Below are positions 1 through 64,000 of a stretch of 64,000 bases of DNA, one piece after another. Numbering within the stretch: the first letter of the stretch is position 1; every line of letters begins with the position of its first letter. The notes beneath the pieces were generated by a model, which saw only the letters and a list, made by a program, of their open reading frames with translations, had not been told where the DNA came from and ran no database searches. Both the position numbers and the translations under genes were made by a program. Location: positions 9,295 through 73,294 of the forward strand of contig CAJUHO010000004.1 of NCBI GenBank assembly GCA_910586195.1, in the 5' to 3' direction. The stretch is from an uncultured Bacilli bacterium. Lineage in GTDB: Bacteria > Bacillota_I > Bacilli_A > RF39 > UBA660.

Positions 1-215
1 TTTGGCAACATTTTATCCCTGTCTACATATTTTTGTTTACCAGTAAAAGTAAAAAGTTCATGATATTTATAAAGATTTTCCATACTTTCAAAATCTCTAA
101 TACCTCTACGAAAAATATCCTTATCTTCTTTTGTAAGTTTCCTAGAATATCTAAGTGCCTTCTCATATTGTTTCTTATGACGTTTAATATTATCCATATC
201 CCAACTATATTTCAT
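1..215 (-). CDS. hypothetical protein, N-terminal part (gene runs off the window start); MKYSWDMDNIKRHKKQYEKALRYSRKL...
   Basis: Minus-strand ATG at 215 preceded by a GGGGGG RBS; open to the window edge; the + strand ORF 33..233 is its shadow. Confidence 0.35.
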   Translation of the reverse strand, partial: MKYSWDMDNIKRHKKQYEKALRYSRKLTKEDKDIFRRGIRDFESMENLYKYHELFTFTGKQKYVDRDKMLP

Positions 216-270
216 AAAAGCCCCCCAAATTGACTCTTATTATATCAAAAAAAGAACAAATAGACCATAT

Positions 271-1146
271 CTATTTATTTTCTATTTCTACAGGATTCAC
301 ATGGATTACAGTTAAATAAACCTCTGGAATCTGTTTATCAATTTCTTTTTCTAAATAATTTGCAATATCATGGCTTTCAAAAGTAGAAAGATTGCCATCC
401 ACAAAAATAGTAAATGATATTTGATACTGATATCCAACTGGCGTAGAATTAAAATGAGTCACTTTTCTAATTTCTGGATGACTATTAATAATTTGATATA
501 CTTTATTTCTTGTTTCTCCATCAATCGATTTATCCATAAGTACGTCATAACTTTCTTTAAATATCTTAAAAGCAGTTACTAAAATCCACAATGCAATTAA
601 AATTCCAACTATACCATCTACAAAATAAACTTGTCTTAAACTAAAAAGAGAAGCAATTAAGTTTAAAGTAGTAAGTAAACAATCATTTCGATGATCTTGA
701 CAATTCGCCTTAATTAGTAAATTATGATGTTTTCTATATAAAGCATTTGTATAAAGATAGAGAAAAAATTTTACTATTATGGTAATGAAACAAATAATAA
801 CTAGCCATATAGAAAAAAAATATTTTTCCTCATAAACAAAGGATAAAACAACACCCTTCATCACTTGATAGGCCATAATCATCATCACAATACTAATTAG
901 CATTGAATAAATATACTCTGCCTTTCCATGTCCCAAATTATGGTCATCATCACCAGGCCTTGAAGCAACTCGATTCCCAATAAAAGTCATAATAGAAGAA
1001 AAAATATCGCCAGCACTATTAAAAGCATCTGCAATCATAGCCTGACTATTAGTAATAAATCCAATAATAGCCTTAATAATCAATAAAATTATATTGCCAA
1101 GCATGCCCAAAATGCTTGCTTTTTTTACATCTTGAAACTTTTCCAT
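271..1146 (-). CDS. cation diffusion facilitator (CDF) family divalent-cation efflux transporter
   Basis: Six TM helices, HxxxD-type motifs (DAFNSAGD, DDDHNLGHGKAE) and a C-terminal cytoplasmic domain typical of CzcD/FieF-like proteins. Confidence 0.8.
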   Translation of the reverse strand: MEKFQDVKKASILGMLGNIILLIIKAIIGFITNSQAMIADAFNSAGDIFSSIMTFIGNRVASRPGDDDHNLGHGKAEYIYSMLISIVMMIMAYQVMKGVVLSFVYEEKYFFSIWLVIICFITIIVKFFLYLYTNALYRKHHNLLIKANCQDHRNDCLLTTLNLIASLFSLRQVYFVDGIVGILIALWILVTAFKIFKESYDVLMDKSIDGETRNKVYQIINSHPEIRKVTHFNSTPVGYQYQISFTIFVDGNLSTFESHDIANYLEKEIDKQIPEVYLTVIHVNPVEIENK

Positions 1147-1226
1147 AATTTTTCACTTCCTAAACAGTCTTTATACATTATAAATTCATTTTATTTTCTA
1201 CGCAAGAAAAAAGCACCTATAAGATG

Positions 1227-1712
1227 CTACCTACTTCTTGTATGAGAAACCTCTGTTCTTTCTCCATAATTTTTATTTCTAGTGGAAAATATCAAAGTAC
1301 GATTATCCCCATCAGCTCTTAATTCCTCTTCTAAAGAGACATTCTCTAAAAATCCACAATTTTGTGCTAATCGAATAGAGGCTAAATTGTCCTTATCTAT
1401 AGATAGATGAACATATTCACATTCTGCATCATTTTCAAAAATGCGTTCCGTTAATGTATTTACCACATAACTTGCCATTCCTTTTTGACGATACTTAGGA
1501 ATTAAAGCAATATATAGCTCTCTATCATTTAAATCATCATCCCGAACAATGTTCTTATAAAATCCAGCGAAATCATTATCATAAAATATTAATGCTGAAT
1601 CCCATTTAGAAAAACTAACATATTCGGTAATAGATTTATCTTTTAAATAATAATTAAAGTACTCATCATATGATGGATTATATGAGGCAAACTTTATTTT
1701 TGTAAAATCCAT
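1227..1712 (-). CDS. GNAT family N-acetyltransferase
   Basis: Acetyl-CoA binding motif region RQKGMASYVVNTL...NCGF at C-terminus; 161 aa. Confidence 0.65.
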   Translation of the reverse strand: MDFTKIKFASYNPSYDEYFNYYLKDKSITEYVSFSKWDSALIFYDNDFAGFYKNIVRDDDLNDRELYIALIPKYRQKGMASYVVNTLTERIFENDAECEYVHLSIDKDNLASIRLAQNCGFLENVSLEEELRADGDNRTLIFSTRNKNYGERTEVSHTRSR

Positions 1713-1783
1713 AATTTTCTCCTTGAAAACAAAACATTTATCATTCTTAGACTAACATAGGATTCCTTTATATGTCAATTGCT

Positions 1784-2137
1784 TTATTTTTTACATCGAC
1801 CATTTCTAAAATTTGCACTGATATCTTTCTCTTTCTCAATACACTCTCTTGTAAAATTTTTCATAAAACGTCCATCAAAAACATCGATTGATGTTAAATG
1901 ACCTAAATAACTTAATAAACTTGTAGAAATTGTAAACTGTTTCGTATTTCTAACCCATTTTGTCATGAAAGCAGGGTACTCACTAAGTTCACTGGCTCTT
2001 AATACAACATAGTTTTCAAACACTGAGACAATATTATCATGAAAATACGGATTTTCTTCTCTCATCTCATCAATGGAAAATAGAAAAGCCATAACTTGAT
2101 AATATGACAACCCTACAGAGTCATTTTGCATATACAT
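1784..2137 (-). CDS. hypothetical protein
   Basis: ORF of 117 aa with no recognisable motif. Confidence 0.4.
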   Translation of the reverse strand: MYMQNDSVGLSYYQVMAFLFSIDEMREENPYFHDNIVSVFENYVVLRASELSEYPAFMTKWVRNTKQFTISTSLLSYLGHLTSIDVFDGRFMKNFTRECIEKEKDISANFRNGRCKK

Positions 2138-2198
2138 CCCCCCTCTTTTAGCAGTCTATTATATCAAAAAACGTCTCATATTGCAATGCTTAATGATT

Positions 2199-3284
2199 CT
2201 ATTTAATTGTACTTACTAATTTCGTTTTCGTAATTTTTTCATATAGCATATCTTTATTAGTAAAAAAATATTTCATACTGGATAATAAATAGAATAAAAA
2301 TAGAAAAACAATAAAAATGAATCCTACAAATTCTCTAATAATATCATTACGAACATTAAAAATTATATAACTAAAAAAACAGGGAATTAATATATATATA
2401 CTTAATGCCAAAAACTTTCTCCATAATAATCTCGATTTATTTCTCTGATTGTTATAATCTAACACTTCAATATTTAAAAATTTCTCTGCAAAAGTAGAAG
2501 TGTTTAAAAAAAGTGGCACTAAAAAATAATAAATAATAGCAATAGTAATAGATAAATAAATATTATCAATAAATAAAGCAATCACAGATAACTCTATTAC
2601 TAAAAAAATAAATAAGTCTAAAAAATAGGCTGTTGTTCTTCTAAAGCCCGAAACAACTTTTCCACGCTGTCTGGCTTTTTGGTTAACCGCTTCCATTTTA
2701 GGGATAAAATAAGACAAAGGAATCACTAAGTAGTATCCTAAAAATCCACCAAATGTGTTTAAAATCAAATCATCGATATCACACAAACGATATCCTCTTG
2801 GATAAATAAAATATAGTCCACTTAATTGTGTAAGTTCAAAGAATAAACTTAACAAAAAAGAAAAGATAATTACTTTTTTCTTATTACAATTAAAATAGTA
2901 TTGTAAAAACATGCCAAAGGGAATTGTTAATATAATATTAAAAACTGGTACATAAAAGTAAGACTCCCTCATTGCAGGCAAATAAGTATCAATTTGTATA
3001 ATATTAAATGATGAATACTTAATAAAATCAATTACAAAGTCAAAAGGAACCAATTGCACTCTGGGGGTTGTAAGAAGAGCAACTTCACTAATTTTAGGCA
3101 ATGGTAAAATCACTAAAAAATAAGCACATATAAGATAATAAACAAATAAATAAGTAATAATAGATTTTAAAATAGAAATAGAGCCATATTTATGATATTC
3201 GATTAAAATAAAAGGAATAGTAAATAAAAATGCCACAAGTGGAAAAAATAAAGTTGCATATTTAATAATAGTTATATAACCCAC
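2199..3284 (-). CDS. polytopic membrane protein with VanZ-like domain
   Basis: Multiple hydrophobic helices; NTFGGFLGYYLVIPLSYF resembles the VanZ family signature. Confidence 0.5.
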   Translation of the reverse strand: MGYITIIKYATLFFPLVAFLFTIPFILIEYHKYGSISILKSIITYLFVYYLICAYFLVILPLPKISEVALLTTPRVQLVPFDFVIDFIKYSSFNIIQIDTYLPAMRESYFYVPVFNIILTIPFGMFLQYYFNCNKKKVIIFSFLLSLFFELTQLSGLYFIYPRGYRLCDIDDLILNTFGGFLGYYLVIPLSYFIPKMEAVNQKARQRGKVVSGFRRTTAYFLDLFIFLVIELSVIALFIDNIYLSITIAIIYYFLVPLFLNTSTFAEKFLNIEVLDYNNQRNKSRLLWRKFLALSIYILIPCFFSYIIFNVRNDIIREFVGFIFIVFLFLFYLLSSMKYFFTNKDMLYEKITKTKLVSTIK

Positions 3285-3412
3285 AATAAACTTTCCTTTC
3301 CTATCATAGTATCACCACATTTCTGACATAATTATACACAAATTCTATCTTTTTTAAACTTACAGTTTTGTAATAAAAAAATTATAATGAAAACACCCAC
3401 TATAATTTTTTG

Positions 3413-5110
3413 TTACCTACTATAAACATTACTATCAATAAATTGCTTTAAATATTCTCTTAAATTTTCATCACAAACATAAACATAAGTACCATAAATT
3501 CCTCGTGTCAACAAAATAGCATAAGCATTCAAAACCTCTTCATAAATTGCCTCATCCGATTTTTGGCATTTCACTGTATTATCATAGAACTTATCCTTAT
3601 CTAATTTTATTTTTTTACTTACTTTATCATAGTATAATTCTGGTCCTATGATAACTCCTATATAATTTAAATCTATACCAGAAAGCGTATAAATACTACC
3701 AATTTCCTTCTTACATTCCTCTTTTCGAATCCATCCCACTGTACATGTATTCCATTTTACTTTTTGAGAATCAACTATAAAAGTATGGGATTCTGGTGTA
3801 TTATCATTTGAAAATTCAAACGAATAACCACTAGCTATCCTACTTAACCCATATTTTTCTTCTTTTAAAGTAATAATCTTATCTAGCTCTTGATAACTTT
3901 CTACTATCCTAAAAGTATAATTTAAAAATATTTTTCGCCTAGGATTTTCCCCATATAGAATATCATAAATATAATCTACATAACCTTGCCCTGCTTGTAC
4001 TCTCATCTGCTTTTTTAACTCAATAGGACGAATTCCTCTATCGATAGTTTCTATCTTTTGATTAAAAATATCTTTAGGGATAGCAGAGGGAGAAACAATT
4101 TGACGAGAGTCATAGAACAAAATAAGGGTTTTAGATTGCATTAACAACCAATCTAACTCATCATAACTACTAGTAAGACCTAATCGTTCATTTCCCTTTT
4201 TAAAGGCACGTGCATAGCTTCTTAAATACTTAAACCTTCTCAACTTGTGTGCCTCATCACAAATAACAATATCATATTTTTTCCTTGTTAATTCCACTGG
4301 CGCTACTACACTCTTCTTACAATATTTTAAACAACTTAATGCATACTTTATCTCCTCCCTTAAAGAAGGATTCGCTACAACAATTACTATCTTTTTATCA
4401 CGATACTGTTCACTGCTCTTCAAATAATCAAATAGGGTAATAGCAAGTGCCGTTTTACCAGTACCAGGATTTCCTGTTATTCTTATAGGCCTTGCTTTAT
4501 AACTACTATCCACTGGATATGTTTCCTTAGAATCTATTACATGTACAATAGATTTTAAGGCCCTTGTTTGTTCCGAATTCAATTTTTTAAAAGGAGCTCG
4601 TTTAAATTCTTCAGAATCCAATAAATCTTTAAATTTCTTTTCTTTTACAATTCCCATCTTTTCAAGAATCAACCACAATTTATCAAATTTTAATTCATAT
4701 TGATTCTTATTATAATAAAAGTTATATTTATAACCTTCTCTTTCATTTGTTACAATATACTTTCTATCCATGCTAATAAGTACTACTAATAAATGTTCAT
4801 AATGTTTCATAATAGTTGCATTGGCATGACTATCCGTAATAATATACATAGTATGAAACTGACAATAGTTCTCCGATATATCGCCTTTATGGCTCTTCGC
4901 TCTTTCTTTTACATTAGCACTTTCTCCAATATATAAATACTTATTTCCTTCTAAAATATAAAGACAATGATAATTATTATCAATTTTCCAATTATCAAAA
5001 TCTCCAGTTTTAAAATCATAAGCCATCATCTTCATCTTAACATCCCCAATCAAAATAAGTATACAGTCTTTCACTAAAAACAAAAACCGTGTTTTACTGT
5101 ATGTTTCCAC
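3413..5110 (-). CDS. GIY-YIG nuclease domain fused to DUF2075-type P-loop NTPase (helicase-like)
   Basis: N-terminal YILEGNKYLYIGESANVKERAKSH (GIY-YIG-like); Walker A GNPGTGKT; Walker B/DEAH-like VICDEAHKL. Confidence 0.7.
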   Translation of the reverse strand: METYSKTRFLFLVKDCILILIGDVKMKMMAYDFKTGDFDNWKIDNNYHCLYILEGNKYLYIGESANVKERAKSHKGDISENYCQFHTMYIITDSHANATIMKHYEHLLVVLISMDRKYIVTNEREGYKYNFYYNKNQYELKFDKLWLILEKMGIVKEKKFKDLLDSEEFKRAPFKKLNSEQTRALKSIVHVIDSKETYPVDSSYKARPIRITGNPGTGKTALAITLFDYLKSSEQYRDKKIVIVVANPSLREEIKYALSCLKYCKKSVVAPVELTRKKYDIVICDEAHKLRRFKYLRSYARAFKKGNERLGLTSSYDELDWLLMQSKTLILFYDSRQIVSPSAIPKDIFNQKIETIDRGIRPIELKKQMRVQAGQGYVDYIYDILYGENPRRKIFLNYTFRIVESYQELDKIITLKEEKYGLSRIASGYSFEFSNDNTPESHTFIVDSQKVKWNTCTVGWIRKEECKKEIGSIYTLSGIDLNYIGVIIGPELYYDKVSKKIKLDKDKFYDNTVKCQKSDEAIYEEVLNAYAILLTRGIYGTYVYVCDENLREYLKQFIDSNVYSR

Positions 5111-5352
5111 GGTTTCATCTATATTAACACTCCATTTTTAAAGTGCCCTTTGACTTAGCACAGAAACTGAACCAGTTTCCAAATTCTAATTTTGTCTATT
5201 ATTTTTACTTTTTATTGAATACTCCTTCTGAAACCTACGAAGGTTCAAATTTATCTTTTTCTGCTAAAAGTACCATTGAGAGTAAATAACAAAATGTAGA
5301 TAATGAGCACTTTGTTTAAATTCTTCTAATACATTCTAATAAAATACTATCA

Positions 5353-5402
5353 TCTGATATGAACCCCCGTTTCTTGGACATAGAAACGAGGTTCATATCA
5401 GA
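5353..5402 (-). terminator. long perfect hairpin (13-bp outer stem plus 7-bp inner stem) just downstream of the 147-aa gene; putative terminator of the GHKL operon
   Basis: tctgatatgaacc...ggttcatatcaga with nested cgtttct/agaaacg; only a weak U-tract on the minus strand. Confidence 0.4.
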
Positions 5403-5415
5403 TTAATTTGGTATC

Positions 5416-5859
5416 TTATTTATAATATTCATTTATCTCATCATAGAGTTGGTTAATTAAATTGTGTATTTCTTTAATTTTTTCTTCTTTATTATCTCTA
5501 TCTGAACATAACAATACAATATCATCATCTATCTTGACTAATAAACTATCAATATTATTATATACAGTAATATCAATAAATTGTAAAAATTTTATTTTTT
5601 TTCTGAATTCTCCAATTGCCTTTTCAAAATCATTAGATGCTTCAGTATATACAATATTATTCTTTATATCAATAAAACTTGTAAATACATTGGGAAACGT
5701 AACAAGAAGCATCTCCTGAAAAACTGGCTGATAATAGTTTTCTTTCATTTTAAGTTTGGTCTGTTTTTTTGAAATATGATTAGTGTATATAAGTGATGCA
5801 ATAGATAAAAGAATTGCTAGAACACTGGTTACTACCTGTGCAATTTCAAATGGTGTCAT
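5416..5859 (-). CDS. small membrane-anchored protein (single N-terminal TM), third gene of the GHKL triad
   Basis: N-terminal hydrophobic helix VVTSVLAILLSIASLIY; stop/start overlap with the upstream gene (5859). Confidence 0.55.
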   Translation of the reverse strand: MTPFEIAQVVTSVLAILLSIASLIYTNHISKKQTKLKMKENYYQPVFQEMLLVTFPNVFTSFIDIKNNIVYTEASNDFEKAIGEFRKKIKFLQFIDITVYNNIDSLLVKIDDDIVLLCSDRDNKEEKIKEIHNLINQLYDEINEYYK

Positions 5860-6161
5860 TAAAATTTCAAGTTTTCCATTATCTTGGTTGTCAATTCATT
5901 TGATGAACTTTTGATTACTATATATTTGTCAATCGCATTTTTATCTATTTTACTTAATATTTCACTGAAAAAACCTTGTATAAATGATATTCCTATTTTC
6001 TTTATATGGTCTGGAAAAATTATTTCATTTTGCTCATCCCATCTAAATTTCTCCTTTGCTTGCTTTTCATATTCAACTACACCGAATAGATTTCCAGCCA
6101 ATCCAGTTATAGTTTTATCGAATTTCAAATTTATTTTATTCATTTTCTTCATTCCTTTCAT
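5859..6161 (-). CDS. DUF4325-like (STAS-like, anti-sigma-antagonist fold) small protein
   Basis: 100 aa; IIFPDHIKKIGISFIQGFFSEIL...YIVIKSSSNELTTKI resembles the DUF4325/STAS pattern; overlaps the GHKL gene end by 26 nt. Confidence 0.5.
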   Translation of the reverse strand: MKGMKKMNKINLKFDKTITGLAGNLFGVVEYEKQAKEKFRWDEQNEIIFPDHIKKIGISFIQGFFSEILSKIDKNAIDKYIVIKSSSNELTTKIMENLKF

Positions 6162-7311
6162 CCAAAATAAAACTTAAGTTATAAATTGTACCATTAAATC
6201 TATTTAAATTTTTACCTACAATTTCTGGTGATGGTATTTTTGATAAATAATCATTGTCATTATTAAATCCAATCAAACCTTCTTCTGTTAAATCCAAAAA
6301 AGGTTCTTTAAAATAAATCACATCATCACCACTTAACACATAGCAATAATCTTCTCTAGCCTTATTTTTTAATTGTTTAATTAACGTCGTAAGACCAGTA
6401 CCACCAGACCCTATAGAATTTTTCCTAGTAGTAACATATTTTTGAAATGCCGAAATAGTAGAGAATGTGTTTATATCATAATTCTTTGAAAATTGGGATC
6501 GGTGATTATCATAGGCTGTTAATACTATTTCATTTCTAGGAGAGTATGAACTTCTATTAGTATCTCCAATATATTGTTTAATATTACTTCCGATTAAAAT
6601 ATCGCTTATGGTTATTGTAGTAACATTAATATTCTTGTATTTATGTACATTATCAACAACTATTTTTATATCTAGCAAACAATCTCCATCAGAGTGTTCT
6701 AAAGAATTACCGACTATTTCTGTAATAACTTCAGATAAATCCTCAGCATATTCTTTCTCTATATTATATGCGGATAAAAAGGTTGTTATGTCTGAAAGCA
6801 ATATGGATAAAAATATTCCTACCTTATTCTCTTCATTATTAACACATAGTTTTCTAAAATGATTTCTGCATATTTGAGTTTCTTTTTCGAATGTTTTAAC
6901 GAAATTGTTATTATTTATTTTTCGAGTATTGTATTGAAATAGATTACTAGCTCTAAAATTTTCATACCCTAATAAGGTCTTATCTATAATAAATGTATAT
7001 GTAATATCGCAAATACTATTTTTTATTAAATAGTATAATAGTATTTCAAAAACAATAAGTGTTGCTTCATCTGCAATATATTTTGTATTGATAACAATTT
7101 TAAGTTCAAAATTTCTTAAATTGTTTTGCATTATATATTTTACGTGTTCTAAAAGAATAAAAATGGAAGTTGAACAAAATAATTCACCAGATATCCTTAT
7201 TTTATGTTTAAGTGGGTTTTTAACAGTACGATGGTCAACTGCATCTATTTGAGAAAAAATGTTTTCAATATTCTTCATATCACCATCATCACCACTGCTT
7301 TCTAAGAACAT
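6136..7311 (-). CDS. GHKL-type (histidine kinase/anti-sigma kinase-like) ATPase with about 200-aa N-terminal domain of unknown function
   Basis: HATPase_c N-box EIVGNSLEHSDGD and G2 box GSGGTGLTT; no HisKA/DHp phospho-acceptor His region. Confidence 0.6.
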   Translation of the reverse strand: MFLESSGDDGDMKNIENIFSQIDAVDHRTVKNPLKHKIRISGELFCSTSIFILLEHVKYIMQNNLRNFELKIVINTKYIADEATLIVFEILLYYLIKNSICDITYTFIIDKTLLGYENFRASNLFQYNTRKINNNNFVKTFEKETQICRNHFRKLCVNNEENKVGIFLSILLSDITTFLSAYNIEKEYAEDLSEVITEIVGNSLEHSDGDCLLDIKIVVDNVHKYKNINVTTITISDILIGSNIKQYIGDTNRSSYSPRNEIVLTAYDNHRSQFSKNYDINTFSTISAFQKYVTTRKNSIGSGGTGLTTLIKQLKNKAREDYCYVLSGDDVIYFKEPFLDLTEEGLIGFNNDNDYLSKIPSPEIVGKNLNRFNGTIYNLSFILDERNEENE

Positions 7312-7324
7312 TATAACATATAAT

Positions 7325-7350
7325 CAAATAAAAGTGCCTATTTTGGCACT
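7325..7350 (-). terminator. rho-independent terminator downstream of tRNA-Trp
   Basis: agtgcc/ggcact stem with an A-run on + (U-run on minus) and a T-run on +; potentially bidirectional. Confidence 0.45.
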
Positions 7351-7418
7351 CTTTTAATTGCTATCTTAATCGCAAACCCGCCTGTAAAACAACAGATTGA
7401 GTTTGCGTAATGTACAAA

Positions 7419-7492
7419 TGGCAGGGGATGAGAGAATCGAACTCCCAACAAAAGTTTTGGAGACTCCTATTATACCATTTAACTAATCCCCT
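7419..7492 (-). tRNA. tRNA-Trp: tRNA-Trp (anticodon CCA)
   Basis: 74 nt; acceptor AGGGGAU/AUCCCCU, D-arm GUUA-AAUGGUA-UAAU, anticodon loop CUCCAAA, T-loop GGGAG-UUCGAUU-CUCUC, discriminator G, encoded CCA. Confidence 0.85.
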
Positions 7493-7708
7493 ATATTATT
7501 GAGAAAACACAATGTTTTCATCGACTAAATTGTATTGATTTTTAATATTTAATATACTAGTTTTTCTCTTATTAAAAAATTTAAGATATATCAACTACTA
7601 CAGAAATATAGTAACACGAAACTGAAAACAATTCAATAAAAATCATATATTATGTTATATTTTATTCATTATAAAGGGCAAAAAGCATAACCTATATTAG
7701 GTGATAGT

Positions 7709-8137
7709 ATGAGTGTTATTAATTACACCGCAAAAGAGTTAGACCTATTAGCTAGACTTATGCGAGCAGAAGCCATTGGAGAAGGAGATTATGGAATGCT
7801 AATGGTAGGAAATGTTGGCGTTAATAGAGTTCTAACAGACTGTCTCGATTTTAAAAATATTCGAACAATTAATGATATGGTCTTTCAAAATCCAGGAGGA
7901 TTTGCAGGAATTAACAGTCCTCTTTTCTATAGCAGCGCTACAACTAAAGAAAAACAACTAGCAGAGCGAGTTTTAAAAGGAGAATATTACCATCCAGCAA
8001 CTAATGCCCTATGGTTCTATGCACCAAGTGGTAATACACCTTGCGTTGAGTTTTGGTACAATCAACGGTTTTCAGGGAAATACAAAAACCACTGTTTTTA
8101 TGAACCATATCCAAGTATTTGTATTCCCTTACATTAA
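7709..8137 (+). CDS. cell wall hydrolase, SleB/CwlJ family (spore cortex-lytic-like)
   Basis: LARLMRAEAIGEGDYGMLMVGNVGVNRV...QNPGGFAG typical Hydrolase_2 domain. Confidence 0.7.
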   Translation: MSVINYTAKELDLLARLMRAEAIGEGDYGMLMVGNVGVNRVLTDCLDFKNIRTINDMVFQNPGGFAGINSPLFYSSATTKEKQLAERVLKGEYYHPATNALWFYAPSGNTPCVEFWYNQRFSGKYKNHCFYEPYPSICIPLH

Positions 8138-8194
8138 AATTACAAATAAATAACTACTAATTAAATAACAATATTTCCTTATTACTATACTAGT

Positions 8195-8218
8195 AACTCT
8201 CACATGAGAGTTTTTTAT
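8195..8218 (+). terminator. rho-independent terminator (aactctc-acat-gagagtt plus T6)
   Basis: 7-bp stem, 4-nt loop, TTTTTTATT; lies between convergent genes. Confidence 0.6.
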
Positions 8219-8285
8219 TGTGTTTATCTATAACAATAAAAGTTATCCACAATTATTGTGAACAACTTATTCTTATACCACCTTA

Positions 8286-10925
8286 TTACACACCACCAAT
8301 TATACCTCTTTTTCGTAAACAAAATTTCCGCAGCCAATCTATAGGAATCACCGTAATAGCAAGTAAAATCATCATAATAAACTCCCCAATTGTTAAGCCT
8401 GCTGTTCGAAATAAACTACCTCCATAATAAATAAGCAGTATTTGTACTATTACAATAAATATCATAATAAATATAAAAATCTTATTCTCATTTAAATGTG
8501 ATAAAAGATTTAAGCGCTCTGTTCTAGCATTAAAAGCATTAAAAATATCGATGAAAATGAAAAGACCAAAAAATGCTGTCATAATATAAGTATCTTTAGC
8601 ATCTGTTCTAAAAAACTGATGAAACAAAGGACATTTCAAAAATATCAAACATAAAATTGCAGAATAACATCCCGTTACTAATATTTGATTAAACATATAA
8701 CGATTCATAATCGCTTCTTCCTTCTTTTTAGGATACTCATTCATGTATTCTGCTAAAGGTGGCTCATAGGCAAAAGCAAGTCCTGCTAGTGTATCCATTA
8801 CCATATTAATCCATAACATTTGAATAACAGTAACAGGAGTATCAATACCAATAAAGGGGCCGATAATTGATAAACTAATAGCACACATATTGATAGTTAG
8901 CTGTAAAATAATAAATTTTCTGATACTTTTAAAAATCGTTCTTCCAAATAATATAGCTTGTGCAATGGATGCAAAATTATCATCTAGAATTACAATATCA
9001 CTCGCTTCTTTCGATACCTCTGTACCGCTTCCCATTGCAAAACCAACATCAGCCTTTTTTAAAGCAGGAGCATCATTCACACCATCCCCCGTCATTCCAA
9101 CCACAAGTCCCGCCTCTTGGGAAACTCGTACCAACCTACTTTTATCTTGCGGAAGGGATCTTGCCACAATACGTAAATTGGGCAAAATCTGTTTTACTTC
9201 ATCATCAGTCATCATAGCAAGTTCCTTCGATGTTAATACAACATCACTATCTGCTTCTAAAAGTCCTACCTCCTTAGCAATAGAAATGGCCGTTTTCTTG
9301 TTATCCCCCGTAATCATAACCGTTTGAATATGGGCATTCCTTACTTGTCTCACCCCAGAAATTGCTTCACTTCTAACATCGTCCTTAATAAAAAGCACAC
9401 CAACAAAGGTAAGATTCGTAAGCAATTTATTAGAAGAGGGCATCATCGTAGCTAGTGCAATTGCACGAATTCCTCTATTTGTCATTTGATCAATTTCTTT
9501 TTCGATAACCTTTGAATCAAACTGATATCGTTTTTGTCCCAATACATCATAATAACTACTACATTTTGGCAAAATTACTTCAGGAGCACCTTTTACCAAG
9601 ACCTTTTTCCCCACATCTTCAATCATCGTTAATGAATACTTATTCTTACTATCGAAAGCGACCGTTTCTAACTTCTCATAATTTTCTGTTAGAGGAATCT
9701 TAGCAAATTCCAAGATTGCCCTATCTGTAATATTACCCCCTAATATTTTACTACCATCATAATTAAAACTACTAGCATTATTACAGACCATAGACTGCTT
9801 GGCTATCTTGTAAAACTTCTCATCCCTCATAATCTCTTCTTCTGAATAATATCGCTTATGAAAACCACTCAAAAACGTAACCACTTCTAGTCTACCCTTC
9901 GTTAAAGTTCCCGTTTTATCAGTAAATAAAATATTTAAACTTCCTGCTGTTTCAATTCCTGTTAACTTTCTAACCAATACATTGCTTTTCAACATTCGTC
10001 TCATATTAGAAGATAAAACAAGTGTAATCATCATAGGCAAACCTTCGGGTACTGCTACTACAATAATTGTCACACTAAGCGTCATAGCATAAAGAATATG
10101 AGAAGTAATTACTGGAAAATCTGTAACCATGGCAAGTATTTCATTTATAGAAAAGTTATTATTAATTACAATAGTTGAAAACAAATAAGAAATAGAAACC
10201 AAAACAGCACCCACATAACCAATACGACTAATCACTTGGGCTAGTCCACGCAAACGAATTTTCAAAGGACTATCTGGTTGCCTTTCCTGAATTTCTTCCG
10301 CCAACTTTCCAAATAAAGTATTATCTCCAACTGTTACAACTTCCATCAATGCTTCTTTTGAATAAACTACCGTTCCTCGATATACCTTATCTTCTATCCT
10401 TTTTGATATCTCATTTGCCTCTCCATTTAAAGAAGATTCGTCTACTGTAATTTCTCCTTCTATAATCTTCCCATCAGCAGGAATCTTGTCCCCCGTTTCT
10501 AAATAAACAATATCCCCTACTACAACATCTTCTATTTTAACCTCTTCTTTTTTCTTATTTCTTAAAACCCGACATTTTAATTTTAAAGATTCCTCCTGTA
10601 GTCTAGCAAAAGCCTTTTCACTTCCATACTCAGAAATAGACGAAATAAAAGATGCCACAAAAATAGCAATTACAATACCTACAGTTTCAAACCAATCAAA
10701 ATCTCTAATTAAAAATATTACTTTGATTCCTAAAGCAACCAATAAAATTTTAATAATAGGATCCCCCAAAGACTCTAACAACAACTTTAAAAAACTATCC
10801 TGTTTGCGTGTTGTTATTGTATTAGATCCATATTTAGAGCGATTTTCTACTACTTCTTTTTCAGTAAGTCCTACTATTTCCTGTTTCTTCATTACTTGTC
10901 CTCCTACACTAATGTATGAAGCCAA
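8286..10925 (-). CDS. calcium-translocating P-type ATPase (PMCA/SERCA-like)
   Basis: DKTGTLT phosphorylation motif, TGDN, GDGVNDAPAL, 10 TM architecture, 879 aa. Confidence 0.9.
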   Translation of the reverse strand: MASYISVGGQVMKKQEIVGLTEKEVVENRSKYGSNTITTRKQDSFLKLLLESLGDPIIKILLVALGIKVIFLIRDFDWFETVGIVIAIFVASFISSISEYGSEKAFARLQEESLKLKCRVLRNKKKEEVKIEDVVVGDIVYLETGDKIPADGKIIEGEITVDESSLNGEANEISKRIEDKVYRGTVVYSKEALMEVVTVGDNTLFGKLAEEIQERQPDSPLKIRLRGLAQVISRIGYVGAVLVSISYLFSTIVINNNFSINEILAMVTDFPVITSHILYAMTLSVTIIVVAVPEGLPMMITLVLSSNMRRMLKSNVLVRKLTGIETAGSLNILFTDKTGTLTKGRLEVVTFLSGFHKRYYSEEEIMRDEKFYKIAKQSMVCNNASSFNYDGSKILGGNITDRAILEFAKIPLTENYEKLETVAFDSKNKYSLTMIEDVGKKVLVKGAPEVILPKCSSYYDVLGQKRYQFDSKVIEKEIDQMTNRGIRAIALATMMPSSNKLLTNLTFVGVLFIKDDVRSEAISGVRQVRNAHIQTVMITGDNKKTAISIAKEVGLLEADSDVVLTSKELAMMTDDEVKQILPNLRIVARSLPQDKSRLVRVSQEAGLVVGMTGDGVNDAPALKKADVGFAMGSGTEVSKEASDIVILDDNFASIAQAILFGRTIFKSIRKFIILQLTINMCAISLSIIGPFIGIDTPVTVIQMLWINMVMDTLAGLAFAYEPPLAEYMNEYPKKKEEAIMNRYMFNQILVTGCYSAILCLIFLKCPLFHQFFRTDAKDTYIMTAFFGLFIFIDIFNAFNARTERLNLLSHLNENKIFIFIMIFIVIVQILLIYYGGSLFRTAGLTIGEFIMMILLAITVIPIDWLRKFCLRKRGIIGGV

Positions 10926-11122
10926 GCATTATTTCTATCAAATTTTAAATATCAATATTTGACAAATTCTTTTAAGGCAAGATATGTTGGAAAAATGAAA
11001 GAGTAGAAAAATTACGAATATATTACTGTCTAAAAAGTAATAAATATATTTCCTATTGTAAAAAAATCTCATTGGCAAAAAAGTCTATATTTGATAAAAT
11101 TAGAAAGAATGGAGGGATATTT

Positions 11123-12136
11123 TTGAATTTTATCAATAGTATTAAAGAACGTGCAAAAGAAAAATTACAGACAATTGTCTTAGTGGAAACAGACGATCTT
11201 CGAACATTAAAAGCAGCAGAAATAGTGTTAAAGGAAAGTTATGCCAATATTATTTTAGTAGGAGAAGAGATTGACATAAAAAAACTAGCAGACGAAAATA
11301 ATATAAATCTTCAACAAGCTAAAATTATTGATCCAAGAATAAGTGAACAAACCGAATTTTTGACTCAAGAATTCTATGAACTTCGAAAAAATAAAGGAAT
11401 TGACTTAGAAAAAGCAAGAAAAATTATAACAGAAAATCCATTATACTTTGGCTGTATGCTAGTAAAAGTAGGCTATGCTGATGGGATGGTAGCAGGTGCT
11501 ACCCATACAAGCAGTGACTTATTGCGAGCAGCTCTACAAACGATTAAAACAGAAAAAACAATTAAGGTAGCATCTTCTTTCATTTTAATCGATGTCCCAG
11601 ATTGCGATTATGGAGAGAATGGCCTATTTATCTATGCTGATGCTGGACTTAATCAAAATCCATCTAGCGAACAATTAGCAGAAATTGCCTATAGTTCCGC
11701 TCAAACTTTTAAATCTCTCATCAGCCGTGAACCATATGTAGCAATGCTTTCTCATTCTACTTTTGCATCGGCACCAGATCATCCTGATATCATCAAAGTA
11801 CGTGAGGCAGTAAAGTATGCACAAGCAAATTATCCAGGATTAAAAGTAGATGGTGAATTACAATTGGATGCTGCCATTATCCCAGAGGTAGCCAAAAGAA
11901 AAGCAAAAGATAGTATAGTGGCAGGACATGCTAATGTATTAATCTTTCCTGACCTAGATTCTGGAAATATTGCCTATAAAATTACGGAACGTCTCGCCAA
12001 AGCACAAGCTTATGGCCCTATTACCCAGGGACTTGCAAAACCGATTAACGATTTATCTAGAGGATGTAGTGCTGAAGATATTGCAGGAGCAATTGCTATC
12101 ACTGCAGTACAGGCAATTGAAAAAGTAAACACATAG
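11123..12136 (+). CDS. pta: phosphate acetyltransferase (phosphotransacetylase) family
   Basis: TIVLVETDDLRTLKAAE, GATHTSSDLLRAALQ, ITQGLAKPINDLSRGCS; TTG start at 11123 with GGAGGG RBS preferred over the upstream TTG at 11072. Confidence 0.65.
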   Translation: MNFINSIKERAKEKLQTIVLVETDDLRTLKAAEIVLKESYANIILVGEEIDIKKLADENNINLQQAKIIDPRISEQTEFLTQEFYELRKNKGIDLEKARKIITENPLYFGCMLVKVGYADGMVAGATHTSSDLLRAALQTIKTEKTIKVASSFILIDVPDCDYGENGLFIYADAGLNQNPSSEQLAEIAYSSAQTFKSLISREPYVAMLSHSTFASAPDHPDIIKVREAVKYAQANYPGLKVDGELQLDAAIIPEVAKRKAKDSIVAGHANVLIFPDLDSGNIAYKITERLAKAQAYGPITQGLAKPINDLSRGCSAEDIAGAIAITAVQAIEKVNT

Positions 12137-12191
12137 TTGCGCCTTTTTCTTTCTTCTGGTACAATAAGTCCTAAAAACACAAGGAGGAATT

Positions 12192-12764
12192 ATGACTACA
12201 AAATACTATAAACGTACAGGAACAAAAGATGAAAAAAAGAAAAGAGAATCAAATGAGACAAAGATGAAACGTGAAGAAAGAAAGGCTAAAATTGAGCACG
12301 AACAGAAAGTAGCATCATACAAAAAATCTCGTTATCGCAATACGGAATTAATGAGTCAAGAAAAAGAACATAAAAAGACAACTCAAATATTAGAAGATTA
12401 TTTATTCATCAAACAAAATTCTAGTGAGAACATTGGTCAATTAATAGAGGGATATCATGAATATTTTCAAACATATGGAGAAAATATGACTCCACTAGGA
12501 TTAAGAAATTTTCGAAAAGGTGTTGTTCAAACCATTAAAATCTTACAAAAACAAGATAGAAAAGAAGAATACCTAGAAGTCGATTCCCAAGAAAATACTA
12601 TTTGTCAAATTTACTCTAACTATTTTAATACATTATTAGATAGTGAGCTTGATTCAGAATTAACCGAAGCATTTATAAGTCCTACACTAAAGACGGATAT
12701 TTCTTTGGAAAGTATGGAAAAAGCAAAGACAAAAGTTAAAAACGCTCATAATAATATTAAATAA
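12192..12764 (+). CDS. hypothetical Lys/Glu-rich protein
   Basis: ORF with AGGAGG RBS (12183); no recognisable domain. Confidence 0.5.
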   Translation: MTTKYYKRTGTKDEKKKRESNETKMKREERKAKIEHEQKVASYKKSRYRNTELMSQEKEHKKTTQILEDYLFIKQNSSENIGQLIEGYHEYFQTYGENMTPLGLRNFRKGVVQTIKILQKQDRKEEYLEVDSQENTICQIYSNYFNTLLDSELDSELTEAFISPTLKTDISLESMEKAKTKVKNAHNNIK

Positions 12765-12775
12765 TAATTTACTTA

Positions 12776-12809
12776 AGGACACCATTCAATACATAAGTGT
12801 CCTTTTTAT
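12776..12809 (+). terminator. rho-independent terminator (aggacac...gtgtcct plus T5)
   Basis: 7-bp stem, about 14-nt loop, followed by TTTTTATT. Confidence 0.5.
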
Positions 12810-12941
12810 TATAATAATTAACTTTATATATCAACAAACTTACAAAATTCTATCGTTTTTTTCATTTTATTTTATATAATAAAATAAGTTCTTACAGATA
12901 TGTAAGATAAGAAACGAATTACTATGATACAATAGAGGCAG

Positions 12942-13613
12942 GTGATACATATGACTAAAGTATTAATTATAGAAGATAACCTAGAACAACAAAGAGAATT
13001 AAAACACCTATTATCTTCAGCAGGTTATGAAACAATACTAGCTCAAAATTTTTCTAATCTATTAACTGAGGTAGAAAGTATAAATCCCAATCTTATTCTA
13101 ATGGACATTAATCTTCCCTTTATTAGTGGAGAACTTTTTTTAAAAGAATTGCGAAAAAATAAAAATATTCCTGTAATTATGGTAACTAGTAAAAATAATG
13201 AAGCCGATGAGGTACTAAGTATGAGTTATGGTGCAGATGATTATATCACCAAACCTTATAATCCGACAATTCTACTGCTCCGCATTGAAGCTATCCTAAA
13301 ACGGTTGCAACAAACAAGTGACTTTTTAACATTAGATACTATGCAAGTATTTCCCGATCGCGGATTAATAAAATGCAAAGATAAAGAAATATTGCTTACA
13401 AAAAATGAAATGTTAATTTTAAAACTATTAATTCAAAATAGAGGAAAAATTGTATCAAGAGAAGAAATTATGGACGACTTATGGAATAGTTATGAATTCG
13501 TTGACGATAATACACTAACAGTTAATATATCTAGACTGCGTACCAAACTATCTGAAGCAGGATACGAGGGGATTATTCAAACAAGAAAGAAGCAAGGGTA
13601 TATCCTATTATGA
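12942..13613 (+). CDS. OmpR-family response regulator (BceR/GraR-like)
   Basis: Receiver domain (D in LILMDINLP) plus winged-helix trans_reg_C; start-stop overlap with the kinase. Confidence 0.85.
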   Translation: MIHMTKVLIIEDNLEQQRELKHLLSSAGYETILAQNFSNLLTEVESINPNLILMDINLPFISGELFLKELRKNKNIPVIMVTSKNNEADEVLSMSYGADDYITKPYNPTILLLRIEAILKRLQQTSDFLTLDTMQVFPDRGLIKCKDKEILLTKNEMLILKLLIQNRGKIVSREEIMDDLWNSYEFVDDNTLTVNISRLRTKLSEAGYEGIIQTRKKQGYILL

Positions 13614-14656
13614 AATTTAGCGACTTTTTAAAAGATAAAATATTTTCTATCTTTGTTTTCTTATTTGCTGACTTTTTCTGTTTCCTTTTTCTAACTATCT
13701 TTAAAGTTATAAATCCTCTCATTGTAATAATACTATTCGTGCTAATCACATCAGAATTATCTATTTTGTTTTATGAATTCTTCAGGCGTCGAAACTTTTA
13801 TAACTATTTAGACTTCCAGCTTAAAGAACTAGATCAAAAATATCTAATTACAGAATTATTACAAACTCCCAATTTTTTAGAAGGCAAAATTATAGTAGAT
13901 AGCCTCTATGAAATTAACAAATCCATGATAGAGAATTTAAATCAATATAAACATCATATTGAAGACTATAAAAATTACTTGGAAATGTGGATTCACGAAA
14001 TTAAAATACCTCTTTCGAATATTATACTTCACCTACATAATCAAAAAAGTGAAGTAGATAGTATCATAATAGATCAAATTAAAAAACTAGAAGATTATAT
14101 GGATCAAATTCTTTACTACTCTAGAGGGGAATATGCTGAAGTAGATTATTTTATTAAAGAGTGTTCCTTAAAGAAAATTATTAATCATGTTATCTTGCGA
14201 AATAAAGAAAGTCTTTTTCATAACAAGATTCATATTCATTTTGAAAAACAGGAATCCTTTATTTTCACAGATTCCAAATGGTTAGAGTTTATTCTAAATC
14301 AAATTATCATCAACAGTATTAAATACCAGGCAAAAAATATTAACATTTCTATCTATGAGGACAAGCGTAGTACAACACTATCTATTCGTGATGATGGTAT
14401 TGGCATATTAAAAAGTGACCTTCCCCGTATTTTTGAAAAAAGTTTTACTGGGAAAAATGGCCATCATAATACAAATTCCACTGGAATGGGACTTTATATT
14501 TGCCATAACCTTTGCAAAAAATTAGGACACTCTATTGAAGCAGTATCAGAGGTTAATGAGTTTACGGAAATCCTTATTACATTTTCAAAGCAAGATTTCT
14601 ATGCACCTATTCATGACTCTTACAAAAATGTAAGCATTTGTAAGGAAAATCGATAG
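13610..14656 (+). CDS. intramembrane-sensing histidine kinase (BceS-like)
   Basis: Two N-terminal TM helices with minimal loop; H-box EMWIHEIKIPLS; HATPase G-boxes DDGIGI, GMGLYIC. Confidence 0.85.
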   Translation: MKFSDFLKDKIFSIFVFLFADFFCFLFLTIFKVINPLIVIILFVLITSELSILFYEFFRRRNFYNYLDFQLKELDQKYLITELLQTPNFLEGKIIVDSLYEINKSMIENLNQYKHHIEDYKNYLEMWIHEIKIPLSNIILHLHNQKSEVDSIIIDQIKKLEDYMDQILYYSRGEYAEVDYFIKECSLKKIINHVILRNKESLFHNKIHIHFEKQESFIFTDSKWLEFILNQIIINSIKYQAKNINISIYEDKRSTTLSIRDDGIGILKSDLPRIFEKSFTGKNGHHNTNSTGMGLYICHNLCKKLGHSIEAVSEVNEFTEILITFSKQDFYAPIHDSYKNVSICKENR

Positions 14657-14702
14657 TAAAAAGAAAATATTTTTCTTAAAATGTTTATGGAGGAGGAAAA
14701 AT

Positions 14703-15470
14703 ATGAGTGAAATATTAAAAGTTGAAAAAATTGAAAAATATTATGGAGGAAAGTCCAATCTAACAAAGGCCTTAAATAACATCTCATTTACAGTTGATAA
14801 AGGAGAGTTTGTTGCTATCATGGGAGCCAGTGGAAGTGGTAAAACAACGCTGTTAAATTGTATTGCCACAATTGATAAAGTAACTTCTGGACATATTTTA
14901 GTAGATGGCTGTGATATTACAAAACTAAAAGGGAATGACTTAAATAAATTCCGTAGAGAAGAGTTAGGTTTTATTTTCCAAGATTTTAACCTTCTAGATA
15001 CCCTTACTGCCTATGAAAATATTGCACTTGCCCTATCAATTCAAAATGCAAACGTATATGAAATCGAAGAAAAAATTCGCAAGGTAGCAAGAGAGCTTGG
15101 AATCAAAGAGGTTCTAGATAAATACCCTTATCAAATAAGCGGGGGACAAAAACAGAGAGTAGCATCCGCACGAGCCATTATTACAGATCCAAAACTCGTT
15201 TTAGCAGATGAACCCACAGGAGCATTAGATTCAAAGTCATCTAAAATGCTACTTGAAAGGTTTAATTACTTAAATAAGGAACTAGAAGCAACCATTTTAA
15301 TGGTTACACATGACGCGTTTACAGCCAGTTATGCAAGTAGAGTAATTTTTATTAAGGATGGCAAAATATTCAATGAAATTCATCGTGGTGATGATACCAG
15401 AGGCGAATTCTTTGACAAAATCATTGACATTGTAACACTACTTGGAGGAGATATTAACGATGCTCTTTAA
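14703..15470 (+). CDS. ABC transporter ATP-binding protein (BceA/MacB-like)
   Basis: Walker A GASGSGKTT, signature SGGQKQRV, Walker B LVLADEPT. Confidence 0.9.
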   Translation: MSEILKVEKIEKYYGGKSNLTKALNNISFTVDKGEFVAIMGASGSGKTTLLNCIATIDKVTSGHILVDGCDITKLKGNDLNKFRREELGFIFQDFNLLDTLTAYENIALALSIQNANVYEIEEKIRKVARELGIKEVLDKYPYQISGGQKQRVASARAIITDPKLVLADEPTGALDSKSSKMLLERFNYLNKELEATILMVTHDAFTASYASRVIFIKDGKIFNEIHRGDDTRGEFFDKIIDIVTLLGGDINDAL

Positions 15471-17502
15471 ATTATCACTAAAAAACATAGAAAGAAGTTT
15501 TAAGGATTATGCCATCTACTTTTTTACCCTAATTTTAGGGGTTGCCATTTTTTATGTTTTTAACGCTATAGAAAGTCAAACGGTATTACTAAATGCAACC
15601 ACTTCTACTGCACAAATCATTAACCTAATGACCAATATGCTATCGGGTGTCAGCGTATTCGTCTCCTTCATTCTGGGATTTTTGATTATTTATGCCTCAA
15701 GATTTTTAATTAAAAGGCGGAATAAAGAATTTGGAATCTATTTAACCCTTGGAATGAGCAAGCGAAAAATCTCAATGATTTTGTTCATTGAGACAATTAT
15801 GATTGGGCTAATTTCACTAATAATTGGACTAGGAATAGGTATCATTCTATCTCAACTAATGAGTATATTAGTAGCCAATATGTTTGAAGCAGACATGACA
15901 AAATTTTCATTTATTCTATCTAAAAGTGCCTGTCTAAAATGTCTTATCTACTTTGGTATTATGTATTTACTTGTTATGATATTTAATACAGTCAATATTA
16001 GTAAATGTAAATTAATTGACCTACTACACGGGAATAAAAAATCTGAAAGAATAAAACTTAAAAATCCCCTTCTTTGTACTACTATTTTTATCATCTCTGC
16101 TAGTGCACTAGGTTTTGCTTACTATATGGTAACAGGTGGAATTACCACTATGCTAGATAGCGCTGATAAAATTTTCATTCCCATCATAATAGGAATTATT
16201 ACCACATTTTTAATCTTCTGGTCACTATCAGGATTAATGCTAAAAATTGTAATGAAGCAAAAAAAATTCTATTATAAAGGGCTTAACAGTTTCACCTTAA
16301 GGCAGATCAGTAGTAAAGTTAATACCACTGTATTTTCTATGACAATTATCTGTCTTATGCTATTTATTACAATTTGCGTTTTATCTAGTTCTCTTTCTAT
16401 AAAAAACTCAATGACAGCAAATTTAGAAGAATTAGCACCAGTTGATGTTCAACTTAGTAAATTTGTAAACCTTGATACAGCAAATAATGAAAATATTATA
16501 GCAGATACAAAGCTTTCCATCACAGACACACTTAAACAAAATCATTTTGATGTAAATAATAAATTAAAAGACATTACGGAATTCAATATTTATAAAACAG
16601 AGGAAGTAACATTCAAAGATACTTTAGGAGATAAATTAAACAGCATTTCAGCAAAATATAGACTTTTAAGGTATGATAAGTTAGAAATCATTGTAAAGAT
16701 TAGTGACTATAATAGAATTGCTAAATTATACGGAAAGAAACAATATAATTTAAAAGATAATGAATACATAATTATTGCAGATTATGATAGTATGATAGAA
16801 GTACGAAATATTGCTTTAAAAGATAATACACCTATCACTTTTAACAATACTACATATTATCCCAAATACAAGGAATGTAAAGATGGCTTTATCGATCTTT
16901 CTTCTAATCATATCAATGCAGGAATTATTTTAGTGCCAGATAATGCTACTGATTTACTTCCTTTAGAATATAAAGTTATGCTTGCTAATTACAATGCGGC
17001 CGATAAAGAAGAAAGGATAAACATAGATGAAGAGTTATTAGCATTTACCGAAAACACCTGGGATATTAGTAGCCTTACAGCAATAAACTCAAAGTTAAGT
17101 ATTGCCGAAAGTAGTATTGGTCTAGGGGCATTGGTTACTTTTATTGGTCTATATCTAGGAATTATCTTTTTAATCTCTAGTGCCGCTATTCTTGCCTTAA
17201 AAGAATTATCTGAAAGTAGTGACAATAAAGAAAGATTTCGCATGTTACGAAAAATTGGAGCAGATGAGAGATTAATTCATAAAGCACTATTTAGACAAAT
17301 TGCTATCTTCTTTACGTTCCCACTTATTATTGCCATTATTCACTCTATTTTTGGAATTATGTTCTGCAACTATATTTTAGAAACATTTGGAAATGAACAA
17401 TTATTACCGTCTATTATTATGACTTCTAGTTTTATTATTATCATTTATGGTGGATATTTTTTAATCACTTACTTTTGTAGCAAAAATATTTTAAAGGATT
17501 AA
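15460..17502 (+). CDS. ABC transporter permease, FtsX-fold BceB-like (10 TM, large extracellular loop)
   Basis: About 680 aa with two FtsX-like TM bundles; ATG at 15460 has GGAGGAG RBS (track ORF starts at 15442). Confidence 0.8.
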   Translation: MLFKLSLKNIERSFKDYAIYFFTLILGVAIFYVFNAIESQTVLLNATTSTAQIINLMTNMLSGVSVFVSFILGFLIIYASRFLIKRRNKEFGIYLTLGMSKRKISMILFIETIMIGLISLIIGLGIGIILSQLMSILVANMFEADMTKFSFILSKSACLKCLIYFGIMYLLVMIFNTVNISKCKLIDLLHGNKKSERIKLKNPLLCTTIFIISASALGFAYYMVTGGITTMLDSADKIFIPIIIGIITTFLIFWSLSGLMLKIVMKQKKFYYKGLNSFTLRQISSKVNTTVFSMTIICLMLFITICVLSSSLSIKNSMTANLEELAPVDVQLSKFVNLDTANNENIIADTKLSITDTLKQNHFDVNNKLKDITEFNIYKTEEVTFKDTLGDKLNSISAKYRLLRYDKLEIIVKISDYNRIAKLYGKKQYNLKDNEYIIIADYDSMIEVRNIALKDNTPITFNNTTYYPKYKECKDGFIDLSSNHINAGIILVPDNATDLLPLEYKVMLANYNAADKEERINIDEELLAFTENTWDISSLTAINSKLSIAESSIGLGALVTFIGLYLGIIFLISSAAILALKELSESSDNKERFRMLRKIGADERLIHKALFRQIAIFFTFPLIIAIIHSIFGIMFCNYILETFGNEQLLPSIIMTSSFIIIIYGGYFLITYFCSKNILKD

Positions 17503-17608
17503 AATACTATTAATAATGATTATATTTTTACCACTTGTTATTCTCCTAATCTTTTTCCTTATTATCGCAATCATAAAAGAAAGAAAATTATAAAATATCA
17601 AAAAATAT

Positions 17609-17640
17609 AGATACTTAGTTAATTACTCAGTATCTTTTTT
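17609..17640 (+). terminator. rho-independent terminator (agatact...agtatct plus T6)
   Basis: 7-bp stem, 13-nt loop, TTTTTT. Confidence 0.5.
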
Positions 17641-17727
17641 CATTTATATTAATAGTATATACCATGGCAATACATTGATAATGCATCTTTTTACGAAATT
17701 ATCTACAAATTAATATAAATATTTATA

Positions 17728-17777
17728 TTGACAAATGACAATTGCTGTTGTATAACTGTATTAATCAAGTAATACAG
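17728..17777 (+). promoter_or_regulatory. sigma-A-like promoter (TTGACA-17bp-TATAAC) overlapped by perfect palindrome CTGTATTA-N6-TAATACAG, candidate GntR operator
   Basis: Consensus -35 and near-consensus -10 with 17-bp spacer; 8-bp inverted repeat between -10 and the RBS GAGGAGGG of the GntR gene. Confidence 0.55.
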
Positions 17778-17789
17778 TGAGGAGGGATT

Positions 17790-18164
17790 ATGGAATTTAA
17801 TTTTGATAACTATCAACCAATTTATAAACAACTAATAGAACAAATTAAAATTGGTATCTTAACAGGAATATACCCCTGTGGAGAAAAATTACCATCAGTA
17901 AGAGAATTAGCTCTAATCACAAAGGTAAATCCAAACACAATTCAACGAGCACTAACAGAGCTTGAAGATAATGAGTTAATTATAACGAAAAGAACTTCTG
18001 GAAAATTTGTAACTAGTAATGAGAAAAAAATTACTATAATGAGAAATGAGCAGGCTGATAAATTAATTGAAAAATTTTTAAATGATAGTAAAAAATTAGG
18101 TATAGAATATCAAGAAATAATTAAAATGATAGAGAAAAAAGGAGAAAATTATGAGTCTAATTGA
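17790..18164 (+). CDS. GntR-family (YtrA subfamily) transcriptional regulator
   Basis: N-terminal wHTH KLPSVRELALITKVNPNTIQRAL; short C-terminal domain (124 aa). Confidence 0.8.
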   Translation: MEFNFDNYQPIYKQLIEQIKIGILTGIYPCGEKLPSVRELALITKVNPNTIQRALTELEDNELIITKRTSGKFVTSNEKKITIMRNEQADKLIEKFLNDSKKLGIEYQEIIKMIEKKGENYESN

Positions 18165-18846
18165 ATTTAGAAATGTAGATAAAAAATTTGGATATAAAAT
18201 AGCATTAGATAATGTAAATATCAAATTTGAAAAAGGAAAAATTTATGGGTTACTGGGGCCAAATGGTTCTGGAAAAACCACTATGATAAAATTAATAAAC
18301 GATTTATTGCAACCAACTTCTGGAAAGGTTCTTATAAAAGAAAATGAACCAGGAGTCGAGAGCAAGAAAATCATTTCCTATCTTCCAGAAAGGACATATT
18401 TAAATATGGATATGAAAGTATCTGAATTATTGGAATTCTTTTCCGATTTTTATGAAGATTTCGACTATGATAAGGCAATCGAATTACTTAAAAAATTAGA
18501 TATTGCCACTGATGCCAAATTAAAAACAATGTCAAAAGGAACAAAGGAAAAGGTACAACTCATTGTTGTCATGAGTAGAAAAGCAGATATTTATATTTTA
18601 GATGAGCCAATCGGAGGCGTAGATCCTGCTAGCAGAGATTACATTCTAGAAACAATTTTAAATAATTTTAATGAAAACTCTACTCTTATTATCTCTACAC
18701 ATTTAATTGCAGATATTGAAAAAATTTTAGATGAAGTAGTTTTCATTAATAAAGGAAAAATCGTTTTAAACGAAAATGCTGACAACATTCGTACAAAGAA
18801 AAAAACAACAATTGATGCACTATTTAGGGAGGAATTTAAATGCTAA
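18151..18846 (+). CDS. ABC transporter ATP-binding protein
   Basis: Walker A GPNGSGKTT, signature MSKGTKEKV, Walker B ILDEP. Confidence 0.85.
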   Translation: MSLIEFRNVDKKFGYKIALDNVNIKFEKGKIYGLLGPNGSGKTTMIKLINDLLQPTSGKVLIKENEPGVESKKIISYLPERTYLNMDMKVSELLEFFSDFYEDFDYDKAIELLKKLDIATDAKLKTMSKGTKEKVQLIVVMSRKADIYILDEPIGGVDPASRDYILETILNNFNENSTLIISTHLIADIEKILDEVVFINKGKIVLNENADNIRTKKKTTIDALFREEFKC

Positions 18847-19625
18847 AGAAATTATTAAAATACGATCTAAAGTCTATTTTCAAACCATTAGTTCCTATTT
18901 ATGGAATCACCTTACTACTCTCCATCGCTCAAAGAATATCAACTGCGATTGGAGAAACATTTCCAATTATAAAAATTCCTGCTGGTTTTATTTCCGCATT
19001 TTATGTTATGTTATTAATTGCCCTACCAATTGCTACCTTTATCTTTTCAATTATCAAATACTACACGAATTTAGCAAAAGATGAGGGATATCTAATGCAT
19101 ACTCTACCTGTTAGTAAACATCAACTTGTATTATCAAAACTAATTTCTGCATCCATTTCAATGTTTACAACAATCCTTATTATGATAATAGCATTATTCA
19201 TTAGTTTCATGGGAATAATTCATATTTCTGACGTCATAGATTTTATTAAATATGTATTCACCTATTTAGAACCTTTATTTATTATTCTTTTGATAATCTG
19301 TATAATTCTAAGTTATCTTTCACAACAAGTGTTATTTTATCTATCAATGGCACTGGGACAAAAACATAACAATCATAAAGTAATGTACTCTATTATTTAT
19401 GGAATCGTAATATACAATGCAATACAAATTTTACTAACTTTAATCCTAATAATACCTGGATTCATTAATCCATCATTTAGAGATATATTATTTAACAATA
19501 AAATCCCATCTATCGACTTTTTAAACTGTTATCTAGGGTTCGCCAATATAGTTACCATTTTAATAACAATAGGAATTTATATCGTTACAACGAAGGTTTT
19601 GGAAAACCAATTAAATTTAGATTAA
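18840..19625 (+). CDS. ABC-2-type membrane permease (YtrC/D-like)
   Basis: Six hydrophobic helices; coupled to the ATPase gene. Confidence 0.6.
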   Translation: MLKKLLKYDLKSIFKPLVPIYGITLLLSIAQRISTAIGETFPIIKIPAGFISAFYVMLLIALPIATFIFSIIKYYTNLAKDEGYLMHTLPVSKHQLVLSKLISASISMFTTILIMIIALFISFMGIIHISDVIDFIKYVFTYLEPLFIILLIICIILSYLSQQVLFYLSMALGQKHNNHKVMYSIIYGIVIYNAIQILLTLILIIPGFINPSFRDILFNNKIPSIDFLNCYLGFANIVTILITIGIYIVTTKVLENQLNLD

Positions 19626-19627
19626 AA

Positions 19628-19660
19628 ATACTAGAAATAAACTAGTATTTTTTCATTATT
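19628..19660 (+). terminator. rho-independent terminator (aaatactag-aaataaa-ctagtattt plus T5)
   Basis: 9-bp perfect stem followed by TTTTTC. Confidence 0.55.
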
Positions 19661-19799
19661 TATAACATTCTTCATCAAAATCTAGGGCAACTAATTAATC
19701 TTCCGATTCACTACCTTTCTTGTAAACTTCCCATTATAAAATACTATAATTCGTCAATTTACGTCAATTTAAAACAAAAAAAGTGTTATTGACACACTT

Positions 19800-21083
19800 T
19801 TAATTAGGAATAACAAGTTTCTGTCCAACACTTAATAAATTACTTGTTAGATTATTAGCACGTATAATGGCATCTACTGATGTTCCAAAACGATTAGCTA
19901 TTAACCATAAACTATCACCTGGCTGTACTGTATAAATTGTTTGAGAAGTAGAACTTGGTATAACTAACTGTTGTCCAATTGACAATACATTACTAGTTAA
20001 ATTGTTAGAATTAATAAGATCGTTTACAGATACACCATACTGATTTGCAATGGACCATAAACTATCACCACTTTTCACAGTATAAACAATCTGTCCAGTA
20101 TCCTCTCCTTCGTTTTCAGTACTCGGAATTTGTAAGACTTGGCCTATTTGCAAAACATTAGATGTTAAATTATTTACTCTTTTTAATTCATCTACAGAAA
20201 CACCAAACTTATTTGCAATGGACCATAGACTATCACCAGCTTGAACTATATAAGATGTAGTATTATCTGTCGGTGGGACTATAGGAGTTGACGCTCCAGG
20301 CAATCTTAAAACCTGACCTATTTGTAAAGTATCTGATGTCAAGTTATTAAGACGTTTCAACTCATCTACTGTAGTATTAAATCTATTTGCTATTAGCCAT
20401 AGACTATCACCTGATTGTACTGTATAAGTAGCATTAGAATCTGGCGTCACAACTGTACTAGGCAAATTTAAAACCTGGCCTATCTGTAAAGTATTTGACG
20501 TCAAATTATTAAGACGTTTTAATTCATCCACTGTAGTATTAAATTTCTCAGCAATCAACCATAAACTATCACCCTTCTGCACTGTATAAGTCGTACTACC
20601 AGAAGGTGGAGGAGTTGGAGTTGTATTTGGAACTTTTAATACTTGACCTATTTGTAAAGTATTTGATGTTAAATTATTAACCCTTTTTAATTCATCTACA
20701 GAAACACCAAGTTTATTAGCAATTGACCATAAGCTGTCACCTTTTTGTACTGTATAATATTCTCCCATACCTTCTGGTGGAGTATAATTATATCCACCAT
20801 AGTTGGCAAGTGCTCTCACTACGGCCTCTACATAGTTTAAAAGATCATTTTGCAATTTTTTACTATCATTCGCATTATCAATAAAACCATACTCAACTAA
20901 AAGTGGTTGTGTCTTCCCTGTTAATCGATGTATAAAATAGTAATCCTTCATTGGATCTTCAGGCAAACGTCTCTGATAATACTTGCGCATAATTTGTCCT
21001 TCGCTTCCAATTGCCTCTAAAACATTCTTGGCAAGAGTACTATTGTTCCTTAAAGCATAAACTACCTCTGCACCTTCTCCACC
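19800..21083 (-). pseudogene. C-terminal fragment of an N-acetylmuramoyl-L-alanine amidase (Amidase_3) with six LysM repeats, severed by the insertion at 21084
   Basis: In-frame extension upstream of the track ORF reads GGEGAEVVYALRNNSTLAKN... (Amidase_3 C-half) and stops inside the island at 21090..21092; six LysM units (YTVQ.GDSLW.IA..). Confidence 0.75.
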
Positions 21084-21115
21084 ACAAGGTTAGCTCTCCC
21101 AAAGATTACTACATT

Positions 21116-22051
21116 TCATTTCATAAGTTCTTTTAATATATTAATAACTCCAAGCGGATTTGAATTAATAAGATTCTGTAATTGTTTTAATTCATCCGTG
21201 GCCAACTCTACCATATCTTTATTTTTATCTAAATAATCTACATTAATGTCTATATATAGCAATTCTTTTATCATATCTATACTTTCATTTGTAATATCTT
21301 CTTTATTGATATCAGACATAATAACAAACCATCCAAGAACAATATAGTTTATATCTATAGGTTCATTAGTGGACTTATTTAAATATTTTAAACAAAGATA
21401 CAATAGTAATTCCACAAAATACGCATTTTGCTTTAAAGCAAACACATATAATGAAGTACGATTCTCTTTACTTAACTCTACCATAGCATTGACTACTAAA
21501 GTACTATGAGTAAAAAAGCATAATTTATCATAAAATTCATCTAACATATCTTTTAACTGTTTATTGCTAAAATCATTGAAAAAATCTTTATCTACTAATC
21601 TCAATACTTTTCTAAACTCATTTCTTAATTTTTGTGGTTTTGTAAATGTTCTAGTTTTATCGTCAATACTTAAATTAATAAATTCATTATAAACATTTTC
21701 ATCATAAAATATCATCATACCCATTATTAAATTTTCAAAACAAGATCTTAGTATAGTATTAGCATCGACTATACTATTATTCTTAATTAATTTATGAACA
21801 TTCTTTAGTGACATATTTGTTTGATTTAATAAATTTATTGTTTCTTTTTTTATATCCTTGTTAAAATATAAATCATTTATAAACTTAGAATTATTTATCC
21901 TTAAAACTCTAACAAATTTATTTTTTGTTTTAGTTCTGGCAATTTCTTTTAACTCATTTAGCTTTCCTTTGGCTATTAAATTAACAAATTCATTAAACTT
22001 TTCTTCACCCAATTCATTTTTTAAGTTCTCTATGTCTTTTTCAGTTATCAT
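21116..22051 (-). CDS. hypothetical protein (island cargo, 311 aa)
   Basis: ORF at the left edge of the element; no recognisable motif. Confidence 0.5.
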   Translation of the reverse strand: MITEKDIENLKNELGEEKFNEFVNLIAKGKLNELKEIARTKTKNKFVRVLRINNSKFINDLYFNKDIKKETINLLNQTNMSLKNVHKLIKNNSIVDANTILRSCFENLIMGMMIFYDENVYNEFINLSIDDKTRTFTKPQKLRNEFRKVLRLVDKDFFNDFSNKQLKDMLDEFYDKLCFFTHSTLVVNAMVELSKENRTSLYVFALKQNAYFVELLLYLCLKYLNKSTNEPIDINYIVLGWFVIMSDINKEDITNESIDMIKELLYIDINVDYLDKNKDMVELATDELKQLQNLINSNPLGVINILKELMK

Positions 22052-22128
22052 GCTATCACACCCTTGGGTATCTATTATATAACTATATCTACGAAAGATA
22101 AAGACCTCACTAGATGAATAGTGAAGTC

Positions 22129-23790
22129 TTACTTGCTATACTGATTTTTGCCTTTTCTTCCATAAGGATTACGAGCAACATTTAAATTTTGATATTTAAA
22201 AGTACAATCTGGCATAACACCATATTTATATTGGATTGTTATTACTCTATTTTCATCAATTACTATTCTATCTATCAACGAATGAACTAATTCTTTTTTA
22301 GGTTTATTTAAATCTAATAATTTCTTTATTTCCTTTGTATAATCTGGCAGTTCATCTAATTTAGATTTAACTTCATATTTTCTAATTTGATCTTCATCTA
22401 TACTTTGATTGATAAGTTTTAATTTTTCTTCAAAAGGTTTTGCTAATTCTTTATAAGTATCTGCTGTTATTACTTCATTAAATCTATCTTCATATAAAGC
22501 AGTTAGTCTTTTCGTTATTTTCTCTTTTTCAGCTAATAAATTATTAATGTTGTTATCCAAATTTCTAGTTTGTTTTTGAACTTCAATTTGAACTTTTTTA
22601 TTTAATTCTTCAAAATCTAATCTTTCTAGTTGTTTACATACATCTTTAGTAAATTTTTCCATTATTTGATTCTCTAAATAGTTATATGGAAAGAAATGTG
22701 AACTACATTGTTCTCTAATTGGATCTCTTGCATATCTATTACAATTAACAGTCCAATAATCACGATTTTTTCTATATAGCACTGATAATCTATTCCCACA
22801 TTCTTTGCAAAACAATTTACCTTCTAAAAGTCTTTTTTCTCTTCTATTCTTAGGTTGTATATCTTTTGTATTTTGTTTTATTAATTTAGAGATATATTCA
22901 AAAGTATATTTATCCACTAATGGTTCATGGGTATTTTCAACTATCATCCACATACTTTGATCTAAAGTTATCTTTTTCTTAGATTTATAATTAACTTTAG
23001 TTTGTGTATGTTGAATCATATCTCCAGTATAAATTCTATTAGATAAAATTTTCTTTATAGAAGATATATTCCATTTATCTCTATTAATAAGTCTAGTTGA
23101 ATAATTAGTCTTTTTATAACCACTTGGTGTTGAATACCCTTTTTCATTTAACATTGTTGCTATTCTAGAAGGTCCTATTCCATTTTTTCTCCATTCAAAT
23201 ATCTGTTTAACAATTGGAGCAGTTTCTGGATTAGGTATTAAATGTCCTTTATCTTCTGGATCTCTCATATACCCAAAACAAGGTAGACTACCAACGAACT
23301 TTCCATTCTTTCTTTTTTCATTTAATACATTTCTGATTTTAATTGAATTTTGCTTACTATAATAATCATTACAAGCAATTATAAATGTTGATGAATCATT
23401 ACTAGCTTGATTTTTAAAACTATCATACGATTCTAGTATAGATATAAATCTTATATTATTTTCAGGAAAATATGACTCCATGTAATAGCCTGTCATAACA
23501 TGATCTCGACCTAATCTTGATAAATCTTTTACTATTACACAATTTATCTTTTTATTTTTTATATCTTTAATTAACTTTTGAAATCCAGGTCTTTCAAAAT
23601 CAGTTCCAGAATATCCGTCATCTACATATTCTCCTACTAAATTAAATTTATTATTTTTGACATAATTTGTTAATAACTCTCTTTGATTTATTACACTTTC
23701 ACTATCAGATTCATATTTTTTATCTTTATCTTCTTGAGATAATCTTATATAAATTCCAGTATTGAAATCTATGTCCGATTTATTATTCAC
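22129..23790 (-). CDS. large serine recombinase (resolvase N-terminal catalytic domain plus recombinase domain plus zinc ribbon)
   Basis: YIRLSQED catalytic Ser region, VIVKDLSRLGRD, C-terminal CKECGNRL...C zinc ribbon and coiled-coil; 553 aa. Confidence 0.85.
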   Translation of the reverse strand: MNNKSDIDFNTGIYIRLSQEDKDKKYESDSESVINQRELLTNYVKNNKFNLVGEYVDDGYSGTDFERPGFQKLIKDIKNKKINCVIVKDLSRLGRDHVMTGYYMESYFPENNIRFISILESYDSFKNQASNDSSTFIIACNDYYSKQNSIKIRNVLNEKRKNGKFVGSLPCFGYMRDPEDKGHLIPNPETAPIVKQIFEWRKNGIGPSRIATMLNEKGYSTPSGYKKTNYSTRLINRDKWNISSIKKILSNRIYTGDMIQHTQTKVNYKSKKKITLDQSMWMIVENTHEPLVDKYTFEYISKLIKQNTKDIQPKNRREKRLLEGKLFCKECGNRLSVLYRKNRDYWTVNCNRYARDPIREQCSSHFFPYNYLENQIMEKFTKDVCKQLERLDFEELNKKVQIEVQKQTRNLDNNINNLLAEKEKITKRLTALYEDRFNEVITADTYKELAKPFEEKLKLINQSIDEDQIRKYEVKSKLDELPDYTKEIKKLLDLNKPKKELVHSLIDRIVIDENRVITIQYKYGVMPDCTFKYQNLNVARNPYGRKGKNQYSK

Positions 23791-24123
23791 TTTTACTTCC
23801 TTCTTTTAATCGGATATTAAGACTCATCATCTTATTAGATTGGCAAATCATTAATTTGATGAATCTCCTTTTTCTTCTTTTATTATCTCTTCGATTAGAT
23901 ATTTTAAAATAAGATCTTTAAATGTAGTGCTAGTCAAATAGGCATCCTTCATTATTAAATCACCTATTTAAATTTATGTTTAAATTATTTATTATTGATA
24001 TTTTTATGTACATTTATCAAACTCCTTTCTAGTTATATATTTAAACTAGTTAATTTATAATATTAATATTTTTATATTTTATTTATTATATTATTATAGT
24101 TAAATACATCTTTTGAAAACGAA

Positions 24124-24173
24124 AAATACATCCATTTAATTAGTCCTCATAATCTAGTCCTATGGATGTATTT
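24124..24173 (-). terminator. terminator hairpin (12-bp stem) overlapping the stop of the 99-aa HTH gene
   Basis: aaatacatccat...atggatgtattt, followed on minus by a UUUUCGUUUU tract. Confidence 0.5.
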
Positions 24174-24439
24174 ATCTCATTAATTATAAATATTTTTCTT
24201 ATGAATTTATGTTTAAATTCCATTTTAATATAATTATTATCAGATAGTTCTTTTAATAATCTAGTAATAGCTCTAGTGCCTACATTTAACTTATCAGCTA
24301 AATAACTATTATTAGCATAACAATATCCTTCTTGATAAGTTAATAATACTAATAATCCATATAATAATTTAGCACTAGAACTAACATTAGTATCTGAAAA
24401 TAATCCTATTGGTATTTTTATATAATTATCATAATTCAA
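24140..24439 (-). CDS. helix-turn-helix DNA-binding protein (element regulatory/replication-organiser-like)
   Basis: SSAKLLYGLLVLLTYQEGYCYANNSYLADKLNVGTRAITRLLKEL wHTH pattern; GGAGGTGG RBS. Confidence 0.6.
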   Translation of the reverse strand: MNYDNYIKIPIGLFSDTNVSSSAKLLYGLLVLLTYQEGYCYANNSYLADKLNVGTRAITRLLKELSDNNYIKMEFKHKFIRKIFIINEINTSIGLDYED

Positions 24440-24468
24440 ATAACCACCTCCTAATCATTATCTTTGTA

Positions 24469-24609
24469 ATTATGATTTTTCAACATTTCAATATAACCTA
24501 TCTCTAATAATTCCTCCATCATTTTAGAAATAGACAACTTGTAAAATTTAGCCATTAATTTTATTCTATCGAATAATTCAAATGGTAAGTATAATTTAAA
24601 TATTCTCAA
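24469..24609 (-). CDS. small ribbon-helix-helix (CopG/Arc-like) protein, 46 aa, TTG start; below the ORF-track size cutoff
   Basis: AGGAAGGAG RBS 8 nt before TTG; sequence RIFKLYLPFELFDRIKLMAKFYKLSISKMMEELLEIGYIEML matches the beta-strand/helix/helix RHH pattern; lies 29 nt upstream of the HTH gene. Confidence 0.45.
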
Positions 24610-24906
24610 AAATATCACTCCTTCCTAATAGGATGATTTCCTATTAAATATTGTAATTTTTAAAAAAGCAGTATAAGAAAATAGCACCATAAACTAAAAA
24701 AATCCTTATAGTATAAGGAAATTTAATGGTGCTATTCTTATTTCATACTTACAAAATTCATCCTACTTTGTAGGTTATTATATAGGATATTACTATTTTA
24801 ACCCTTTATTTATAATAGATATTAATTTGTTATTATTATCCTATTTTAATAAAATCAGTAATTTTTATAGGATGACTAGTCATAATCATCGCCTCCATTA
24901 AAACAG

Positions 24907-24929
24907 CAAAAAAGAAGACCTAGGTCTTC
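24907..24929 (-). terminator. rho-independent terminator: 16-bp perfect palindrome GAAGACCTAGGTCTTC followed by U6 on the minus strand
   Basis: Perfect palindrome with A6 on + immediately upstream. Confidence 0.6.
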
Positions 24930-24974
24930 CCATAAATATTGCTATTTTACTATATTTTATCACTTGACTGTATT

Positions 24975-25125
24975 TAGTCAATAAACTAAATTGTATTTTT
25001 TTAGTAGTCGAATAGTAAACTAGATTGACTTTAAACAGTAAACTAAATCGTATTCAAATCGTACGCGAATAGTACAGTACACTAAATTGTATTTGGATAA
25101 TAATATCTTAAACTAATCGCTTACA
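24975..25125. repeat. cluster of five degenerate 15-16 bp direct repeats (TAAACTAAATYGTATT) plus GAATAGTA repeats; iteron-like
   Basis: Copies at 24983, 25017, 25039, 25081 and 25109 with irregular 22-42 bp spacing, in the non-coding region between the helicase stop and the terminator. Confidence 0.5.
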
Positions 25126-25217
25126 TTTTTACAGGGTACTTATTGTAGAGTAATTTCTAAACTTTTATATTATTTTGTAACCAAACGATTTCGTAATTTA
25201 ATTTTCAGTATAAATAG

Positions 25218-27944
25218 CTATTCTGATTTAATTATTTTTTGATTTAATATAGCTAAATCTCTATTACAATCTTTTTTATCAAAACTATCAAATATTTTCT
25301 CTTGACTATCAGCACTCCAATAAACTTTTAAATTTTTTTTAGCTCTAGTAATAGCAGTATAAAAGATGTTTTTTGTTATTCTATCATCAATATTTGAAGT
25401 TATTACTACTTTGACGCTCTCGTACTCAAGACCTTGAGCTTTATGAATAGATATAGCATAAGAAAGATTAAAAGGAATTATATGTGCATATTCGTTTTCA
25501 TCATCATCCTTATCTCGAAATTCATTTACTTTAAATCTAACAATTATTTTATCTTCTTTGTCACTTTCTAGCAATTCTACATCATATGGTGCAAACATTT
25601 AATTTATAGATTTTTTATCAACCTCTATTGAAAACCACATCGCATCTTCATCTTCTTCTATATTTTTAATAATTCCTTTTAAATTATTATGAAGAAATCC
25701 ATTAAATCTTGGACAGTCATTAAATAAAACATAATCATCAACTTTAAAAGTATCCACACCAAAATTATATTCTTTATTTTGATTTGAGCTTTGCATAACT
25801 TTATTTATATTATTAATTCCATACATGCCATCATAATTTAAACATAAAATGATTTCATCATCAAAAGTTTTTTCAAATATATTTTTAGATACTTTTTCTG
25901 AATATTCTTTACTTCCCATTATTGAAATAGCTTTTTTATCATTGACTCTAACACACTTCCATAATTCTAACAAGTCTTTATCAGATGTTCTATGTGTCAT
26001 TTCTAATTCAAAAGACACTCCGTTTTTAAAATACTTACTACATATTTGAAACCAATTACCATATTGGATAGATTCTATTTGATATATATCTCCAACCATT
26101 ACAATAGCATTATAATTACCTTTTTCTAAAATATTTAACATATCTTTATTGCTGACCATACTACATTCATCTATTATTAATAAATCACAGTTTCCATTAT
26201 AATTTTTTTGATAATTCTTAATTGTCATTATTTTTAGTTTATCATTTTCTTGTAATCTTGATTTTAAATTTGTTACAGCGGTATTAGTATTCGAAATTAA
26301 ACATACATTGTAATACTCAAAAACATTAGATAATAATTCTATCATTTTAGTTTTGCCAGTACCTGCTGGCCCATATATAAAAGCAATTGAAGAAGTTTTA
26401 AAAATATCATTTAAAATATTAACTTTATCTTCTGATATTGATTCACTACATAGACAATCTTTATAGAATGTTACTATAGAATTTAAAATACTATTAACTT
26501 CACTAGCTTTTTCTTCTAATTTTTTTATAATTTGAACAGAATTTTTTTCATAATCTTTAATATAAAGAAAACCCTTATCTAAAACTAGTATACTGTCTGT
26601 ATTTTTTAATCTTGATTTAATTTTATTATTAAATTTTTCTACTAACTTTGGAATATCATCAAAATAGCCTATTTCATTAACTGGAGTATATAGCTCATCA
26701 TTATTCTCTGTGTTGTTTTTGATATAAGAATATAATAATTCATCATCTCTTTCAGTTATTTCAACAGATTTAATTAAATCATGAAATTTTGGATTATGAT
26801 TATGAAGAGACATCGCATATGGCATAGCATCGAACAATCCACTCTTTTTATGAATGTACAAGTTACTTAAATATGGGTGTAGTGTTTCTCCTATTTGATC
26901 TCTAATAACTGTATTTATCATCCTTGTTGTTAGGTACCTTATTATATTACAACCAGGCTTATTATTAACAATTATTTCTCTCATTTTTTCTAACATTGAA
27001 CTGATATGATGATTATCTGCACCATTTCTAATATTTTCTATAATTATTTTAAAATCATAATCATTAGAACACAGAATATTATTTATAGTGCATTCATTAT
27101 CACTTAGATAATCCATCAAATTACGATACTCTTTATAGTTTTCATCAAAGTTTTTAGTTTCTCCCATTATCTTGAAAAGATTTTTTAATTCACAAGTTCT
27201 AATAGCAGTTTTGCATGAAGTAATTACTTTAATTTTTACTTTACCTACATTTAAGTCAATAACATCATCCACCGAAGTTATATTAATAGAGTAATTATCT
27301 GGAATATAAATTTTAGAATAAAATGTTAATCTTTCAAATTTATTATTATAATCTGTCGCTTTTGATAAAGTTATCTCATAATATATATTTCCTTTTGAAA
27401 AAATAGTATTACTCTTTTCAACATAAAATTTTCCTTTTATTGTTTTTTTATTTTTTTGATTTATATGTTCAATCCTATCACAAATAATATCATAGTTTTC
27501 CTTCATTGACTTATCATCATATACTGGAAATAAATCAATATTGTTAATTATTTTTAAATCAAATTCTTCTTTTAATAATTTTTTAATTAAGCAGATGTAT
27601 CTATAATAATATTTTACCAGTCTTTCTGCACTATCCTCATTAGGTGTATAATGAGAAGCTGTTCCTTGTAGATAATTATGAAAATCACATAAAAATTTAT
27701 ATTGCTTCTTACCTTTTATAGCATCAAATGAAGAATTTACATTATCATAATGTGTATCTAACTCTAAATTATTAATTTTGTTATTAAGTAGTATAGCAAC
27801 ATCTTCTACTAAATTTCTCAATTGAGATAAAATATTTTCTGAAAGAAATCCTTTATCTTTAAGTTTTGTATCATAATAATAAATATTTTTATCTATAACT
27901 TTTGAAATATAGGATATTTCCTTTTCTGGCGATATTCTAGACAT
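25218..27944 (-). pseudogene. SF1 (RecD/AAA_30-UvrD_C_2-like) helicase with about 480-aa N-terminal unknown domain, interrupted by a single in-frame TAA (781 aa plus 126 aa in the same frame)
   Basis: Walker A GPAGTGKT, Walker B LLIIDECSMV, GDIYQ motif; motif VI IHKAQGLEYESV lies in the downstream 126-aa ORF, which starts with ATG immediately after the TAA in the same frame. Confidence 0.65.
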
Positions 27945-28003
27945 TACTCCACTTCCTTAATGCAATCTATAACACTTTCTATAATTTTAATTATTTCAAT
28001 ATT

Positions 28004-29452
28004 TTACTTTTCTTTTGTATTTATAATTTTTTCTATATCATCACAAAGAGGTAATAATTGTTCTAACTTATCTACTATTCTTTGTTGTTCTTCTATTGGT
28101 GGTAATGGAATAAGCAAATTGTTTAAACTTTTTGAATTTAATGTAGTTCCTTTAATTGCACTTTTACTATCACCATATTTAGTCATAAATGGTAATATTT
28201 TAAATAAATATTGTTTTAAGATTTCAAAATCATAATTAGGATATATTGAAATTATTCCTTCATTGTGAAAAGCATCTATTTTTAAAATCGAACATCTTCC
28301 AACTGTCAGTTTAAAACTCATTAATAAAGTACCTTTTTCAGAAAATTTTTCTTTAAACACTTCCTTATATGCTTTTTCTGATACATATTCTTTTGTGTTA
28401 TCAATAAAACCATTTTCCACCATATCAGAAATTGATACCCAATGATATTCATCTTTGCTCCAATAACTAGAATCGCTCCTAGGTGGAGTTTTACCGATAT
28501 TAAAAGAAACAAGCTCTCCCAATTTTATCCATACCCAATTATTAGGTAACTCAAATGGATAATTATCAATACTGGTTACCTTTTTACCAAGTTTGGTTTC
28601 TATTTCTTCTAAAACATCAAGAGTATTTTCGCTATTTTTTTGATTTGTTAATTTTCCAGATACAGCACTTTGAATTAAAGATTTCCTTAAATCTTTTGGA
28701 AAATCTATTTTCAATTTTTTAATATCTTCTTCTATTGGTTTCAATTCATTGAGTTTTGCAAATAACTCTTCTATTTTATCTACTATTCTTTGTTGTTCCT
28801 CTATTGGTGGAATCGGAATATAAAAATTTCTTAAGTAATTTAAAGAAACAAATTGCTGAACTCCACCAGAACTTTCTTTTTTCATCTTTTCTTGCGAAAA
28901 ATATAAATAATAATACAAAAATTGATTGTCTATACAATCTTTGATTGGATTTTTTAAAAGTGCAACATTTTTTATGCAAAAATCTTTTTCGGTTTTTATA
29001 ATTACCGGGTTTCCTATACTGCCTATCATTGCAAATAATATATCATCATTTTCCACTTTAGATCTAATATTTATACTTTTAGCATCTTCATCAGAAATGT
29101 ATTTAACATTACTCATATCTAATGTCCCATCAATATTAAGGTTTTTACTTGTGACTAATGGGACTCCATCTTTATAATATTTTGGACTATCATGAGTTCC
29201 ATCTCTAACATCAATTGCGTAATATAACTTAGTCCATATCCAAGTTGACGGTATTGTATATGGATAATTTTTTTTAATTGGTTTTGAAACTTTTTTATCT
29301 GCTTTTATTACTTTATTTTCAATTAATTTATTATGATTCGCCTCTATTTTTTTTTCAATAATATTTATATTGGTATCTGTCAAAATCGTTTTACTTAATT
29401 TACCACTAAAAGCATAATTCAATATCGATACTTTTAACTCATCTACTATCAT
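28004..29452 (-). CDS. hsdS: type I restriction-modification specificity subunit (two TRDs)
   Basis: Two target-recognition domains separated by conserved central and C-terminal repeats (PIPPIEEQQRIVDK occurs twice). Confidence 0.85.
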   Translation of the reverse strand: MIVDELKVSILNYAFSGKLSKTILTDTNINIIEKKIEANHNKLIENKVIKADKKVSKPIKKNYPYTIPSTWIWTKLYYAIDVRDGTHDSPKYYKDGVPLVTSKNLNIDGTLDMSNVKYISDEDAKSINIRSKVENDDILFAMIGSIGNPVIIKTEKDFCIKNVALLKNPIKDCIDNQFLYYYLYFSQEKMKKESSGGVQQFVSLNYLRNFYIPIPPIEEQQRIVDKIEELFAKLNELKPIEEDIKKLKIDFPKDLRKSLIQSAVSGKLTNQKNSENTLDVLEEIETKLGKKVTSIDNYPFELPNNWVWIKLGELVSFNIGKTPPRSDSSYWSKDEYHWVSISDMVENGFIDNTKEYVSEKAYKEVFKEKFSEKGTLLMSFKLTVGRCSILKIDAFHNEGIISIYPNYDFEILKQYLFKILPFMTKYGDSKSAIKGTTLNSKSLNNLLIPLPPIEEQQRIVDKLEQLLPLCDDIEKIINTKEK

Positions 29453-30936
29453 TTTATATCACCGATTAATTTAATAATTTCTTGCAGTTTTATATCAAGT
29501 TCTTTTTCTAATTTTTCTCTTTTCTCGATAAAATTATCCATAGTTTCTTTTGGTGATAAAATAACTTCTTCTTTAACTGGAAAACCACATTGATCTAAAT
29601 TATAATTTAATTTTTCTATTTCACTAACAATAAATTTTTTTGATTTCCAAGTTTCAGTTAAAGATTCATCTTCTTTTATGTCTTTAATTTCCTCGCGATT
29701 ATTCCACCAATCGATAACTGGTTGTAAATGTTTTAATTCTACTGGTTTAGTTTTACTAAATGCTTTATAACCATCTGGCATATCCATTCTATAAAACCAT
29801 ATTTCATCAGTCTTTTTGGTTTTATCAAAGAATAAAAGATTAGTTGCTATACTTGTATATGGTGCAAAAATTGATCCTGGAAGCCTTATAATAGTATGTA
29901 AATTGCACTCTTCAATTAATTTTTTCTTAATTGCTATTTTAGTATTATCATTTCCAAATAAGAATCCATCTGGTAACACTATTCCTACTCTACCATTATG
30001 TTTTAATCTATAAAATATCTCTACCATAAATAAATCCGCTGTTTCTGAATTCCTTAAATCTGCTGGAAAGTTTTGCTGAATTGCTTTTTTTTCTGTTCCA
30101 CCATAAGGGGGATTCATTAAAATTACATCAAACTTATCTTGTTCTTCATAATCTCTTACATTTGCTTCAAGAGAATTACCTCTAATAATTTTTGACTCAT
30201 TTATATCATGAAGTAGCATATTAGTTACACATAATAGGTAAGGTAAAGATTTCTTTTCAACTCCGTAAAAAGAATTGTTTAATATTTCATTATCATTGGC
30301 ATCTTCAACACTTTCTTTCATGTAATTAAGAGCAGATACTAGGAATCCTCCAGTACCACAAGCAAAGTCGGCCACTGTTTCGCCAATTTTTGGTTCAACC
30401 ATTTTAACTATAAAATCTGTAAGTGCCCTTGGTGTATAAAACTCCCCAGATTTACCAGCACTTTGTAATTCTTTAAGAATAGTTTCATATATTTCATTAA
30501 ATGCATGTCTTACTTTAAAGTCAGTTAAATCAATTTCATTTAAAATATTAACTACTTGCCTTATTAAAACTCCATCTTTCATATAGTTATTTAAGTCTGT
30601 AAATACTTCTTTTACTAGTCTTCCTCTAGTATCAGTATTCTCATCAACTTCTAAATCTTTTAAATGAACGAATAATTGAGTAATAAAAGATTCCATTTCA
30701 CCACCAGTAATGGCTTTCCCATCTTTCTTATCAATAGCCCAATTTCTCCATCTATATTCTTCTGGAATTATTGAAGTATAATTATCTTCATAAATTTCCC
30801 ACTCTGATTCTTTAGCATCATAAAGTTTTAAGAATAACATCCATACTATTTGTTCAATTCTTTGAGCATCACCATTAATTCCAGCATCCTGTCTCATTAT
30901 ATCTTGTAGTCTTTTTATCATTGTGCTTATATTCAT
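29449..30936 (-). CDS. hsdM: type I restriction-modification N6-adenine DNA methyltransferase subunit
   Basis: FxGxG SAM-binding FACGTGGFL; catalytic NPPYGG; overlaps hsdS by 4 nt. Confidence 0.9.
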   Translation of the reverse strand: MNISTMIKRLQDIMRQDAGINGDAQRIEQIVWMLFLKLYDAKESEWEIYEDNYTSIIPEEYRWRNWAIDKKDGKAITGGEMESFITQLFVHLKDLEVDENTDTRGRLVKEVFTDLNNYMKDGVLIRQVVNILNEIDLTDFKVRHAFNEIYETILKELQSAGKSGEFYTPRALTDFIVKMVEPKIGETVADFACGTGGFLVSALNYMKESVEDANDNEILNNSFYGVEKKSLPYLLCVTNMLLHDINESKIIRGNSLEANVRDYEEQDKFDVILMNPPYGGTEKKAIQQNFPADLRNSETADLFMVEIFYRLKHNGRVGIVLPDGFLFGNDNTKIAIKKKLIEECNLHTIIRLPGSIFAPYTSIATNLLFFDKTKKTDEIWFYRMDMPDGYKAFSKTKPVELKHLQPVIDWWNNREEIKDIKEDESLTETWKSKKFIVSEIEKLNYNLDQCGFPVKEEVILSPKETMDNFIEKREKLEKELDIKLQEIIKLIGDIK

Positions 30937-30947
30937 AATTTACCCTC

Positions 30948-33284
30948 CTATCCGTATAATTTTGTTTTAATCATATTAATCATGCTATTATATTTTTCTT
31001 TTCCACCAAAGATATTATTAACTATTTGTACTAAACCACCAAACTTATTAAAGTTTTTAACATTTAATGTTTTAATATTTTCAAGTTCGGTTACTCCGTT
31101 ATTTCTATAAGTATTTAATAATTCTTCTACAACTTCTTTTTGCTTTTCTGTATAAATATTCATTTCTTCTGATTCTATTACTTTTTGTATTCTATCTTCT
31201 TTAGAAACAAAGTCTATATCATAAGCAACATTACTTAACAAATCAAATTCATCAACATTTGTGTCATTAAGTTGTTCGAGTAATGCATCAACCATAATAC
31301 CCTCACTTGATAAATAATCTAAAAATTCTTGTTTTGATTCCGCTCTAAACCAACTTTGAACGAATCCGTCATGATTTTCATATAATCTTTTCAATTGCTT
31401 TTTTGAATACTCTGCAATAGATTCTGTTATTAATTTTCCATCAGCATCATAGTACTTAACAGTTTCCTCAATTATAGAAACATCGACACCCTTTATATAT
31501 ACCTTTTTTGACTCGCCATCTAATATATCACCACTAAGAGGTTTTGCTGGTTTAGGTTCTGGTACACCATAATCTACAGGTAATATATCTTTATCACCAT
31601 TTCCACCTTCAACTGTTAAAACCATTTCTGCTGGTCCATTAAATGATGGATCAGCAAACTTTTCAGAGTTATTTCTAAAGTCCATTATAGTAAAATATTC
31701 TTTTCCTTTGTTTGGAAGCAATCTTGTACCACGGCCTATAATTTGCTTAAACTCTGTCATGCTTGCTATTTCTTCATCTAAAACTATTAATTTAACTGTT
31801 TTAGTATCTACTCCAGTTGATAACAGTTTAGAAGTAGTTGCTATTACTGGATAATCAGTATTGGCATCAGTAAAATTTTCTAATTGTCTTTTTCCTATAT
31901 CATCATTACCAGTAATTCTTACTACATAATTTGGATTAATTTTAACCATATCAGTATTTTCATTTACTAATGCATTACGCATTCTTAATGCGTGTTCTGT
32001 ATCTACGCAAAATACAATTGTCTTTGCCATACGGTCTGTTGCTTTTAAAAATTCTGTAATTCTTTTTGCTACTACTTTAGTTCTTTCATCTATAACAATA
32101 GTTCTATCATAATCTGAAATTGTATATTCTCTATCTTCAACTTCATATCCCTCTTCATCAAGTTTACCTTTTTCTGGGCGATATCCCTCTAAATCTCTGT
32201 CTATTCCTACTTTAACAACTTTATATGGAGCTAAAAATCCATCTTCAATACCCTGTTTTAATGAGTAAGTATAAATAGGTTCTCCAAAATAATTAATATT
32301 AGATACATCCTCTGTTTCTTTCGGAGTAGCAGTCATACCTATTTGTATAGCATTATCAAAATAAGTCAATATTTCATGCCAATTGGAATCATCTCTTGCA
32401 CTACTTCTATGACACTCATCTACTATAATTAAATCAAAGAAGTCTTTAGTAAATTGTTTATATATATCCTTATCTTGACTTTTCATTTGATGATATAAAG
32501 ACATATATATTTCAAAAGAAGAATCCATATTTCTATGTTCTATTTTTGTCATAACTTTTTGAAAAGGTTTAAAATCGTTTTGCATAGTTTGATCAATTAA
32601 GATATTACGATCTGCTAAATAAAGTATTTTTTTACAAAATTTAGTTTTATGTAATCTATGTATTATTTGAAATGCAGTAAATGTTTTACCTGTACCAGTA
32701 GCCATTACTAACAAAAGTCTTTTTCTACCTTTAGAAATGGCTTCAATAGTTTTATTAATAGCAACCCTTTGATAATATCTTGGAGTTTTATTAATATCTA
32801 AAAAGTAATAAGGTTCTGTAATAAGCTTTTCTTGTTCTTCATCAATATTTTTTTCTTTTAAATATCTTTGCCATAATTCTTTTGGAGTTGGGAACTCATT
32901 TATTCCAATCTCTTTTTCTTCACCAGTAATCATATTGTGTTCGTAAAAGCCATCACCATTAGAAGAATAAGCAAAAGGAATATCTAAATCATTTGCATAA
33001 TCCATTGCTTGTTGAATACCATGTGATACTGTTACTTTATTATCTTTTGCTTCAACTATAGCAATGGGTAAATTAGATTTATATGATAATAAATAATCCA
33101 CTTTTTTACCTTTACTTCTTTGTGCCACATTTTCTCTAACATTTATCTTACCAGCAGTATAATAATACTCACATCTGATTTGACTTTTAATATCCCAGTC
33201 TGCTTTTTGTAAAGCAGGAGTTATATATTTTAACTTAATATCTTCTTCCGTTAAATCCTTTTTAGTTAATCCTGCAAAATCCAT
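30948..33284 (-). CDS. hsdR: type I restriction enzyme R (restriction/translocase) subunit
   Basis: HsdR_N-type N-terminus (ITPALQKADWD); helicase motifs MATGTGKT and IIVDECHRS; 778 aa. Confidence 0.85.
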   Translation of the reverse strand: MDFAGLTKKDLTEEDIKLKYITPALQKADWDIKSQIRCEYYYTAGKINVRENVAQRSKGKKVDYLLSYKSNLPIAIVEAKDNKVTVSHGIQQAMDYANDLDIPFAYSSNGDGFYEHNMITGEEKEIGINEFPTPKELWQRYLKEKNIDEEQEKLITEPYYFLDINKTPRYYQRVAINKTIEAISKGRKRLLLVMATGTGKTFTAFQIIHRLHKTKFCKKILYLADRNILIDQTMQNDFKPFQKVMTKIEHRNMDSSFEIYMSLYHQMKSQDKDIYKQFTKDFFDLIIVDECHRSSARDDSNWHEILTYFDNAIQIGMTATPKETEDVSNINYFGEPIYTYSLKQGIEDGFLAPYKVVKVGIDRDLEGYRPEKGKLDEEGYEVEDREYTISDYDRTIVIDERTKVVAKRITEFLKATDRMAKTIVFCVDTEHALRMRNALVNENTDMVKINPNYVVRITGNDDIGKRQLENFTDANTDYPVIATTSKLLSTGVDTKTVKLIVLDEEIASMTEFKQIIGRGTRLLPNKGKEYFTIMDFRNNSEKFADPSFNGPAEMVLTVEGGNGDKDILPVDYGVPEPKPAKPLSGDILDGESKKVYIKGVDVSIIEETVKYYDADGKLITESIAEYSKKQLKRLYENHDGFVQSWFRAESKQEFLDYLSSEGIMVDALLEQLNDTNVDEFDLLSNVAYDIDFVSKEDRIQKVIESEEMNIYTEKQKEVVEELLNTYRNNGVTELENIKTLNVKNFNKFGGLVQIVNNIFGGKEKYNSMINMIKTKLYG

Positions 33285-33352
33285 ATTACCACTCCAAACA
33301 CTTTATATACATAAGTATAGCATAAAATAAACGTTCTTTTAACTGCCATAAC

Positions 33353-33381
33353 GAAAAAAGTAAGATAAATTTTACCTTACT
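33353..33381 (-). terminator. putative terminator after the Fic gene (agtaag...cttact, U6 on minus)
   Basis: 6-bp stem, A6 on + upstream. Confidence 0.35.
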
Positions 33382-33465
33382 ATCTATAACTCTTTTCTTA
33401 TTACTTTACTATTTATTTTTTCTTTGATTTTATTTCCATATACATATGACTTTTTTATCACAAAT

Positions 33466-34302
33466 TTAAAATAATTCTTTAACTATTAAATCTCGCGAAT
33501 GCAAATTATTATTTTTACCTAATAGTAAGTTTTCATAAAATTTAACTAAATAACTACTATCTTCCTTTATATTTAAATAATTATTAAAATAATTACTTCT
33601 AACTAAAGCATTTCTAAAATATACTGATTTATCTTTAAATAGAGTATTATCTACATTATAGCCTAAACTAATTAAATATTTTTCTATAAATAATACTGTT
33701 GTTCTAGTATTACCTTCTCTAAAAGGGTGTACTTGCCATATATTAGAAGAAAATTTAGTTATATTATTAATAACTTCAACTATATTCATTTCTTTATAAT
33801 TTTTTTCTTTTTCTAAAGATATATCATATTCTAATGATTCAGTTAAGGTATTACAATCACCATATGCTACTGAATCATTATTTAATATCTTTTCATGTTT
33901 AGAAAAATCTATTTTTCTAAATTCGCCAGCAAATTCATAGACATCTTGAAATAAAAACTTATGAACATATTTTAAATAATCAACTGATAATTCAAATTTG
34001 TTTTCTTGTAATAATTCAACTATTCTAGCAGATACAAAATCACATTCTAATTCATTATGATTTATTTCATTTTTATTTTCTTTTTCAATATAATATTCTT
34101 TTAATTCTTTTTTCACTTCTTCAATAGTTAAATTACCCTCTACATTTTCCTCTAATAGTTTTTCTAAATATTTAGAAGGTTTTAAATTATCTACTTCTTG
34201 AAGACCAATAGCCATATCCCATTGTAAATGTTTTACATAATTACTAGATTTATATTCTTCTTCATATTCATTAACACTTGAATCTAATTCTTTTTCACTC
34301 AT
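33466..34302 (-). CDS. Fic/DOC family protein
   Basis: Fic motif HPFREGNTRTTVLF, a variant of the HxFx(D/E)GNGRxxR consensus; 278 aa. Confidence 0.75.
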   Translation of the reverse strand: MSEKELDSSVNEYEEEYKSSNYVKHLQWDMAIGLQEVDNLKPSKYLEKLLEENVEGNLTIEEVKKELKEYYIEKENKNEINHNELECDFVSARIVELLQENKFELSVDYLKYVHKFLFQDVYEFAGEFRKIDFSKHEKILNNDSVAYGDCNTLTESLEYDISLEKEKNYKEMNIVEVINNITKFSSNIWQVHPFREGNTRTTVLFIEKYLISLGYNVDNTLFKDKSVYFRNALVRSNYFNNYLNIKEDSSYLVKFYENLLLGKNNNLHSRDLIVKELF

Positions 34303-34376
34303 AATTTAAACCTCCTAACTATTACTAGTATAACATATAAATTGAAGTTTTAGTTTATTATTAATCTCATTATAAA

Positions 34377-36431
34377 CTAATAGTTTATACTTTGCTCGAT
34401 AACTGTAGCTAATGATCTTAATTTAAATACTGACTTTTTTACTTCATATAATAAATACATTGTATTTTCAGGTAAACGATTTTTATCAATTGCACGTAAT
34501 ATTCCAACTTCTTCACTAGAAAGAGTTTTAAATATATTAAGCAATTCTTCTAAAGATGGTGAAACATTTGTATCTCTTAATAGCAAAAACAAATCGCGTG
34601 GTGATAAAGCTCCTAGTTGCTCCTGCTCCTTGTAAAATTTTGCAATCACATTGTTGATGATTTCTAATTCTCTTTGCTTTGTTGATATAGTTTCAGTAAG
34701 TTGTGAAAAACCATTAGGCACTTGAAAAATCAAAGATATTTCTTGCAGACTTAATCCATATTTAATTGTTGATTTAGCCACTTCAATCAATTGCTCTACT
34801 GTAATTAATGAAAATTTCTTTTTTCTAGCATGATTTATTATAGTATCTCCACTAAAATGAGGTCCAACTATTGCTACATAATCAGCACTATTTTTATCTT
34901 TATGGGTATCTATTGCTACATCGCTTATATCACCATGTGAAACTTGACCTCCGGATTTGGATTTTCCATCTATTATTGCTGTAATAATTTTCCCATTATC
35001 ATCCTTCCAATGTACAACAACATCTGTATCTCCTGGTCCACCAATTTTCTTTGTTTCAAAGCCCATAAAAGTCATCATTTCAGCAATTGATTCCTCAAAG
35101 GCAACTCCTACTGGTTTCCCTTCAGCATTTGGATTTTTGGAAGTATTATCTAAGCGATTAGCAATGATAGAAAGATAATCTTCAAAATTATTATCTAAAT
35201 ACCCACTATCTTTATTATTCTCTTCTTTTTTTTCAAGCTGTTCCATATTTAATAATGGTAAATCAGACACAAAACATATTCCTAGTGGTGTTGCTTTTAA
35301 ATGCAGATATTGTGGTTCTTCTAAAAGACCTGCTTCAATCAAAAATCCTGCTATCCATCTAGCCTTTTCTTGATTAAGGCCATACAATTTAGCTTGCGCA
35401 TATACATCATTACGAATTATATCGTTTTCAGCATACTTTATCATTTCACCTACAAATCTCATATGTGAATGAAGAATTCTAATAAAATCTAAATCATTTC
35501 CCGTTTCAATCCATGATTTAGCAGTAGCGGTTGCTACATATATATTTCGACCAACCTCTTCAATAAAACCTGCTACTTTTAAAAAAGGTAACATTGATTC
35601 AACACTACTTAATTTAAGATTAAATTCTTTACATATAAAGTCAAAAAATTTATTTCTAGTAATTTTCTCAGTTGCATATTGAACTATTATTCGTAAATTT
35701 TCTATTCTATTTGGGCTAGGTGCCCATATATTATATGTACTTCTCTTATTATGTAATTCTGGTGAAACCATTAAATTATTAAGTAATATAGCAATATCTT
35801 CAGGTGGAGCGGAAATTTCCAATTCATTTAAATCAAAATCCATTGGTTCTAAAATTTCAGAAGGGATTAAGTCCCATTCATTTAATACTTTTATACCATT
35901 ATCAGTTACTTTCCATTTTCGATTGCCAATTTCCTGTATTAAGTCTAAGACCTCAAGCCAATCCATCCTTCTTCTAATATTACTTAGGTGATTCCACTTT
36001 AAATCATAATCCTTACATATTGACTTATTAACCTGTTCTACTGTAGCAGGTTCTAATGCAATCAGATTTAATACCTCTCCAAATAAACGTATCTTTTCAT
36101 TAATAATATTAGCAAGCTGCTTTTTTGTTAAATTGTTTAAAAACTCATTCCCTTTCTCTGTTAAACATAATACTCCTGCTTGGTTACTTACAAGTCCAAT
36201 ACCTTTTAAAAAAGGCATGTACTCTCTCCATGGCAGTAGCTGATTAATTTCAAGTATATTTGGTATAGTATTCAAATCATTTGCCTTGTTCTCACCTACT
36301 AGTATAATAAGATTTTTAACCAAAACGAACCAATTAGTTTTACCGCCTCTTAAATCAGGAATCGACCAACTTTTTCTTCGCCATTCATTTCTTTTTTTAT
36401 CTAATTCTTGTCTATTAATAACCTCACTCAT
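34377..36431 (-). CDS. 684-aa protein with C-terminal Mrr-cat-like (PD-(D/E)xK restriction endonuclease) domain and large N-terminal winged-helix-like region
   Basis: FMGFETKKIGGPGDTDVVVHW...AIIDGKSKSG...DYVAIVGPHFSGDTIINHARKKKFSLITVEQLIE matches the Mrr catalytic core (GDGGID / QCK motifs). Confidence 0.55.
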   Translation of the reverse strand: MSEVINRQELDKKRNEWRRKSWSIPDLRGGKTNWFVLVKNLIILVGENKANDLNTIPNILEINQLLPWREYMPFLKGIGLVSNQAGVLCLTEKGNEFLNNLTKKQLANIINEKIRLFGEVLNLIALEPATVEQVNKSICKDYDLKWNHLSNIRRRMDWLEVLDLIQEIGNRKWKVTDNGIKVLNEWDLIPSEILEPMDFDLNELEISAPPEDIAILLNNLMVSPELHNKRSTYNIWAPSPNRIENLRIIVQYATEKITRNKFFDFICKEFNLKLSSVESMLPFLKVAGFIEEVGRNIYVATATAKSWIETGNDLDFIRILHSHMRFVGEMIKYAENDIIRNDVYAQAKLYGLNQEKARWIAGFLIEAGLLEEPQYLHLKATPLGICFVSDLPLLNMEQLEKKEENNKDSGYLDNNFEDYLSIIANRLDNTSKNPNAEGKPVGVAFEESIAEMMTFMGFETKKIGGPGDTDVVVHWKDDNGKIITAIIDGKSKSGGQVSHGDISDVAIDTHKDKNSADYVAIVGPHFSGDTIINHARKKKFSLITVEQLIEVAKSTIKYGLSLQEISLIFQVPNGFSQLTETISTKQRELEIINNVIAKFYKEQEQLGALSPRDLFLLLRDTNVSPSLEELLNIFKTLSSEEVGILRAIDKNRLPENTMYLLYEVKKSVFKLRSLATVIEQSINY

Positions 36432-36679
36432 ATTGACACCTCTATTTCAAAAAAATAAGCAGTATCCATCTTAAAAGATTAAATACTGTTATCTTATATA
36501 TAATAACACATTTTTCGACATTTTTTAGTATTTTAAAGTAATTTGTACTTAAAATTCTAAGTTTAAAGCACTTATTATCTTCAAAATATGATTTTTGATT
36601 AAATTACTATAATTTATTTTCATTTAAATACAGCCGTCCTAATACCCTTATAAATTTAATCAATGCAAGAGCTAAGTCC

Positions 36680-36962
36680 CTCCACCTGCATTTATGTGAT
36701 TAGATATTACAATGACATTGGGATCATTTCCATAAGCATCCAATATTCTTCTAACTCTCTCATCCCTATCAACTGTTTCATCACTACCTCTTACAATTGT
36801 GGTTGGTATTCCAAGTTCTTTTAATCGATCATACATATACTGTGCCGCTTTTAAATTTAAATCTTTTTCTTTTAATCCATTTGCTACCGCTCCTGGATCA
36901 CTACCACCATGTCCAGCATCTACCACGATTCCTTTAATCGCTCTATCGTTCATCCTTTTCAC
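36680..36962 (-). pseudogene. N-terminal fragment of the same Amidase_3 gene (MKRMNDRAIKGIVVDAGHGGSDPG...ISNHINAGG), truncated by the island
   Basis: Amidase_3 N-half motifs; reading frame terminates 2 codons into the island DNA (..GGT*). Confidence 0.75.
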
Positions 36963-37061
36963 CTCTAATATAAGTTATGACACTTTGGACTGTTTGTGAA
37001 AACTTTATTAAAACAAAAACGGAACTTAAAAATTCCGTTCCACTAAAATCTTATCAATCCT

Positions 37062-40000
37062 CTACTCAACCATACTCCTACCTTTAAGCTCTGCTTGCTG
37101 TACAATAATCTTTACTACTTCATCCCTTTTTGCCAATGGATAATTACAACGGATTAGCACCTTTTTAATTTCCACTCTCATATGGGCTCTTGCAGACATT
37201 TTAATATCCCAATCTATCGTCATATTACTATTCACTACATTCGTTAACTCCTTCGCCATTTCGACAAGAGACTCATCTACCATTTCTCCCTTTATATCAG
37301 CAGCATAACTTAGCACATCATAAAAAGCTTTTTCTTCCATAGATAAATGATACTTCTCACTAATCTGCGTTTCTTTTTCTATATCATTTTTCAATTTAAT
37401 CATTTTCTCAAATGTCTGTTCAACACATACATCAGAAAGCCGTTCATTATATCTTGTTACGATTTCCTTAAATTGAGAAGAAAATTTCTCCATTAATATA
37501 ATATTAGTAGTACCAATTCGTTCTATATACTCTTTTAACATGTGCTGTAATAGTTCAACTGCAACATTTTTAGAAGACATTTTTTCTAACTTCATCAAAT
37601 CGGCATCATCCATCAGCTTAAGTGAAGTTCTTTTTTGAACAACCCCGATATCATTATTAATTGCGCTTTCTAAAATATTAGCAATATCTTTATTAATCTG
37701 ACTAAGTTCAAAACTTCCACCTTGAATCTTATTCAAAAAAGATCTAACAGAAATCACATACAATATCTCATCCCTATATTGCTTTTCCACACTTCCTGTA
37801 CAAACAGAATACAACCGTTTAATATCATAACTATACTGTAAAAATTTCCTTTTTGTCTCTTCTCTTGCAAGAATAAAGTTAGCACCCCTATTAATCAAAT
37901 CATACCTACCCTGATTACCTAAAAAAGCAAAATTACTATAATCAAAAGCAGAAAAAAGTTCCCTTACTAATTTCAAGTTATCTAAAAGCAATAAAGAGGC
38001 ATTCTCATTATTAATAAACTGTTTTTGATCCCTTACTGTATATATTTCAAAAGCTTCTTCTAACCATTTTTTTAAACCAACATAGTCAACAATTAAGCCG
38101 CCGCTTTTATCTTTATATACTCGATTTACTCTAGCAATAGCCTGCATTAAATTATGAGATTTCATCGGTTTATCAATATACATAGTACCTAAACATGGCA
38201 CATCAAAGCCAGTAAGCCACATATTCACCACAATAGCAATCTTAAAATTTGAATTAGCATCTTTAAATAAAATCTCTAATTCTCTTTTTCTCTTAATAGT
38301 GGAAATCGCATCTTGCATCTCCTTAGAATCATCATTATTAGGAGTCACTATCATATGAACCTTATCTTTATAATCAGGTCTTAGCTCAAGAAACTTTTGA
38401 TACATGATAAAGGCACTTTGCCTAGATGAGGCAACAACCATAGCCTTACCAGCAGTAAAATCTTTTCTATCCTCATAATGACGAATAATATCCTTTACAA
38501 TATTTTCTAATCTATTAGGATTCTCTAAAACCTTCCTTGCCGTCGTCACTAAATGGTAATATTTTCCAATATCTGGAATATCCACCTCTTCCTCTGAGTC
38601 CAAATAGTGATAACAATTATCAATAGCCTCTACTGACTGCTCACTCAAATTACTATCTAGCATCCTTGATTCATATAAAATAGGAAGAGTCGAACCATCC
38701 TCAATTGCTTGAGTCATATCATAAATATCGATAACAGGTCCAAACACTTCAGTCGTTGAATGATCCCCATTTTCAATTGGTGTTCCTGTAAATCCAATAT
38801 AAGTAGCATTGGGAAAAGCATCATGCAAATACTTCGCTGTTCCATATCTCCTAACTGCTTCCATTTTTTGCATATCAAATTTCATTACTGCATCTACACC
38901 ATAATGACTTCGATGTGCCTCATCTGCCACTACTAAAATATCTTCTCTTGTACTTAATAGTCCTGTTGCCTCCTGAAATTTCTGTAATGTTGTAAAAATA
39001 ATGCCGCCAGAATTTCTCTCTGATATTTTATTCTTTAAATCCTGCCTATTTTCAATTTTGATAGGCATTTGCCTTAAAAAATTACTGCATCTACAAAACG
39101 TCTCATATAATTGATTATCCAAATCATTTCGATCTGTCACAACTATAACCGTAGAAGATGAAAGTTTCCTGATCATATTGGCAACATAAAACACCATAGA
39201 AAGACTTTTTCCAGATCCTTGTGTATGCCAAAGTATCCCTGCTCTACCATCCTTAGCATGTAAAGTGCGATCAATTGCTTTCTCTACACCATAATACTGA
39301 TGATAAAAGGAAAGTATTTTATCATCATTACTATACAAAATATAATGATTTAATAAACTTAGTAACACCTTTTTATCAAACATGCCATGTATTAATGACT
39401 CATAAGTATTTCTCTTTACTACCTCATCGTAACACGACGCCTTCTTCCATTCACTAAATCTAGAATAATCATAAGTAATAGTCCCCGCCTTTGCAACTAA
39501 TCCATCTGTAATTACTGAAAACTGATTATAATAAAATAGTTTAGGAATATAATCATTCATATATCCTTTTAGCCTTTGATAGGATTTTTCCAAATTGACA
39601 TTTCCACATGCCATACTTCCCAATTCAAAAACTACAACTGGCATTCCATTTATAAAAATAATAATATCAGGTCTTTTTACACTATGATCCACTATAGTAA
39701 ATTGATCACTAACCAAAAATTCATTATTGTTCACATTATCAAAATCTATAAGTCTAACAGTATGGTACTTTGTCTCTTCATTTATACATTCAGCCACACG
39801 AATACCAGTATGCAAATACTCACTAAATATTTTATTATTATTTAGTAAATTATTTTGATTAAAATCTTTAATAATTCGTACTGCTTCCCTTATCACTTCT
39901 TCAGTTAAATCTTCATTAATTCTAAACAAGGCATCTACCAAGTTTGCTTCTAATATAACGTCAGAGTAATCTCTTGGAATAGACTCTCCAGGCATATAAG

Positions 40001-40070
40001 AATAGCCTAAACTTTTTAAAAATTTAACCGTCAAAATATTTATATCCCTTTCTGTAGGCATTCTTATCAC
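37062..40070 (-). CDS. hsdR: type I restriction enzyme R subunit (second system)
   Basis: 1002 aa; HsdR_N; helicase motifs GSGKSL, VVADEAHRSH, C-terminal domain. Confidence 0.9.
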   Translation of the reverse strand: MIRMPTERDINILTVKFLKSLGYSYMPGESIPRDYSDVILEANLVDALFRINEDLTEEVIREAVRIIKDFNQNNLLNNNKIFSEYLHTGIRVAECINEETKYHTVRLIDFDNVNNNEFLVSDQFTIVDHSVKRPDIIIFINGMPVVVFELGSMACGNVNLEKSYQRLKGYMNDYIPKLFYYNQFSVITDGLVAKAGTITYDYSRFSEWKKASCYDEVVKRNTYESLIHGMFDKKVLLSLLNHYILYSNDDKILSFYHQYYGVEKAIDRTLHAKDGRAGILWHTQGSGKSLSMVFYVANMIRKLSSSTVIVVTDRNDLDNQLYETFCRCSNFLRQMPIKIENRQDLKNKISERNSGGIIFTTLQKFQEATGLLSTREDILVVADEAHRSHYGVDAVMKFDMQKMEAVRRYGTAKYLHDAFPNATYIGFTGTPIENGDHSTTEVFGPVIDIYDMTQAIEDGSTLPILYESRMLDSNLSEQSVEAIDNCYHYLDSEEEVDIPDIGKYYHLVTTARKVLENPNRLENIVKDIIRHYEDRKDFTAGKAMVVASSRQSAFIMYQKFLELRPDYKDKVHMIVTPNNDDSKEMQDAISTIKRKRELEILFKDANSNFKIAIVVNMWLTGFDVPCLGTMYIDKPMKSHNLMQAIARVNRVYKDKSGGLIVDYVGLKKWLEEAFEIYTVRDQKQFINNENASLLLLDNLKLVRELFSAFDYSNFAFLGNQGRYDLINRGANFILAREETKRKFLQYSYDIKRLYSVCTGSVEKQYRDEILYVISVRSFLNKIQGGSFELSQINKDIANILESAINNDIGVVQKRTSLKLMDDADLMKLEKMSSKNVAVELLQHMLKEYIERIGTTNIILMEKFSSQFKEIVTRYNERLSDVCVEQTFEKMIKLKNDIEKETQISEKYHLSMEEKAFYDVLSYAADIKGEMVDESLVEMAKELTNVVNSNMTIDWDIKMSARAHMRVEIKKVLIRCNYPLAKRDEVVKIIVQQAELKGRSMVE

Positions 40071-40117
40071 ACCTCTTTCTATAAGTTAATTATCTATTTC
40101 ATTGTTATAACAAGCAT

Positions 40118-41179
40118 CTAAATCCATGTCAAATCAATTTCGTTACTCATTAATTTAGGTAACAAGGCTTCTCGTAGTTGAAATAACACCTCATTTTCTT
40201 GATTATTTTTCTCTATTTTAGTAAGGATTTTATTAAAAGCATCCTCAACCTTTTCATTTTGCAAAACGGGAATTTGATAATCTTCAATACATCCTTTTGT
40301 TATAAAGTTGATAACAGAACCACGATAATTGGCCGTTAAATCTTTCAGGTTATATTGAATACTAAAATAAAGAAATCCTAAATGCTTTTGATCATAGGGA
40401 ATTAATACATAAGTCCTTTGGTAAGCATCAAATTTTCCTCGATAAAATTTAACATTAAAATCGCCATTTCCAGAAAGCAATATAGCACTAGCATCAAAAC
40501 TATAACTATCTATTTTTAAAGTATTATGGGAACAAGTAAAAAACGGATATTTACCATTCATAACACTATCATTAGCATCACATTTACCAGTAACAACAGG
40601 AAAAAAGTCACTTAATTTTCTAAACTTTTTTATTCCCGCCTCCAAATAATTTTTCTGATATATATTCATACCTATCTCATATAAACTATCATTCATTTGA
40701 TTGTTTAATTCTATTCTTTTATCGATATAAGACATAACCTTAGAAATCTTAATTTGTGTAGTCTCATCATGAAAGTCAAGAATTAAATTTTCTAAATCGC
40801 TTCTATTTACCGCTTCAAACACAGTATTCAATGCCTTCTTCTTTACCTTATCTACATTATTCTTAAGTAAATAATACAAATATTGATTATGACCATTTTT
40901 CATCTTAATAGAAGCAAGTCCCCTACCTATACACAAATCACAAGGTGCCATATTGATATCACCAACAGGCGCTCTAACACTCAATAACACACTGTCCTTT
41001 TTACCAATTTTTGTTGGAGTACTTGTCCACATTTCTATTTTGGGATATTTATTACCAAAAGTCTTCCTTCCCTGCATAAAGGCAAATCCTACCCCAGTCT
41101 GATTATAGGAAGTAGAACTAGGAGACTGTCCCATTACAACATAACACTCATCTTTTAATTTTTTTAACATAATACTCAC
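40118..41179 (-). CDS. hsdS: type I R-M specificity subunit (compact, two TRDs)
   Basis: Central KIDKRIELNNQMNDSL and C-terminal REALLPKLMS conserved repeats flanking two variable TRDs; 353 aa. Confidence 0.8.
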   Translation of the reverse strand: MSIMLKKLKDECYVVMGQSPSSTSYNQTGVGFAFMQGRKTFGNKYPKIEMWTSTPTKIGKKDSVLLSVRAPVGDINMAPCDLCIGRGLASIKMKNGHNQYLYYLLKNNVDKVKKKALNTVFEAVNRSDLENLILDFHDETTQIKISKVMSYIDKRIELNNQMNDSLYEIGMNIYQKNYLEAGIKKFRKLSDFFPVVTGKCDANDSVMNGKYPFFTCSHNTLKIDSYSFDASAILLSGNGDFNVKFYRGKFDAYQRTYVLIPYDQKHLGFLYFSIQYNLKDLTANYRGSVINFITKGCIEDYQIPVLQNEKVEDAFNKILTKIEKNNQENEVLFQLREALLPKLMSNEIDLTWI

Positions 41180-42100
41180 CTACGCAATCATGATAACATC
41201 ATCTATATTAATGTTACCATCCTTATCCAACCGACACTCAATATGAAAGGGCAAATTTTCTTCATCCTTTACCACTTCAATATTAAAACTATAATTATTA
41301 TTACTCTGATCAATTAAATCACTATAATTAACAATAGAATTAACTTCAAAATTGTAATATAGTTTGATTTTTTCATTCACTATATCAAATAATTCTCCAC
41401 TATCTAACAAAGAATCAATATTCGCATCTACTAATAGATAATTAGATTGAATCTGATTAATTTCTAGAAGCCTATTTTGCAGTTCCCCCAATTCATAAAA
41501 AATCTCTATTTTTTTACCTGTTATTCTTTCAAATTCATCGCTCAATTCTTCAGGAAAATCATTTTTATTTTTTGTTAAAAACAAAAACTTCTGACTTGCT
41601 ATTTTACCAGCATACTGTAGCATTGATTCCCATTGTACAGCATCCTTAAAACCCTTATCAGACTCACCATTTTTCCCAGAAAAAGGTTTGTTTTTATAGA
41701 TAGCCCTATCAAGAAGATTATTAAGGGTATCCCGTTCCTTTGGAATTAATACCATATTTATCTTTTCCTGTTCTAGATAATCATTAATTCTTCTATCTAA
41801 TCCCGTTTCAAAGTCCTTTACCTTCTCAGGTTCGTCAATACCATAAAATACCCGGAACTTACTAAGTAATTCCCTATAATTACTATCATCTTCTTCAAAC
41901 TTTTCACAAATCTGACACTTTAATTCCTTCATCACAATTTCAGTAACATTAATATGACATTTATCACTTAAATCATTCGTATTTATAAAATCTATAAATT
42001 CCAAATAATTTCTACCAAATGTAAACATAGAATAATCTTTTATGCTCTTCTCTTTTAAAATACTAGTATCAAAAAATATCTCAATCATTTCCATAGCCAA
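41180..42100 (-). CDS. PIN-like domain protein embedded between hsdM and hsdS
   Basis: N-terminal IFFDTSIL (PIN motif 1 Asp), later acidic positions (VTEIVMKEL; DKGFKDAVQWESML); overlaps hsdM by 20 nt and abuts hsdS. Confidence 0.5.
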   Translation of the reverse strand: MAMEMIEIFFDTSILKEKSIKDYSMFTFGRNYLEFIDFINTNDLSDKCHINVTEIVMKELKCQICEKFEEDDSNYRELLSKFRVFYGIDEPEKVKDFETGLDRRINDYLEQEKINMVLIPKERDTLNNLLDRAIYKNKPFSGKNGESDKGFKDAVQWESMLQYAGKIASQKFLFLTKNKNDFPEELSDEFERITGKKIEIFYELGELQNRLLEINQIQSNYLLVDANIDSLLDSGELFDIVNEKIKLYYNFEVNSIVNYSDLIDQSNNNYSFNIEVVKDEENLPFHIECRLDKDGNINIDDVIMIA

Positions 42101-43577
42101 TATCCCTCAATACTTTCTTCAGTTCTACATCTAGCTGTTGAGCTTCTTCCATTTGAGCTACTAATTTTTCTATTAACTTTGCCATTTTCTCTTCTGAAAA
42201 AGAAGCATCAACTTGAGATTTTTTCATACCAACATACTGGCTTGGATTTAATAAAAAATCTTTTTCCTCTATGTCTAAAAGGGTAGCATCTCTACAAAAT
42301 CCTAAGACATCTTCATAATTCTTAGTGTTCTGATAATCGTGATATGTATTTGCAATTTTCATGATATTTTCGCTAGAAAAATCTCTTAATTTTCTAGTAA
42401 TCATAGAACCTAACCCAGTAGCATCTATAAATAAAGTATGGCCTTTCCGTTTTTTCTTTTTATTTAATATCCAAATAGAGCAAGGAATCGTAACTGAATA
42501 AAACAAATTAGATGGCATTGCAACAATACAGTCCACTAAATCATCTATCACCAATTTACTGCGAATAAAAGCTTCACGCCCACTCGATGTTAAAGCACTA
42601 TTAGGTAAAACAATCGCTGCCCTTCCTACTCCAGACAATTTAGAAATTACATGTTGCAACCAAGCATAATTCGCATTTTTCTTTGGAGGAATTTCATACT
42701 TCCATCTACAATCATTTAACAACAAGTCCTGTCCCCAATCTCCCATATTAAAGGGAGGATTGGCCAATATAAAATCTGCCATTAAACCTTTATGTAAATC
42801 TTCATGGAATGTATCCGCTGCAAATTCTCCTAAGTTCCCCTCTATAGATCGAATGGCCAAGTTCATCTTCGCTAATTTCCAAGTAGTAGGATTTTTTTCT
42901 TGCCCAAAGAAAGAAGCATTTCGGACATTTCCATTATGTTCCTCTATATATTTAACACATTGAATCAACATACCACCAGAGCCACAAGCAGGATCATATA
43001 TTCTTCCTCCCTTTGGTTCAAGCATTTCCACCATCGTTTTAACAATACTGGATGGTGTATAAAATTCTCCTCCCCTTTTTCCATCTTTACTAGCAAATTT
43101 CTCTAAAAAATATTCATATATTTGTCCCAAAGAATCATCATGAGACTCTAAATCTAAATTCGTAAACAAATCTATAATCTCGCCCAAATTTACACTTCTA
43201 AAATCTGGACTATTATATATCTTAAATAGCACTCCTTTAAGGGATGGATTTTCCTTTTCTATTAAATCTAGTGCATTATCTAAAATCTCTCCAATATTGT
43301 AATCTTTAGAATGCTTTACAATATAATCCCATCTCGCATTTTCTGGCACAAAGAAAATACTATCTTCCATATAAGCATCTCTATCTTCTTCTAAACCGTA
43401 CCCATCTTGTACAAGAAATTTATACTTTTTTTCAAAGGTAGAAGAGATATACTTTAAAAAGATCATTTCCAACACTACAAATTTATAATTAGTAATCGAT
43501 AGACCACCAATCATTTTATCTGCTGCAATCCACAATTCTTTCTCTATTTCTTTTATATTTTGTTTCATTTTAAACAC
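42081..43577 (-). CDS. hsdM: type I R-M N6-adenine methyltransferase subunit (second system)
   Basis: HsdM_N; SAM motif DPACGSGGML; catalytic NPPFN. Confidence 0.9.
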   Translation of the reverse strand: MFKMKQNIKEIEKELWIAADKMIGGLSITNYKFVVLEMIFLKYISSTFEKKYKFLVQDGYGLEEDRDAYMEDSIFFVPENARWDYIVKHSKDYNIGEILDNALDLIEKENPSLKGVLFKIYNSPDFRSVNLGEIIDLFTNLDLESHDDSLGQIYEYFLEKFASKDGKRGGEFYTPSSIVKTMVEMLEPKGGRIYDPACGSGGMLIQCVKYIEEHNGNVRNASFFGQEKNPTTWKLAKMNLAIRSIEGNLGEFAADTFHEDLHKGLMADFILANPPFNMGDWGQDLLLNDCRWKYEIPPKKNANYAWLQHVISKLSGVGRAAIVLPNSALTSSGREAFIRSKLVIDDLVDCIVAMPSNLFYSVTIPCSIWILNKKKKRKGHTLFIDATGLGSMITRKLRDFSSENIMKIANTYHDYQNTKNYEDVLGFCRDATLLDIEEKDFLLNPSQYVGMKKSQVDASFSEEKMAKLIEKLVAQMEEAQQLDVELKKVLRDIGYGND

Positions 43578-43715
43578 TTCTTTCTACTACCTACCCCATC
43601 TACCCTTTCTTCTCTATGCTCATTATAACATCATTTTACTGAAATGACGACATAATATAATAACTACAAAAAAACTATTGATTTTCTACCATCAATAGTT
43701 CAAAGATTACAATTC

Positions 43716-44810
43716 TTATTCACCCTTACTAAGTTTAACCTTCGTTTTATGTTCTTTTCCATCACGGTTATAAGTAATCTCAATTTCTTCTCCCACTTTA
43801 TATTTATAAAGCTCATAACGTAGATAAGCAGATGATGCTACTTGTTCTCCATTAATTGCAATAATGACATCACCCTCTTTTAAATCAGAACTAGCAGCAC
43901 CCGTTTTTTCTACTACTTTCACAACGATAACTCCCATCTTAATAGCGTCATCTATTCTATAGGGATTACGATATTTGTCATTATCTTCCACATTAATCAT
44001 ATTGATTCCCAAAACAGGCCATTCAATCTTTTCACCCTTTTCTAGGGAATCAATATGGCTCATCGCATACTCAATAGGAATGGCAAAACCCATACCTTCA
44101 ATTTCTTCTTGTACTAGTTTCATAGAATTAATACCAATTACTTCAGCATTAGAATTTAGTAATGGTCCACCACTATTTCCTGGATTAATAGCAGCATCTG
44201 TCTGTAACACCCTCATAACCCAATCATTACTATTAGAGTTTCCTACACTAACAGAAACCATACGATCCTTTCCAGAAAGACGACCAGCAGTAACACTACC
44301 ACGATAACTATATCCAAGTGGGGAACCAATCGTAAAAACTGTATCTCCTAAACGCATCTTCGTAGAATCCCCAATGGTTGCAACTGCCTTAATATGTTTT
44401 TTATCCACACTAATAACGGCTAAGTCTAAGTACTCATCAGAACCTAATACCTTACCGCTAATTTCTGTATCATCAGATAATACTATTTTAATATCAGACA
44501 TATCGGAAATCACATGATGGTTTGTCATAATATAAGCCTTATTATTATCTGTTTTATAAATAAAGCCTGTTCCAGTAGACGCCAATTGATTATTCTGAAA
44601 ACCCTGTATTAACACAACAGCATCATAAACCTTTTCTACAGCATCAGCCAAAGAACCATCCTCTACAATAACCTTACCATTTTCTTTTACTACTGTAGTT
44701 TTTAACATAGAGTCCATAAGGGGGCTAAACTTAAAAACAGTACATGTCAAAACTGCCCCTACCACGAAAGATCCAATCACTATAAAAACCGTTTTTACAC
44801 TTTTATTCAT
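43716..44810 (-). CDS. HtrA/DegP-family trypsin-like serine protease with PDZ domain, membrane-anchored
   Basis: N-terminal TM, catalytic triad context (HHVI, D, GNSGGPL) and C-terminal PDZ. Confidence 0.85.
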   Translation of the reverse strand: MNKSVKTVFIVIGSFVVGAVLTCTVFKFSPLMDSMLKTTVVKENGKVIVEDGSLADAVEKVYDAVVLIQGFQNNQLASTGTGFIYKTDNNKAYIMTNHHVISDMSDIKIVLSDDTEISGKVLGSDEYLDLAVISVDKKHIKAVATIGDSTKMRLGDTVFTIGSPLGYSYRGSVTAGRLSGKDRMVSVSVGNSNSNDWVMRVLQTDAAINPGNSGGPLLNSNAEVIGINSMKLVQEEIEGMGFAIPIEYAMSHIDSLEKGEKIEWPVLGINMINVEDNDKYRNPYRIDDAIKMGVIVVKVVEKTGAASSDLKEGDVIIAINGEQVASSAYLRYELYKYKVGEEIEITYNRDGKEHKTKVKLSKGE

Positions 44811-45756
44811 TAATATCTACACTCCTCTCAATCGTCGCTAATTCTGTCCAATTAGCAGGAAATCCCATTAAATTCATTATCTTATCAATAGAAATTGTTT
44901 TCAAATTATACGCTAAATTACTAATAGTTCTATCCAGTTCCAAAGTCATATTCAAAAAATCCTCATAATCAAGCACCTGTTTCATAATAATAATGAGAGC
45001 AAACAAATCATTTTTACCATAGCAATATTCACCATTTTCCTTCTCAATCTTTAATATTTGATGGTATATTGTATCATCAATACATCGCTGTGTCCTATTA
45101 TCATAAACAATATCTTCATGAGCACAAAGATTTCTATAGTTTGCAAGAATTGGCAAATACGTAATCATCTCATCCCTAGTAATTCGATAAATCTCACAAA
45201 TTTCCTGTTGATCCTCTTTTTTTAATACAGTAAACATTTCACTAACGATTCCAAAAGATAAAACTTTCACCAAAATCCACATCGGAATATATCCATAATT
45301 ACTAACATAATGTTGAGTAGCAGTATGTTGTTGTCCATTGACCCGTATCTGCCTCTTCATCTTTTTAATTAAATCATTTACTTGGCGTTGTTTTTCAGGT
45401 TTACTTGTAAAATTTTTATTTTTTAAATAATCTCTTTCTCGATAACCATATTTTTTCGATAATTGATAAGAAGTAATAGACTTTAAATTATTTTCGATAA
45501 TCAATAAATTCTTAAATATAATATTTCGAAATGCACGGTCAAATAGAAAAAGACTATATAACTCTTCAAAACTAGTTCCTTCTATATATTTTTTATTAGA
45601 ATTAGAAATGAAGAAAGGATAACGATAACCATTAATAAAGAAATAATTCTCGCGTAATAAAATCTTTTTTGCAAATGATTCGTCTTGAATTACTAATCCT
45701 TTATACTTTAAAATCTCTAGCTGTTCGTCTAAATTTTTAAACTTTTTTTCTACCAT
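44803..45756 (-). CDS. Abi_2 family (AbiD/AbiF-like) abortive-infection protein
   Basis: N-terminus KNLDEQLEILKYKGLVIQDESFAKKILLRENYFFINGYRYPF characteristic of Abi_2; stop overlaps the htrA start by 8 nt. Confidence 0.7.
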   Translation of the reverse strand: MVEKKFKNLDEQLEILKYKGLVIQDESFAKKILLRENYFFINGYRYPFFISNSNKKYIEGTSFEELYSLFLFDRAFRNIIFKNLLIIENNLKSITSYQLSKKYGYRERDYLKNKNFTSKPEKQRQVNDLIKKMKRQIRVNGQQHTATQHYVSNYGYIPMWILVKVLSFGIVSEMFTVLKKEDQQEICEIYRITRDEMITYLPILANYRNLCAHEDIVYDNRTQRCIDDTIYHQILKIEKENGEYCYGKNDLFALIIIMKQVLDYEDFLNMTLELDRTISNLAYNLKTISIDKIMNLMGFPANWTELATIERSVDINE

Positions 45757-45849
45757 TATACGTCACCTATATTAAATTATACCACAAAATTATTTATAAA
45801 AATATGAAAATTATATGAAACATGTTATAATGCCAAAAGGAGGAAAAAT

Positions 45850-46827
45850 ATGCCAGCTAGTATTACACATGCCTATTTTGCACAAGACTTATATAACTCT
45901 TTTGACTCTGCTAAAAAACAACTTTTAAGTCCCTTTTTAAAAAAACTTATGATGTTTGCACAAGGCAGTGACCCCCTAATGTTCTATCATATTTTAAGTC
46001 TAAAAAGCGGAAAAAGTGTTAGGCCATTACAAAAAATGTTACATAATACGGATACTCAACGTTTTTTTATTCACCTAATTACTTACATAAAAGAAAATCA
46101 CTACGAAAAAAATCCAGAAATTCTAGCTTACCTTTATGGAAGTATTACTCACTATGTCTTAGATAGTACCATCCATCCATTTGTCATTTACCAAACAGGA
46201 TTTTTCGATAAGACAAAAAAGGAAACTTATAAATACAACAATCAACATGCCATCATGGAATCCTACTTAGATATGTACATGGTTCAAAAAAGAACTGGGC
46301 AAAATCCATATACATTTTCTATGAAAGAATTTCTATTTGAAAAACCCATTTTTTCAGAGCCTTTAAAAAATACCATTAATCACGCTTATCTAAAAACATA
46401 TCATCTAGAAAATATGGCTACTATTTATCAACGTTCTTTTCAAGAAATGGCAATCTTTCTACAATTATTTCGGTATGATTCATTCGGTATCAAAAAATTC
46501 TTCTACCAAACACTTGATATCTTCACACCTAAAAAGTGCTTTAAAATGAAAGCATTATCTTACCATGTTTCACTAAAAGAAAATGAGATTTTTTTAAACA
46601 ATGAACATCATACATGGTGTTATCCTTCTAAAAAATCTTTACAAAGTAGGGAGTCCTTTGATGAGCTTTATCAAAAAGCTCTTACGGATTGCCAAAATAT
46701 CATTCAAAAACTAGATCAGTATTTTAATGGAGAAAATATTTGTCTAACTTCTGTTTTTACAAATAAAAGTTATATCAGTGGACTTGACTGCAAACTAGAT
46801 TTAAACTTTAAATATTTTAAGTATTAA
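45850..46827 (+). CDS. hypothetical protein (possibly zinc-dependent phospholipase C-like; weak)
   Basis: GGAGG RBS; N-terminal ITHAYFAQD His-rich start resembles Zn_dep_PLPC proteins; weak. Confidence 0.4.
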   Translation: MPASITHAYFAQDLYNSFDSAKKQLLSPFLKKLMMFAQGSDPLMFYHILSLKSGKSVRPLQKMLHNTDTQRFFIHLITYIKENHYEKNPEILAYLYGSITHYVLDSTIHPFVIYQTGFFDKTKKETYKYNNQHAIMESYLDMYMVQKRTGQNPYTFSMKEFLFEKPIFSEPLKNTINHAYLKTYHLENMATIYQRSFQEMAIFLQLFRYDSFGIKKFFYQTLDIFTPKKCFKMKALSYHVSLKENEIFLNNEHHTWCYPSKKSLQSRESFDELYQKALTDCQNIIQKLDQYFNGENICLTSVFTNKSYISGLDCKLDLNFKYFKY

Positions 46828-46876
46828 TCCCGTATAAATCACTAAATTTAGAAACATAATATAATCAGGTGATATT

Positions 46877-47932
46877 ATGTTTTACAGATACGAAATAAAA
46901 AAAGTAAATGACGAAGATGTTCTTTATCTATATCTAACAATGGCCTATGAATTTTCAAAAGAATTAGGGGTAGAAGCGGACGATACTGATATTAAAAGAA
47001 GGACAAAAAACTTCATAAAAAATAACAATATTGATTTTAAAGGACGAAAAGCCTTTTTGATTATAGATGGTATTATTGTTAAAACTGTCGATATAGAAAA
47101 AAATGAAGACGTCGAATTAATCAAGCAAACTCATGATTATAGTGATCAACAATACTTAATTACAATAGAATTAGAAAATCATATTGTCGTAGAAATGACT
47201 TTAAAAGAATATTTGCTAGGTGTTTTAGCAACGAATGCTACTATCAGTATGAATATCGAAACACTTAAAGCGTTAACAGTACTATATCGAACGTATGCTT
47301 TCAAAGAAATGGAAGAAAACAAAAAAATTATGGCCATTAATCGTTATCAAATATACAAACCACTATCTTATTATAAGCTAGTATGGATTCATGACTATAA
47401 TTCTACATATCATAAATTATTGAAGGCCATACAAGAAACAGACCGAGAATTTGTCACATATGACGGTAAATATATTACCCCATTTATTCATGTTTGTAGT
47501 AATGGTTATACATCAGCAGATCCCGATTTTCCATATCTTGAAAGAAGACCAAGTTTATGGGATTATGCATCTCCCTTATTCTTAAAAGTAACTGATTATG
47601 ATTATACACAATTAGAAAAAATATTTAAACAAAAAAAAGAAAGCATCAAAAATATGGAAATCTTATCATTAACAGATAATAACCGGATAAAAAGTATTAA
47701 AATTGGTAAAGAAATCATGGATGGGATTGCTTTCAAACAACTGTTGAATTTACCCTCTGATGATATTACAATCATTATCAATGAAAATAACATTCGTTTT
47801 ATTACTAGAGGATATGGTATTAGTTTAGGACTTAGCGAATTTGGAGCCAATGAAATCGCAGATAGTGGCTGTAACTATGCTGATATTATTCATTATTATT
47901 ACCCTAATGTTATTATTAAACGTTTTATCTAG
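46877..47932 (+). CDS. spoIID: SpoIID/LytB-family protein (stage II sporulation protein D-like lytic transglycosylase)
   Basis: LKEYLLGVLATNATISMNIETLKALTVLYRTYAF matches the SpoIID core motif. Confidence 0.65.
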   Translation: MFYRYEIKKVNDEDVLYLYLTMAYEFSKELGVEADDTDIKRRTKNFIKNNNIDFKGRKAFLIIDGIIVKTVDIEKNEDVELIKQTHDYSDQQYLITIELENHIVVEMTLKEYLLGVLATNATISMNIETLKALTVLYRTYAFKEMEENKKIMAINRYQIYKPLSYYKLVWIHDYNSTYHKLLKAIQETDREFVTYDGKYITPFIHVCSNGYTSADPDFPYLERRPSLWDYASPLFLKVTDYDYTQLEKIFKQKKESIKNMEILSLTDNNRIKSIKIGKEIMDGIAFKQLLNLPSDDITIIINENNIRFITRGYGISLGLSEFGANEIADSGCNYADIIHYYYPNVIIKRFI

Positions 47933-48608
47933 ATACTTTGGTATCTTTTTTTATTTCTTCTATATATTCTACTACTCCATTTGTGATTACTGCTGCAACC
48001 TTTTGTTGATATTTTTCAGTTTGTAATAAATAGCGCTCATTAGGATTTGATAAAAAACCACACTCAATCAAAACTCCTGGTACACGTGTATTCCGGTACA
48101 AATACAAATCTGTCGTAATTAATTTCCGCTTTGTATATGTATCCTTTCTAAAGTTTTCCATAATTTTTTCTCCAAGTATTTTATTTTTGGGATTAATATT
48201 ATTATAGAGAACCTCTGCTCCTTGATGATAAGAATTATTATACCAATTCAGATGAATTGATAAATATAAATCACTCTTCACCTTTTGAATAAATAAAATT
48301 CTGCGATATAAGTCCCCTCTTTTTTTTGCACTATCCCATTTACTGGATAAATCCTCATCTTCTTCTCGAATTAAATATACAACAGCACCCTGTTGCAACA
48401 AAGTATTTCTCAAAACCTTTGATATTTCTAAATTTAAATCCTTTTCTAAAATTTTGCCATATCGTGTTCCAGGATCCCTACCACCATGCCCAGGATCTAC
48501 GGTTATTACTATACCTTTTAAAGGAAGATAGGAAGCGTCCGCTATTTGTATTAGAAAAATACAAAAAAAGCTCATTAATAATAGAAAAAACTTATATTTA
48601 TGAATCAT
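47925..48608 (-). CDS. cwlD: N-acetylmuramoyl-L-alanine amidase, CwlD-like (germination-specific)
   Basis: Signal/TM, then GIVITVDPGHGGRDPG and the Amidase_3 E/H ligands; 227 aa. Confidence 0.7.
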   Translation of the reverse strand: MIHKYKFFLLLMSFFCIFLIQIADASYLPLKGIVITVDPGHGGRDPGTRYGKILEKDLNLEISKVLRNTLLQQGAVVYLIREEDEDLSSKWDSAKKRGDLYRRILFIQKVKSDLYLSIHLNWYNNSYHQGAEVLYNNINPKNKILGEKIMENFRKDTYTKRKLITTDLYLYRNTRVPGVLIECGFLSNPNERYLLQTEKYQQKVAAVITNGVVEYIEEIKKDTKVSR

Positions 48609-48678
48609 ATTATCACCTTAGTAATTATATGTATATAAAGATTAAAAAAGCCTAGTAAAATTCTAGGCAAATACAAAA

Positions 48679-49842
48679 CTAATTTACAAATAATACTTTT
48701 TCTGATTTATATTGACTAATAATTATCTTTAGTACCAAGAAAATAGTAATCGCAGTAGATAACACCACTAATAAGACATATAACAAATTAAAATTACCAT
48801 TAACAATATCTGTAAAAAGTAAAGTAAAATTCAAAAATGGAATTAAAGATGAAACAACTCCAATTTTAAGTTCCATCATAAACGCTATGAAACTTGGAAA
48901 GAACGATATAAACGTAAGAGGCGTCAAAGCACTTTGTGCCTCTTTAAAGCTCTTTGACTTACTAGCAATTGCAATACATAATCCACTAATTAAGAAAGAA
49001 TAAGCACCTATTACAATTGTAGCAAAAACAAAACTTGCAGGCGAAAGCATCAAATTAACATCTTTATAAATATCAAAACTTTGATTCGCAACTATTAAGG
49101 ATATCACCATCAAAATTAAACTAATCATACCTGTAACAATAGAAGAAAAAGAAACACTTAAAAATTTTCCGACAATAATATCTCTACTTTTAATTGGAAA
49201 AGTAAGCAGTGTCTCCAATGTTCCACGTTCACGTTCTCCCGCCGTAGCATCTGTTGCTGGATAAGTAGCAGAAATAGTAATAGCCATTATAATAAACAAA
49301 AAAGCATAACTCGTAATATAATTAGCATAGAAGTTTTCCTTTTCCACAATATCCTTTTTTAAAGTAATAATATTCATTATATCATCAACTGGAATATCTC
49401 CTTTTTCTAAATATTCCTTCTGTAAATATTCCTTATAAGCAGAAAAATAACCCTCTGCTAAGGTAGTGGCATAAGCAGTAGTATCATTATTCGTACCATG
49501 AATCACATATTGATTATTATCTTTTGTAATATATAAATCAATCTTTTCCTCTTCATATTCTTTTTGCAAAGATTTTCTACTCTTATTTACGGGATCAATT
49601 TCCAAATCTTTTATAATTTTCTTCTCAACATCATTCAACTCATAATCAAATCCAATTTTATTATATTCTGTCACTGGTTTATTAATCTCTGACTCAAATA
49701 AAGCAGATATTCCAATTACTAAAAGTGGAATCATAATAGGAATAATTAACATCATAGTAAGAGATTTCTTATCACGAAAAGTTTCTCTTAACTCTTTTTT
49801 CAATATATTGAAAACATTATTTTTCATGGTTAACTCCTCCAA
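48679..49842 (-). CDS. ABC-2 family permease (NatB-like)
   Basis: 387 aa; N-terminal TM, large extracytoplasmic loop, five C-terminal TMs. Confidence 0.65.
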   Translation of the reverse strand: MEELTMKNNVFNILKKELRETFRDKKSLTMMLIIPIMIPLLVIGISALFESEINKPVTEYNKIGFDYELNDVEKKIIKDLEIDPVNKSRKSLQKEYEEEKIDLYITKDNNQYVIHGTNNDTTAYATTLAEGYFSAYKEYLQKEYLEKGDIPVDDIMNIITLKKDIVEKENFYANYITSYAFLFIIMAITISATYPATDATAGERERGTLETLLTFPIKSRDIIVGKFLSVSFSSIVTGMISLILMVISLIVANQSFDIYKDVNLMLSPASFVFATIVIGAYSFLISGLCIAIASKSKSFKEAQSALTPLTFISFFPSFIAFMMELKIGVVSSLIPFLNFTLLFTDIVNGNFNLLYVLLVVLSTAITIFLVLKIIISQYKSEKVLFVN

Positions 49843-50575
49843 TCAAAGCAAAGAACGAATCACGAAGGTTTGATGTTTTAGTTGACTTTTTAATTTCATC
49901 TGGTGTTCCTTCCTTTATAACAATTCCCTCATTAATCATAAGAACATAATCACAAATATTCTCTGCCTCTTCCATATAATGAGTAGAATAAAGAATCGTT
50001 TTTTTATTCTTTTTTTCTTTCTTTATAAAGTCTAGTATAATCTGACTGGAAATAATATCTAATCCACTAGTCGCCTCATCTAAAATATAATACTTAGGAT
50101 TATGAACCAAACATCTAGCAATGTTTACTCTTTGCATTTGACCAGTAGATAGATTCTCAATTTTTTGATATAGGAAAGATTTCATGTCTAAAATAGCAAC
50201 AATTTCTTCTATCCGTTTTTCTCCCTCTTTGCAATCAACATCATAAAAATCACAACACATTTTTAATAGTTCATAAGTAGTAATCGTACGATATATTTTG
50301 GTATTTCCAGAAAGATAGGCAATTTTCTTTTTAATTTCAATCTCATTTTGCTTATAATTTAGACCATCAAAACAAATCGTTCCGTCACTTGGCTCTAATA
50401 TCCCTGCAATCATACGAAGTAAAGTTGTCTTTCCCGCTCCGTTAGGACCTAAAATTCCAATAATTTGACCTTCCTTTGCCTGAAAAGTAATACCATTATC
50501 GGCGTAAAACTCCTGTTTTTCTTTTTTATCATTATATTTTATAAACTTCTTTTTTAAATTCTTTACTTCTAACAT
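49817..50575 (-). CDS. ABC transporter ATP-binding protein (NatA-like)
   Basis: Walker A GPNGAGKTT, signature LSTGQMQRV, Walker B ILDEAT. Confidence 0.85.
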   Translation of the reverse strand: MLEVKNLKKKFIKYNDKKEKQEFYADNGITFQAKEGQIIGILGPNGAGKTTLLRMIAGILEPSDGTICFDGLNYKQNEIEIKKKIAYLSGNTKIYRTITTYELLKMCCDFYDVDCKEGEKRIEEIVAILDMKSFLYQKIENLSTGQMQRVNIARCLVHNPKYYILDEATSGLDIISSQIILDFIKKEKKNKKTILYSTHYMEEAENICDYVLMINEGIVIKEGTPDEIKKSTKTSNLRDSFFALIGGVNHEK

Positions 50576-50599
50576 AATGAAGCTCCTCTCTTTTTATTA

Positions 50600-51649
50600 T
50601 TATTCTCCTAAAAGTGACTTTTTCAGTGTTTTTACTTGTGTTATTCTTGAATTTTTTTTCGGATATTCTTGTCCTTCCGAAAAGTGTTTCTCTGTTAGAT
50701 TAAGAATATTTGTAAGATTTTCTCTTTCATTTTCTGTAGGAGACTCTTGATAATGAGCCGTATAGTTTAACCAGTGAACCATATCTCGATAATCATCTTC
50801 ATCGGCATAACCTTCTCTTAAATAACGTTCTACAAAAGCATATTCTCTGCCTCTTACCTTGTCTCCTAGTTCCCAACAAGATAGATGTCTCATCATATTC
50901 TTTTGTTCCAATAAAACTGCTACTGCCGATAAGCCTTTAACAGACTCTATATATTCCTTCATTCCTTCAACGACACCATCAAATCCAAAAGTAGTAGTAT
51001 CATATTTCATTAAATTATTGTACCTGCTTTCACAGTTCTGTGAAGGACGACATAAAAACATTGGACGTCTATCTTGATACTCTTTATATACATCTTCTTC
51101 TATCCCATCATCGATAATGGCAAACCATTTATTGAAATAAAAATCTGTATTAATATAATACTTTGCAAAAGTTTCTAGCTTGTTCATATTAAAATTAGGA
51201 TTATGTGGATAATCCATATCTTGATTGTAATCATAACTACCACCAAAATAAAAGCTTTCCCCAAACTCAACACCTTCAACCAAGTGAGGTTCTATAATAG
51301 ACAAAACTTCCTTTATTCGATCAAAATGATAGTAATGCGTAGAAATGGAAATGGTTGCTACAGAAGCATTAAATTGCTGTCTCAACTGTGATATTTGATT
51401 TATAAAAATCTTCGCTTTTTCAGCATCTATTCCATCACATGTTCCATCTAAATCTAACATTATAGCAATGGCTGTACGTGGAACTTCCTCTTCCAAAGAA
51501 AAAATGTTATCAAACTCTGAAGGCTCTATCAATGTAGAATTGTTATAATACTTTTCTTCTTTTCTATTCTGTCTCTCATAAAAACGCATCTTTCGAAATT
51601 CAGATGTCCAACTATCTTGTTTTTTCATATATTTATCAACTCCAGTCAC
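50600..51649 (-). CDS. hypothetical protein with HAD-like DxDGT motif
   Basis: IMLDLDGTCDG motif I-like; remainder unrecognised; 349 aa. Confidence 0.4.
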   Translation of the reverse strand: MTGVDKYMKKQDSWTSEFRKMRFYERQNRKEEKYYNNSTLIEPSEFDNIFSLEEEVPRTAIAIMLDLDGTCDGIDAEKAKIFINQISQLRQQFNASVATISISTHYYHFDRIKEVLSIIEPHLVEGVEFGESFYFGGSYDYNQDMDYPHNPNFNMNKLETFAKYYINTDFYFNKWFAIIDDGIEEDVYKEYQDRRPMFLCRPSQNCESRYNNLMKYDTTTFGFDGVVEGMKEYIESVKGLSAVAVLLEQKNMMRHLSCWELGDKVRGREYAFVERYLREGYADEDDYRDMVHWLNYTAHYQESPTENERENLTNILNLTEKHFSEGQEYPKKNSRITQVKTLKKSLLGE

Positions 51650-51680
51650 TATTCTAACATAAACAGACAGCTTTTCCTAT

Positions 51681-52310
51681 TTAAAATTCTCTTTTCCTAT
51701 AAACATATTCTGAAATTCGATAGGATACATAAAGTGCTAAAATCATAATCACTATTACAATAATTACCCAGTAATGACTACACCATGTAAAAACACCTAT
51801 AGGTATTAGCGATTTTACTTTATCCACAAAAATAGAGGATAACCCAATTAAAGCAAATACTAATATAAAAATAGCAATACGACCTTTTTCTATGCCAAAG
51901 CGGAAAATAAAAGGATAAAGAAATGCCTGCAAAAGAGTTAATGCAAAGATACAAATAAGCATTAGTGAAAAAGTCTCCTGCAAATGAAATGTTCCCTTAA
52001 TAGCAGCATATCCTAAAGATAAACCCGTAGATATTACCACCACAATTGCCAACAGTAGCAAGTTCGCAACATACTTCGATTTAACGAAAGACCTATTCCC
52101 ATTTGGAAGAGCCAAAGCATAAGCATTCCAATTACTATATTCATCATAACTAAATGTTGACATAAACATCATAGTACCCATAAATGATGTTAAAGAAATA
52201 AGTGCATTTTCATCTTTCAAAACAATAAATAGAAAGAACAGAAAAAAGAGAAAAAAAGATTTCATACTATTCTTTATTATCAAAATATCCTTTTTAATAA
52301 AACCCCACAT
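51681..52310 (-). CDS. membrane protein (ABC-2 permease-like)
   Basis: Six hydrophobic helices; directly coupled to the upstream ATPase. Confidence 0.55.
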   Translation of the reverse strand: MWGFIKKDILIIKNSMKSFFLFFLFFLFIVLKDENALISLTSFMGTMMFMSTFSYDEYSNWNAYALALPNGNRSFVKSKYVANLLLLAIVVVISTGLSLGYAAIKGTFHLQETFSLMLICIFALTLLQAFLYPFIFRFGIEKGRIAIFILVFALIGLSSIFVDKVKSLIPIGVFTWCSHYWVIIVIVIMILALYVSYRISEYVYRKREF

Positions 52311-53188
52311 TAAATTCTATCCCCCTTTATCATTAGAACCATCATTTTTTCAATGGTCACTCTATCCACAACAAATTTTTTATATTTTTTCTTCATCCTA
52401 TCCCTATCTTTTACCAAAATCTCATAGTCATAACTGTTTTTTCTATAGCAAATAATATCTTCTTTGGCAATTTCTTGAAAAGAATCCGTATCGCATTTTA
52501 AAATTCCATATCCATCCATTATTTCATCACGACTTTGATTCAACAAAATTTTTCCCTTATCTAAAAAGACAATATAATCTGCAATATGTTCTAAATCACT
52601 TGTAATATGAGTAGAAAACAAAATAGTATGATTCTCATCCTGAATAAAATCTAAAAATATATCCAAAACTTCCCCTCGAACAACAGGATCTAGTCCACTA
52701 GTCGCCTCATCTAAAATAAGCAGTTTAGGATGATGTGATAACGCTGTTGCAATCTCTAATTTTTTTCTCATTCCCTTTGAAAAGTTCTTAATCATCTTAG
52801 ATTTAGGCAATTGAAAATTACTTAAATACTGATCATAAATATTACTATCCCAATTTTTATAAACATCTCTCATTACTAAATCAATATCCTTTGGCGTTAA
52901 AACTTCAGGAAAAAACATATTATCTAAAACCAAGCCTATCTCTTCTTTAATAAAATTTCCCTCAAGTTTTATATCTTTCCCAAAAATTTTTATATCGCCA
53001 TGATTGACTGGTATTATATTTAGAAGTGATTTTAAAAATGTCGTCTTTCCTGCGCCATTTTCACCAATTAATCCAATTATCATTCCACCTTCAATCCCTA
53101 AACTTTCTATATTAAGTTCAAATTTGGAATCATACCTTTTTACTAATTTTTCAATCTCTATTATCTTATTCATCATACTCACTCCCAT
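52310..53188 (-). CDS. ABC transporter ATP-binding protein
   Basis: Walker A GENGAGKTT, signature SKGMRKKL, Walker B ILDEAT. Confidence 0.85.
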   Translation of the reverse strand: MGVSMMNKIIEIEKLVKRYDSKFELNIESLGIEGGMIIGLIGENGAGKTTFLKSLLNIIPVNHGDIKIFGKDIKLEGNFIKEEIGLVLDNMFFPEVLTPKDIDLVMRDVYKNWDSNIYDQYLSNFQLPKSKMIKNFSKGMRKKLEIATALSHHPKLLILDEATSGLDPVVRGEVLDIFLDFIQDENHTILFSTHITSDLEHIADYIVFLDKGKILLNQSRDEIMDGYGILKCDTDSFQEIAKEDIICYRKNSYDYEILVKDRDRMKKKYKKFVVDRVTIEKMMVLMIKGDRI

Positions 53189-53549
53189 AAATTAACTCAA
53201 ATAAATCAAGCACTTCTTTTTTACTTATTTGATACTGATTAGAAATTTCTATTATCTTTTCAATATACTCTTCCATCTCTTTTAACTTCTGTTCTTTAAT
53301 AAATTCTAAATTCCTAGGAGATACAAAACTTCCTTTTCCATGAACTGTAATAATATAACCAGCATCTTCTAATTCATCATAAGCCTTCTTGATAGTCATA
53401 ACACTAATTCTAAGGTCTTTAGCCAAACTACGAATAGATGGTAAAATATCATTTTCTTGTAATTCCCCTGAAATAATTTGATTGATAATACTTTGCTGCA
53501 CCTGCTCATAAATCGGTATATTACTACTATTACTAATAACGATTCGCAT
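53166..53549 (-). CDS. GntR-family (YtrA-like) transcriptional regulator
   Basis: wHTH LPSIRSLAKDLRISVMTIKKAYDELE; upstream TTGACA-17-TAATAT promoter with TATAACA direct repeats. Confidence 0.8.
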   Translation of the reverse strand: MRIVISNSSNIPIYEQVQQSIINQIISGELQENDILPSIRSLAKDLRISVMTIKKAYDELEDAGYIITVHGKGSFVSPRNLEFIKEQKLKEMEEYIEKIIEISNQYQISKKEVLDLFELIYGSEYDE

Positions 53550-53752
53550 AAAGCCTCCTTAACTGTTACAACTATATTATAACAGTGTATAACACTTGTC
53601 AAGAAAAATAAACAATTTTAATTAAGTATAATCTTATAAACTTTAAACGAATTCATTATTTTATTTATACTAGTTAAAAATAACGATTGATGCATAAAAT
53701 TAAATTTCCCTGTGTTATAATAGTTTAAATATAAAAAAGGAGAAAGAAGTTT

Positions 53753-54511
53753 ATGACGTATTCTTATGATAAAGATATAGAACAGTATGGAAAAATAAGT
53801 AAATTTCATAAATATGGACGAGATGGCACATATATTACACCAAGTGGTACGCTTTTTGATGTAGATAGTTATGCCGCTGTTGCACATGCTGGTGGATTCG
53901 TTATTCCTTTTTTCCAAGCATATATGCACCCTGATCAAGACGAAATAAATTATTATAGTAAAGAAGAATTGTTAAGTATTTTAATCAATTGGGAAAAATC
54001 ATTACTTACCAAAGAATATGATGTAAATTACCAGGAACAACAAATGAGACTAGATCTAGTCCGATATTTTATAAATGTTTATAAGAGCAACAAATCCATT
54101 TGGGACGAAAGAAACGAATATGTTGATTTTTCAGAAACAACTGGCATTCCTAATATTGAGGAAAATTGGTATGGACGAGATGTCACTTTAAAATCAGTTC
54201 TAGTCCAATTTTGTAATTATGACTCTGTAGAAAGTCAGCTTTATCGGTCCATTACTACCTCTAAATTTAACATTTATGAAACATTTTATGATTATATTTT
54301 ACATGATTTTAAAATTTTTCAAATACCAAAAAAGGTATATAATGAAACCTCGCAACAATATATCGACTATGAACAATCTATTTGGTTAATATCTGATAAA
54401 GAATTACGATTAAAGGCTGAATTAGAGTCCATTTGCAAAGAAGTACCATTGGAAGAAAGATATCAATATTGTAAAAATAAATCAAAAGTTAAAAACTACG
54501 ATTTTTATTAA
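53753..54511 (+). CDS. hypothetical protein
   Basis: AAGGAG RBS; 252 aa; no recognised motif. Confidence 0.5.
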   Translation: MTYSYDKDIEQYGKISKFHKYGRDGTYITPSGTLFDVDSYAAVAHAGGFVIPFFQAYMHPDQDEINYYSKEELLSILINWEKSLLTKEYDVNYQEQQMRLDLVRYFINVYKSNKSIWDERNEYVDFSETTGIPNIEENWYGRDVTLKSVLVQFCNYDSVESQLYRSITTSKFNIYETFYDYILHDFKIFQIPKKVYNETSQQYIDYEQSIWLISDKELRLKAELESICKEVPLEERYQYCKNKSKVKNYDFY

Positions 54512-54553
54512 TTTATAAACAATTCAATTAATGTATTATAATTCATATCATTG

Positions 54554-55270
54554 TTATTCTTCTAGCCAACTATTCCCTGTACGATAATCAATTACAACTC
54601 CTGGTTGAATATTATAAACAAAAACATTAAAAGATAACCCCTCTCCTTTATCTTCTGTCGACATTGCTTCTATCTGAGTTCCTTCTGCTACTAAATTATC
54701 GGAAGAAAAAATAGGAGTTACTCGATATAAAACATGATTACCTGTTTCTTTTACATAGCTAGCCACTTGATTTTCAAAGGGAAGCATTCCCTCTGTATTC
54801 ATATAACGAGTACAAGTGATTAAGTTTTTTACATTGGCATTTTCTCCTGTCAACTGATAACCAATCAAATGACAACGATTGTATAAATACTTCCCCTCTA
54901 CAATATCATACTTTATTGTATGCCAGCCAGACGGTTTAACCATTCCGATACTGCCACGTTCCTCTGTTGGCATAAGATCTTTTCCAATATTGGCAAGAGC
55001 AACTCCGCATCTTTTCAAGGAATCCAAATCACTATACTTTTCATAAGAAGCAGCAGATATTTCATCTTCAGAAAATTGTGGCAAGTTATCATTTAAAGTA
55101 ACATAAGATTTTCCACTATAAGGTGGTATAGTATCAACTGTATACGCTTCTTCGCCTTGCGCTGATTCTATTTTCATACTAAAATTTTCAAAATCAGTCT
55201 GAAAATAGGCTACTACAATTCCTATTAAAAAAATGAAAGATATAGCAATATTTTTAATTTTTTTCATCAT
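54554..55270 (-). CDS. secreted DNA/RNA non-specific endonuclease (EndA/NucA-like, Endonuclease_NS_2)
   Basis: NRCHLIGYQLTGENANVKNL resembles the (D)RGHLI nuclease motif; signal/TM; ATG at 55270 with AGAGGT RBS preferred over the track start. Confidence 0.5.
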   Translation of the reverse strand: MMKKIKNIAISFIFLIGIVVAYFQTDFENFSMKIESAQGEEAYTVDTIPPYSGKSYVTLNDNLPQFSEDEISAASYEKYSDLDSLKRCGVALANIGKDLMPTEERGSIGMVKPSGWHTIKYDIVEGKYLYNRCHLIGYQLTGENANVKNLITCTRYMNTEGMLPFENQVASYVKETGNHVLYRVTPIFSSDNLVAEGTQIEAMSTEDKGEGLSFNVFVYNIQPGVVIDYRTGNSWLEE

Positions 55271-55330
55271 TTTTATACCTCTATTAAACACTCTATCACA
55301 ACAAAAAAAAACTGTCAAAACAGTTTTCTA

Positions 55331-56227
55331 TTAATTATCTACTTCAATATCACCACAATCATTCCTAACTGTTAAAGTAATATTTGACATCCTATGATTG
55401 TGCTTAATATCTACATCTCCTAAATTTGTCTTTGCATCAACAAAAATTTCATTGGTCCTACCTATTTCAATATCACCAAAACTATTTGATATAGTTGAAT
55501 TTTTATTAATAGCTAAATGATCGATTTCAATATTACCACAATCATCTGATACATCTAAATAATGAGAAACCCTCTTAATGGAAATATCGCCATAACTATT
55601 TTTAGCTTTAATACTATCTACTTCATCAACTTCAACATCTCCGCAATCTTCTTGAATATTCAATAACCTAGCCACACCTACTTCTATATCACCATATTGA
55701 TTGACTATTTTAATATCTCTTCCTCCAGAAACGAAAATATCACCACAATCTGCAAACAATTCCATATCTGCTTTTAAAAATCTACTGACAGCAATATCTC
55801 CATAATCATTATGAACATTAATTTTTCCTTCATAATCTTTTGGCAAATAAATATCTATCTTACTTTTCTTAATATTAATGCAGAAAAACCGACACTTCTT
55901 TTTATCTGATTTAACATTCAATTCACTATTAAGATAATCTACACTAAAGTCTTCCTTATCTCCATAGATAACAATTCTTGCAGTAGAATCACTGCTATTT
56001 TTAAATGAAACATCACCAACAGTAGAATCTATATTCACCATGGTAGGAATCGTAGAATATACTTCATCCATTACTAAATGATTGCTCACCTTATTTATCA
56101 TATGAAACTTTGGCATTTTAAGGGAACCTTTCATTAATAAAATCATTACTGCTACTAAAAGAACAGCAACAACAGAACAAATAACTATTAAAGTAATAAT
56201 CAAACCCTTATTTTTCACGACTGTCAC
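55331..56227 (-). CDS. DUF4097-like (putative adhesin/beta-helix repeat) membrane-anchored protein
   Basis: N-terminal TM and repeated GDI(E/S)V / CGD(I/V)EVD motifs. Confidence 0.55.
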   Translation of the reverse strand: MTVVKNKGLIITLIVICSVVAVLLVAVMILLMKGSLKMPKFHMINKVSNHLVMDEVYSTIPTMVNIDSTVGDVSFKNSSDSTARIVIYGDKEDFSVDYLNSELNVKSDKKKCRFFCINIKKSKIDIYLPKDYEGKINVHNDYGDIAVSRFLKADMELFADCGDIFVSGGRDIKIVNQYGDIEVGVARLLNIQEDCGDVEVDEVDSIKAKNSYGDISIKRVSHYLDVSDDCGNIEIDHLAINKNSTISNSFGDIEIGRTNEIFVDAKTNLGDVDIKHNHRMSNITLTVRNDCGDIEVDN

Positions 56228-56834
56228 CTCTTAACATAAATACTAACTTTATTATTTCCTCTAGCAATGCAGCAACAATCCATAAAATCCAAGTAATATG
56301 CCAATCCATTGTAAAGAAACTAATAAACAAATAAACAAGCAAAGTAATTAAATAAATGAGTGTCACAATCTGCTTCAAAAGTTTTGGTTGCCTTTCCTCT
56401 TTTGGTTTTCCAACTTTATAAAGCATGCAAGTGTATACAATTTTATAAGTCGCAATACCACATATCACTAAAAATATGGCACTAGAAATAATGGGATTCA
56501 TCATCATTACTGGTATCGTAATCATAATCCAAGCAAGAGCCAGAAAATATATCAGTATTCCAATACCAATTCCTTTTGCTCTTTTTTCAAGAACATTTTC
56601 ATTCGGTTTTCCTTTCTCATCCTTACAACGATTTCCTGTTAATAGCTCATCCGCCGATATCTCATATAACTCACAAAGAGGAACAATTTTATCAAAATCG
56701 GGCATACTTTGATCAGTTTCCCACTTAGAAACCGTCTGTCTTGTTACGTTAAGTCTATCTGCCACCTCTTCTTGAGATAAATGTTTCGTTCTTCTAAGTT
56801 CTAAAAGTCTATCTCCTATTTTCATTCTTTTCAC
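56208..56834 (-). CDS. XRE-family HTH regulator with C-terminal transmembrane segments
   Basis: LRRTKHLSQEEVADRLNVTRQTVSKWE HTH_3; four TM helices. Confidence 0.75.
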   Translation of the reverse strand: MKRMKIGDRLLELRRTKHLSQEEVADRLNVTRQTVSKWETDQSMPDFDKIVPLCELYEISADELLTGNRCKDEKGKPNENVLEKRAKGIGIGILIYFLALAWIMITIPVMMMNPIISSAIFLVICGIATYKIVYTCMLYKVGKPKEERQPKLLKQIVTLIYLITLLVYLFISFFTMDWHITWILWIVAALLEEIIKLVFMLRGDSREK

Positions 56835-56925
56835 CTCACAAAAAATTATACCGCCTCTGTCCGTTGCAATCTACCAATTTCAGTTGGAAATTTGTCAACC
56901 AACATTAACATATCACCATTTTTAT

Positions 56926-58074
56926 CTAATCTTTTTTATTATGAGTTTTAGAAACAAAATAAGATATCATTATAAATAAAATAGAAAATAATAATATAAT
57001 TCCAAAATTAACTAAAATAGGCTGTAGCATTCCTATTGAAAAATCCTCTGTTGTTACAATTAATTCATTATTCATAATATAATAATAAGATGGTAAAAAA
57101 TGAGCAATATTCAAAACCAATTTAGGTAGCCATTCTATTGGTACAAAAGCACCACATAAGAAGCTTGACCCCAATGCTAGCACATTTACAATTCCATTAA
57201 TAGCATTTTTATTATGCACTAAATTTCCAATTAGAAAAGAAAGTGCAAGAGCGCAAAAGGCAAAAACAAATGAATTTAAAATCAGTAATCCCCCATGAAC
57301 ACTCATCATGATACTACCAAGTAATAAAAAGCTTAGTAGGATATAAAATCCCCACAATAATATCGCAAATAAACCATTGGATAATAACAGACTTTGATTG
57401 AACCTTTTAGAATTCATGCTACTAATGCTCGTTCTTTTACGAATCTTTTCTTCATTAAAACTATAAAGAATTAAACAAATAATATAAACAGAACCTGCCA
57501 AAACACTGTAATTCATAAAATTATAATAAAGTTTGGCTTTCTGTAAATGACCTGTATCTAATTTAGATGTTACCTCTACTTTTACATTCTTATTCAAAGT
57601 ATCATGAATATAGCGAATAATACTTTCTTCATCATCTATAGTAGCAAGATAAGTATCAGCAACTTTTAAATATCTTTGCAATAACATTTCTGCAAGTGAT
57701 GCATAATAATCTTTTGTACTCTTAATAGATATTTTAGGATTTTTATGATTTAGAAAATCTTTTCGATAGCCACTAGGAATATATATAACGTAATTAACAT
57801 CACGATAAAACAATGCATCGTTAATTTTATCTTCATCCTTTTCTACCTTTACTTTTTTACTATTTTTCTCTAAATAGCTTATCAAATCTTTTGTAATTCC
57901 AATATTTTCATCCTGATTAATAATTAAAACATTTGGTTTTTCCGCTGAAAAAGACATACTATGATCTGATGTTTGCATATTAAATACAGAAAATAATATC
58001 AAAATAACAGAATACATAATAATAATAGATTTATTTTTATTAAATATTTTTATAAATGCCTTAAATACTGTCAT
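56926..58074 (-). CDS. ABC-2 family permease
   Basis: N-terminal TM, large loop, five C-terminal TM helices. Confidence 0.6.
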   Translation of the reverse strand: MTVFKAFIKIFNKNKSIIIMYSVILILFSVFNMQTSDHSMSFSAEKPNVLIINQDENIGITKDLISYLEKNSKKVKVEKDEDKINDALFYRDVNYVIYIPSGYRKDFLNHKNPKISIKSTKDYYASLAEMLLQRYLKVADTYLATIDDEESIIRYIHDTLNKNVKVEVTSKLDTGHLQKAKLYYNFMNYSVLAGSVYIICLILYSFNEEKIRKRTSISSMNSKRFNQSLLLSNGLFAILLWGFYILLSFLLLGSIMMSVHGGLLILNSFVFAFCALALSFLIGNLVHNKNAINGIVNVLALGSSFLCGAFVPIEWLPKLVLNIAHFLPSYYYIMNNELIVTTEDFSIGMLQPILVNFGIILLFSILFIMISYFVSKTHNKKD

Positions 58075-59260
58075 ATTTTTGCCTCCTTAGCTCCACCAAA
58101 GCGAAACCTATCATAATAAATGAAAATAGCAAAAGATGAACAAAATTTAAATAAAATCTATCCATGGTATCATAATAATATAGAGAATAAAGGCCATCTG
58201 TAATCATATTTACGGGATTTATAATATTAATAATTGGTAAATTCTTATCAATAATATATTTCATAGTAATCCCCATCATACCTGAAAAAAAGCATCCAAG
58301 CATCGTAATAGATAAAACAATTCCTGTTTTTGTCCCTTCACTGACTTTAAATACACAAGCAACAAAAAGCCCTAAAGATAGTCCTGCAAAAGAACCAACA
58401 ATTGCCTGCAAAATAACATAGAAAATATGGCTACCATAATCTACATGAAGTATAAATATAGTATATAAGAACAATAACAATACACCAATTAACTGTGTAA
58501 TAAAACTAGCAAGTAGACTACTAAAAATCAATTTGAATTTTTGAGTAGGAGAAATAGCAATACGTTTTCCATTGCTCCCCATATTAGGTAAATTTTTATT
58601 AATTGCTATCATACTTAATATACCACCATATAAACAACTCATAGCAATCAAAGTATAAAATTCAATCATAGTATAGCTCAAATTATTACTACTAACATCT
58701 TGAATACTATCAGTACTATTTTCTCTCATCTTAAGAACCTCTTTATAAATATCATCATATAAAGAATTTAGTTTCTCTAGCTCATGTGGTTCAAGCGACA
58801 AAGCATACTCATTTATTTTTGTATCAAAAATATTGTGCATAATAGTCTCTGTCTGGGCTATCTCATCCACCACAAATTTAAAAATAGTCTCATTAATTCC
58901 ATTAGTAGATACAAAAATTTTAGCTACATCTTCTAAAAAAACGAGATAACCACTAATCTTGGAATCTTCCAACAATTGCTCTGCCTTTTTTAGTGACGTA
59001 TATTCAACATCAAACAATCTATTTTTGCTGTTTTTATCACTAAGGCTTGCAAATGATGCCTTATAAATATTATTAACTTTATGTGTATCATCTTCTACTA
59101 TTGCAATATTAATAACATCCAGTTTCTCATTTTTTTCAATATCAGAGAAAGCCATATGAAAAAATGTTCCCAATATTATGGGAAAAGCAAAGGTCCAAAA
59201 TATTAGCATCCTATCCTTAAAAAGAATTCTTAAGCTATATTTGAAATTATGTATAAACAT
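58061..59260 (-). CDS. ABC-2 family permease
   Basis: Same architecture; paralogous to the adjacent permease. Confidence 0.6.
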   Translation of the reverse strand: MFIHNFKYSLRILFKDRMLIFWTFAFPIILGTFFHMAFSDIEKNEKLDVINIAIVEDDTHKVNNIYKASFASLSDKNSKNRLFDVEYTSLKKAEQLLEDSKISGYLVFLEDVAKIFVSTNGINETIFKFVVDEIAQTETIMHNIFDTKINEYALSLEPHELEKLNSLYDDIYKEVLKMRENSTDSIQDVSSNNLSYTMIEFYTLIAMSCLYGGILSMIAINKNLPNMGSNGKRIAISPTQKFKLIFSSLLASFITQLIGVLLLFLYTIFILHVDYGSHIFYVILQAIVGSFAGLSLGLFVACVFKVSEGTKTGIVLSITMLGCFFSGMMGITMKYIIDKNLPIINIINPVNMITDGLYSLYYYDTMDRFYLNFVHLLLFSFIMIGFALVELRRQKYDSI

Positions 59261-60216
59261 CAGTCTCTAAGTCCTTTCCCAGTAAGCTCTAAAAACACAT
59301 CATTAAGAGTTGGCCTCTCTGAGAAAATTCGATTATAATGAATTTTTTTCCCTTCCAAATAATGAGTAAACTCTGCTAAATTATTTTTTCCCTTATAATA
59401 AGTAATCACTAAATTATGATTATCGTAACAAACCTCTTTCACATTGCTATTTTTTCTAATATCTTCTAAATATTTAGGAGCAAGATTGCATACCTCAACA
59501 CTAATCTTTTCTAAAATCGTTGCAAGTTTTTTCAACTCATCACTAGTACCACTAGCAATAATTTTTCCTTTATCTAAGATAATAATTCGATCACAAAGTA
59601 TTTCAACTTCTTCCATATAATGAGTGGTATAAATGATAGTAGCCCCATTCTCTCTCAATTTTTTAATACCATCTAATATATGATTTCTACTTTGCGGATC
59701 AACTGCTACAGTAGGTTCATCTAAAAAAATAATTTCTGGTTTATGTGCAATACCGCAGGCAATATTCAAACGACGTAACAAACCACCTGACAGTTGTTTT
59801 GGATAAAACTTCTTAAAATCCTTTAATCCTACTAATTCTATAGCCTCATTCACATACTGTTTTCTCTTCGCCTTATCAGTTATATAAAGTCCACAGAAGT
59901 AATCAATATTATTCTCTACGTTCAATTCCTCAAAAACAGCAACATCCTGGAAAATAACACCTATTTTTCTCTTGATATCATAAGCACTAGGACTCATTTC
60001 CTGTCCCAAGATTTTAATACTACCTTCCTGAAAGTTTAATAAGGATAAAATACAGTTAATAGTTGTAGATTTTCCACTACCATTAGGTCCTAATAATCCT
60101 AATATTTCCCCTTTATAAACCGTAAATGATAATCCATCCACAGCCTTTAGTTTCTTATATTCTTTTGTTAAATTATCAACCTCTATTACGCCCTTGTCCA
60201 TATTCATCACATCCAT
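59260..60216 (-). CDS. ABC transporter ATP-binding protein
   Basis: Walker A GPNGSGKST, signature LSGGLLRRL, Walker B FLDEPT. Confidence 0.85.
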   Translation of the reverse strand: MDVMNMDKGVIEVDNLTKEYKKLKAVDGLSFTVYKGEILGLLGPNGSGKSTTINCILSLLNFQEGSIKILGQEMSPSAYDIKRKIGVIFQDVAVFEELNVENNIDYFCGLYITDKAKRKQYVNEAIELVGLKDFKKFYPKQLSGGLLRRLNIACGIAHKPEIIFLDEPTVAVDPQSRNHILDGIKKLRENGATIIYTTHYMEEVEILCDRIIILDKGKIIASGTSDELKKLATILEKISVEVCNLAPKYLEDIRKNSNVKEVCYDNHNLVITYYKGKNNLAEFTHYLEGKKIHYNRIFSERPTLNDVFLELTGKGLRD

Positions 60217-60280
60217 CTATCTTATTTACCAAAAAATTCAAAAACCAGAGATAACCTCTAGTTTGTAAAACCCATATTCA

Positions 60281-61186
60281 TTATTTTTCTATCTTTGTAG
60301 ATTGACCCATTGTCTCTTTAAGGGTTGTTCCTATTGTTGCTAGATTTTGTAATTCACTAGGTACAATAATTTTAGTGGCCTGACCATTGGCAACATCTAC
60401 CAAAGCTTCATAACTTTTAAGTTTTAATACTGCTTCATCCATCTTAGCATCCTTTAAAAGTTTTAACCCTTGAGCAGTAGCCTCCTGAATTTTAACGATA
60501 GCCTCCGCTTCACCTTCTGCTTCACGAATATGCGCCTCTCTTTTTGCATCTGCTCTTAAAATTGTACTTTCCTTTTCACCTTCTGCAATCAAAATAGCAG
60601 CTTTCTTCTCACCCTCAGCCTTTAAAATGGCTTCTCTTCTTTCGCGCTCTGCACGCATCTGCTTTTCCATTGCTTCCTGAATATCGTGAGGTGGTAATAT
60701 ATTCTTTACCTCAACACGATTTACTTTAATCCCCCAAGGATCAGTTGCTTCATCCAAAATAGAACGCATTTTAGAATTAATAATATCACGAGATGTTAAT
60801 GTCTCATCAAGTTCAAGTTCTCCAATAATATTTCTAAGTGTTGTTGCAGTTAAATTTTCAATGGCACTAATAGGGTTTTCCACACCATATGTGTATAACT
60901 TAGGATCTGTAATCTGATAATAGACTACAGTATCAATTTGCATAGTAACATTATCTTTTGTAATTACTGGCTGAGGATCAAAATCCTTAACAATTTCCTT
61001 TAAACTCACAACATTAGCAATCCTATCAATAATAGGCACTTTATAATGAGGTCCTGTTTGCATAGTTCTATCATAGCTTCCAAGACGCTCCACAACATAT
61101 GCCTTTGACTGTGGAATAATTTTAATTCCAAGAGCCAGAACAATAACGATAACGAGTACAATAATTAAACCAATTTCCATATACAT
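60281..61186 (-). CDS. SPFH/band-7 (stomatin/prohibitin-like) membrane protein
   Basis: N-terminal TM, SPFH core and C-terminal coiled-coil with EAxxA repeats. Confidence 0.85.
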   Translation of the reverse strand: MYMEIGLIIVLVIVIVLALGIKIIPQSKAYVVERLGSYDRTMQTGPHYKVPIIDRIANVVSLKEIVKDFDPQPVITKDNVTMQIDTVVYYQITDPKLYTYGVENPISAIENLTATTLRNIIGELELDETLTSRDIINSKMRSILDEATDPWGIKVNRVEVKNILPPHDIQEAMEKQMRAERERREAILKAEGEKKAAILIAEGEKESTILRADAKREAHIREAEGEAEAIVKIQEATAQGLKLLKDAKMDEAVLKLKSYEALVDVANGQATKIIVPSELQNLATIGTTLKETMGQSTKIEK

Positions 61187-61199
61187 TCCTCCTTAAAAA

Positions 61200-61619
61200 T
61201 TAGTTATCTATCTTTCTCACCCATACTTTTACGCCCTCTATTTTATCAACAATCACCTCTTCTCCTATAGAGAATTCCTCATCACTTATAGCAGTCCATC
61301 GATTTCCTAAAACTTTTACTTCCCCTAACTCATATTTACGAATATCTTTTACTACTAAAGCTTTCTGATTAATAATCCTATCTGCATTTGTAGACTCTCC
61401 CTTCTTTGTTTTTACTCGTTTCAAAAAAGGTTTTGTAATTATTAATGTAATAATACTAACTATAATAAAAACAAATAATTCCACCAAGAAGTTATCCACC
61501 AAAAGAGAAGTGAAAAAAGCAAAAACTGCGCCTATTGCAAACCAAATAGATACTAAGTTAATCGTCATAACTTCTAGTATAAAAAGGGCTAAAAATAAAC
61601 AAAACCAAAATAAACTCAT
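61200..61619 (-). CDS. NfeD-like membrane protein (SPFH partner)
   Basis: Three TM helices plus C-terminal beta-barrel-like domain; conserved pairing with an SPFH gene. Confidence 0.6.
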   Translation of the reverse strand: MSLFWFCLFLALFILEVMTINLVSIWFAIGAVFAFFTSLLVDNFLVELFVFIIVSIITLIITKPFLKRVKTKKGESTNADRIINQKALVVKDIRKYELGEVKVLGNRWTAISDEEFSIGEEVIVDKIEGVKVWVRKIDN

Positions 61620-61716
61620 ACTAGTTCTCCTCTTATATTTTCATTATATGTTAATTTGACACAATATTCAATAAAATCAGTAAATTTCCTTGTGAATAAA
61701 AAGGAAGTATACTATA

Positions 61717-62439
61717 ATGAGGGTAGAGAGTAGGGATGCTATGGAAACTAAGACAAGAATTATCACGATTTCCACAATCGCCTTTTTAGGCGTTGTTTGT
61801 ATTACAAGTGGCATCGTTATGCCCCTAGTCATCACCTTTGAACCTCAAAACACCATAAAATTTACGATTACTCAAAAACGTGTTGCGAAGGCTAAAACGA
61901 CAGAGATTAAACTAAAAGATATGGAAGGCGAAATTAATACTCCTTTAAGCGTTGATATTAATGATTACTTAGATTCTGACTTAGATGATAAAATACGAAA
62001 AGTGTTAAAACTAGATACTAGTGCCGTAAATGTTACACAAGCTGGAAGTTATACTTATACAATTACCTATAAAAAGAAAATTTATAATGGAACATATACC
62101 ATTAAAGAAAAACCCCTACCAACTATTGATACTATGACTTTAAAAACTCTAAAACTAACAAAAGGCGCAACTTTATCGACTGATCTTTCCACTTATATTG
62201 TGGAAAACTTACCAGAAGAAGCCAAAATCGCTATCAAATTAAATCTCGCAAATGTAAACGTAAATGCTGCTGGTTCTTATCAGTACACTGTTACTTATAA
62301 TGGCAAACTCTATACAGGAATTATTGAAATTTATGAACCACAAATTACGCTTCCATCTCCATCTCCATCACCTACAACACCTGATACTACTCAAAAGGAG
62401 GATTCTAAAGAAAATACATCCAATACGCAAACACCATAA
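61717..62439 (+). CDS. membrane-anchored/secreted protein with two tandem Ig-like repeats and a PSPSPSPTTP linker
   Basis: Internal duplication (..NVTQAGSYTYTITYKKKIYNGTYTI / ..NVNAAGSYQYTVTYNGKLYTGIIEI). Confidence 0.55.
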   Translation: MRVESRDAMETKTRIITISTIAFLGVVCITSGIVMPLVITFEPQNTIKFTITQKRVAKAKTTEIKLKDMEGEINTPLSVDINDYLDSDLDDKIRKVLKLDTSAVNVTQAGSYTYTITYKKKIYNGTYTIKEKPLPTIDTMTLKTLKLTKGATLSTDLSTYIVENLPEEAKIAIKLNLANVNVNAAGSYQYTVTYNGKLYTGIIEIYEPQITLPSPSPSPTTPDTTQKEDSKENTSNTQTP

Positions 62440-62458
62440 CTGCAAAAGCAGTTTTTTT
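62439..62458 (+). terminator. short hairpin (actgc-aaaa-gcagt) plus T7
   Basis: 5-bp stem followed by TTTTTTT. Confidence 0.45.
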
Positions 62459-62557
62459 GTATAAAACTATACTTTATGTCAATATTAAGTAAAGAAGAAA
62501 AATCAATAACTTGAAAACATTCTATATTTGTAGTAGTCTAAAATTAAGGAGGATAGA

Positions 62558-63634
62558 ATGGAAAGAAAAATTAAAGCAGTACAATATGGTACTGGTAAAA
62601 TGGCAATTTTTACTATGCGCTATATTCTAGAACATGGGGGAGAAGTCGTAGGAGCCATTGATAAAAATCCCAATATAATTGGAAAAGATATTGGTCACAT
62701 TATGGAAGGAAAAGATTTAGGCATTACTGTTGTTAGTACAGATGATGCAGAAGAGCTATTGAAACGTGTAAAACCAGATATTTGTATTATAGAAACAATG
62801 AGTCTATTAAACGATGTAAAAGACTCTTTGATGCTATGTGCAAAATTAGGAATCAACGCTATTACAACTTGCGAAGAGGCTTTTTATTCATTTAATTCAA
62901 ATCCTACAGTCTCAAAAGAAATCGATGAGTTAGCAAAACAAAATAACTGTACAATCACAGGAAGTGGCTACCAAGATATCTATTGGGGTCAATTAATTGC
63001 ATCACTTGCAGCATCTACTAATAAAATTACAAAAATCAAGGGAAGCTCTTCTTATAACGTAGAAGACTATGGAATTGCATTAGCAGAAGCACATGGAGCA
63101 GGTTTAGCATTAAATGAATTTGATGAAAAAATTGCAAGTATTGATCGCATTAGTGATGAAGAAAGAGAAAACTTAATAAACAGCAGTAATTACGCTCCAT
63201 CTTATATGTGGAATGTTAATGGCTGGCTAGCAGAAAAGCTAGGGTTACATATTACAAGACAAACACAAAAATGCATTCCTCAAACATATAAAGAAGACAT
63301 TGCCTCTTCTACACTAAACATGATAGTAAAAAAGGGAAATGCTACTGGGATGAGTGCCGTTGTTACAAGCGAAACCGAAGAGGGTATTCTTTTAGAGACA
63401 GAATGTATTGGAAAAGTTTATGGTCCAGATGAATTTGATAAAAACGAGTGGTCTATCATTGGAGAACCTGATACAACACTAATTATTAACAAACCACAAA
63501 CAGTAGAGTTAACTTGTGCTACAATCGTAAATAGAATTCCAGATGTAATTAATAGTAAGGCAGGATTTATTCCTACTTGTCAAATGCCAGAATTAACTCA
63601 TAAAATAAAGGACTTAAATGAATATATCCATTAA
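62558..63634 (+). CDS. DapB-N-like NAD(P)-binding dehydrogenase (amine/2,4-diaminopentanoate dehydrogenase-like family)
   Basis: N-terminal Rossmann KAVQYGTGKMA; AGGAGG RBS; 358 aa. Confidence 0.5.
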   Translation: MERKIKAVQYGTGKMAIFTMRYILEHGGEVVGAIDKNPNIIGKDIGHIMEGKDLGITVVSTDDAEELLKRVKPDICIIETMSLLNDVKDSLMLCAKLGINAITTCEEAFYSFNSNPTVSKEIDELAKQNNCTITGSGYQDIYWGQLIASLAASTNKITKIKGSSSYNVEDYGIALAEAHGAGLALNEFDEKIASIDRISDEERENLINSSNYAPSYMWNVNGWLAEKLGLHITRQTQKCIPQTYKEDIASSTLNMIVKKGNATGMSAVVTSETEEGILLETECIGKVYGPDEFDKNEWSIIGEPDTTLIINKPQTVELTCATIVNRIPDVINSKAGFIPTCQMPELTHKIKDLNEYIH

Positions 63635-63640
63635 ATAGAA

Positions 63641-63668
63641 AAAGGATTCGATAAGAATCCTTTTAATT
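63641..63668. terminator. bidirectional terminator (aaggattc-gataa-gaatcctt flanked by A-run and T-run)
   Basis: 8-bp stem between convergent genes. Confidence 0.6.
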
Positions 63669-63673
63669 TTACT

Positions 63674-64000
63674 CTAAAATAGGCCAACTATGTTTCCATT
63701 ACAATCTAAATCTATTTTCTCATAATTTGGAACGGTTGGTAAACCTGGCATAGTCATAATATTGCCTAATAATACTGTAATAAATCCTGCACCGTTATAC
63801 AAAACTAAATCTCGTACTGTAATGGTATAATCACGTGGAGAACCTAACTTTTTCGCATCATCTGATAATGAATATTGTGTCTTCGCTACACAAATCGGAA
63901 GATTAACAATATTATTGTCTTCCAAATTGGCCAAAGATTCCTTCGCCCTATCGCTATAAACAACATCCTTAGCATGATAAATTTCCTGTGCCACTTTCAA
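63674..64000 (-). CDS. fhs: formate--tetrahydrofolate ligase, C-terminal part (gene continues beyond the window)
   Basis: PICVAKTQYSLSDD...ITVRDLVLYNGAGFITVLLGNIMTMPGLP matches the conserved Fhs C-terminus. Confidence 0.85.
   Translation of the reverse strand: MKVAQEIYHAKDVVYSDRAKESLANLEDNNIVNLPICVAKTQYSLSDDAKKLGSPRDYTITVRDLVLYNGAGFITVLLGNIMTMPGLPTVPNYEKIDLDCNGNIVGLF

What the first reader, a model, noticed from the sequence alone, without database searches (positions are those of the whole stretch)
41180..42100. PIN-like gene inserted between hsdM and hsdS of the second type I R-M operon
A 306-aa ORF overlaps the hsdM end by 20 nt and abuts the hsdS start. It begins with IFFDTSIL (a PIN motif-1 aspartate) and has further conserved acidic positions. 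Accessory nuclease or Abi genes embedded in type I R-M operons (PrrC, RloC and others) act as backup defenses that are triggered when restriction is inhibited. This may be an analogous PIN-type RNase.
Basis: partly seen in the sequence, partly recalled or inferred. Interest (0 to 1): 0.55.

Follow-up and report, generated by a model that had tools for sequence, protein, structure and literature searches.

The report
PIN nuclease gene inside restriction operon
A real, conserved gene for a PIN-type nuclease sits between the methylase and specificity genes of a type I restriction-modification operon, and the same arrangement recurs in dozens of distantly related bacteria, making it a good untested candidate for a back-up anti-phage weapon wired to the restriction system.

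Summary
A 304-aa gene (ATG 42094 to stop 41180, minus strand) overlaps the hsdM stop by 14 nt and ends where hsdS begins.

It is a true PIN_12 (PF16289, former DUF4935) protein: 65.6 bits against a cutoff of 32, a confident AlphaFold model, and acidic residues D9/E57/D146/D151 conserved across 68 unique relatives. A C-terminal alpha+beta domain has no known relative.

The embedding is not accidental:
- 84 of 91 resolvable homologue loci (26-100% identity) read hsdM-PIN-hsdS.
- More distant relatives sit in other slots of the same type I family.
- Some relatives are fused to the HsdR C-terminal tail.
- PIN divergence tracks HsdM divergence.

The PIN is optional. Among operons sampled by HsdM alone, most have hsdM-hsdS adjacent. 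Others carry different defence modules in the slot (PDDEXK, Abi_C, PUA-like, HEPN-like).

No antitoxin gene is present.

Best reading: an accessory, probably latent PIN nuclease functionally coupled to the type I complex. It would work like PrrC or Ronin but belongs to neither family. The mechanism is inferred, not shown.

In this lineage HsdR has lost its catalytic lysine (ELK to ELG).

Verdict: new member of a known kind, of moderate interest.

The parts
41180..42094 (-). PIN_12-family gene (304 aa; longest ORF extends to the TTG at 42100)
   Evidence: ORF; identical to P0001; Pfam PF16289, 65.6 bits vs GA 32; SD-like GAGGGA 8 nt upstream of the ATG
41549..42073 (-). PIN domain, aa 8-182. 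Predicted catalytic residues: D9 (42068-42070), E57 (41924-41926), D146 (41657-41659), D151 (41642-41644), D179 (41558-41560). Invariant loop KPFxG...SDKGFKD..WE
   Evidence: Pfam match covers profile positions 1-172 of 172; conservation in 30 and 68 sequences; five beta strands alternating with helices in the AF2 model; VapC structural hits
41183..41512 (-). C-terminal alpha+beta domain, aa ~195-304 (three helices plus a four-stranded antiparallel sheet), no known family
   Evidence: AF2 models; no significant PDB match, only cystatin/monellin/NTF2-like topology at E>=0.04; no Pfam/NCBIfam/PADLOC/PHROG hit; less conserved than the PIN domain (0.20 vs 0.36 mean identity)
42081..43577 (-). hsdM (type I methyltransferase); motifs DPACGSGG and NPPF intact; its last 14 nt overlap the PIN start
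40118..41179 (-). hsdS (specificity subunit); likely start is the ATG at 41170 with AGGTGA overlapping the PIN stop codon
37062..40070 (-). hsdR (HSDR_N, SWI2_SNF2, T1R_D3-like, T1RH-like_C); Walker A GSGKS and DEAH intact; nuclease motif III reads ELG instead of ELK (G151 codon 39618-39620) and the QxxxY Gln is Arg (R166)
43622..43650 (-). promoter-like site (TCGTCA-17-TATAAT with TG) upstream of hsdM; consistent with one operon but not above chance
37016..37041 (-). terminator-like hairpin plus T-run just after the hsdR stop; no such site between hsdM, PIN, hsdS and hsdR

Best explanation
The gene encodes a two-domain protein. The N-terminal domain is a VapC-like PIN domain of family PIN_12 with an intact metal-binding acidic site. 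The C-terminal alpha+beta domain is of unknown family. The gene is co-transcribed and apparently translationally coupled with hsdM and hsdS of a type I restriction-modification operon. Most likely it is an accessory immune effector of that operon. In this reading it is a nuclease (RNase more probable than DNase, by analogy with VapC-group PINs) made together with the methyltransferase core. It would be kept harmless in uninfected cells, probably by association with the HsdM2S (or R2M2S) complex or by its own C-terminal domain. It would be unleashed during phage infection, for example when an anti-restriction protein perturbs the complex, giving a second layer of defence. Shown here: the gene, the PIN family membership, the conserved active-site residues, the conserved embedding, its optional nature, and the absence of an antitoxin gene. 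Inferred: nuclease activity, substrate, latency, physical association with HsdMS, and the trigger.
For: (1) It is a PIN. PF16289 scores 65.6 bits against GA 32 over the full profile. The AF2 model has pLDDT 91.4 and pTM 0.87, with five strands alternating with helices. VapC2 (3zvk), VapC (4xgr) and AF1683 (1w8i) are among the Foldseek hits.
(2) The active site is under constraint. D9, T10, E57, Q61, D146, D151, E156 and E187 are invariant or nearly so in 68 unique sequences down to ~26% identity. The fourth acidic residue is D179 or D176 in a canonical T/S-x-(N/D)-x-x-(D)-F motif.
(3) Linkage to type I R-M goes far beyond adjacency. hsdM-PIN-hsdS occurs in 84/99 loci, or 84/91 where both neighbours are visible, with the same short overlap onto hsdM.
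(4) More distant relatives lie in other slots of the same HsdR family: hsdS-X-PIN-hsdR, X-PIN-hsdR and hsdM-hsdS-hsdR-PIN.
(5) The ~460-487-aa PIN_12 forms carry the HsdR C-terminal tail (T1RH-like_C; up to 33.8 bits vs GA 26.8) at their C-terminus. Others carry it at the N-terminus. That HsdR region is purported to contact the methyltransferase (PMC2602864).
(6) PIN identity co-varies with HsdM (Spearman 0.77) and HsdR (0.64) identity.
(7) It is optional and interchangeable, as an accessory would be. Of 80 loci picked by HsdM alone, 63 have hsdM-hsdS adjacent and 4-5 have the PIN. Others have PUA-like, Abi_C or HEPN-like inserts, and a plasmid relative has a YhcG PDDEXK nuclease in the slot.
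(8) There is no antitoxin-sized ORF and no terminator inside the operon. A nuclease made with HsdM and HsdS must therefore be controlled post-translationally.
(9) There are precedents. PrrC/EcoprrI and Ronin are effectors held by HsdMS and released by anti-restriction proteins. TgvAB and the HEC systems are embedded defences. Cosus is a protein reported to have a 'PIN12' domain that blocks T7 and loses activity on T12A/D14A/D96A.
Against: No experiment or computation here shows nuclease activity, toxicity, RNA versus DNA preference, binding to HsdM/HsdS or any trigger. The window's own clade lacks the HsdR-tail module, so the docking argument rests on relatives. One homologue (P0054) lies outside any R-M operon, next to Lamassu-like genes. 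[quoted passage not shown] PIN_12 proteins can therefore act autonomously. The locus survey is biased towards the nearest relatives, and many loci are related strains. The correlation statistics use non-independent pairs. PADLOC, PHROGs and NCBIfam give no defence annotation.
Confidence: 0.55

Rival explanations
1. Autonomous single-protein defence nuclease (Cosus-like). It senses phage by itself through its C-terminal domain. It sits inside the R-M operon only because embedding gives co-regulation and co-transfer; there is no physical or functional coupling to HsdM/S/R.
For: Cosus/Brc24, reported to have a PIN12 domain, protects against T7 as a lone integron cassette. P0054 is not in an R-M operon. 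A full-length structural relative is annotated in a metagenomic siphovirus. DUF4935 genes were described as mostly monocistronic. The slot also hosts unrelated defence modules, as expected of a generic cargo site. The window clade has no HsdR-tail.
Against: The same family is found in several different slots of the same type I family. Independent fusions to the HsdR C-terminal tail occur. The slot is kept, with translational overlap, from 100% down to ~26% identity. All three are hard to explain by hitch-hiking alone.
Confidence: 0.25
2. Addiction (post-segregational killing) toxin that stabilises the R-M operon or its mobile element. HsdM/HsdS act as the antitoxin, and loss of the operon frees a long-lived PIN toxin.
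For: VapC-like PIN with no cognate antitoxin gene; translational coupling to hsdM and hsdS; many loci lie near relaxase, Rep, integrase or recombinase genes; Matelska et al. discuss TA/R-M links.
Against: Type I systems are not known to need addiction modules. The toxin would have to outlive HsdMS. The slot alternatives (Abi_C, PUA-like, HEPN-like, PDDEXK) are typical anti-phage modules. The physical mechanism overlaps with the best explanation, so this differs mainly in the selective benefit.
Confidence: 0.08
3. Integral DNA-processing subunit of the restriction enzyme. The PIN cuts or degrades DNA reeled in by HsdR, supplementing the HsdR nuclease, or replacing it in this lineage.
For: In the window lineage HsdR has lost the catalytic Lys (ELK to ELG) and the QxxxY Gln, while the helicase motifs and the PIN are intact. 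The equivalent EcoR124I K167A mutant translocates but cannot cut. HsdR-tail fusions would place PIN_12 at the HsdR docking site.
Against: All 25 other unique full-length HsdR sequences from PIN-linked operons keep D...ELK, so the PIN does not generally replace the HsdR nuclease. The PIN is absent from most related operons. PIN_12 clusters with VapC-type PINs, whose characterised members are RNases (and general knowledge of VapC).
Confidence: 0.07
4. Catalytically irrelevant or regulatory protein, for example an assembly or specificity factor for the methyltransferase.
For: A Prevotella intermedia study speculated that an unannotated gene between hsdM and hsdS might affect specificity. Whether that gene is a PIN_12 was not verified.
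Against: Near-invariance of the acidic residues and of the SDKGFKD..WE loop across 68 sequences argues for a conserved enzymatic site. Most related operons function without the gene.
Confidence: 0.05

Closest known systems
PrrC anticodon nuclease in the EcoprrI type I operon (and RloC)
   Same: A nuclease gene embedded in a type I R-M operon with no antitoxin gene. In the known model, the effector is held latent by the R-M complex and released by a phage anti-restriction peptide (summarised).
   Different: No ABC-ATPase or HEPN-type anticodon-nuclease domain is detected. The slot differs (hsdM-X-hsdS; to my knowledge prrC lies between hsdS and hsdR). The PIN fold is unrelated. Latency and trigger are untested.
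Ronin (HsdM + HsdS + RonA toxin; Silas et al., bioRxiv 10.1101/2023.04.06.535777)
   Same: An effector tightly linked to hsdM/hsdS. There, HsdMS suppresses the toxin and Ocr/ArdA trigger cell death. Ronin lacks a restriction nuclease, and the window lineage's HsdR has lost its catalytic Lys.
   Different: RonA is a 61-aa membrane protein, not a PIN. Ronin has no hsdR at all, whereas hsdR is present here and carries an intact nuclease motif in all other PIN-linked operons.
Cosus (Brc24), integron-cassette anti-T7 defence with a 'PIN12' domain (bioRxiv 10.1101/2024.07.02.601719)
   Same: Described as a PIN12-domain protein whose defence depends on predicted PIN residues. It is the only experimental anti-phage evidence found for this kind of domain.
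   Different: It is a stand-alone integron cassette, not R-M embedded. [quoted passage not shown]
VapC toxins of VapBC toxin-antitoxin systems
   Same: Same structural group of PIN domains; VapC structures are among the fold matches; D...E...D...D acidic site and a T-x-N/D-x-x-D-F C-terminal motif.
   Different: No VapB-like antitoxin gene. It is twice the size, with a long helical insert and an extra C-terminal domain. The upstream gene is hsdM.
Embedded defence genes found by 'guilt by embedding' (HEC-01..09, PDC candidates; TgvAB in V. cholerae VPI-2)
   Same: The same organisational principle: independent or cooperating defence modules inside Hma/BREX/type I clusters. HEC-03 uses a VapC-like PIN plus an ABC ATPase.
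   Different: PADLOC-DB v2.0.0, which includes PDC candidate models (PDC-S15 is among its hits), gives no hit for this protein. No partner ATPase is present. PDC-S15 shares only the HsdR-tail module with the long PIN_12 forms.

Membership tests
PIN_12 / DUF4935 (Pfam PF16289), PIN domain-like superfamily | Sequence match to the family profile above the curated threshold | tested here: met
   65.6 bits vs gathering score 32, E=9e-18, protein aa 8-182 on profile positions 1-172 of 172; all 54 homologues carry PF16289
PIN_12 / DUF4935 (Pfam PF16289), PIN domain-like superfamily | Three-layer alpha/beta/alpha fold with a five-stranded parallel sheet | tested here: met
   The AF2 model (pLDDT 91.4) has strands 4-8, 46-51, 113-115, 169-173 and 195-199 alternating with helices. 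VapC2 3zvk (prob 1.0, TM 0.59 on target), 4xgr and 1w8i are among the hits, but E-values are weak (>=1e-3) and Rossmann-like enzymes score similarly. Strand order and parallelism were not checked directly.
PIN_12 / DUF4935 (Pfam PF16289), PIN domain-like superfamily | Four to five conserved acidic residues forming the metal site | tested here: met
   D9, E57, D146, D151 and E187 are invariant or nearly so in 68 sequences; the fourth site is D179 or D176.
PIN_12 / DUF4935 (Pfam PF16289), PIN domain-like superfamily | Metal-dependent nuclease activity | not testable with these tools
   Needs biochemistry
VapBC type II toxin-antitoxin system | Small upstream antitoxin gene (VapB) forming a two-gene operon with the toxin | tested here: not met
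   The upstream gene is hsdM and the downstream gene is hsdS. Only 20-49-aa ORFs lie in other frames or strands, inside coding sequence.
PrrC / RloC anticodon nucleases | N-terminal ABC-type ATPase plus C-terminal anticodon-nuclease (HEPN-like) domain | tested here: not met
   No such Pfam, NCBIfam or PADLOC hit at E<=1
PrrC / RloC anticodon nucleases | Gene embedded in a type I (or III) R-M operon | tested here: met
   hsdM-PIN-hsdS-hsdR; conserved in 84/91 resolvable loci
PrrC / RloC anticodon nucleases | Latency through binding the R-M complex and activation by a phage anti-restriction factor | not testable with these tools
   Only indirect support: translational coupling and HsdR-tail fusions in relatives
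Ronin decoy system | hsdM + hsdS without hsdR, plus the small membrane toxin RonA | tested here: not met
   A full-length hsdR is present. The effector is a 304-aa soluble PIN protein. In this lineage only, HsdR lacks the catalytic Lys.
PADLOC phage-defence candidates from embedded genes (PDC, HEC) | Match to a PADLOC-DB v2.0.0 model | tested here: not met
   0 families at E<=1 for the window protein and none for P0038, P0053, P0054 and P0103

The most novel reading that the evidence does not exclude
[quoted passage not shown] They would dock on the HsdM2S core, through an HsdR-like tail in the long forms and through the novel C-terminal alpha+beta domain in the hsdM-PIN-hsdS clade. There they would act as guard effectors that fire when phage anti-restriction proteins attack the complex. 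The lineage in this window, whose HsdR has lost its catalytic lysine while PIN, HsdM and HsdS stay intact, would then be a natural intermediate between a true restriction enzyme and a Ronin-like decoy that only senses and kills.
Probability: 0.25. Interest if true: 0.75.

Novelty: new member of a known kind. Interest (0 to 1): 0.55.

Why it matters
Accessory effectors wired into restriction systems (PrrC, RloC, Ronin, TgvAB) show how bacteria layer their immunity and punish phage anti-restriction proteins, but only a handful are understood. This work defines a compact and widespread candidate. The family has about 2,500 clusters at 50% identity, and a large clade of it is fixed in the hsdM-X-hsdS slot. 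The predicted active site is clear, the sensor or docking domain is unexplored, and some relatives carry an HsdR-tail adaptor that suggests how effectors are recruited to the methyltransferase core. If the coupling is real, it offers a simple system for studying how a PIN nuclease is kept latent without an antitoxin. It would also affect how type I operons with 'extra' genes are annotated, and how they are handled when cloning R-M systems or engineering gut Firmicutes and Bacteroidota.

Tried and rejected
- **HsdR replacement.** Rejected as a general rule: all 25 other unique full-length HsdR sequences from PIN-linked operons keep D...ELK. Only the window lineage has ELG.
- **Fragment of hsdS or hsdM.** Rejected.
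- **VapBC-type TA pair.** Rejected: no antitoxin ORF.
- **PDB sequence search** with the family profile found nothing at E<=10.
- **Full-length Foldseek against PDB** gave only weak matches, mixing Rossmann-like enzymes with VapC.
- **C-terminal domain alone** gave no significant match.
- **tblastn against plasmid and phage collections** found no homologue of the PIN protein.
- **PHROGs, PADLOC and NCBIfam** gave nothing useful.
- **An HsdR-tail in the window clade** was searched for with a custom HMM and not found.
- **Literature searches** for DUF4935/PIN_12/PF16289 and for genes between hsdM and hsdS found no description of this arrangement. The only possible lead is an unannotated gene in Prevotella intermedia 17F, which I could not verify.
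- **Promoter and terminator scans** are at chance level overall and only show consistency with a single operon.
Full report
**1. The observation**

The ORF list shows a 306-aa ORF at 41180..42100 on the minus strand, starting from a TTG. It lies between a 498-aa ORF (42081..43577) and a 353-aa ORF (40118..41179), with a 1002-aa ORF further downstream (37062..40070).

Pfam, PADLOC and NCBIfam identify these three neighbours as hsdM (N6_Mtase + HsdM_N), hsdS (Methylase_S) and hsdR (HSDR_N, SWI2_SNF2, T1R_D3-like, T1RH-like_C).

The sequence at the junction reads GGCTATGGAAATGATTGA. An ATG at 42094 lies 14 nt inside hsdM and is preceded by GAGGGA 8 nt upstream. The 304-aa product from that ATG is 100% identical to database protein P0001, and gene callers used the same 14-nt overlap in homologous contigs. 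I therefore take 42094 as the start.

The stop codon TAG (41180-41182) is followed directly by GTG. An ATG at 41170 preceded by AGGTGA is the likelier hsdS start.

A first type I operon of a different family (EcoEI_R_C-type HsdR, then hsdM, then hsdS, with no embedded gene) lies at 28004..33284. Every descriptive element of the finding is correct.

**2. What the protein is**

Pfam gives PIN_12 (PF16289, formerly DUF4935) at 65.6 bits against a gathering score of 32, covering the whole 172-position profile with residues 8-182. No other library gives a meaningful hit.

A search of 5.8 billion proteins found 54 homologues, nearly all about 300 aa and aligned over 99% of the query down to 36% identity.

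The 30-sequence alignment shows an invariant K134-P-F-x-G ... S145-D-K-G-F-K-D151 ... W155-E156 block. D9-T10, E57, Q61 and a TKNxNDF motif are invariant or nearly so.

In a wider set of 68 unique sequences from fetched loci, D9, T10, E57, Q61, D146, D151, E156 and E187 stay invariant or nearly so. The last acidic position alternates between D179 (close clade) and D176 (distant clade, S-x-D). This is the usual PIN arrangement: D after strand 1, E in the helix after strand 2, D before the helix after strand 3, and T/S-x-D after strand 4.

AlphaFold2 with the alignment gives a confident model (pLDDT 91.4, pTM 0.87). It has five strands alternating with helices, a long helical insert after strand 2, and a separate C-terminal unit of three helices and a four-stranded antiparallel sheet.

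Foldseek against the PDB gives only weak full-length matches. VapC2 (3zvk, probability 1.0, TM 0.59 on the target), a mycobacterial VapC (4xgr) and AF1683 (1w8i) are among them. A profile search of PDB sequences finds nothing.

The C-terminal domain, modelled alone (pLDDT 85), has no significant structural relative. It shows only cystatin/monellin/NTF2-like topology at E>=0.04.

In the viral structure library, the one strong match is a 366-aa 'PIN like domain' protein of a metagenomic siphovirus, aligned over its full length (E=4e-13).

Matelska et al. (PMC5499597) first recognised DUF4935 as a VapC-group PIN domain with 4-5 acidic residues and an uncharacterised alpha/beta C-terminal region. 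They listed its function as unknown and its genes as 'usually mono-cistrons'.

**3. The embedding is conserved**

I fetched contigs encoding seven homologues spanning 100% to 32% identity. I also fetched one locus from the genome collection and 80 loci from metagenomes using the family alignment.

I then called ORFs and labelled them with a PIN profile and with HsdM/HsdS/HsdR profiles seeded from the window's two operons.

- Of 99 loci, 84 have hsdM immediately upstream and hsdS immediately downstream on the same strand.
- Counting only loci where both neighbours are visible, that is 84 of 91.
- Three more loci are hsdM-166aa-hsdS-317aa-PIN-hsdR or X-PIN-hsdR.
- Of the three 'hsdM-other' loci, one (L031) has a split PIN gene.
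- Only one distinct locus (P0054: L018, with L019 a shorter contig of the same region) lies outside an R-M operon, beside genes with LmuB_C, CTD7 and MC3 domains.

The distant clade (340-372 aa, about 30% identical over the PIN domain only) keeps the same slot. It is often followed by hsdS invertons with a recombinase.

Two still more distant family members, taken from an all-against-all profile search, are again in type I operons of the same HsdR family but in other positions. P0064 (482 aa) follows hsdR in hsdM-hsdS-hsdR-PIN. P0103 precedes hsdR, which is followed by McrBC. That search found 2,527 clusters at E<=1e-3, 830 at <=1e-10 and 174 at <=1e-30.

Pairwise identity of the PIN proteins correlates with that of the adjacent HsdM (Spearman 0.77), HsdR (0.64) and HsdS (0.50). 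The PIN protein evolves faster: for example 26% identity where HsdM is 61%. The pairs are not independent, so these values describe co-divergence and are not significance tests.

**4. The PIN is optional and the slot is a cargo site**

tblastn of HsdM against annotated plasmids finds about 50%-identical relatives. In these, hsdS nearly always abuts hsdM.

In Clostridium estertheticum pCF005-B, the slot instead holds a YhcG/DUF1016 PDDEXK nuclease that likewise overlaps the hsdM end.

Eighty IMG/VR loci were selected only by HsdM similarity (44-61% identity). The breakdown is:

| What follows hsdM | Loci |
|---|---|
| hsdS directly | 63 |
| PIN | 4 (plus one at a contig edge) |
| Other insert | 10 |
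| Unresolved | 3 |

The other inserts include PUA-like proteins (two loci), an Abi_C protein, a 143-aa protein with an RNNLFH (Rx4H, HEPN-like) motif, a tyrosine recombinase and an IS fragment.

The closest HsdM relative in that set (61% identity, L103) has no PIN. The PIN is therefore an accessory of this R-M family, not a required subunit. The hsdM-hsdS junction is a recurrent site for defence-type cargo.

**5. Evidence bearing on physical coupling**

The 460-487-aa PIN_12 proteins carry a segment at their C-terminus that matches the last 55-110 positions of T1RH-like_C, the C-terminal domain of this HsdR family. Scores against a gathering score of 26.8 are P0065 32.2 bits, P0073 33.8 and P0064 27.4.

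A custom HMM of the last 150 residues of the HsdR proteins confirms this. It also finds the same module at the N-terminus of P0172, P0174 and P0183.

PADLOC's candidate PDC-S15 matches only this tail, both in HsdR and in the long PIN_12 forms. The tail therefore appears to be a module shared by different proteins.

The HsdR C-terminal domain is described as the part 'purported' to interact with the methyltransferase (PMC2602864). These fusions therefore suggest that PIN_12 effectors are brought to the M2S core.

The window's 304-aa clade has no detectable tail. For this clade the argument is indirect. Its own evidence is the translational overlap with hsdM, the abutting hsdS start, the absence of internal terminators and the absence of any antitoxin-sized ORF.

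**6. Most likely mechanism**

A VapC-like PIN nuclease with an intact site, made from the same mRNA as HsdM and HsdS and lacking an antitoxin, must be restrained after translation or be specific for non-self.

Two precedents have an R-M core restraining an effector until a phage anti-restriction factor interferes. One is PrrC with EcoprrI. The other is Ronin, where HsdMS suppresses the RonA toxin and Ocr, ArdA or Aop1 trigger cell death.

Embedded but independently acting defences are also known: TgvAB and HEC-02 to HEC-08. Cosus, a protein reported to have a PIN12 domain, blocks T7 as a single gene. [quoted passage not shown]

I rate 'accessory nuclease functionally coupled to the type I complex, latent until infection' at 0.55. 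I rate 'autonomous defence nuclease merely carried in the operon' at 0.25. Addiction toxin, DNA-processing subunit and non-catalytic factor share the rest.

RNase rather than DNase activity is an inference from the VapC grouping.

**7. A lineage-specific twist in hsdR**

Alignment to EcoR124I HsdR places the window's FELG under IELK (E165-x-K167).

All 25 other unique full-length HsdR proteins from PIN-linked operons read ELKS..RE(E/D). Only the window and its sister contigs L002-L005 read ELGSMACGN. Those sister contigs are 99.46% identical across 36898..50093.

This HsdR deviates at 28-30 of 260-271 columns that are >=95% conserved in the others, against a median of 1. The changes include K151G and Q166R, the Gln of QxxxY.

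HsdM of the same lineage is also on a long branch (22 of 181), but it keeps DPACGSGG and NPPF. HsdR keeps GSGKS and DEAH. The PIN keeps all 20 of its family-invariant columns, although that count is too small to be significant on its own.

EcoR124I K167A cannot cleave DNA and is restriction-deficient, yet it translocates at about the wild-type rate. The operon in this window may therefore be restriction-impaired while still making HsdM, HsdS, a translocating HsdR and the PIN.

That resembles the step from a restriction enzyme towards a Ronin-like decoy. It is the basis of the 'novel case', but it is one lineage and it is untested.

**8. Comparison with what is known, and novelty**

The protein is a member of Pfam PIN_12. 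It is not a member of the PrrC/RloC, VapBC or Ronin families; their defining features were tested and not met (see the membership table). PADLOC-DB v2.0.0 has no model for it.

The library I could search holds no description of a conserved hsdM-PIN_12-hsdS cassette. [quoted passage not shown]

The general idea of accessory nucleases embedded in type I operons is well established. I therefore classify this as a new member of a known kind, with moderate interest (0.55).

It is a well-defined, widespread and experimentally tractable candidate, with hints of a shared docking adaptor, but it has no demonstrated function.

Noticed in passing
window 39618..39620 (HsdR G151) and HsdR R166; hsdR 37062..40070 (-): The HsdR of this operon has ELG instead of the catalytic ELK of nuclease motif III, and Arg instead of the QxxxY Gln. 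All 25 other unique full-length HsdR from PIN-linked operons keep ELK. This lineage deviates at 28-30 near-invariant columns against a median of 1, while the helicase motifs are intact. The enzyme is probably cleavage-deficient but still a translocase (EcoR124I K167A precedent).
   Followed up: yes
P0064, P0065, P0068, P0073, P0079 (C-terminal ~55-110 aa); P0172, P0174, P0183 (N-terminal ~aa 30-74); locus L187: Long PIN_12 proteins are fused to the extreme C-terminal module of HsdR (T1RH-like_C positions ~215/270-325). The same module is all that PADLOC candidate PDC-S15 shares with HsdR and with these proteins. It looks like a portable adaptor that could recruit different effectors to the type I methyltransferase core.
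   Followed up: partly
L100 7484-8563; L104 5506-6003; L128 6474-6929; L121 5673-6470; L175 6493-6924: In related type I operons the same hsdM-hsdS slot carries other defence-type genes: a YhcG/DUF1016 PDDEXK nuclease, PUA-like proteins, an Abi_C protein, and a 143-aa protein with an RNNLFH (HEPN-like Rx4H) motif. The junction behaves as a cargo hotspot.
   Followed up: partly
window ~22100..36898: Synteny with sister-strain contigs (99.46% identity) stops at 36898, about 165 bp after hsdR. In the window the variable side holds a truncated amidase ORF (36672..36962) straddling the break, an Mrr-like wHTH protein (34377..36431), a Fic protein (33466..34302), a complete EcoEI-like type I operon (28004..33284), an AAA_30/SF1 helicase-like protein (25599..27944) and a large serine recombinase (22129..23790). 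This looks like a defence-laden mobile island. Sister strains instead have HTH/M78 peptidase/Mob_Pre genes there.
   Followed up: partly
window 43716..45756 (-): An Abi_2/AbiD-family gene (44803..45756; PADLOC AbiD E=2e-57) overlaps by 8 nt an HtrA-like trypsin-PDZ protease gene (43716..44810) immediately upstream of hsdM. This is a possible two-gene Abi module next to the R-M operon.
   Followed up: no
L031 ~2400-2981 and the following ORF: In one metagenomic locus the PIN gene is split into two ORFs (194 aa plus a second PIN-matching ORF) between hsdM and hsdS. This is an apparent frameshift or pseudogene, showing the gene can decay while the operon persists.
   Followed up: no
P0066 (270 aa): A protein whose first ~185 residues match the PIN domain and whose residues 158-248 match the HsdR C-terminus very strongly (E=1.8e-41). 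It may be a deletion fusing the PIN gene to the end of hsdR, or an assembly artefact.
   Followed up: no
L043, L056-L061, L066, L072-L099 (distant clade loci): Many hsdM-PIN-hsdS operons of the distant clade are followed by inverted partial hsdS genes and a ~328-354-aa recombinase. These are phase-variable specificity shufflons, so the PIN gene is common in phase-variable type I systems of (often human-gut) metagenomes.
   Followed up: no
literature: PMC5608340 (Prevotella intermedia 17F, system Pin17FORF945P): [quoted passage not shown] It may be a PIN_12 homologue, which would mean such operons are tolerated in E. coli. I could not verify the sequence.
   Followed up: no
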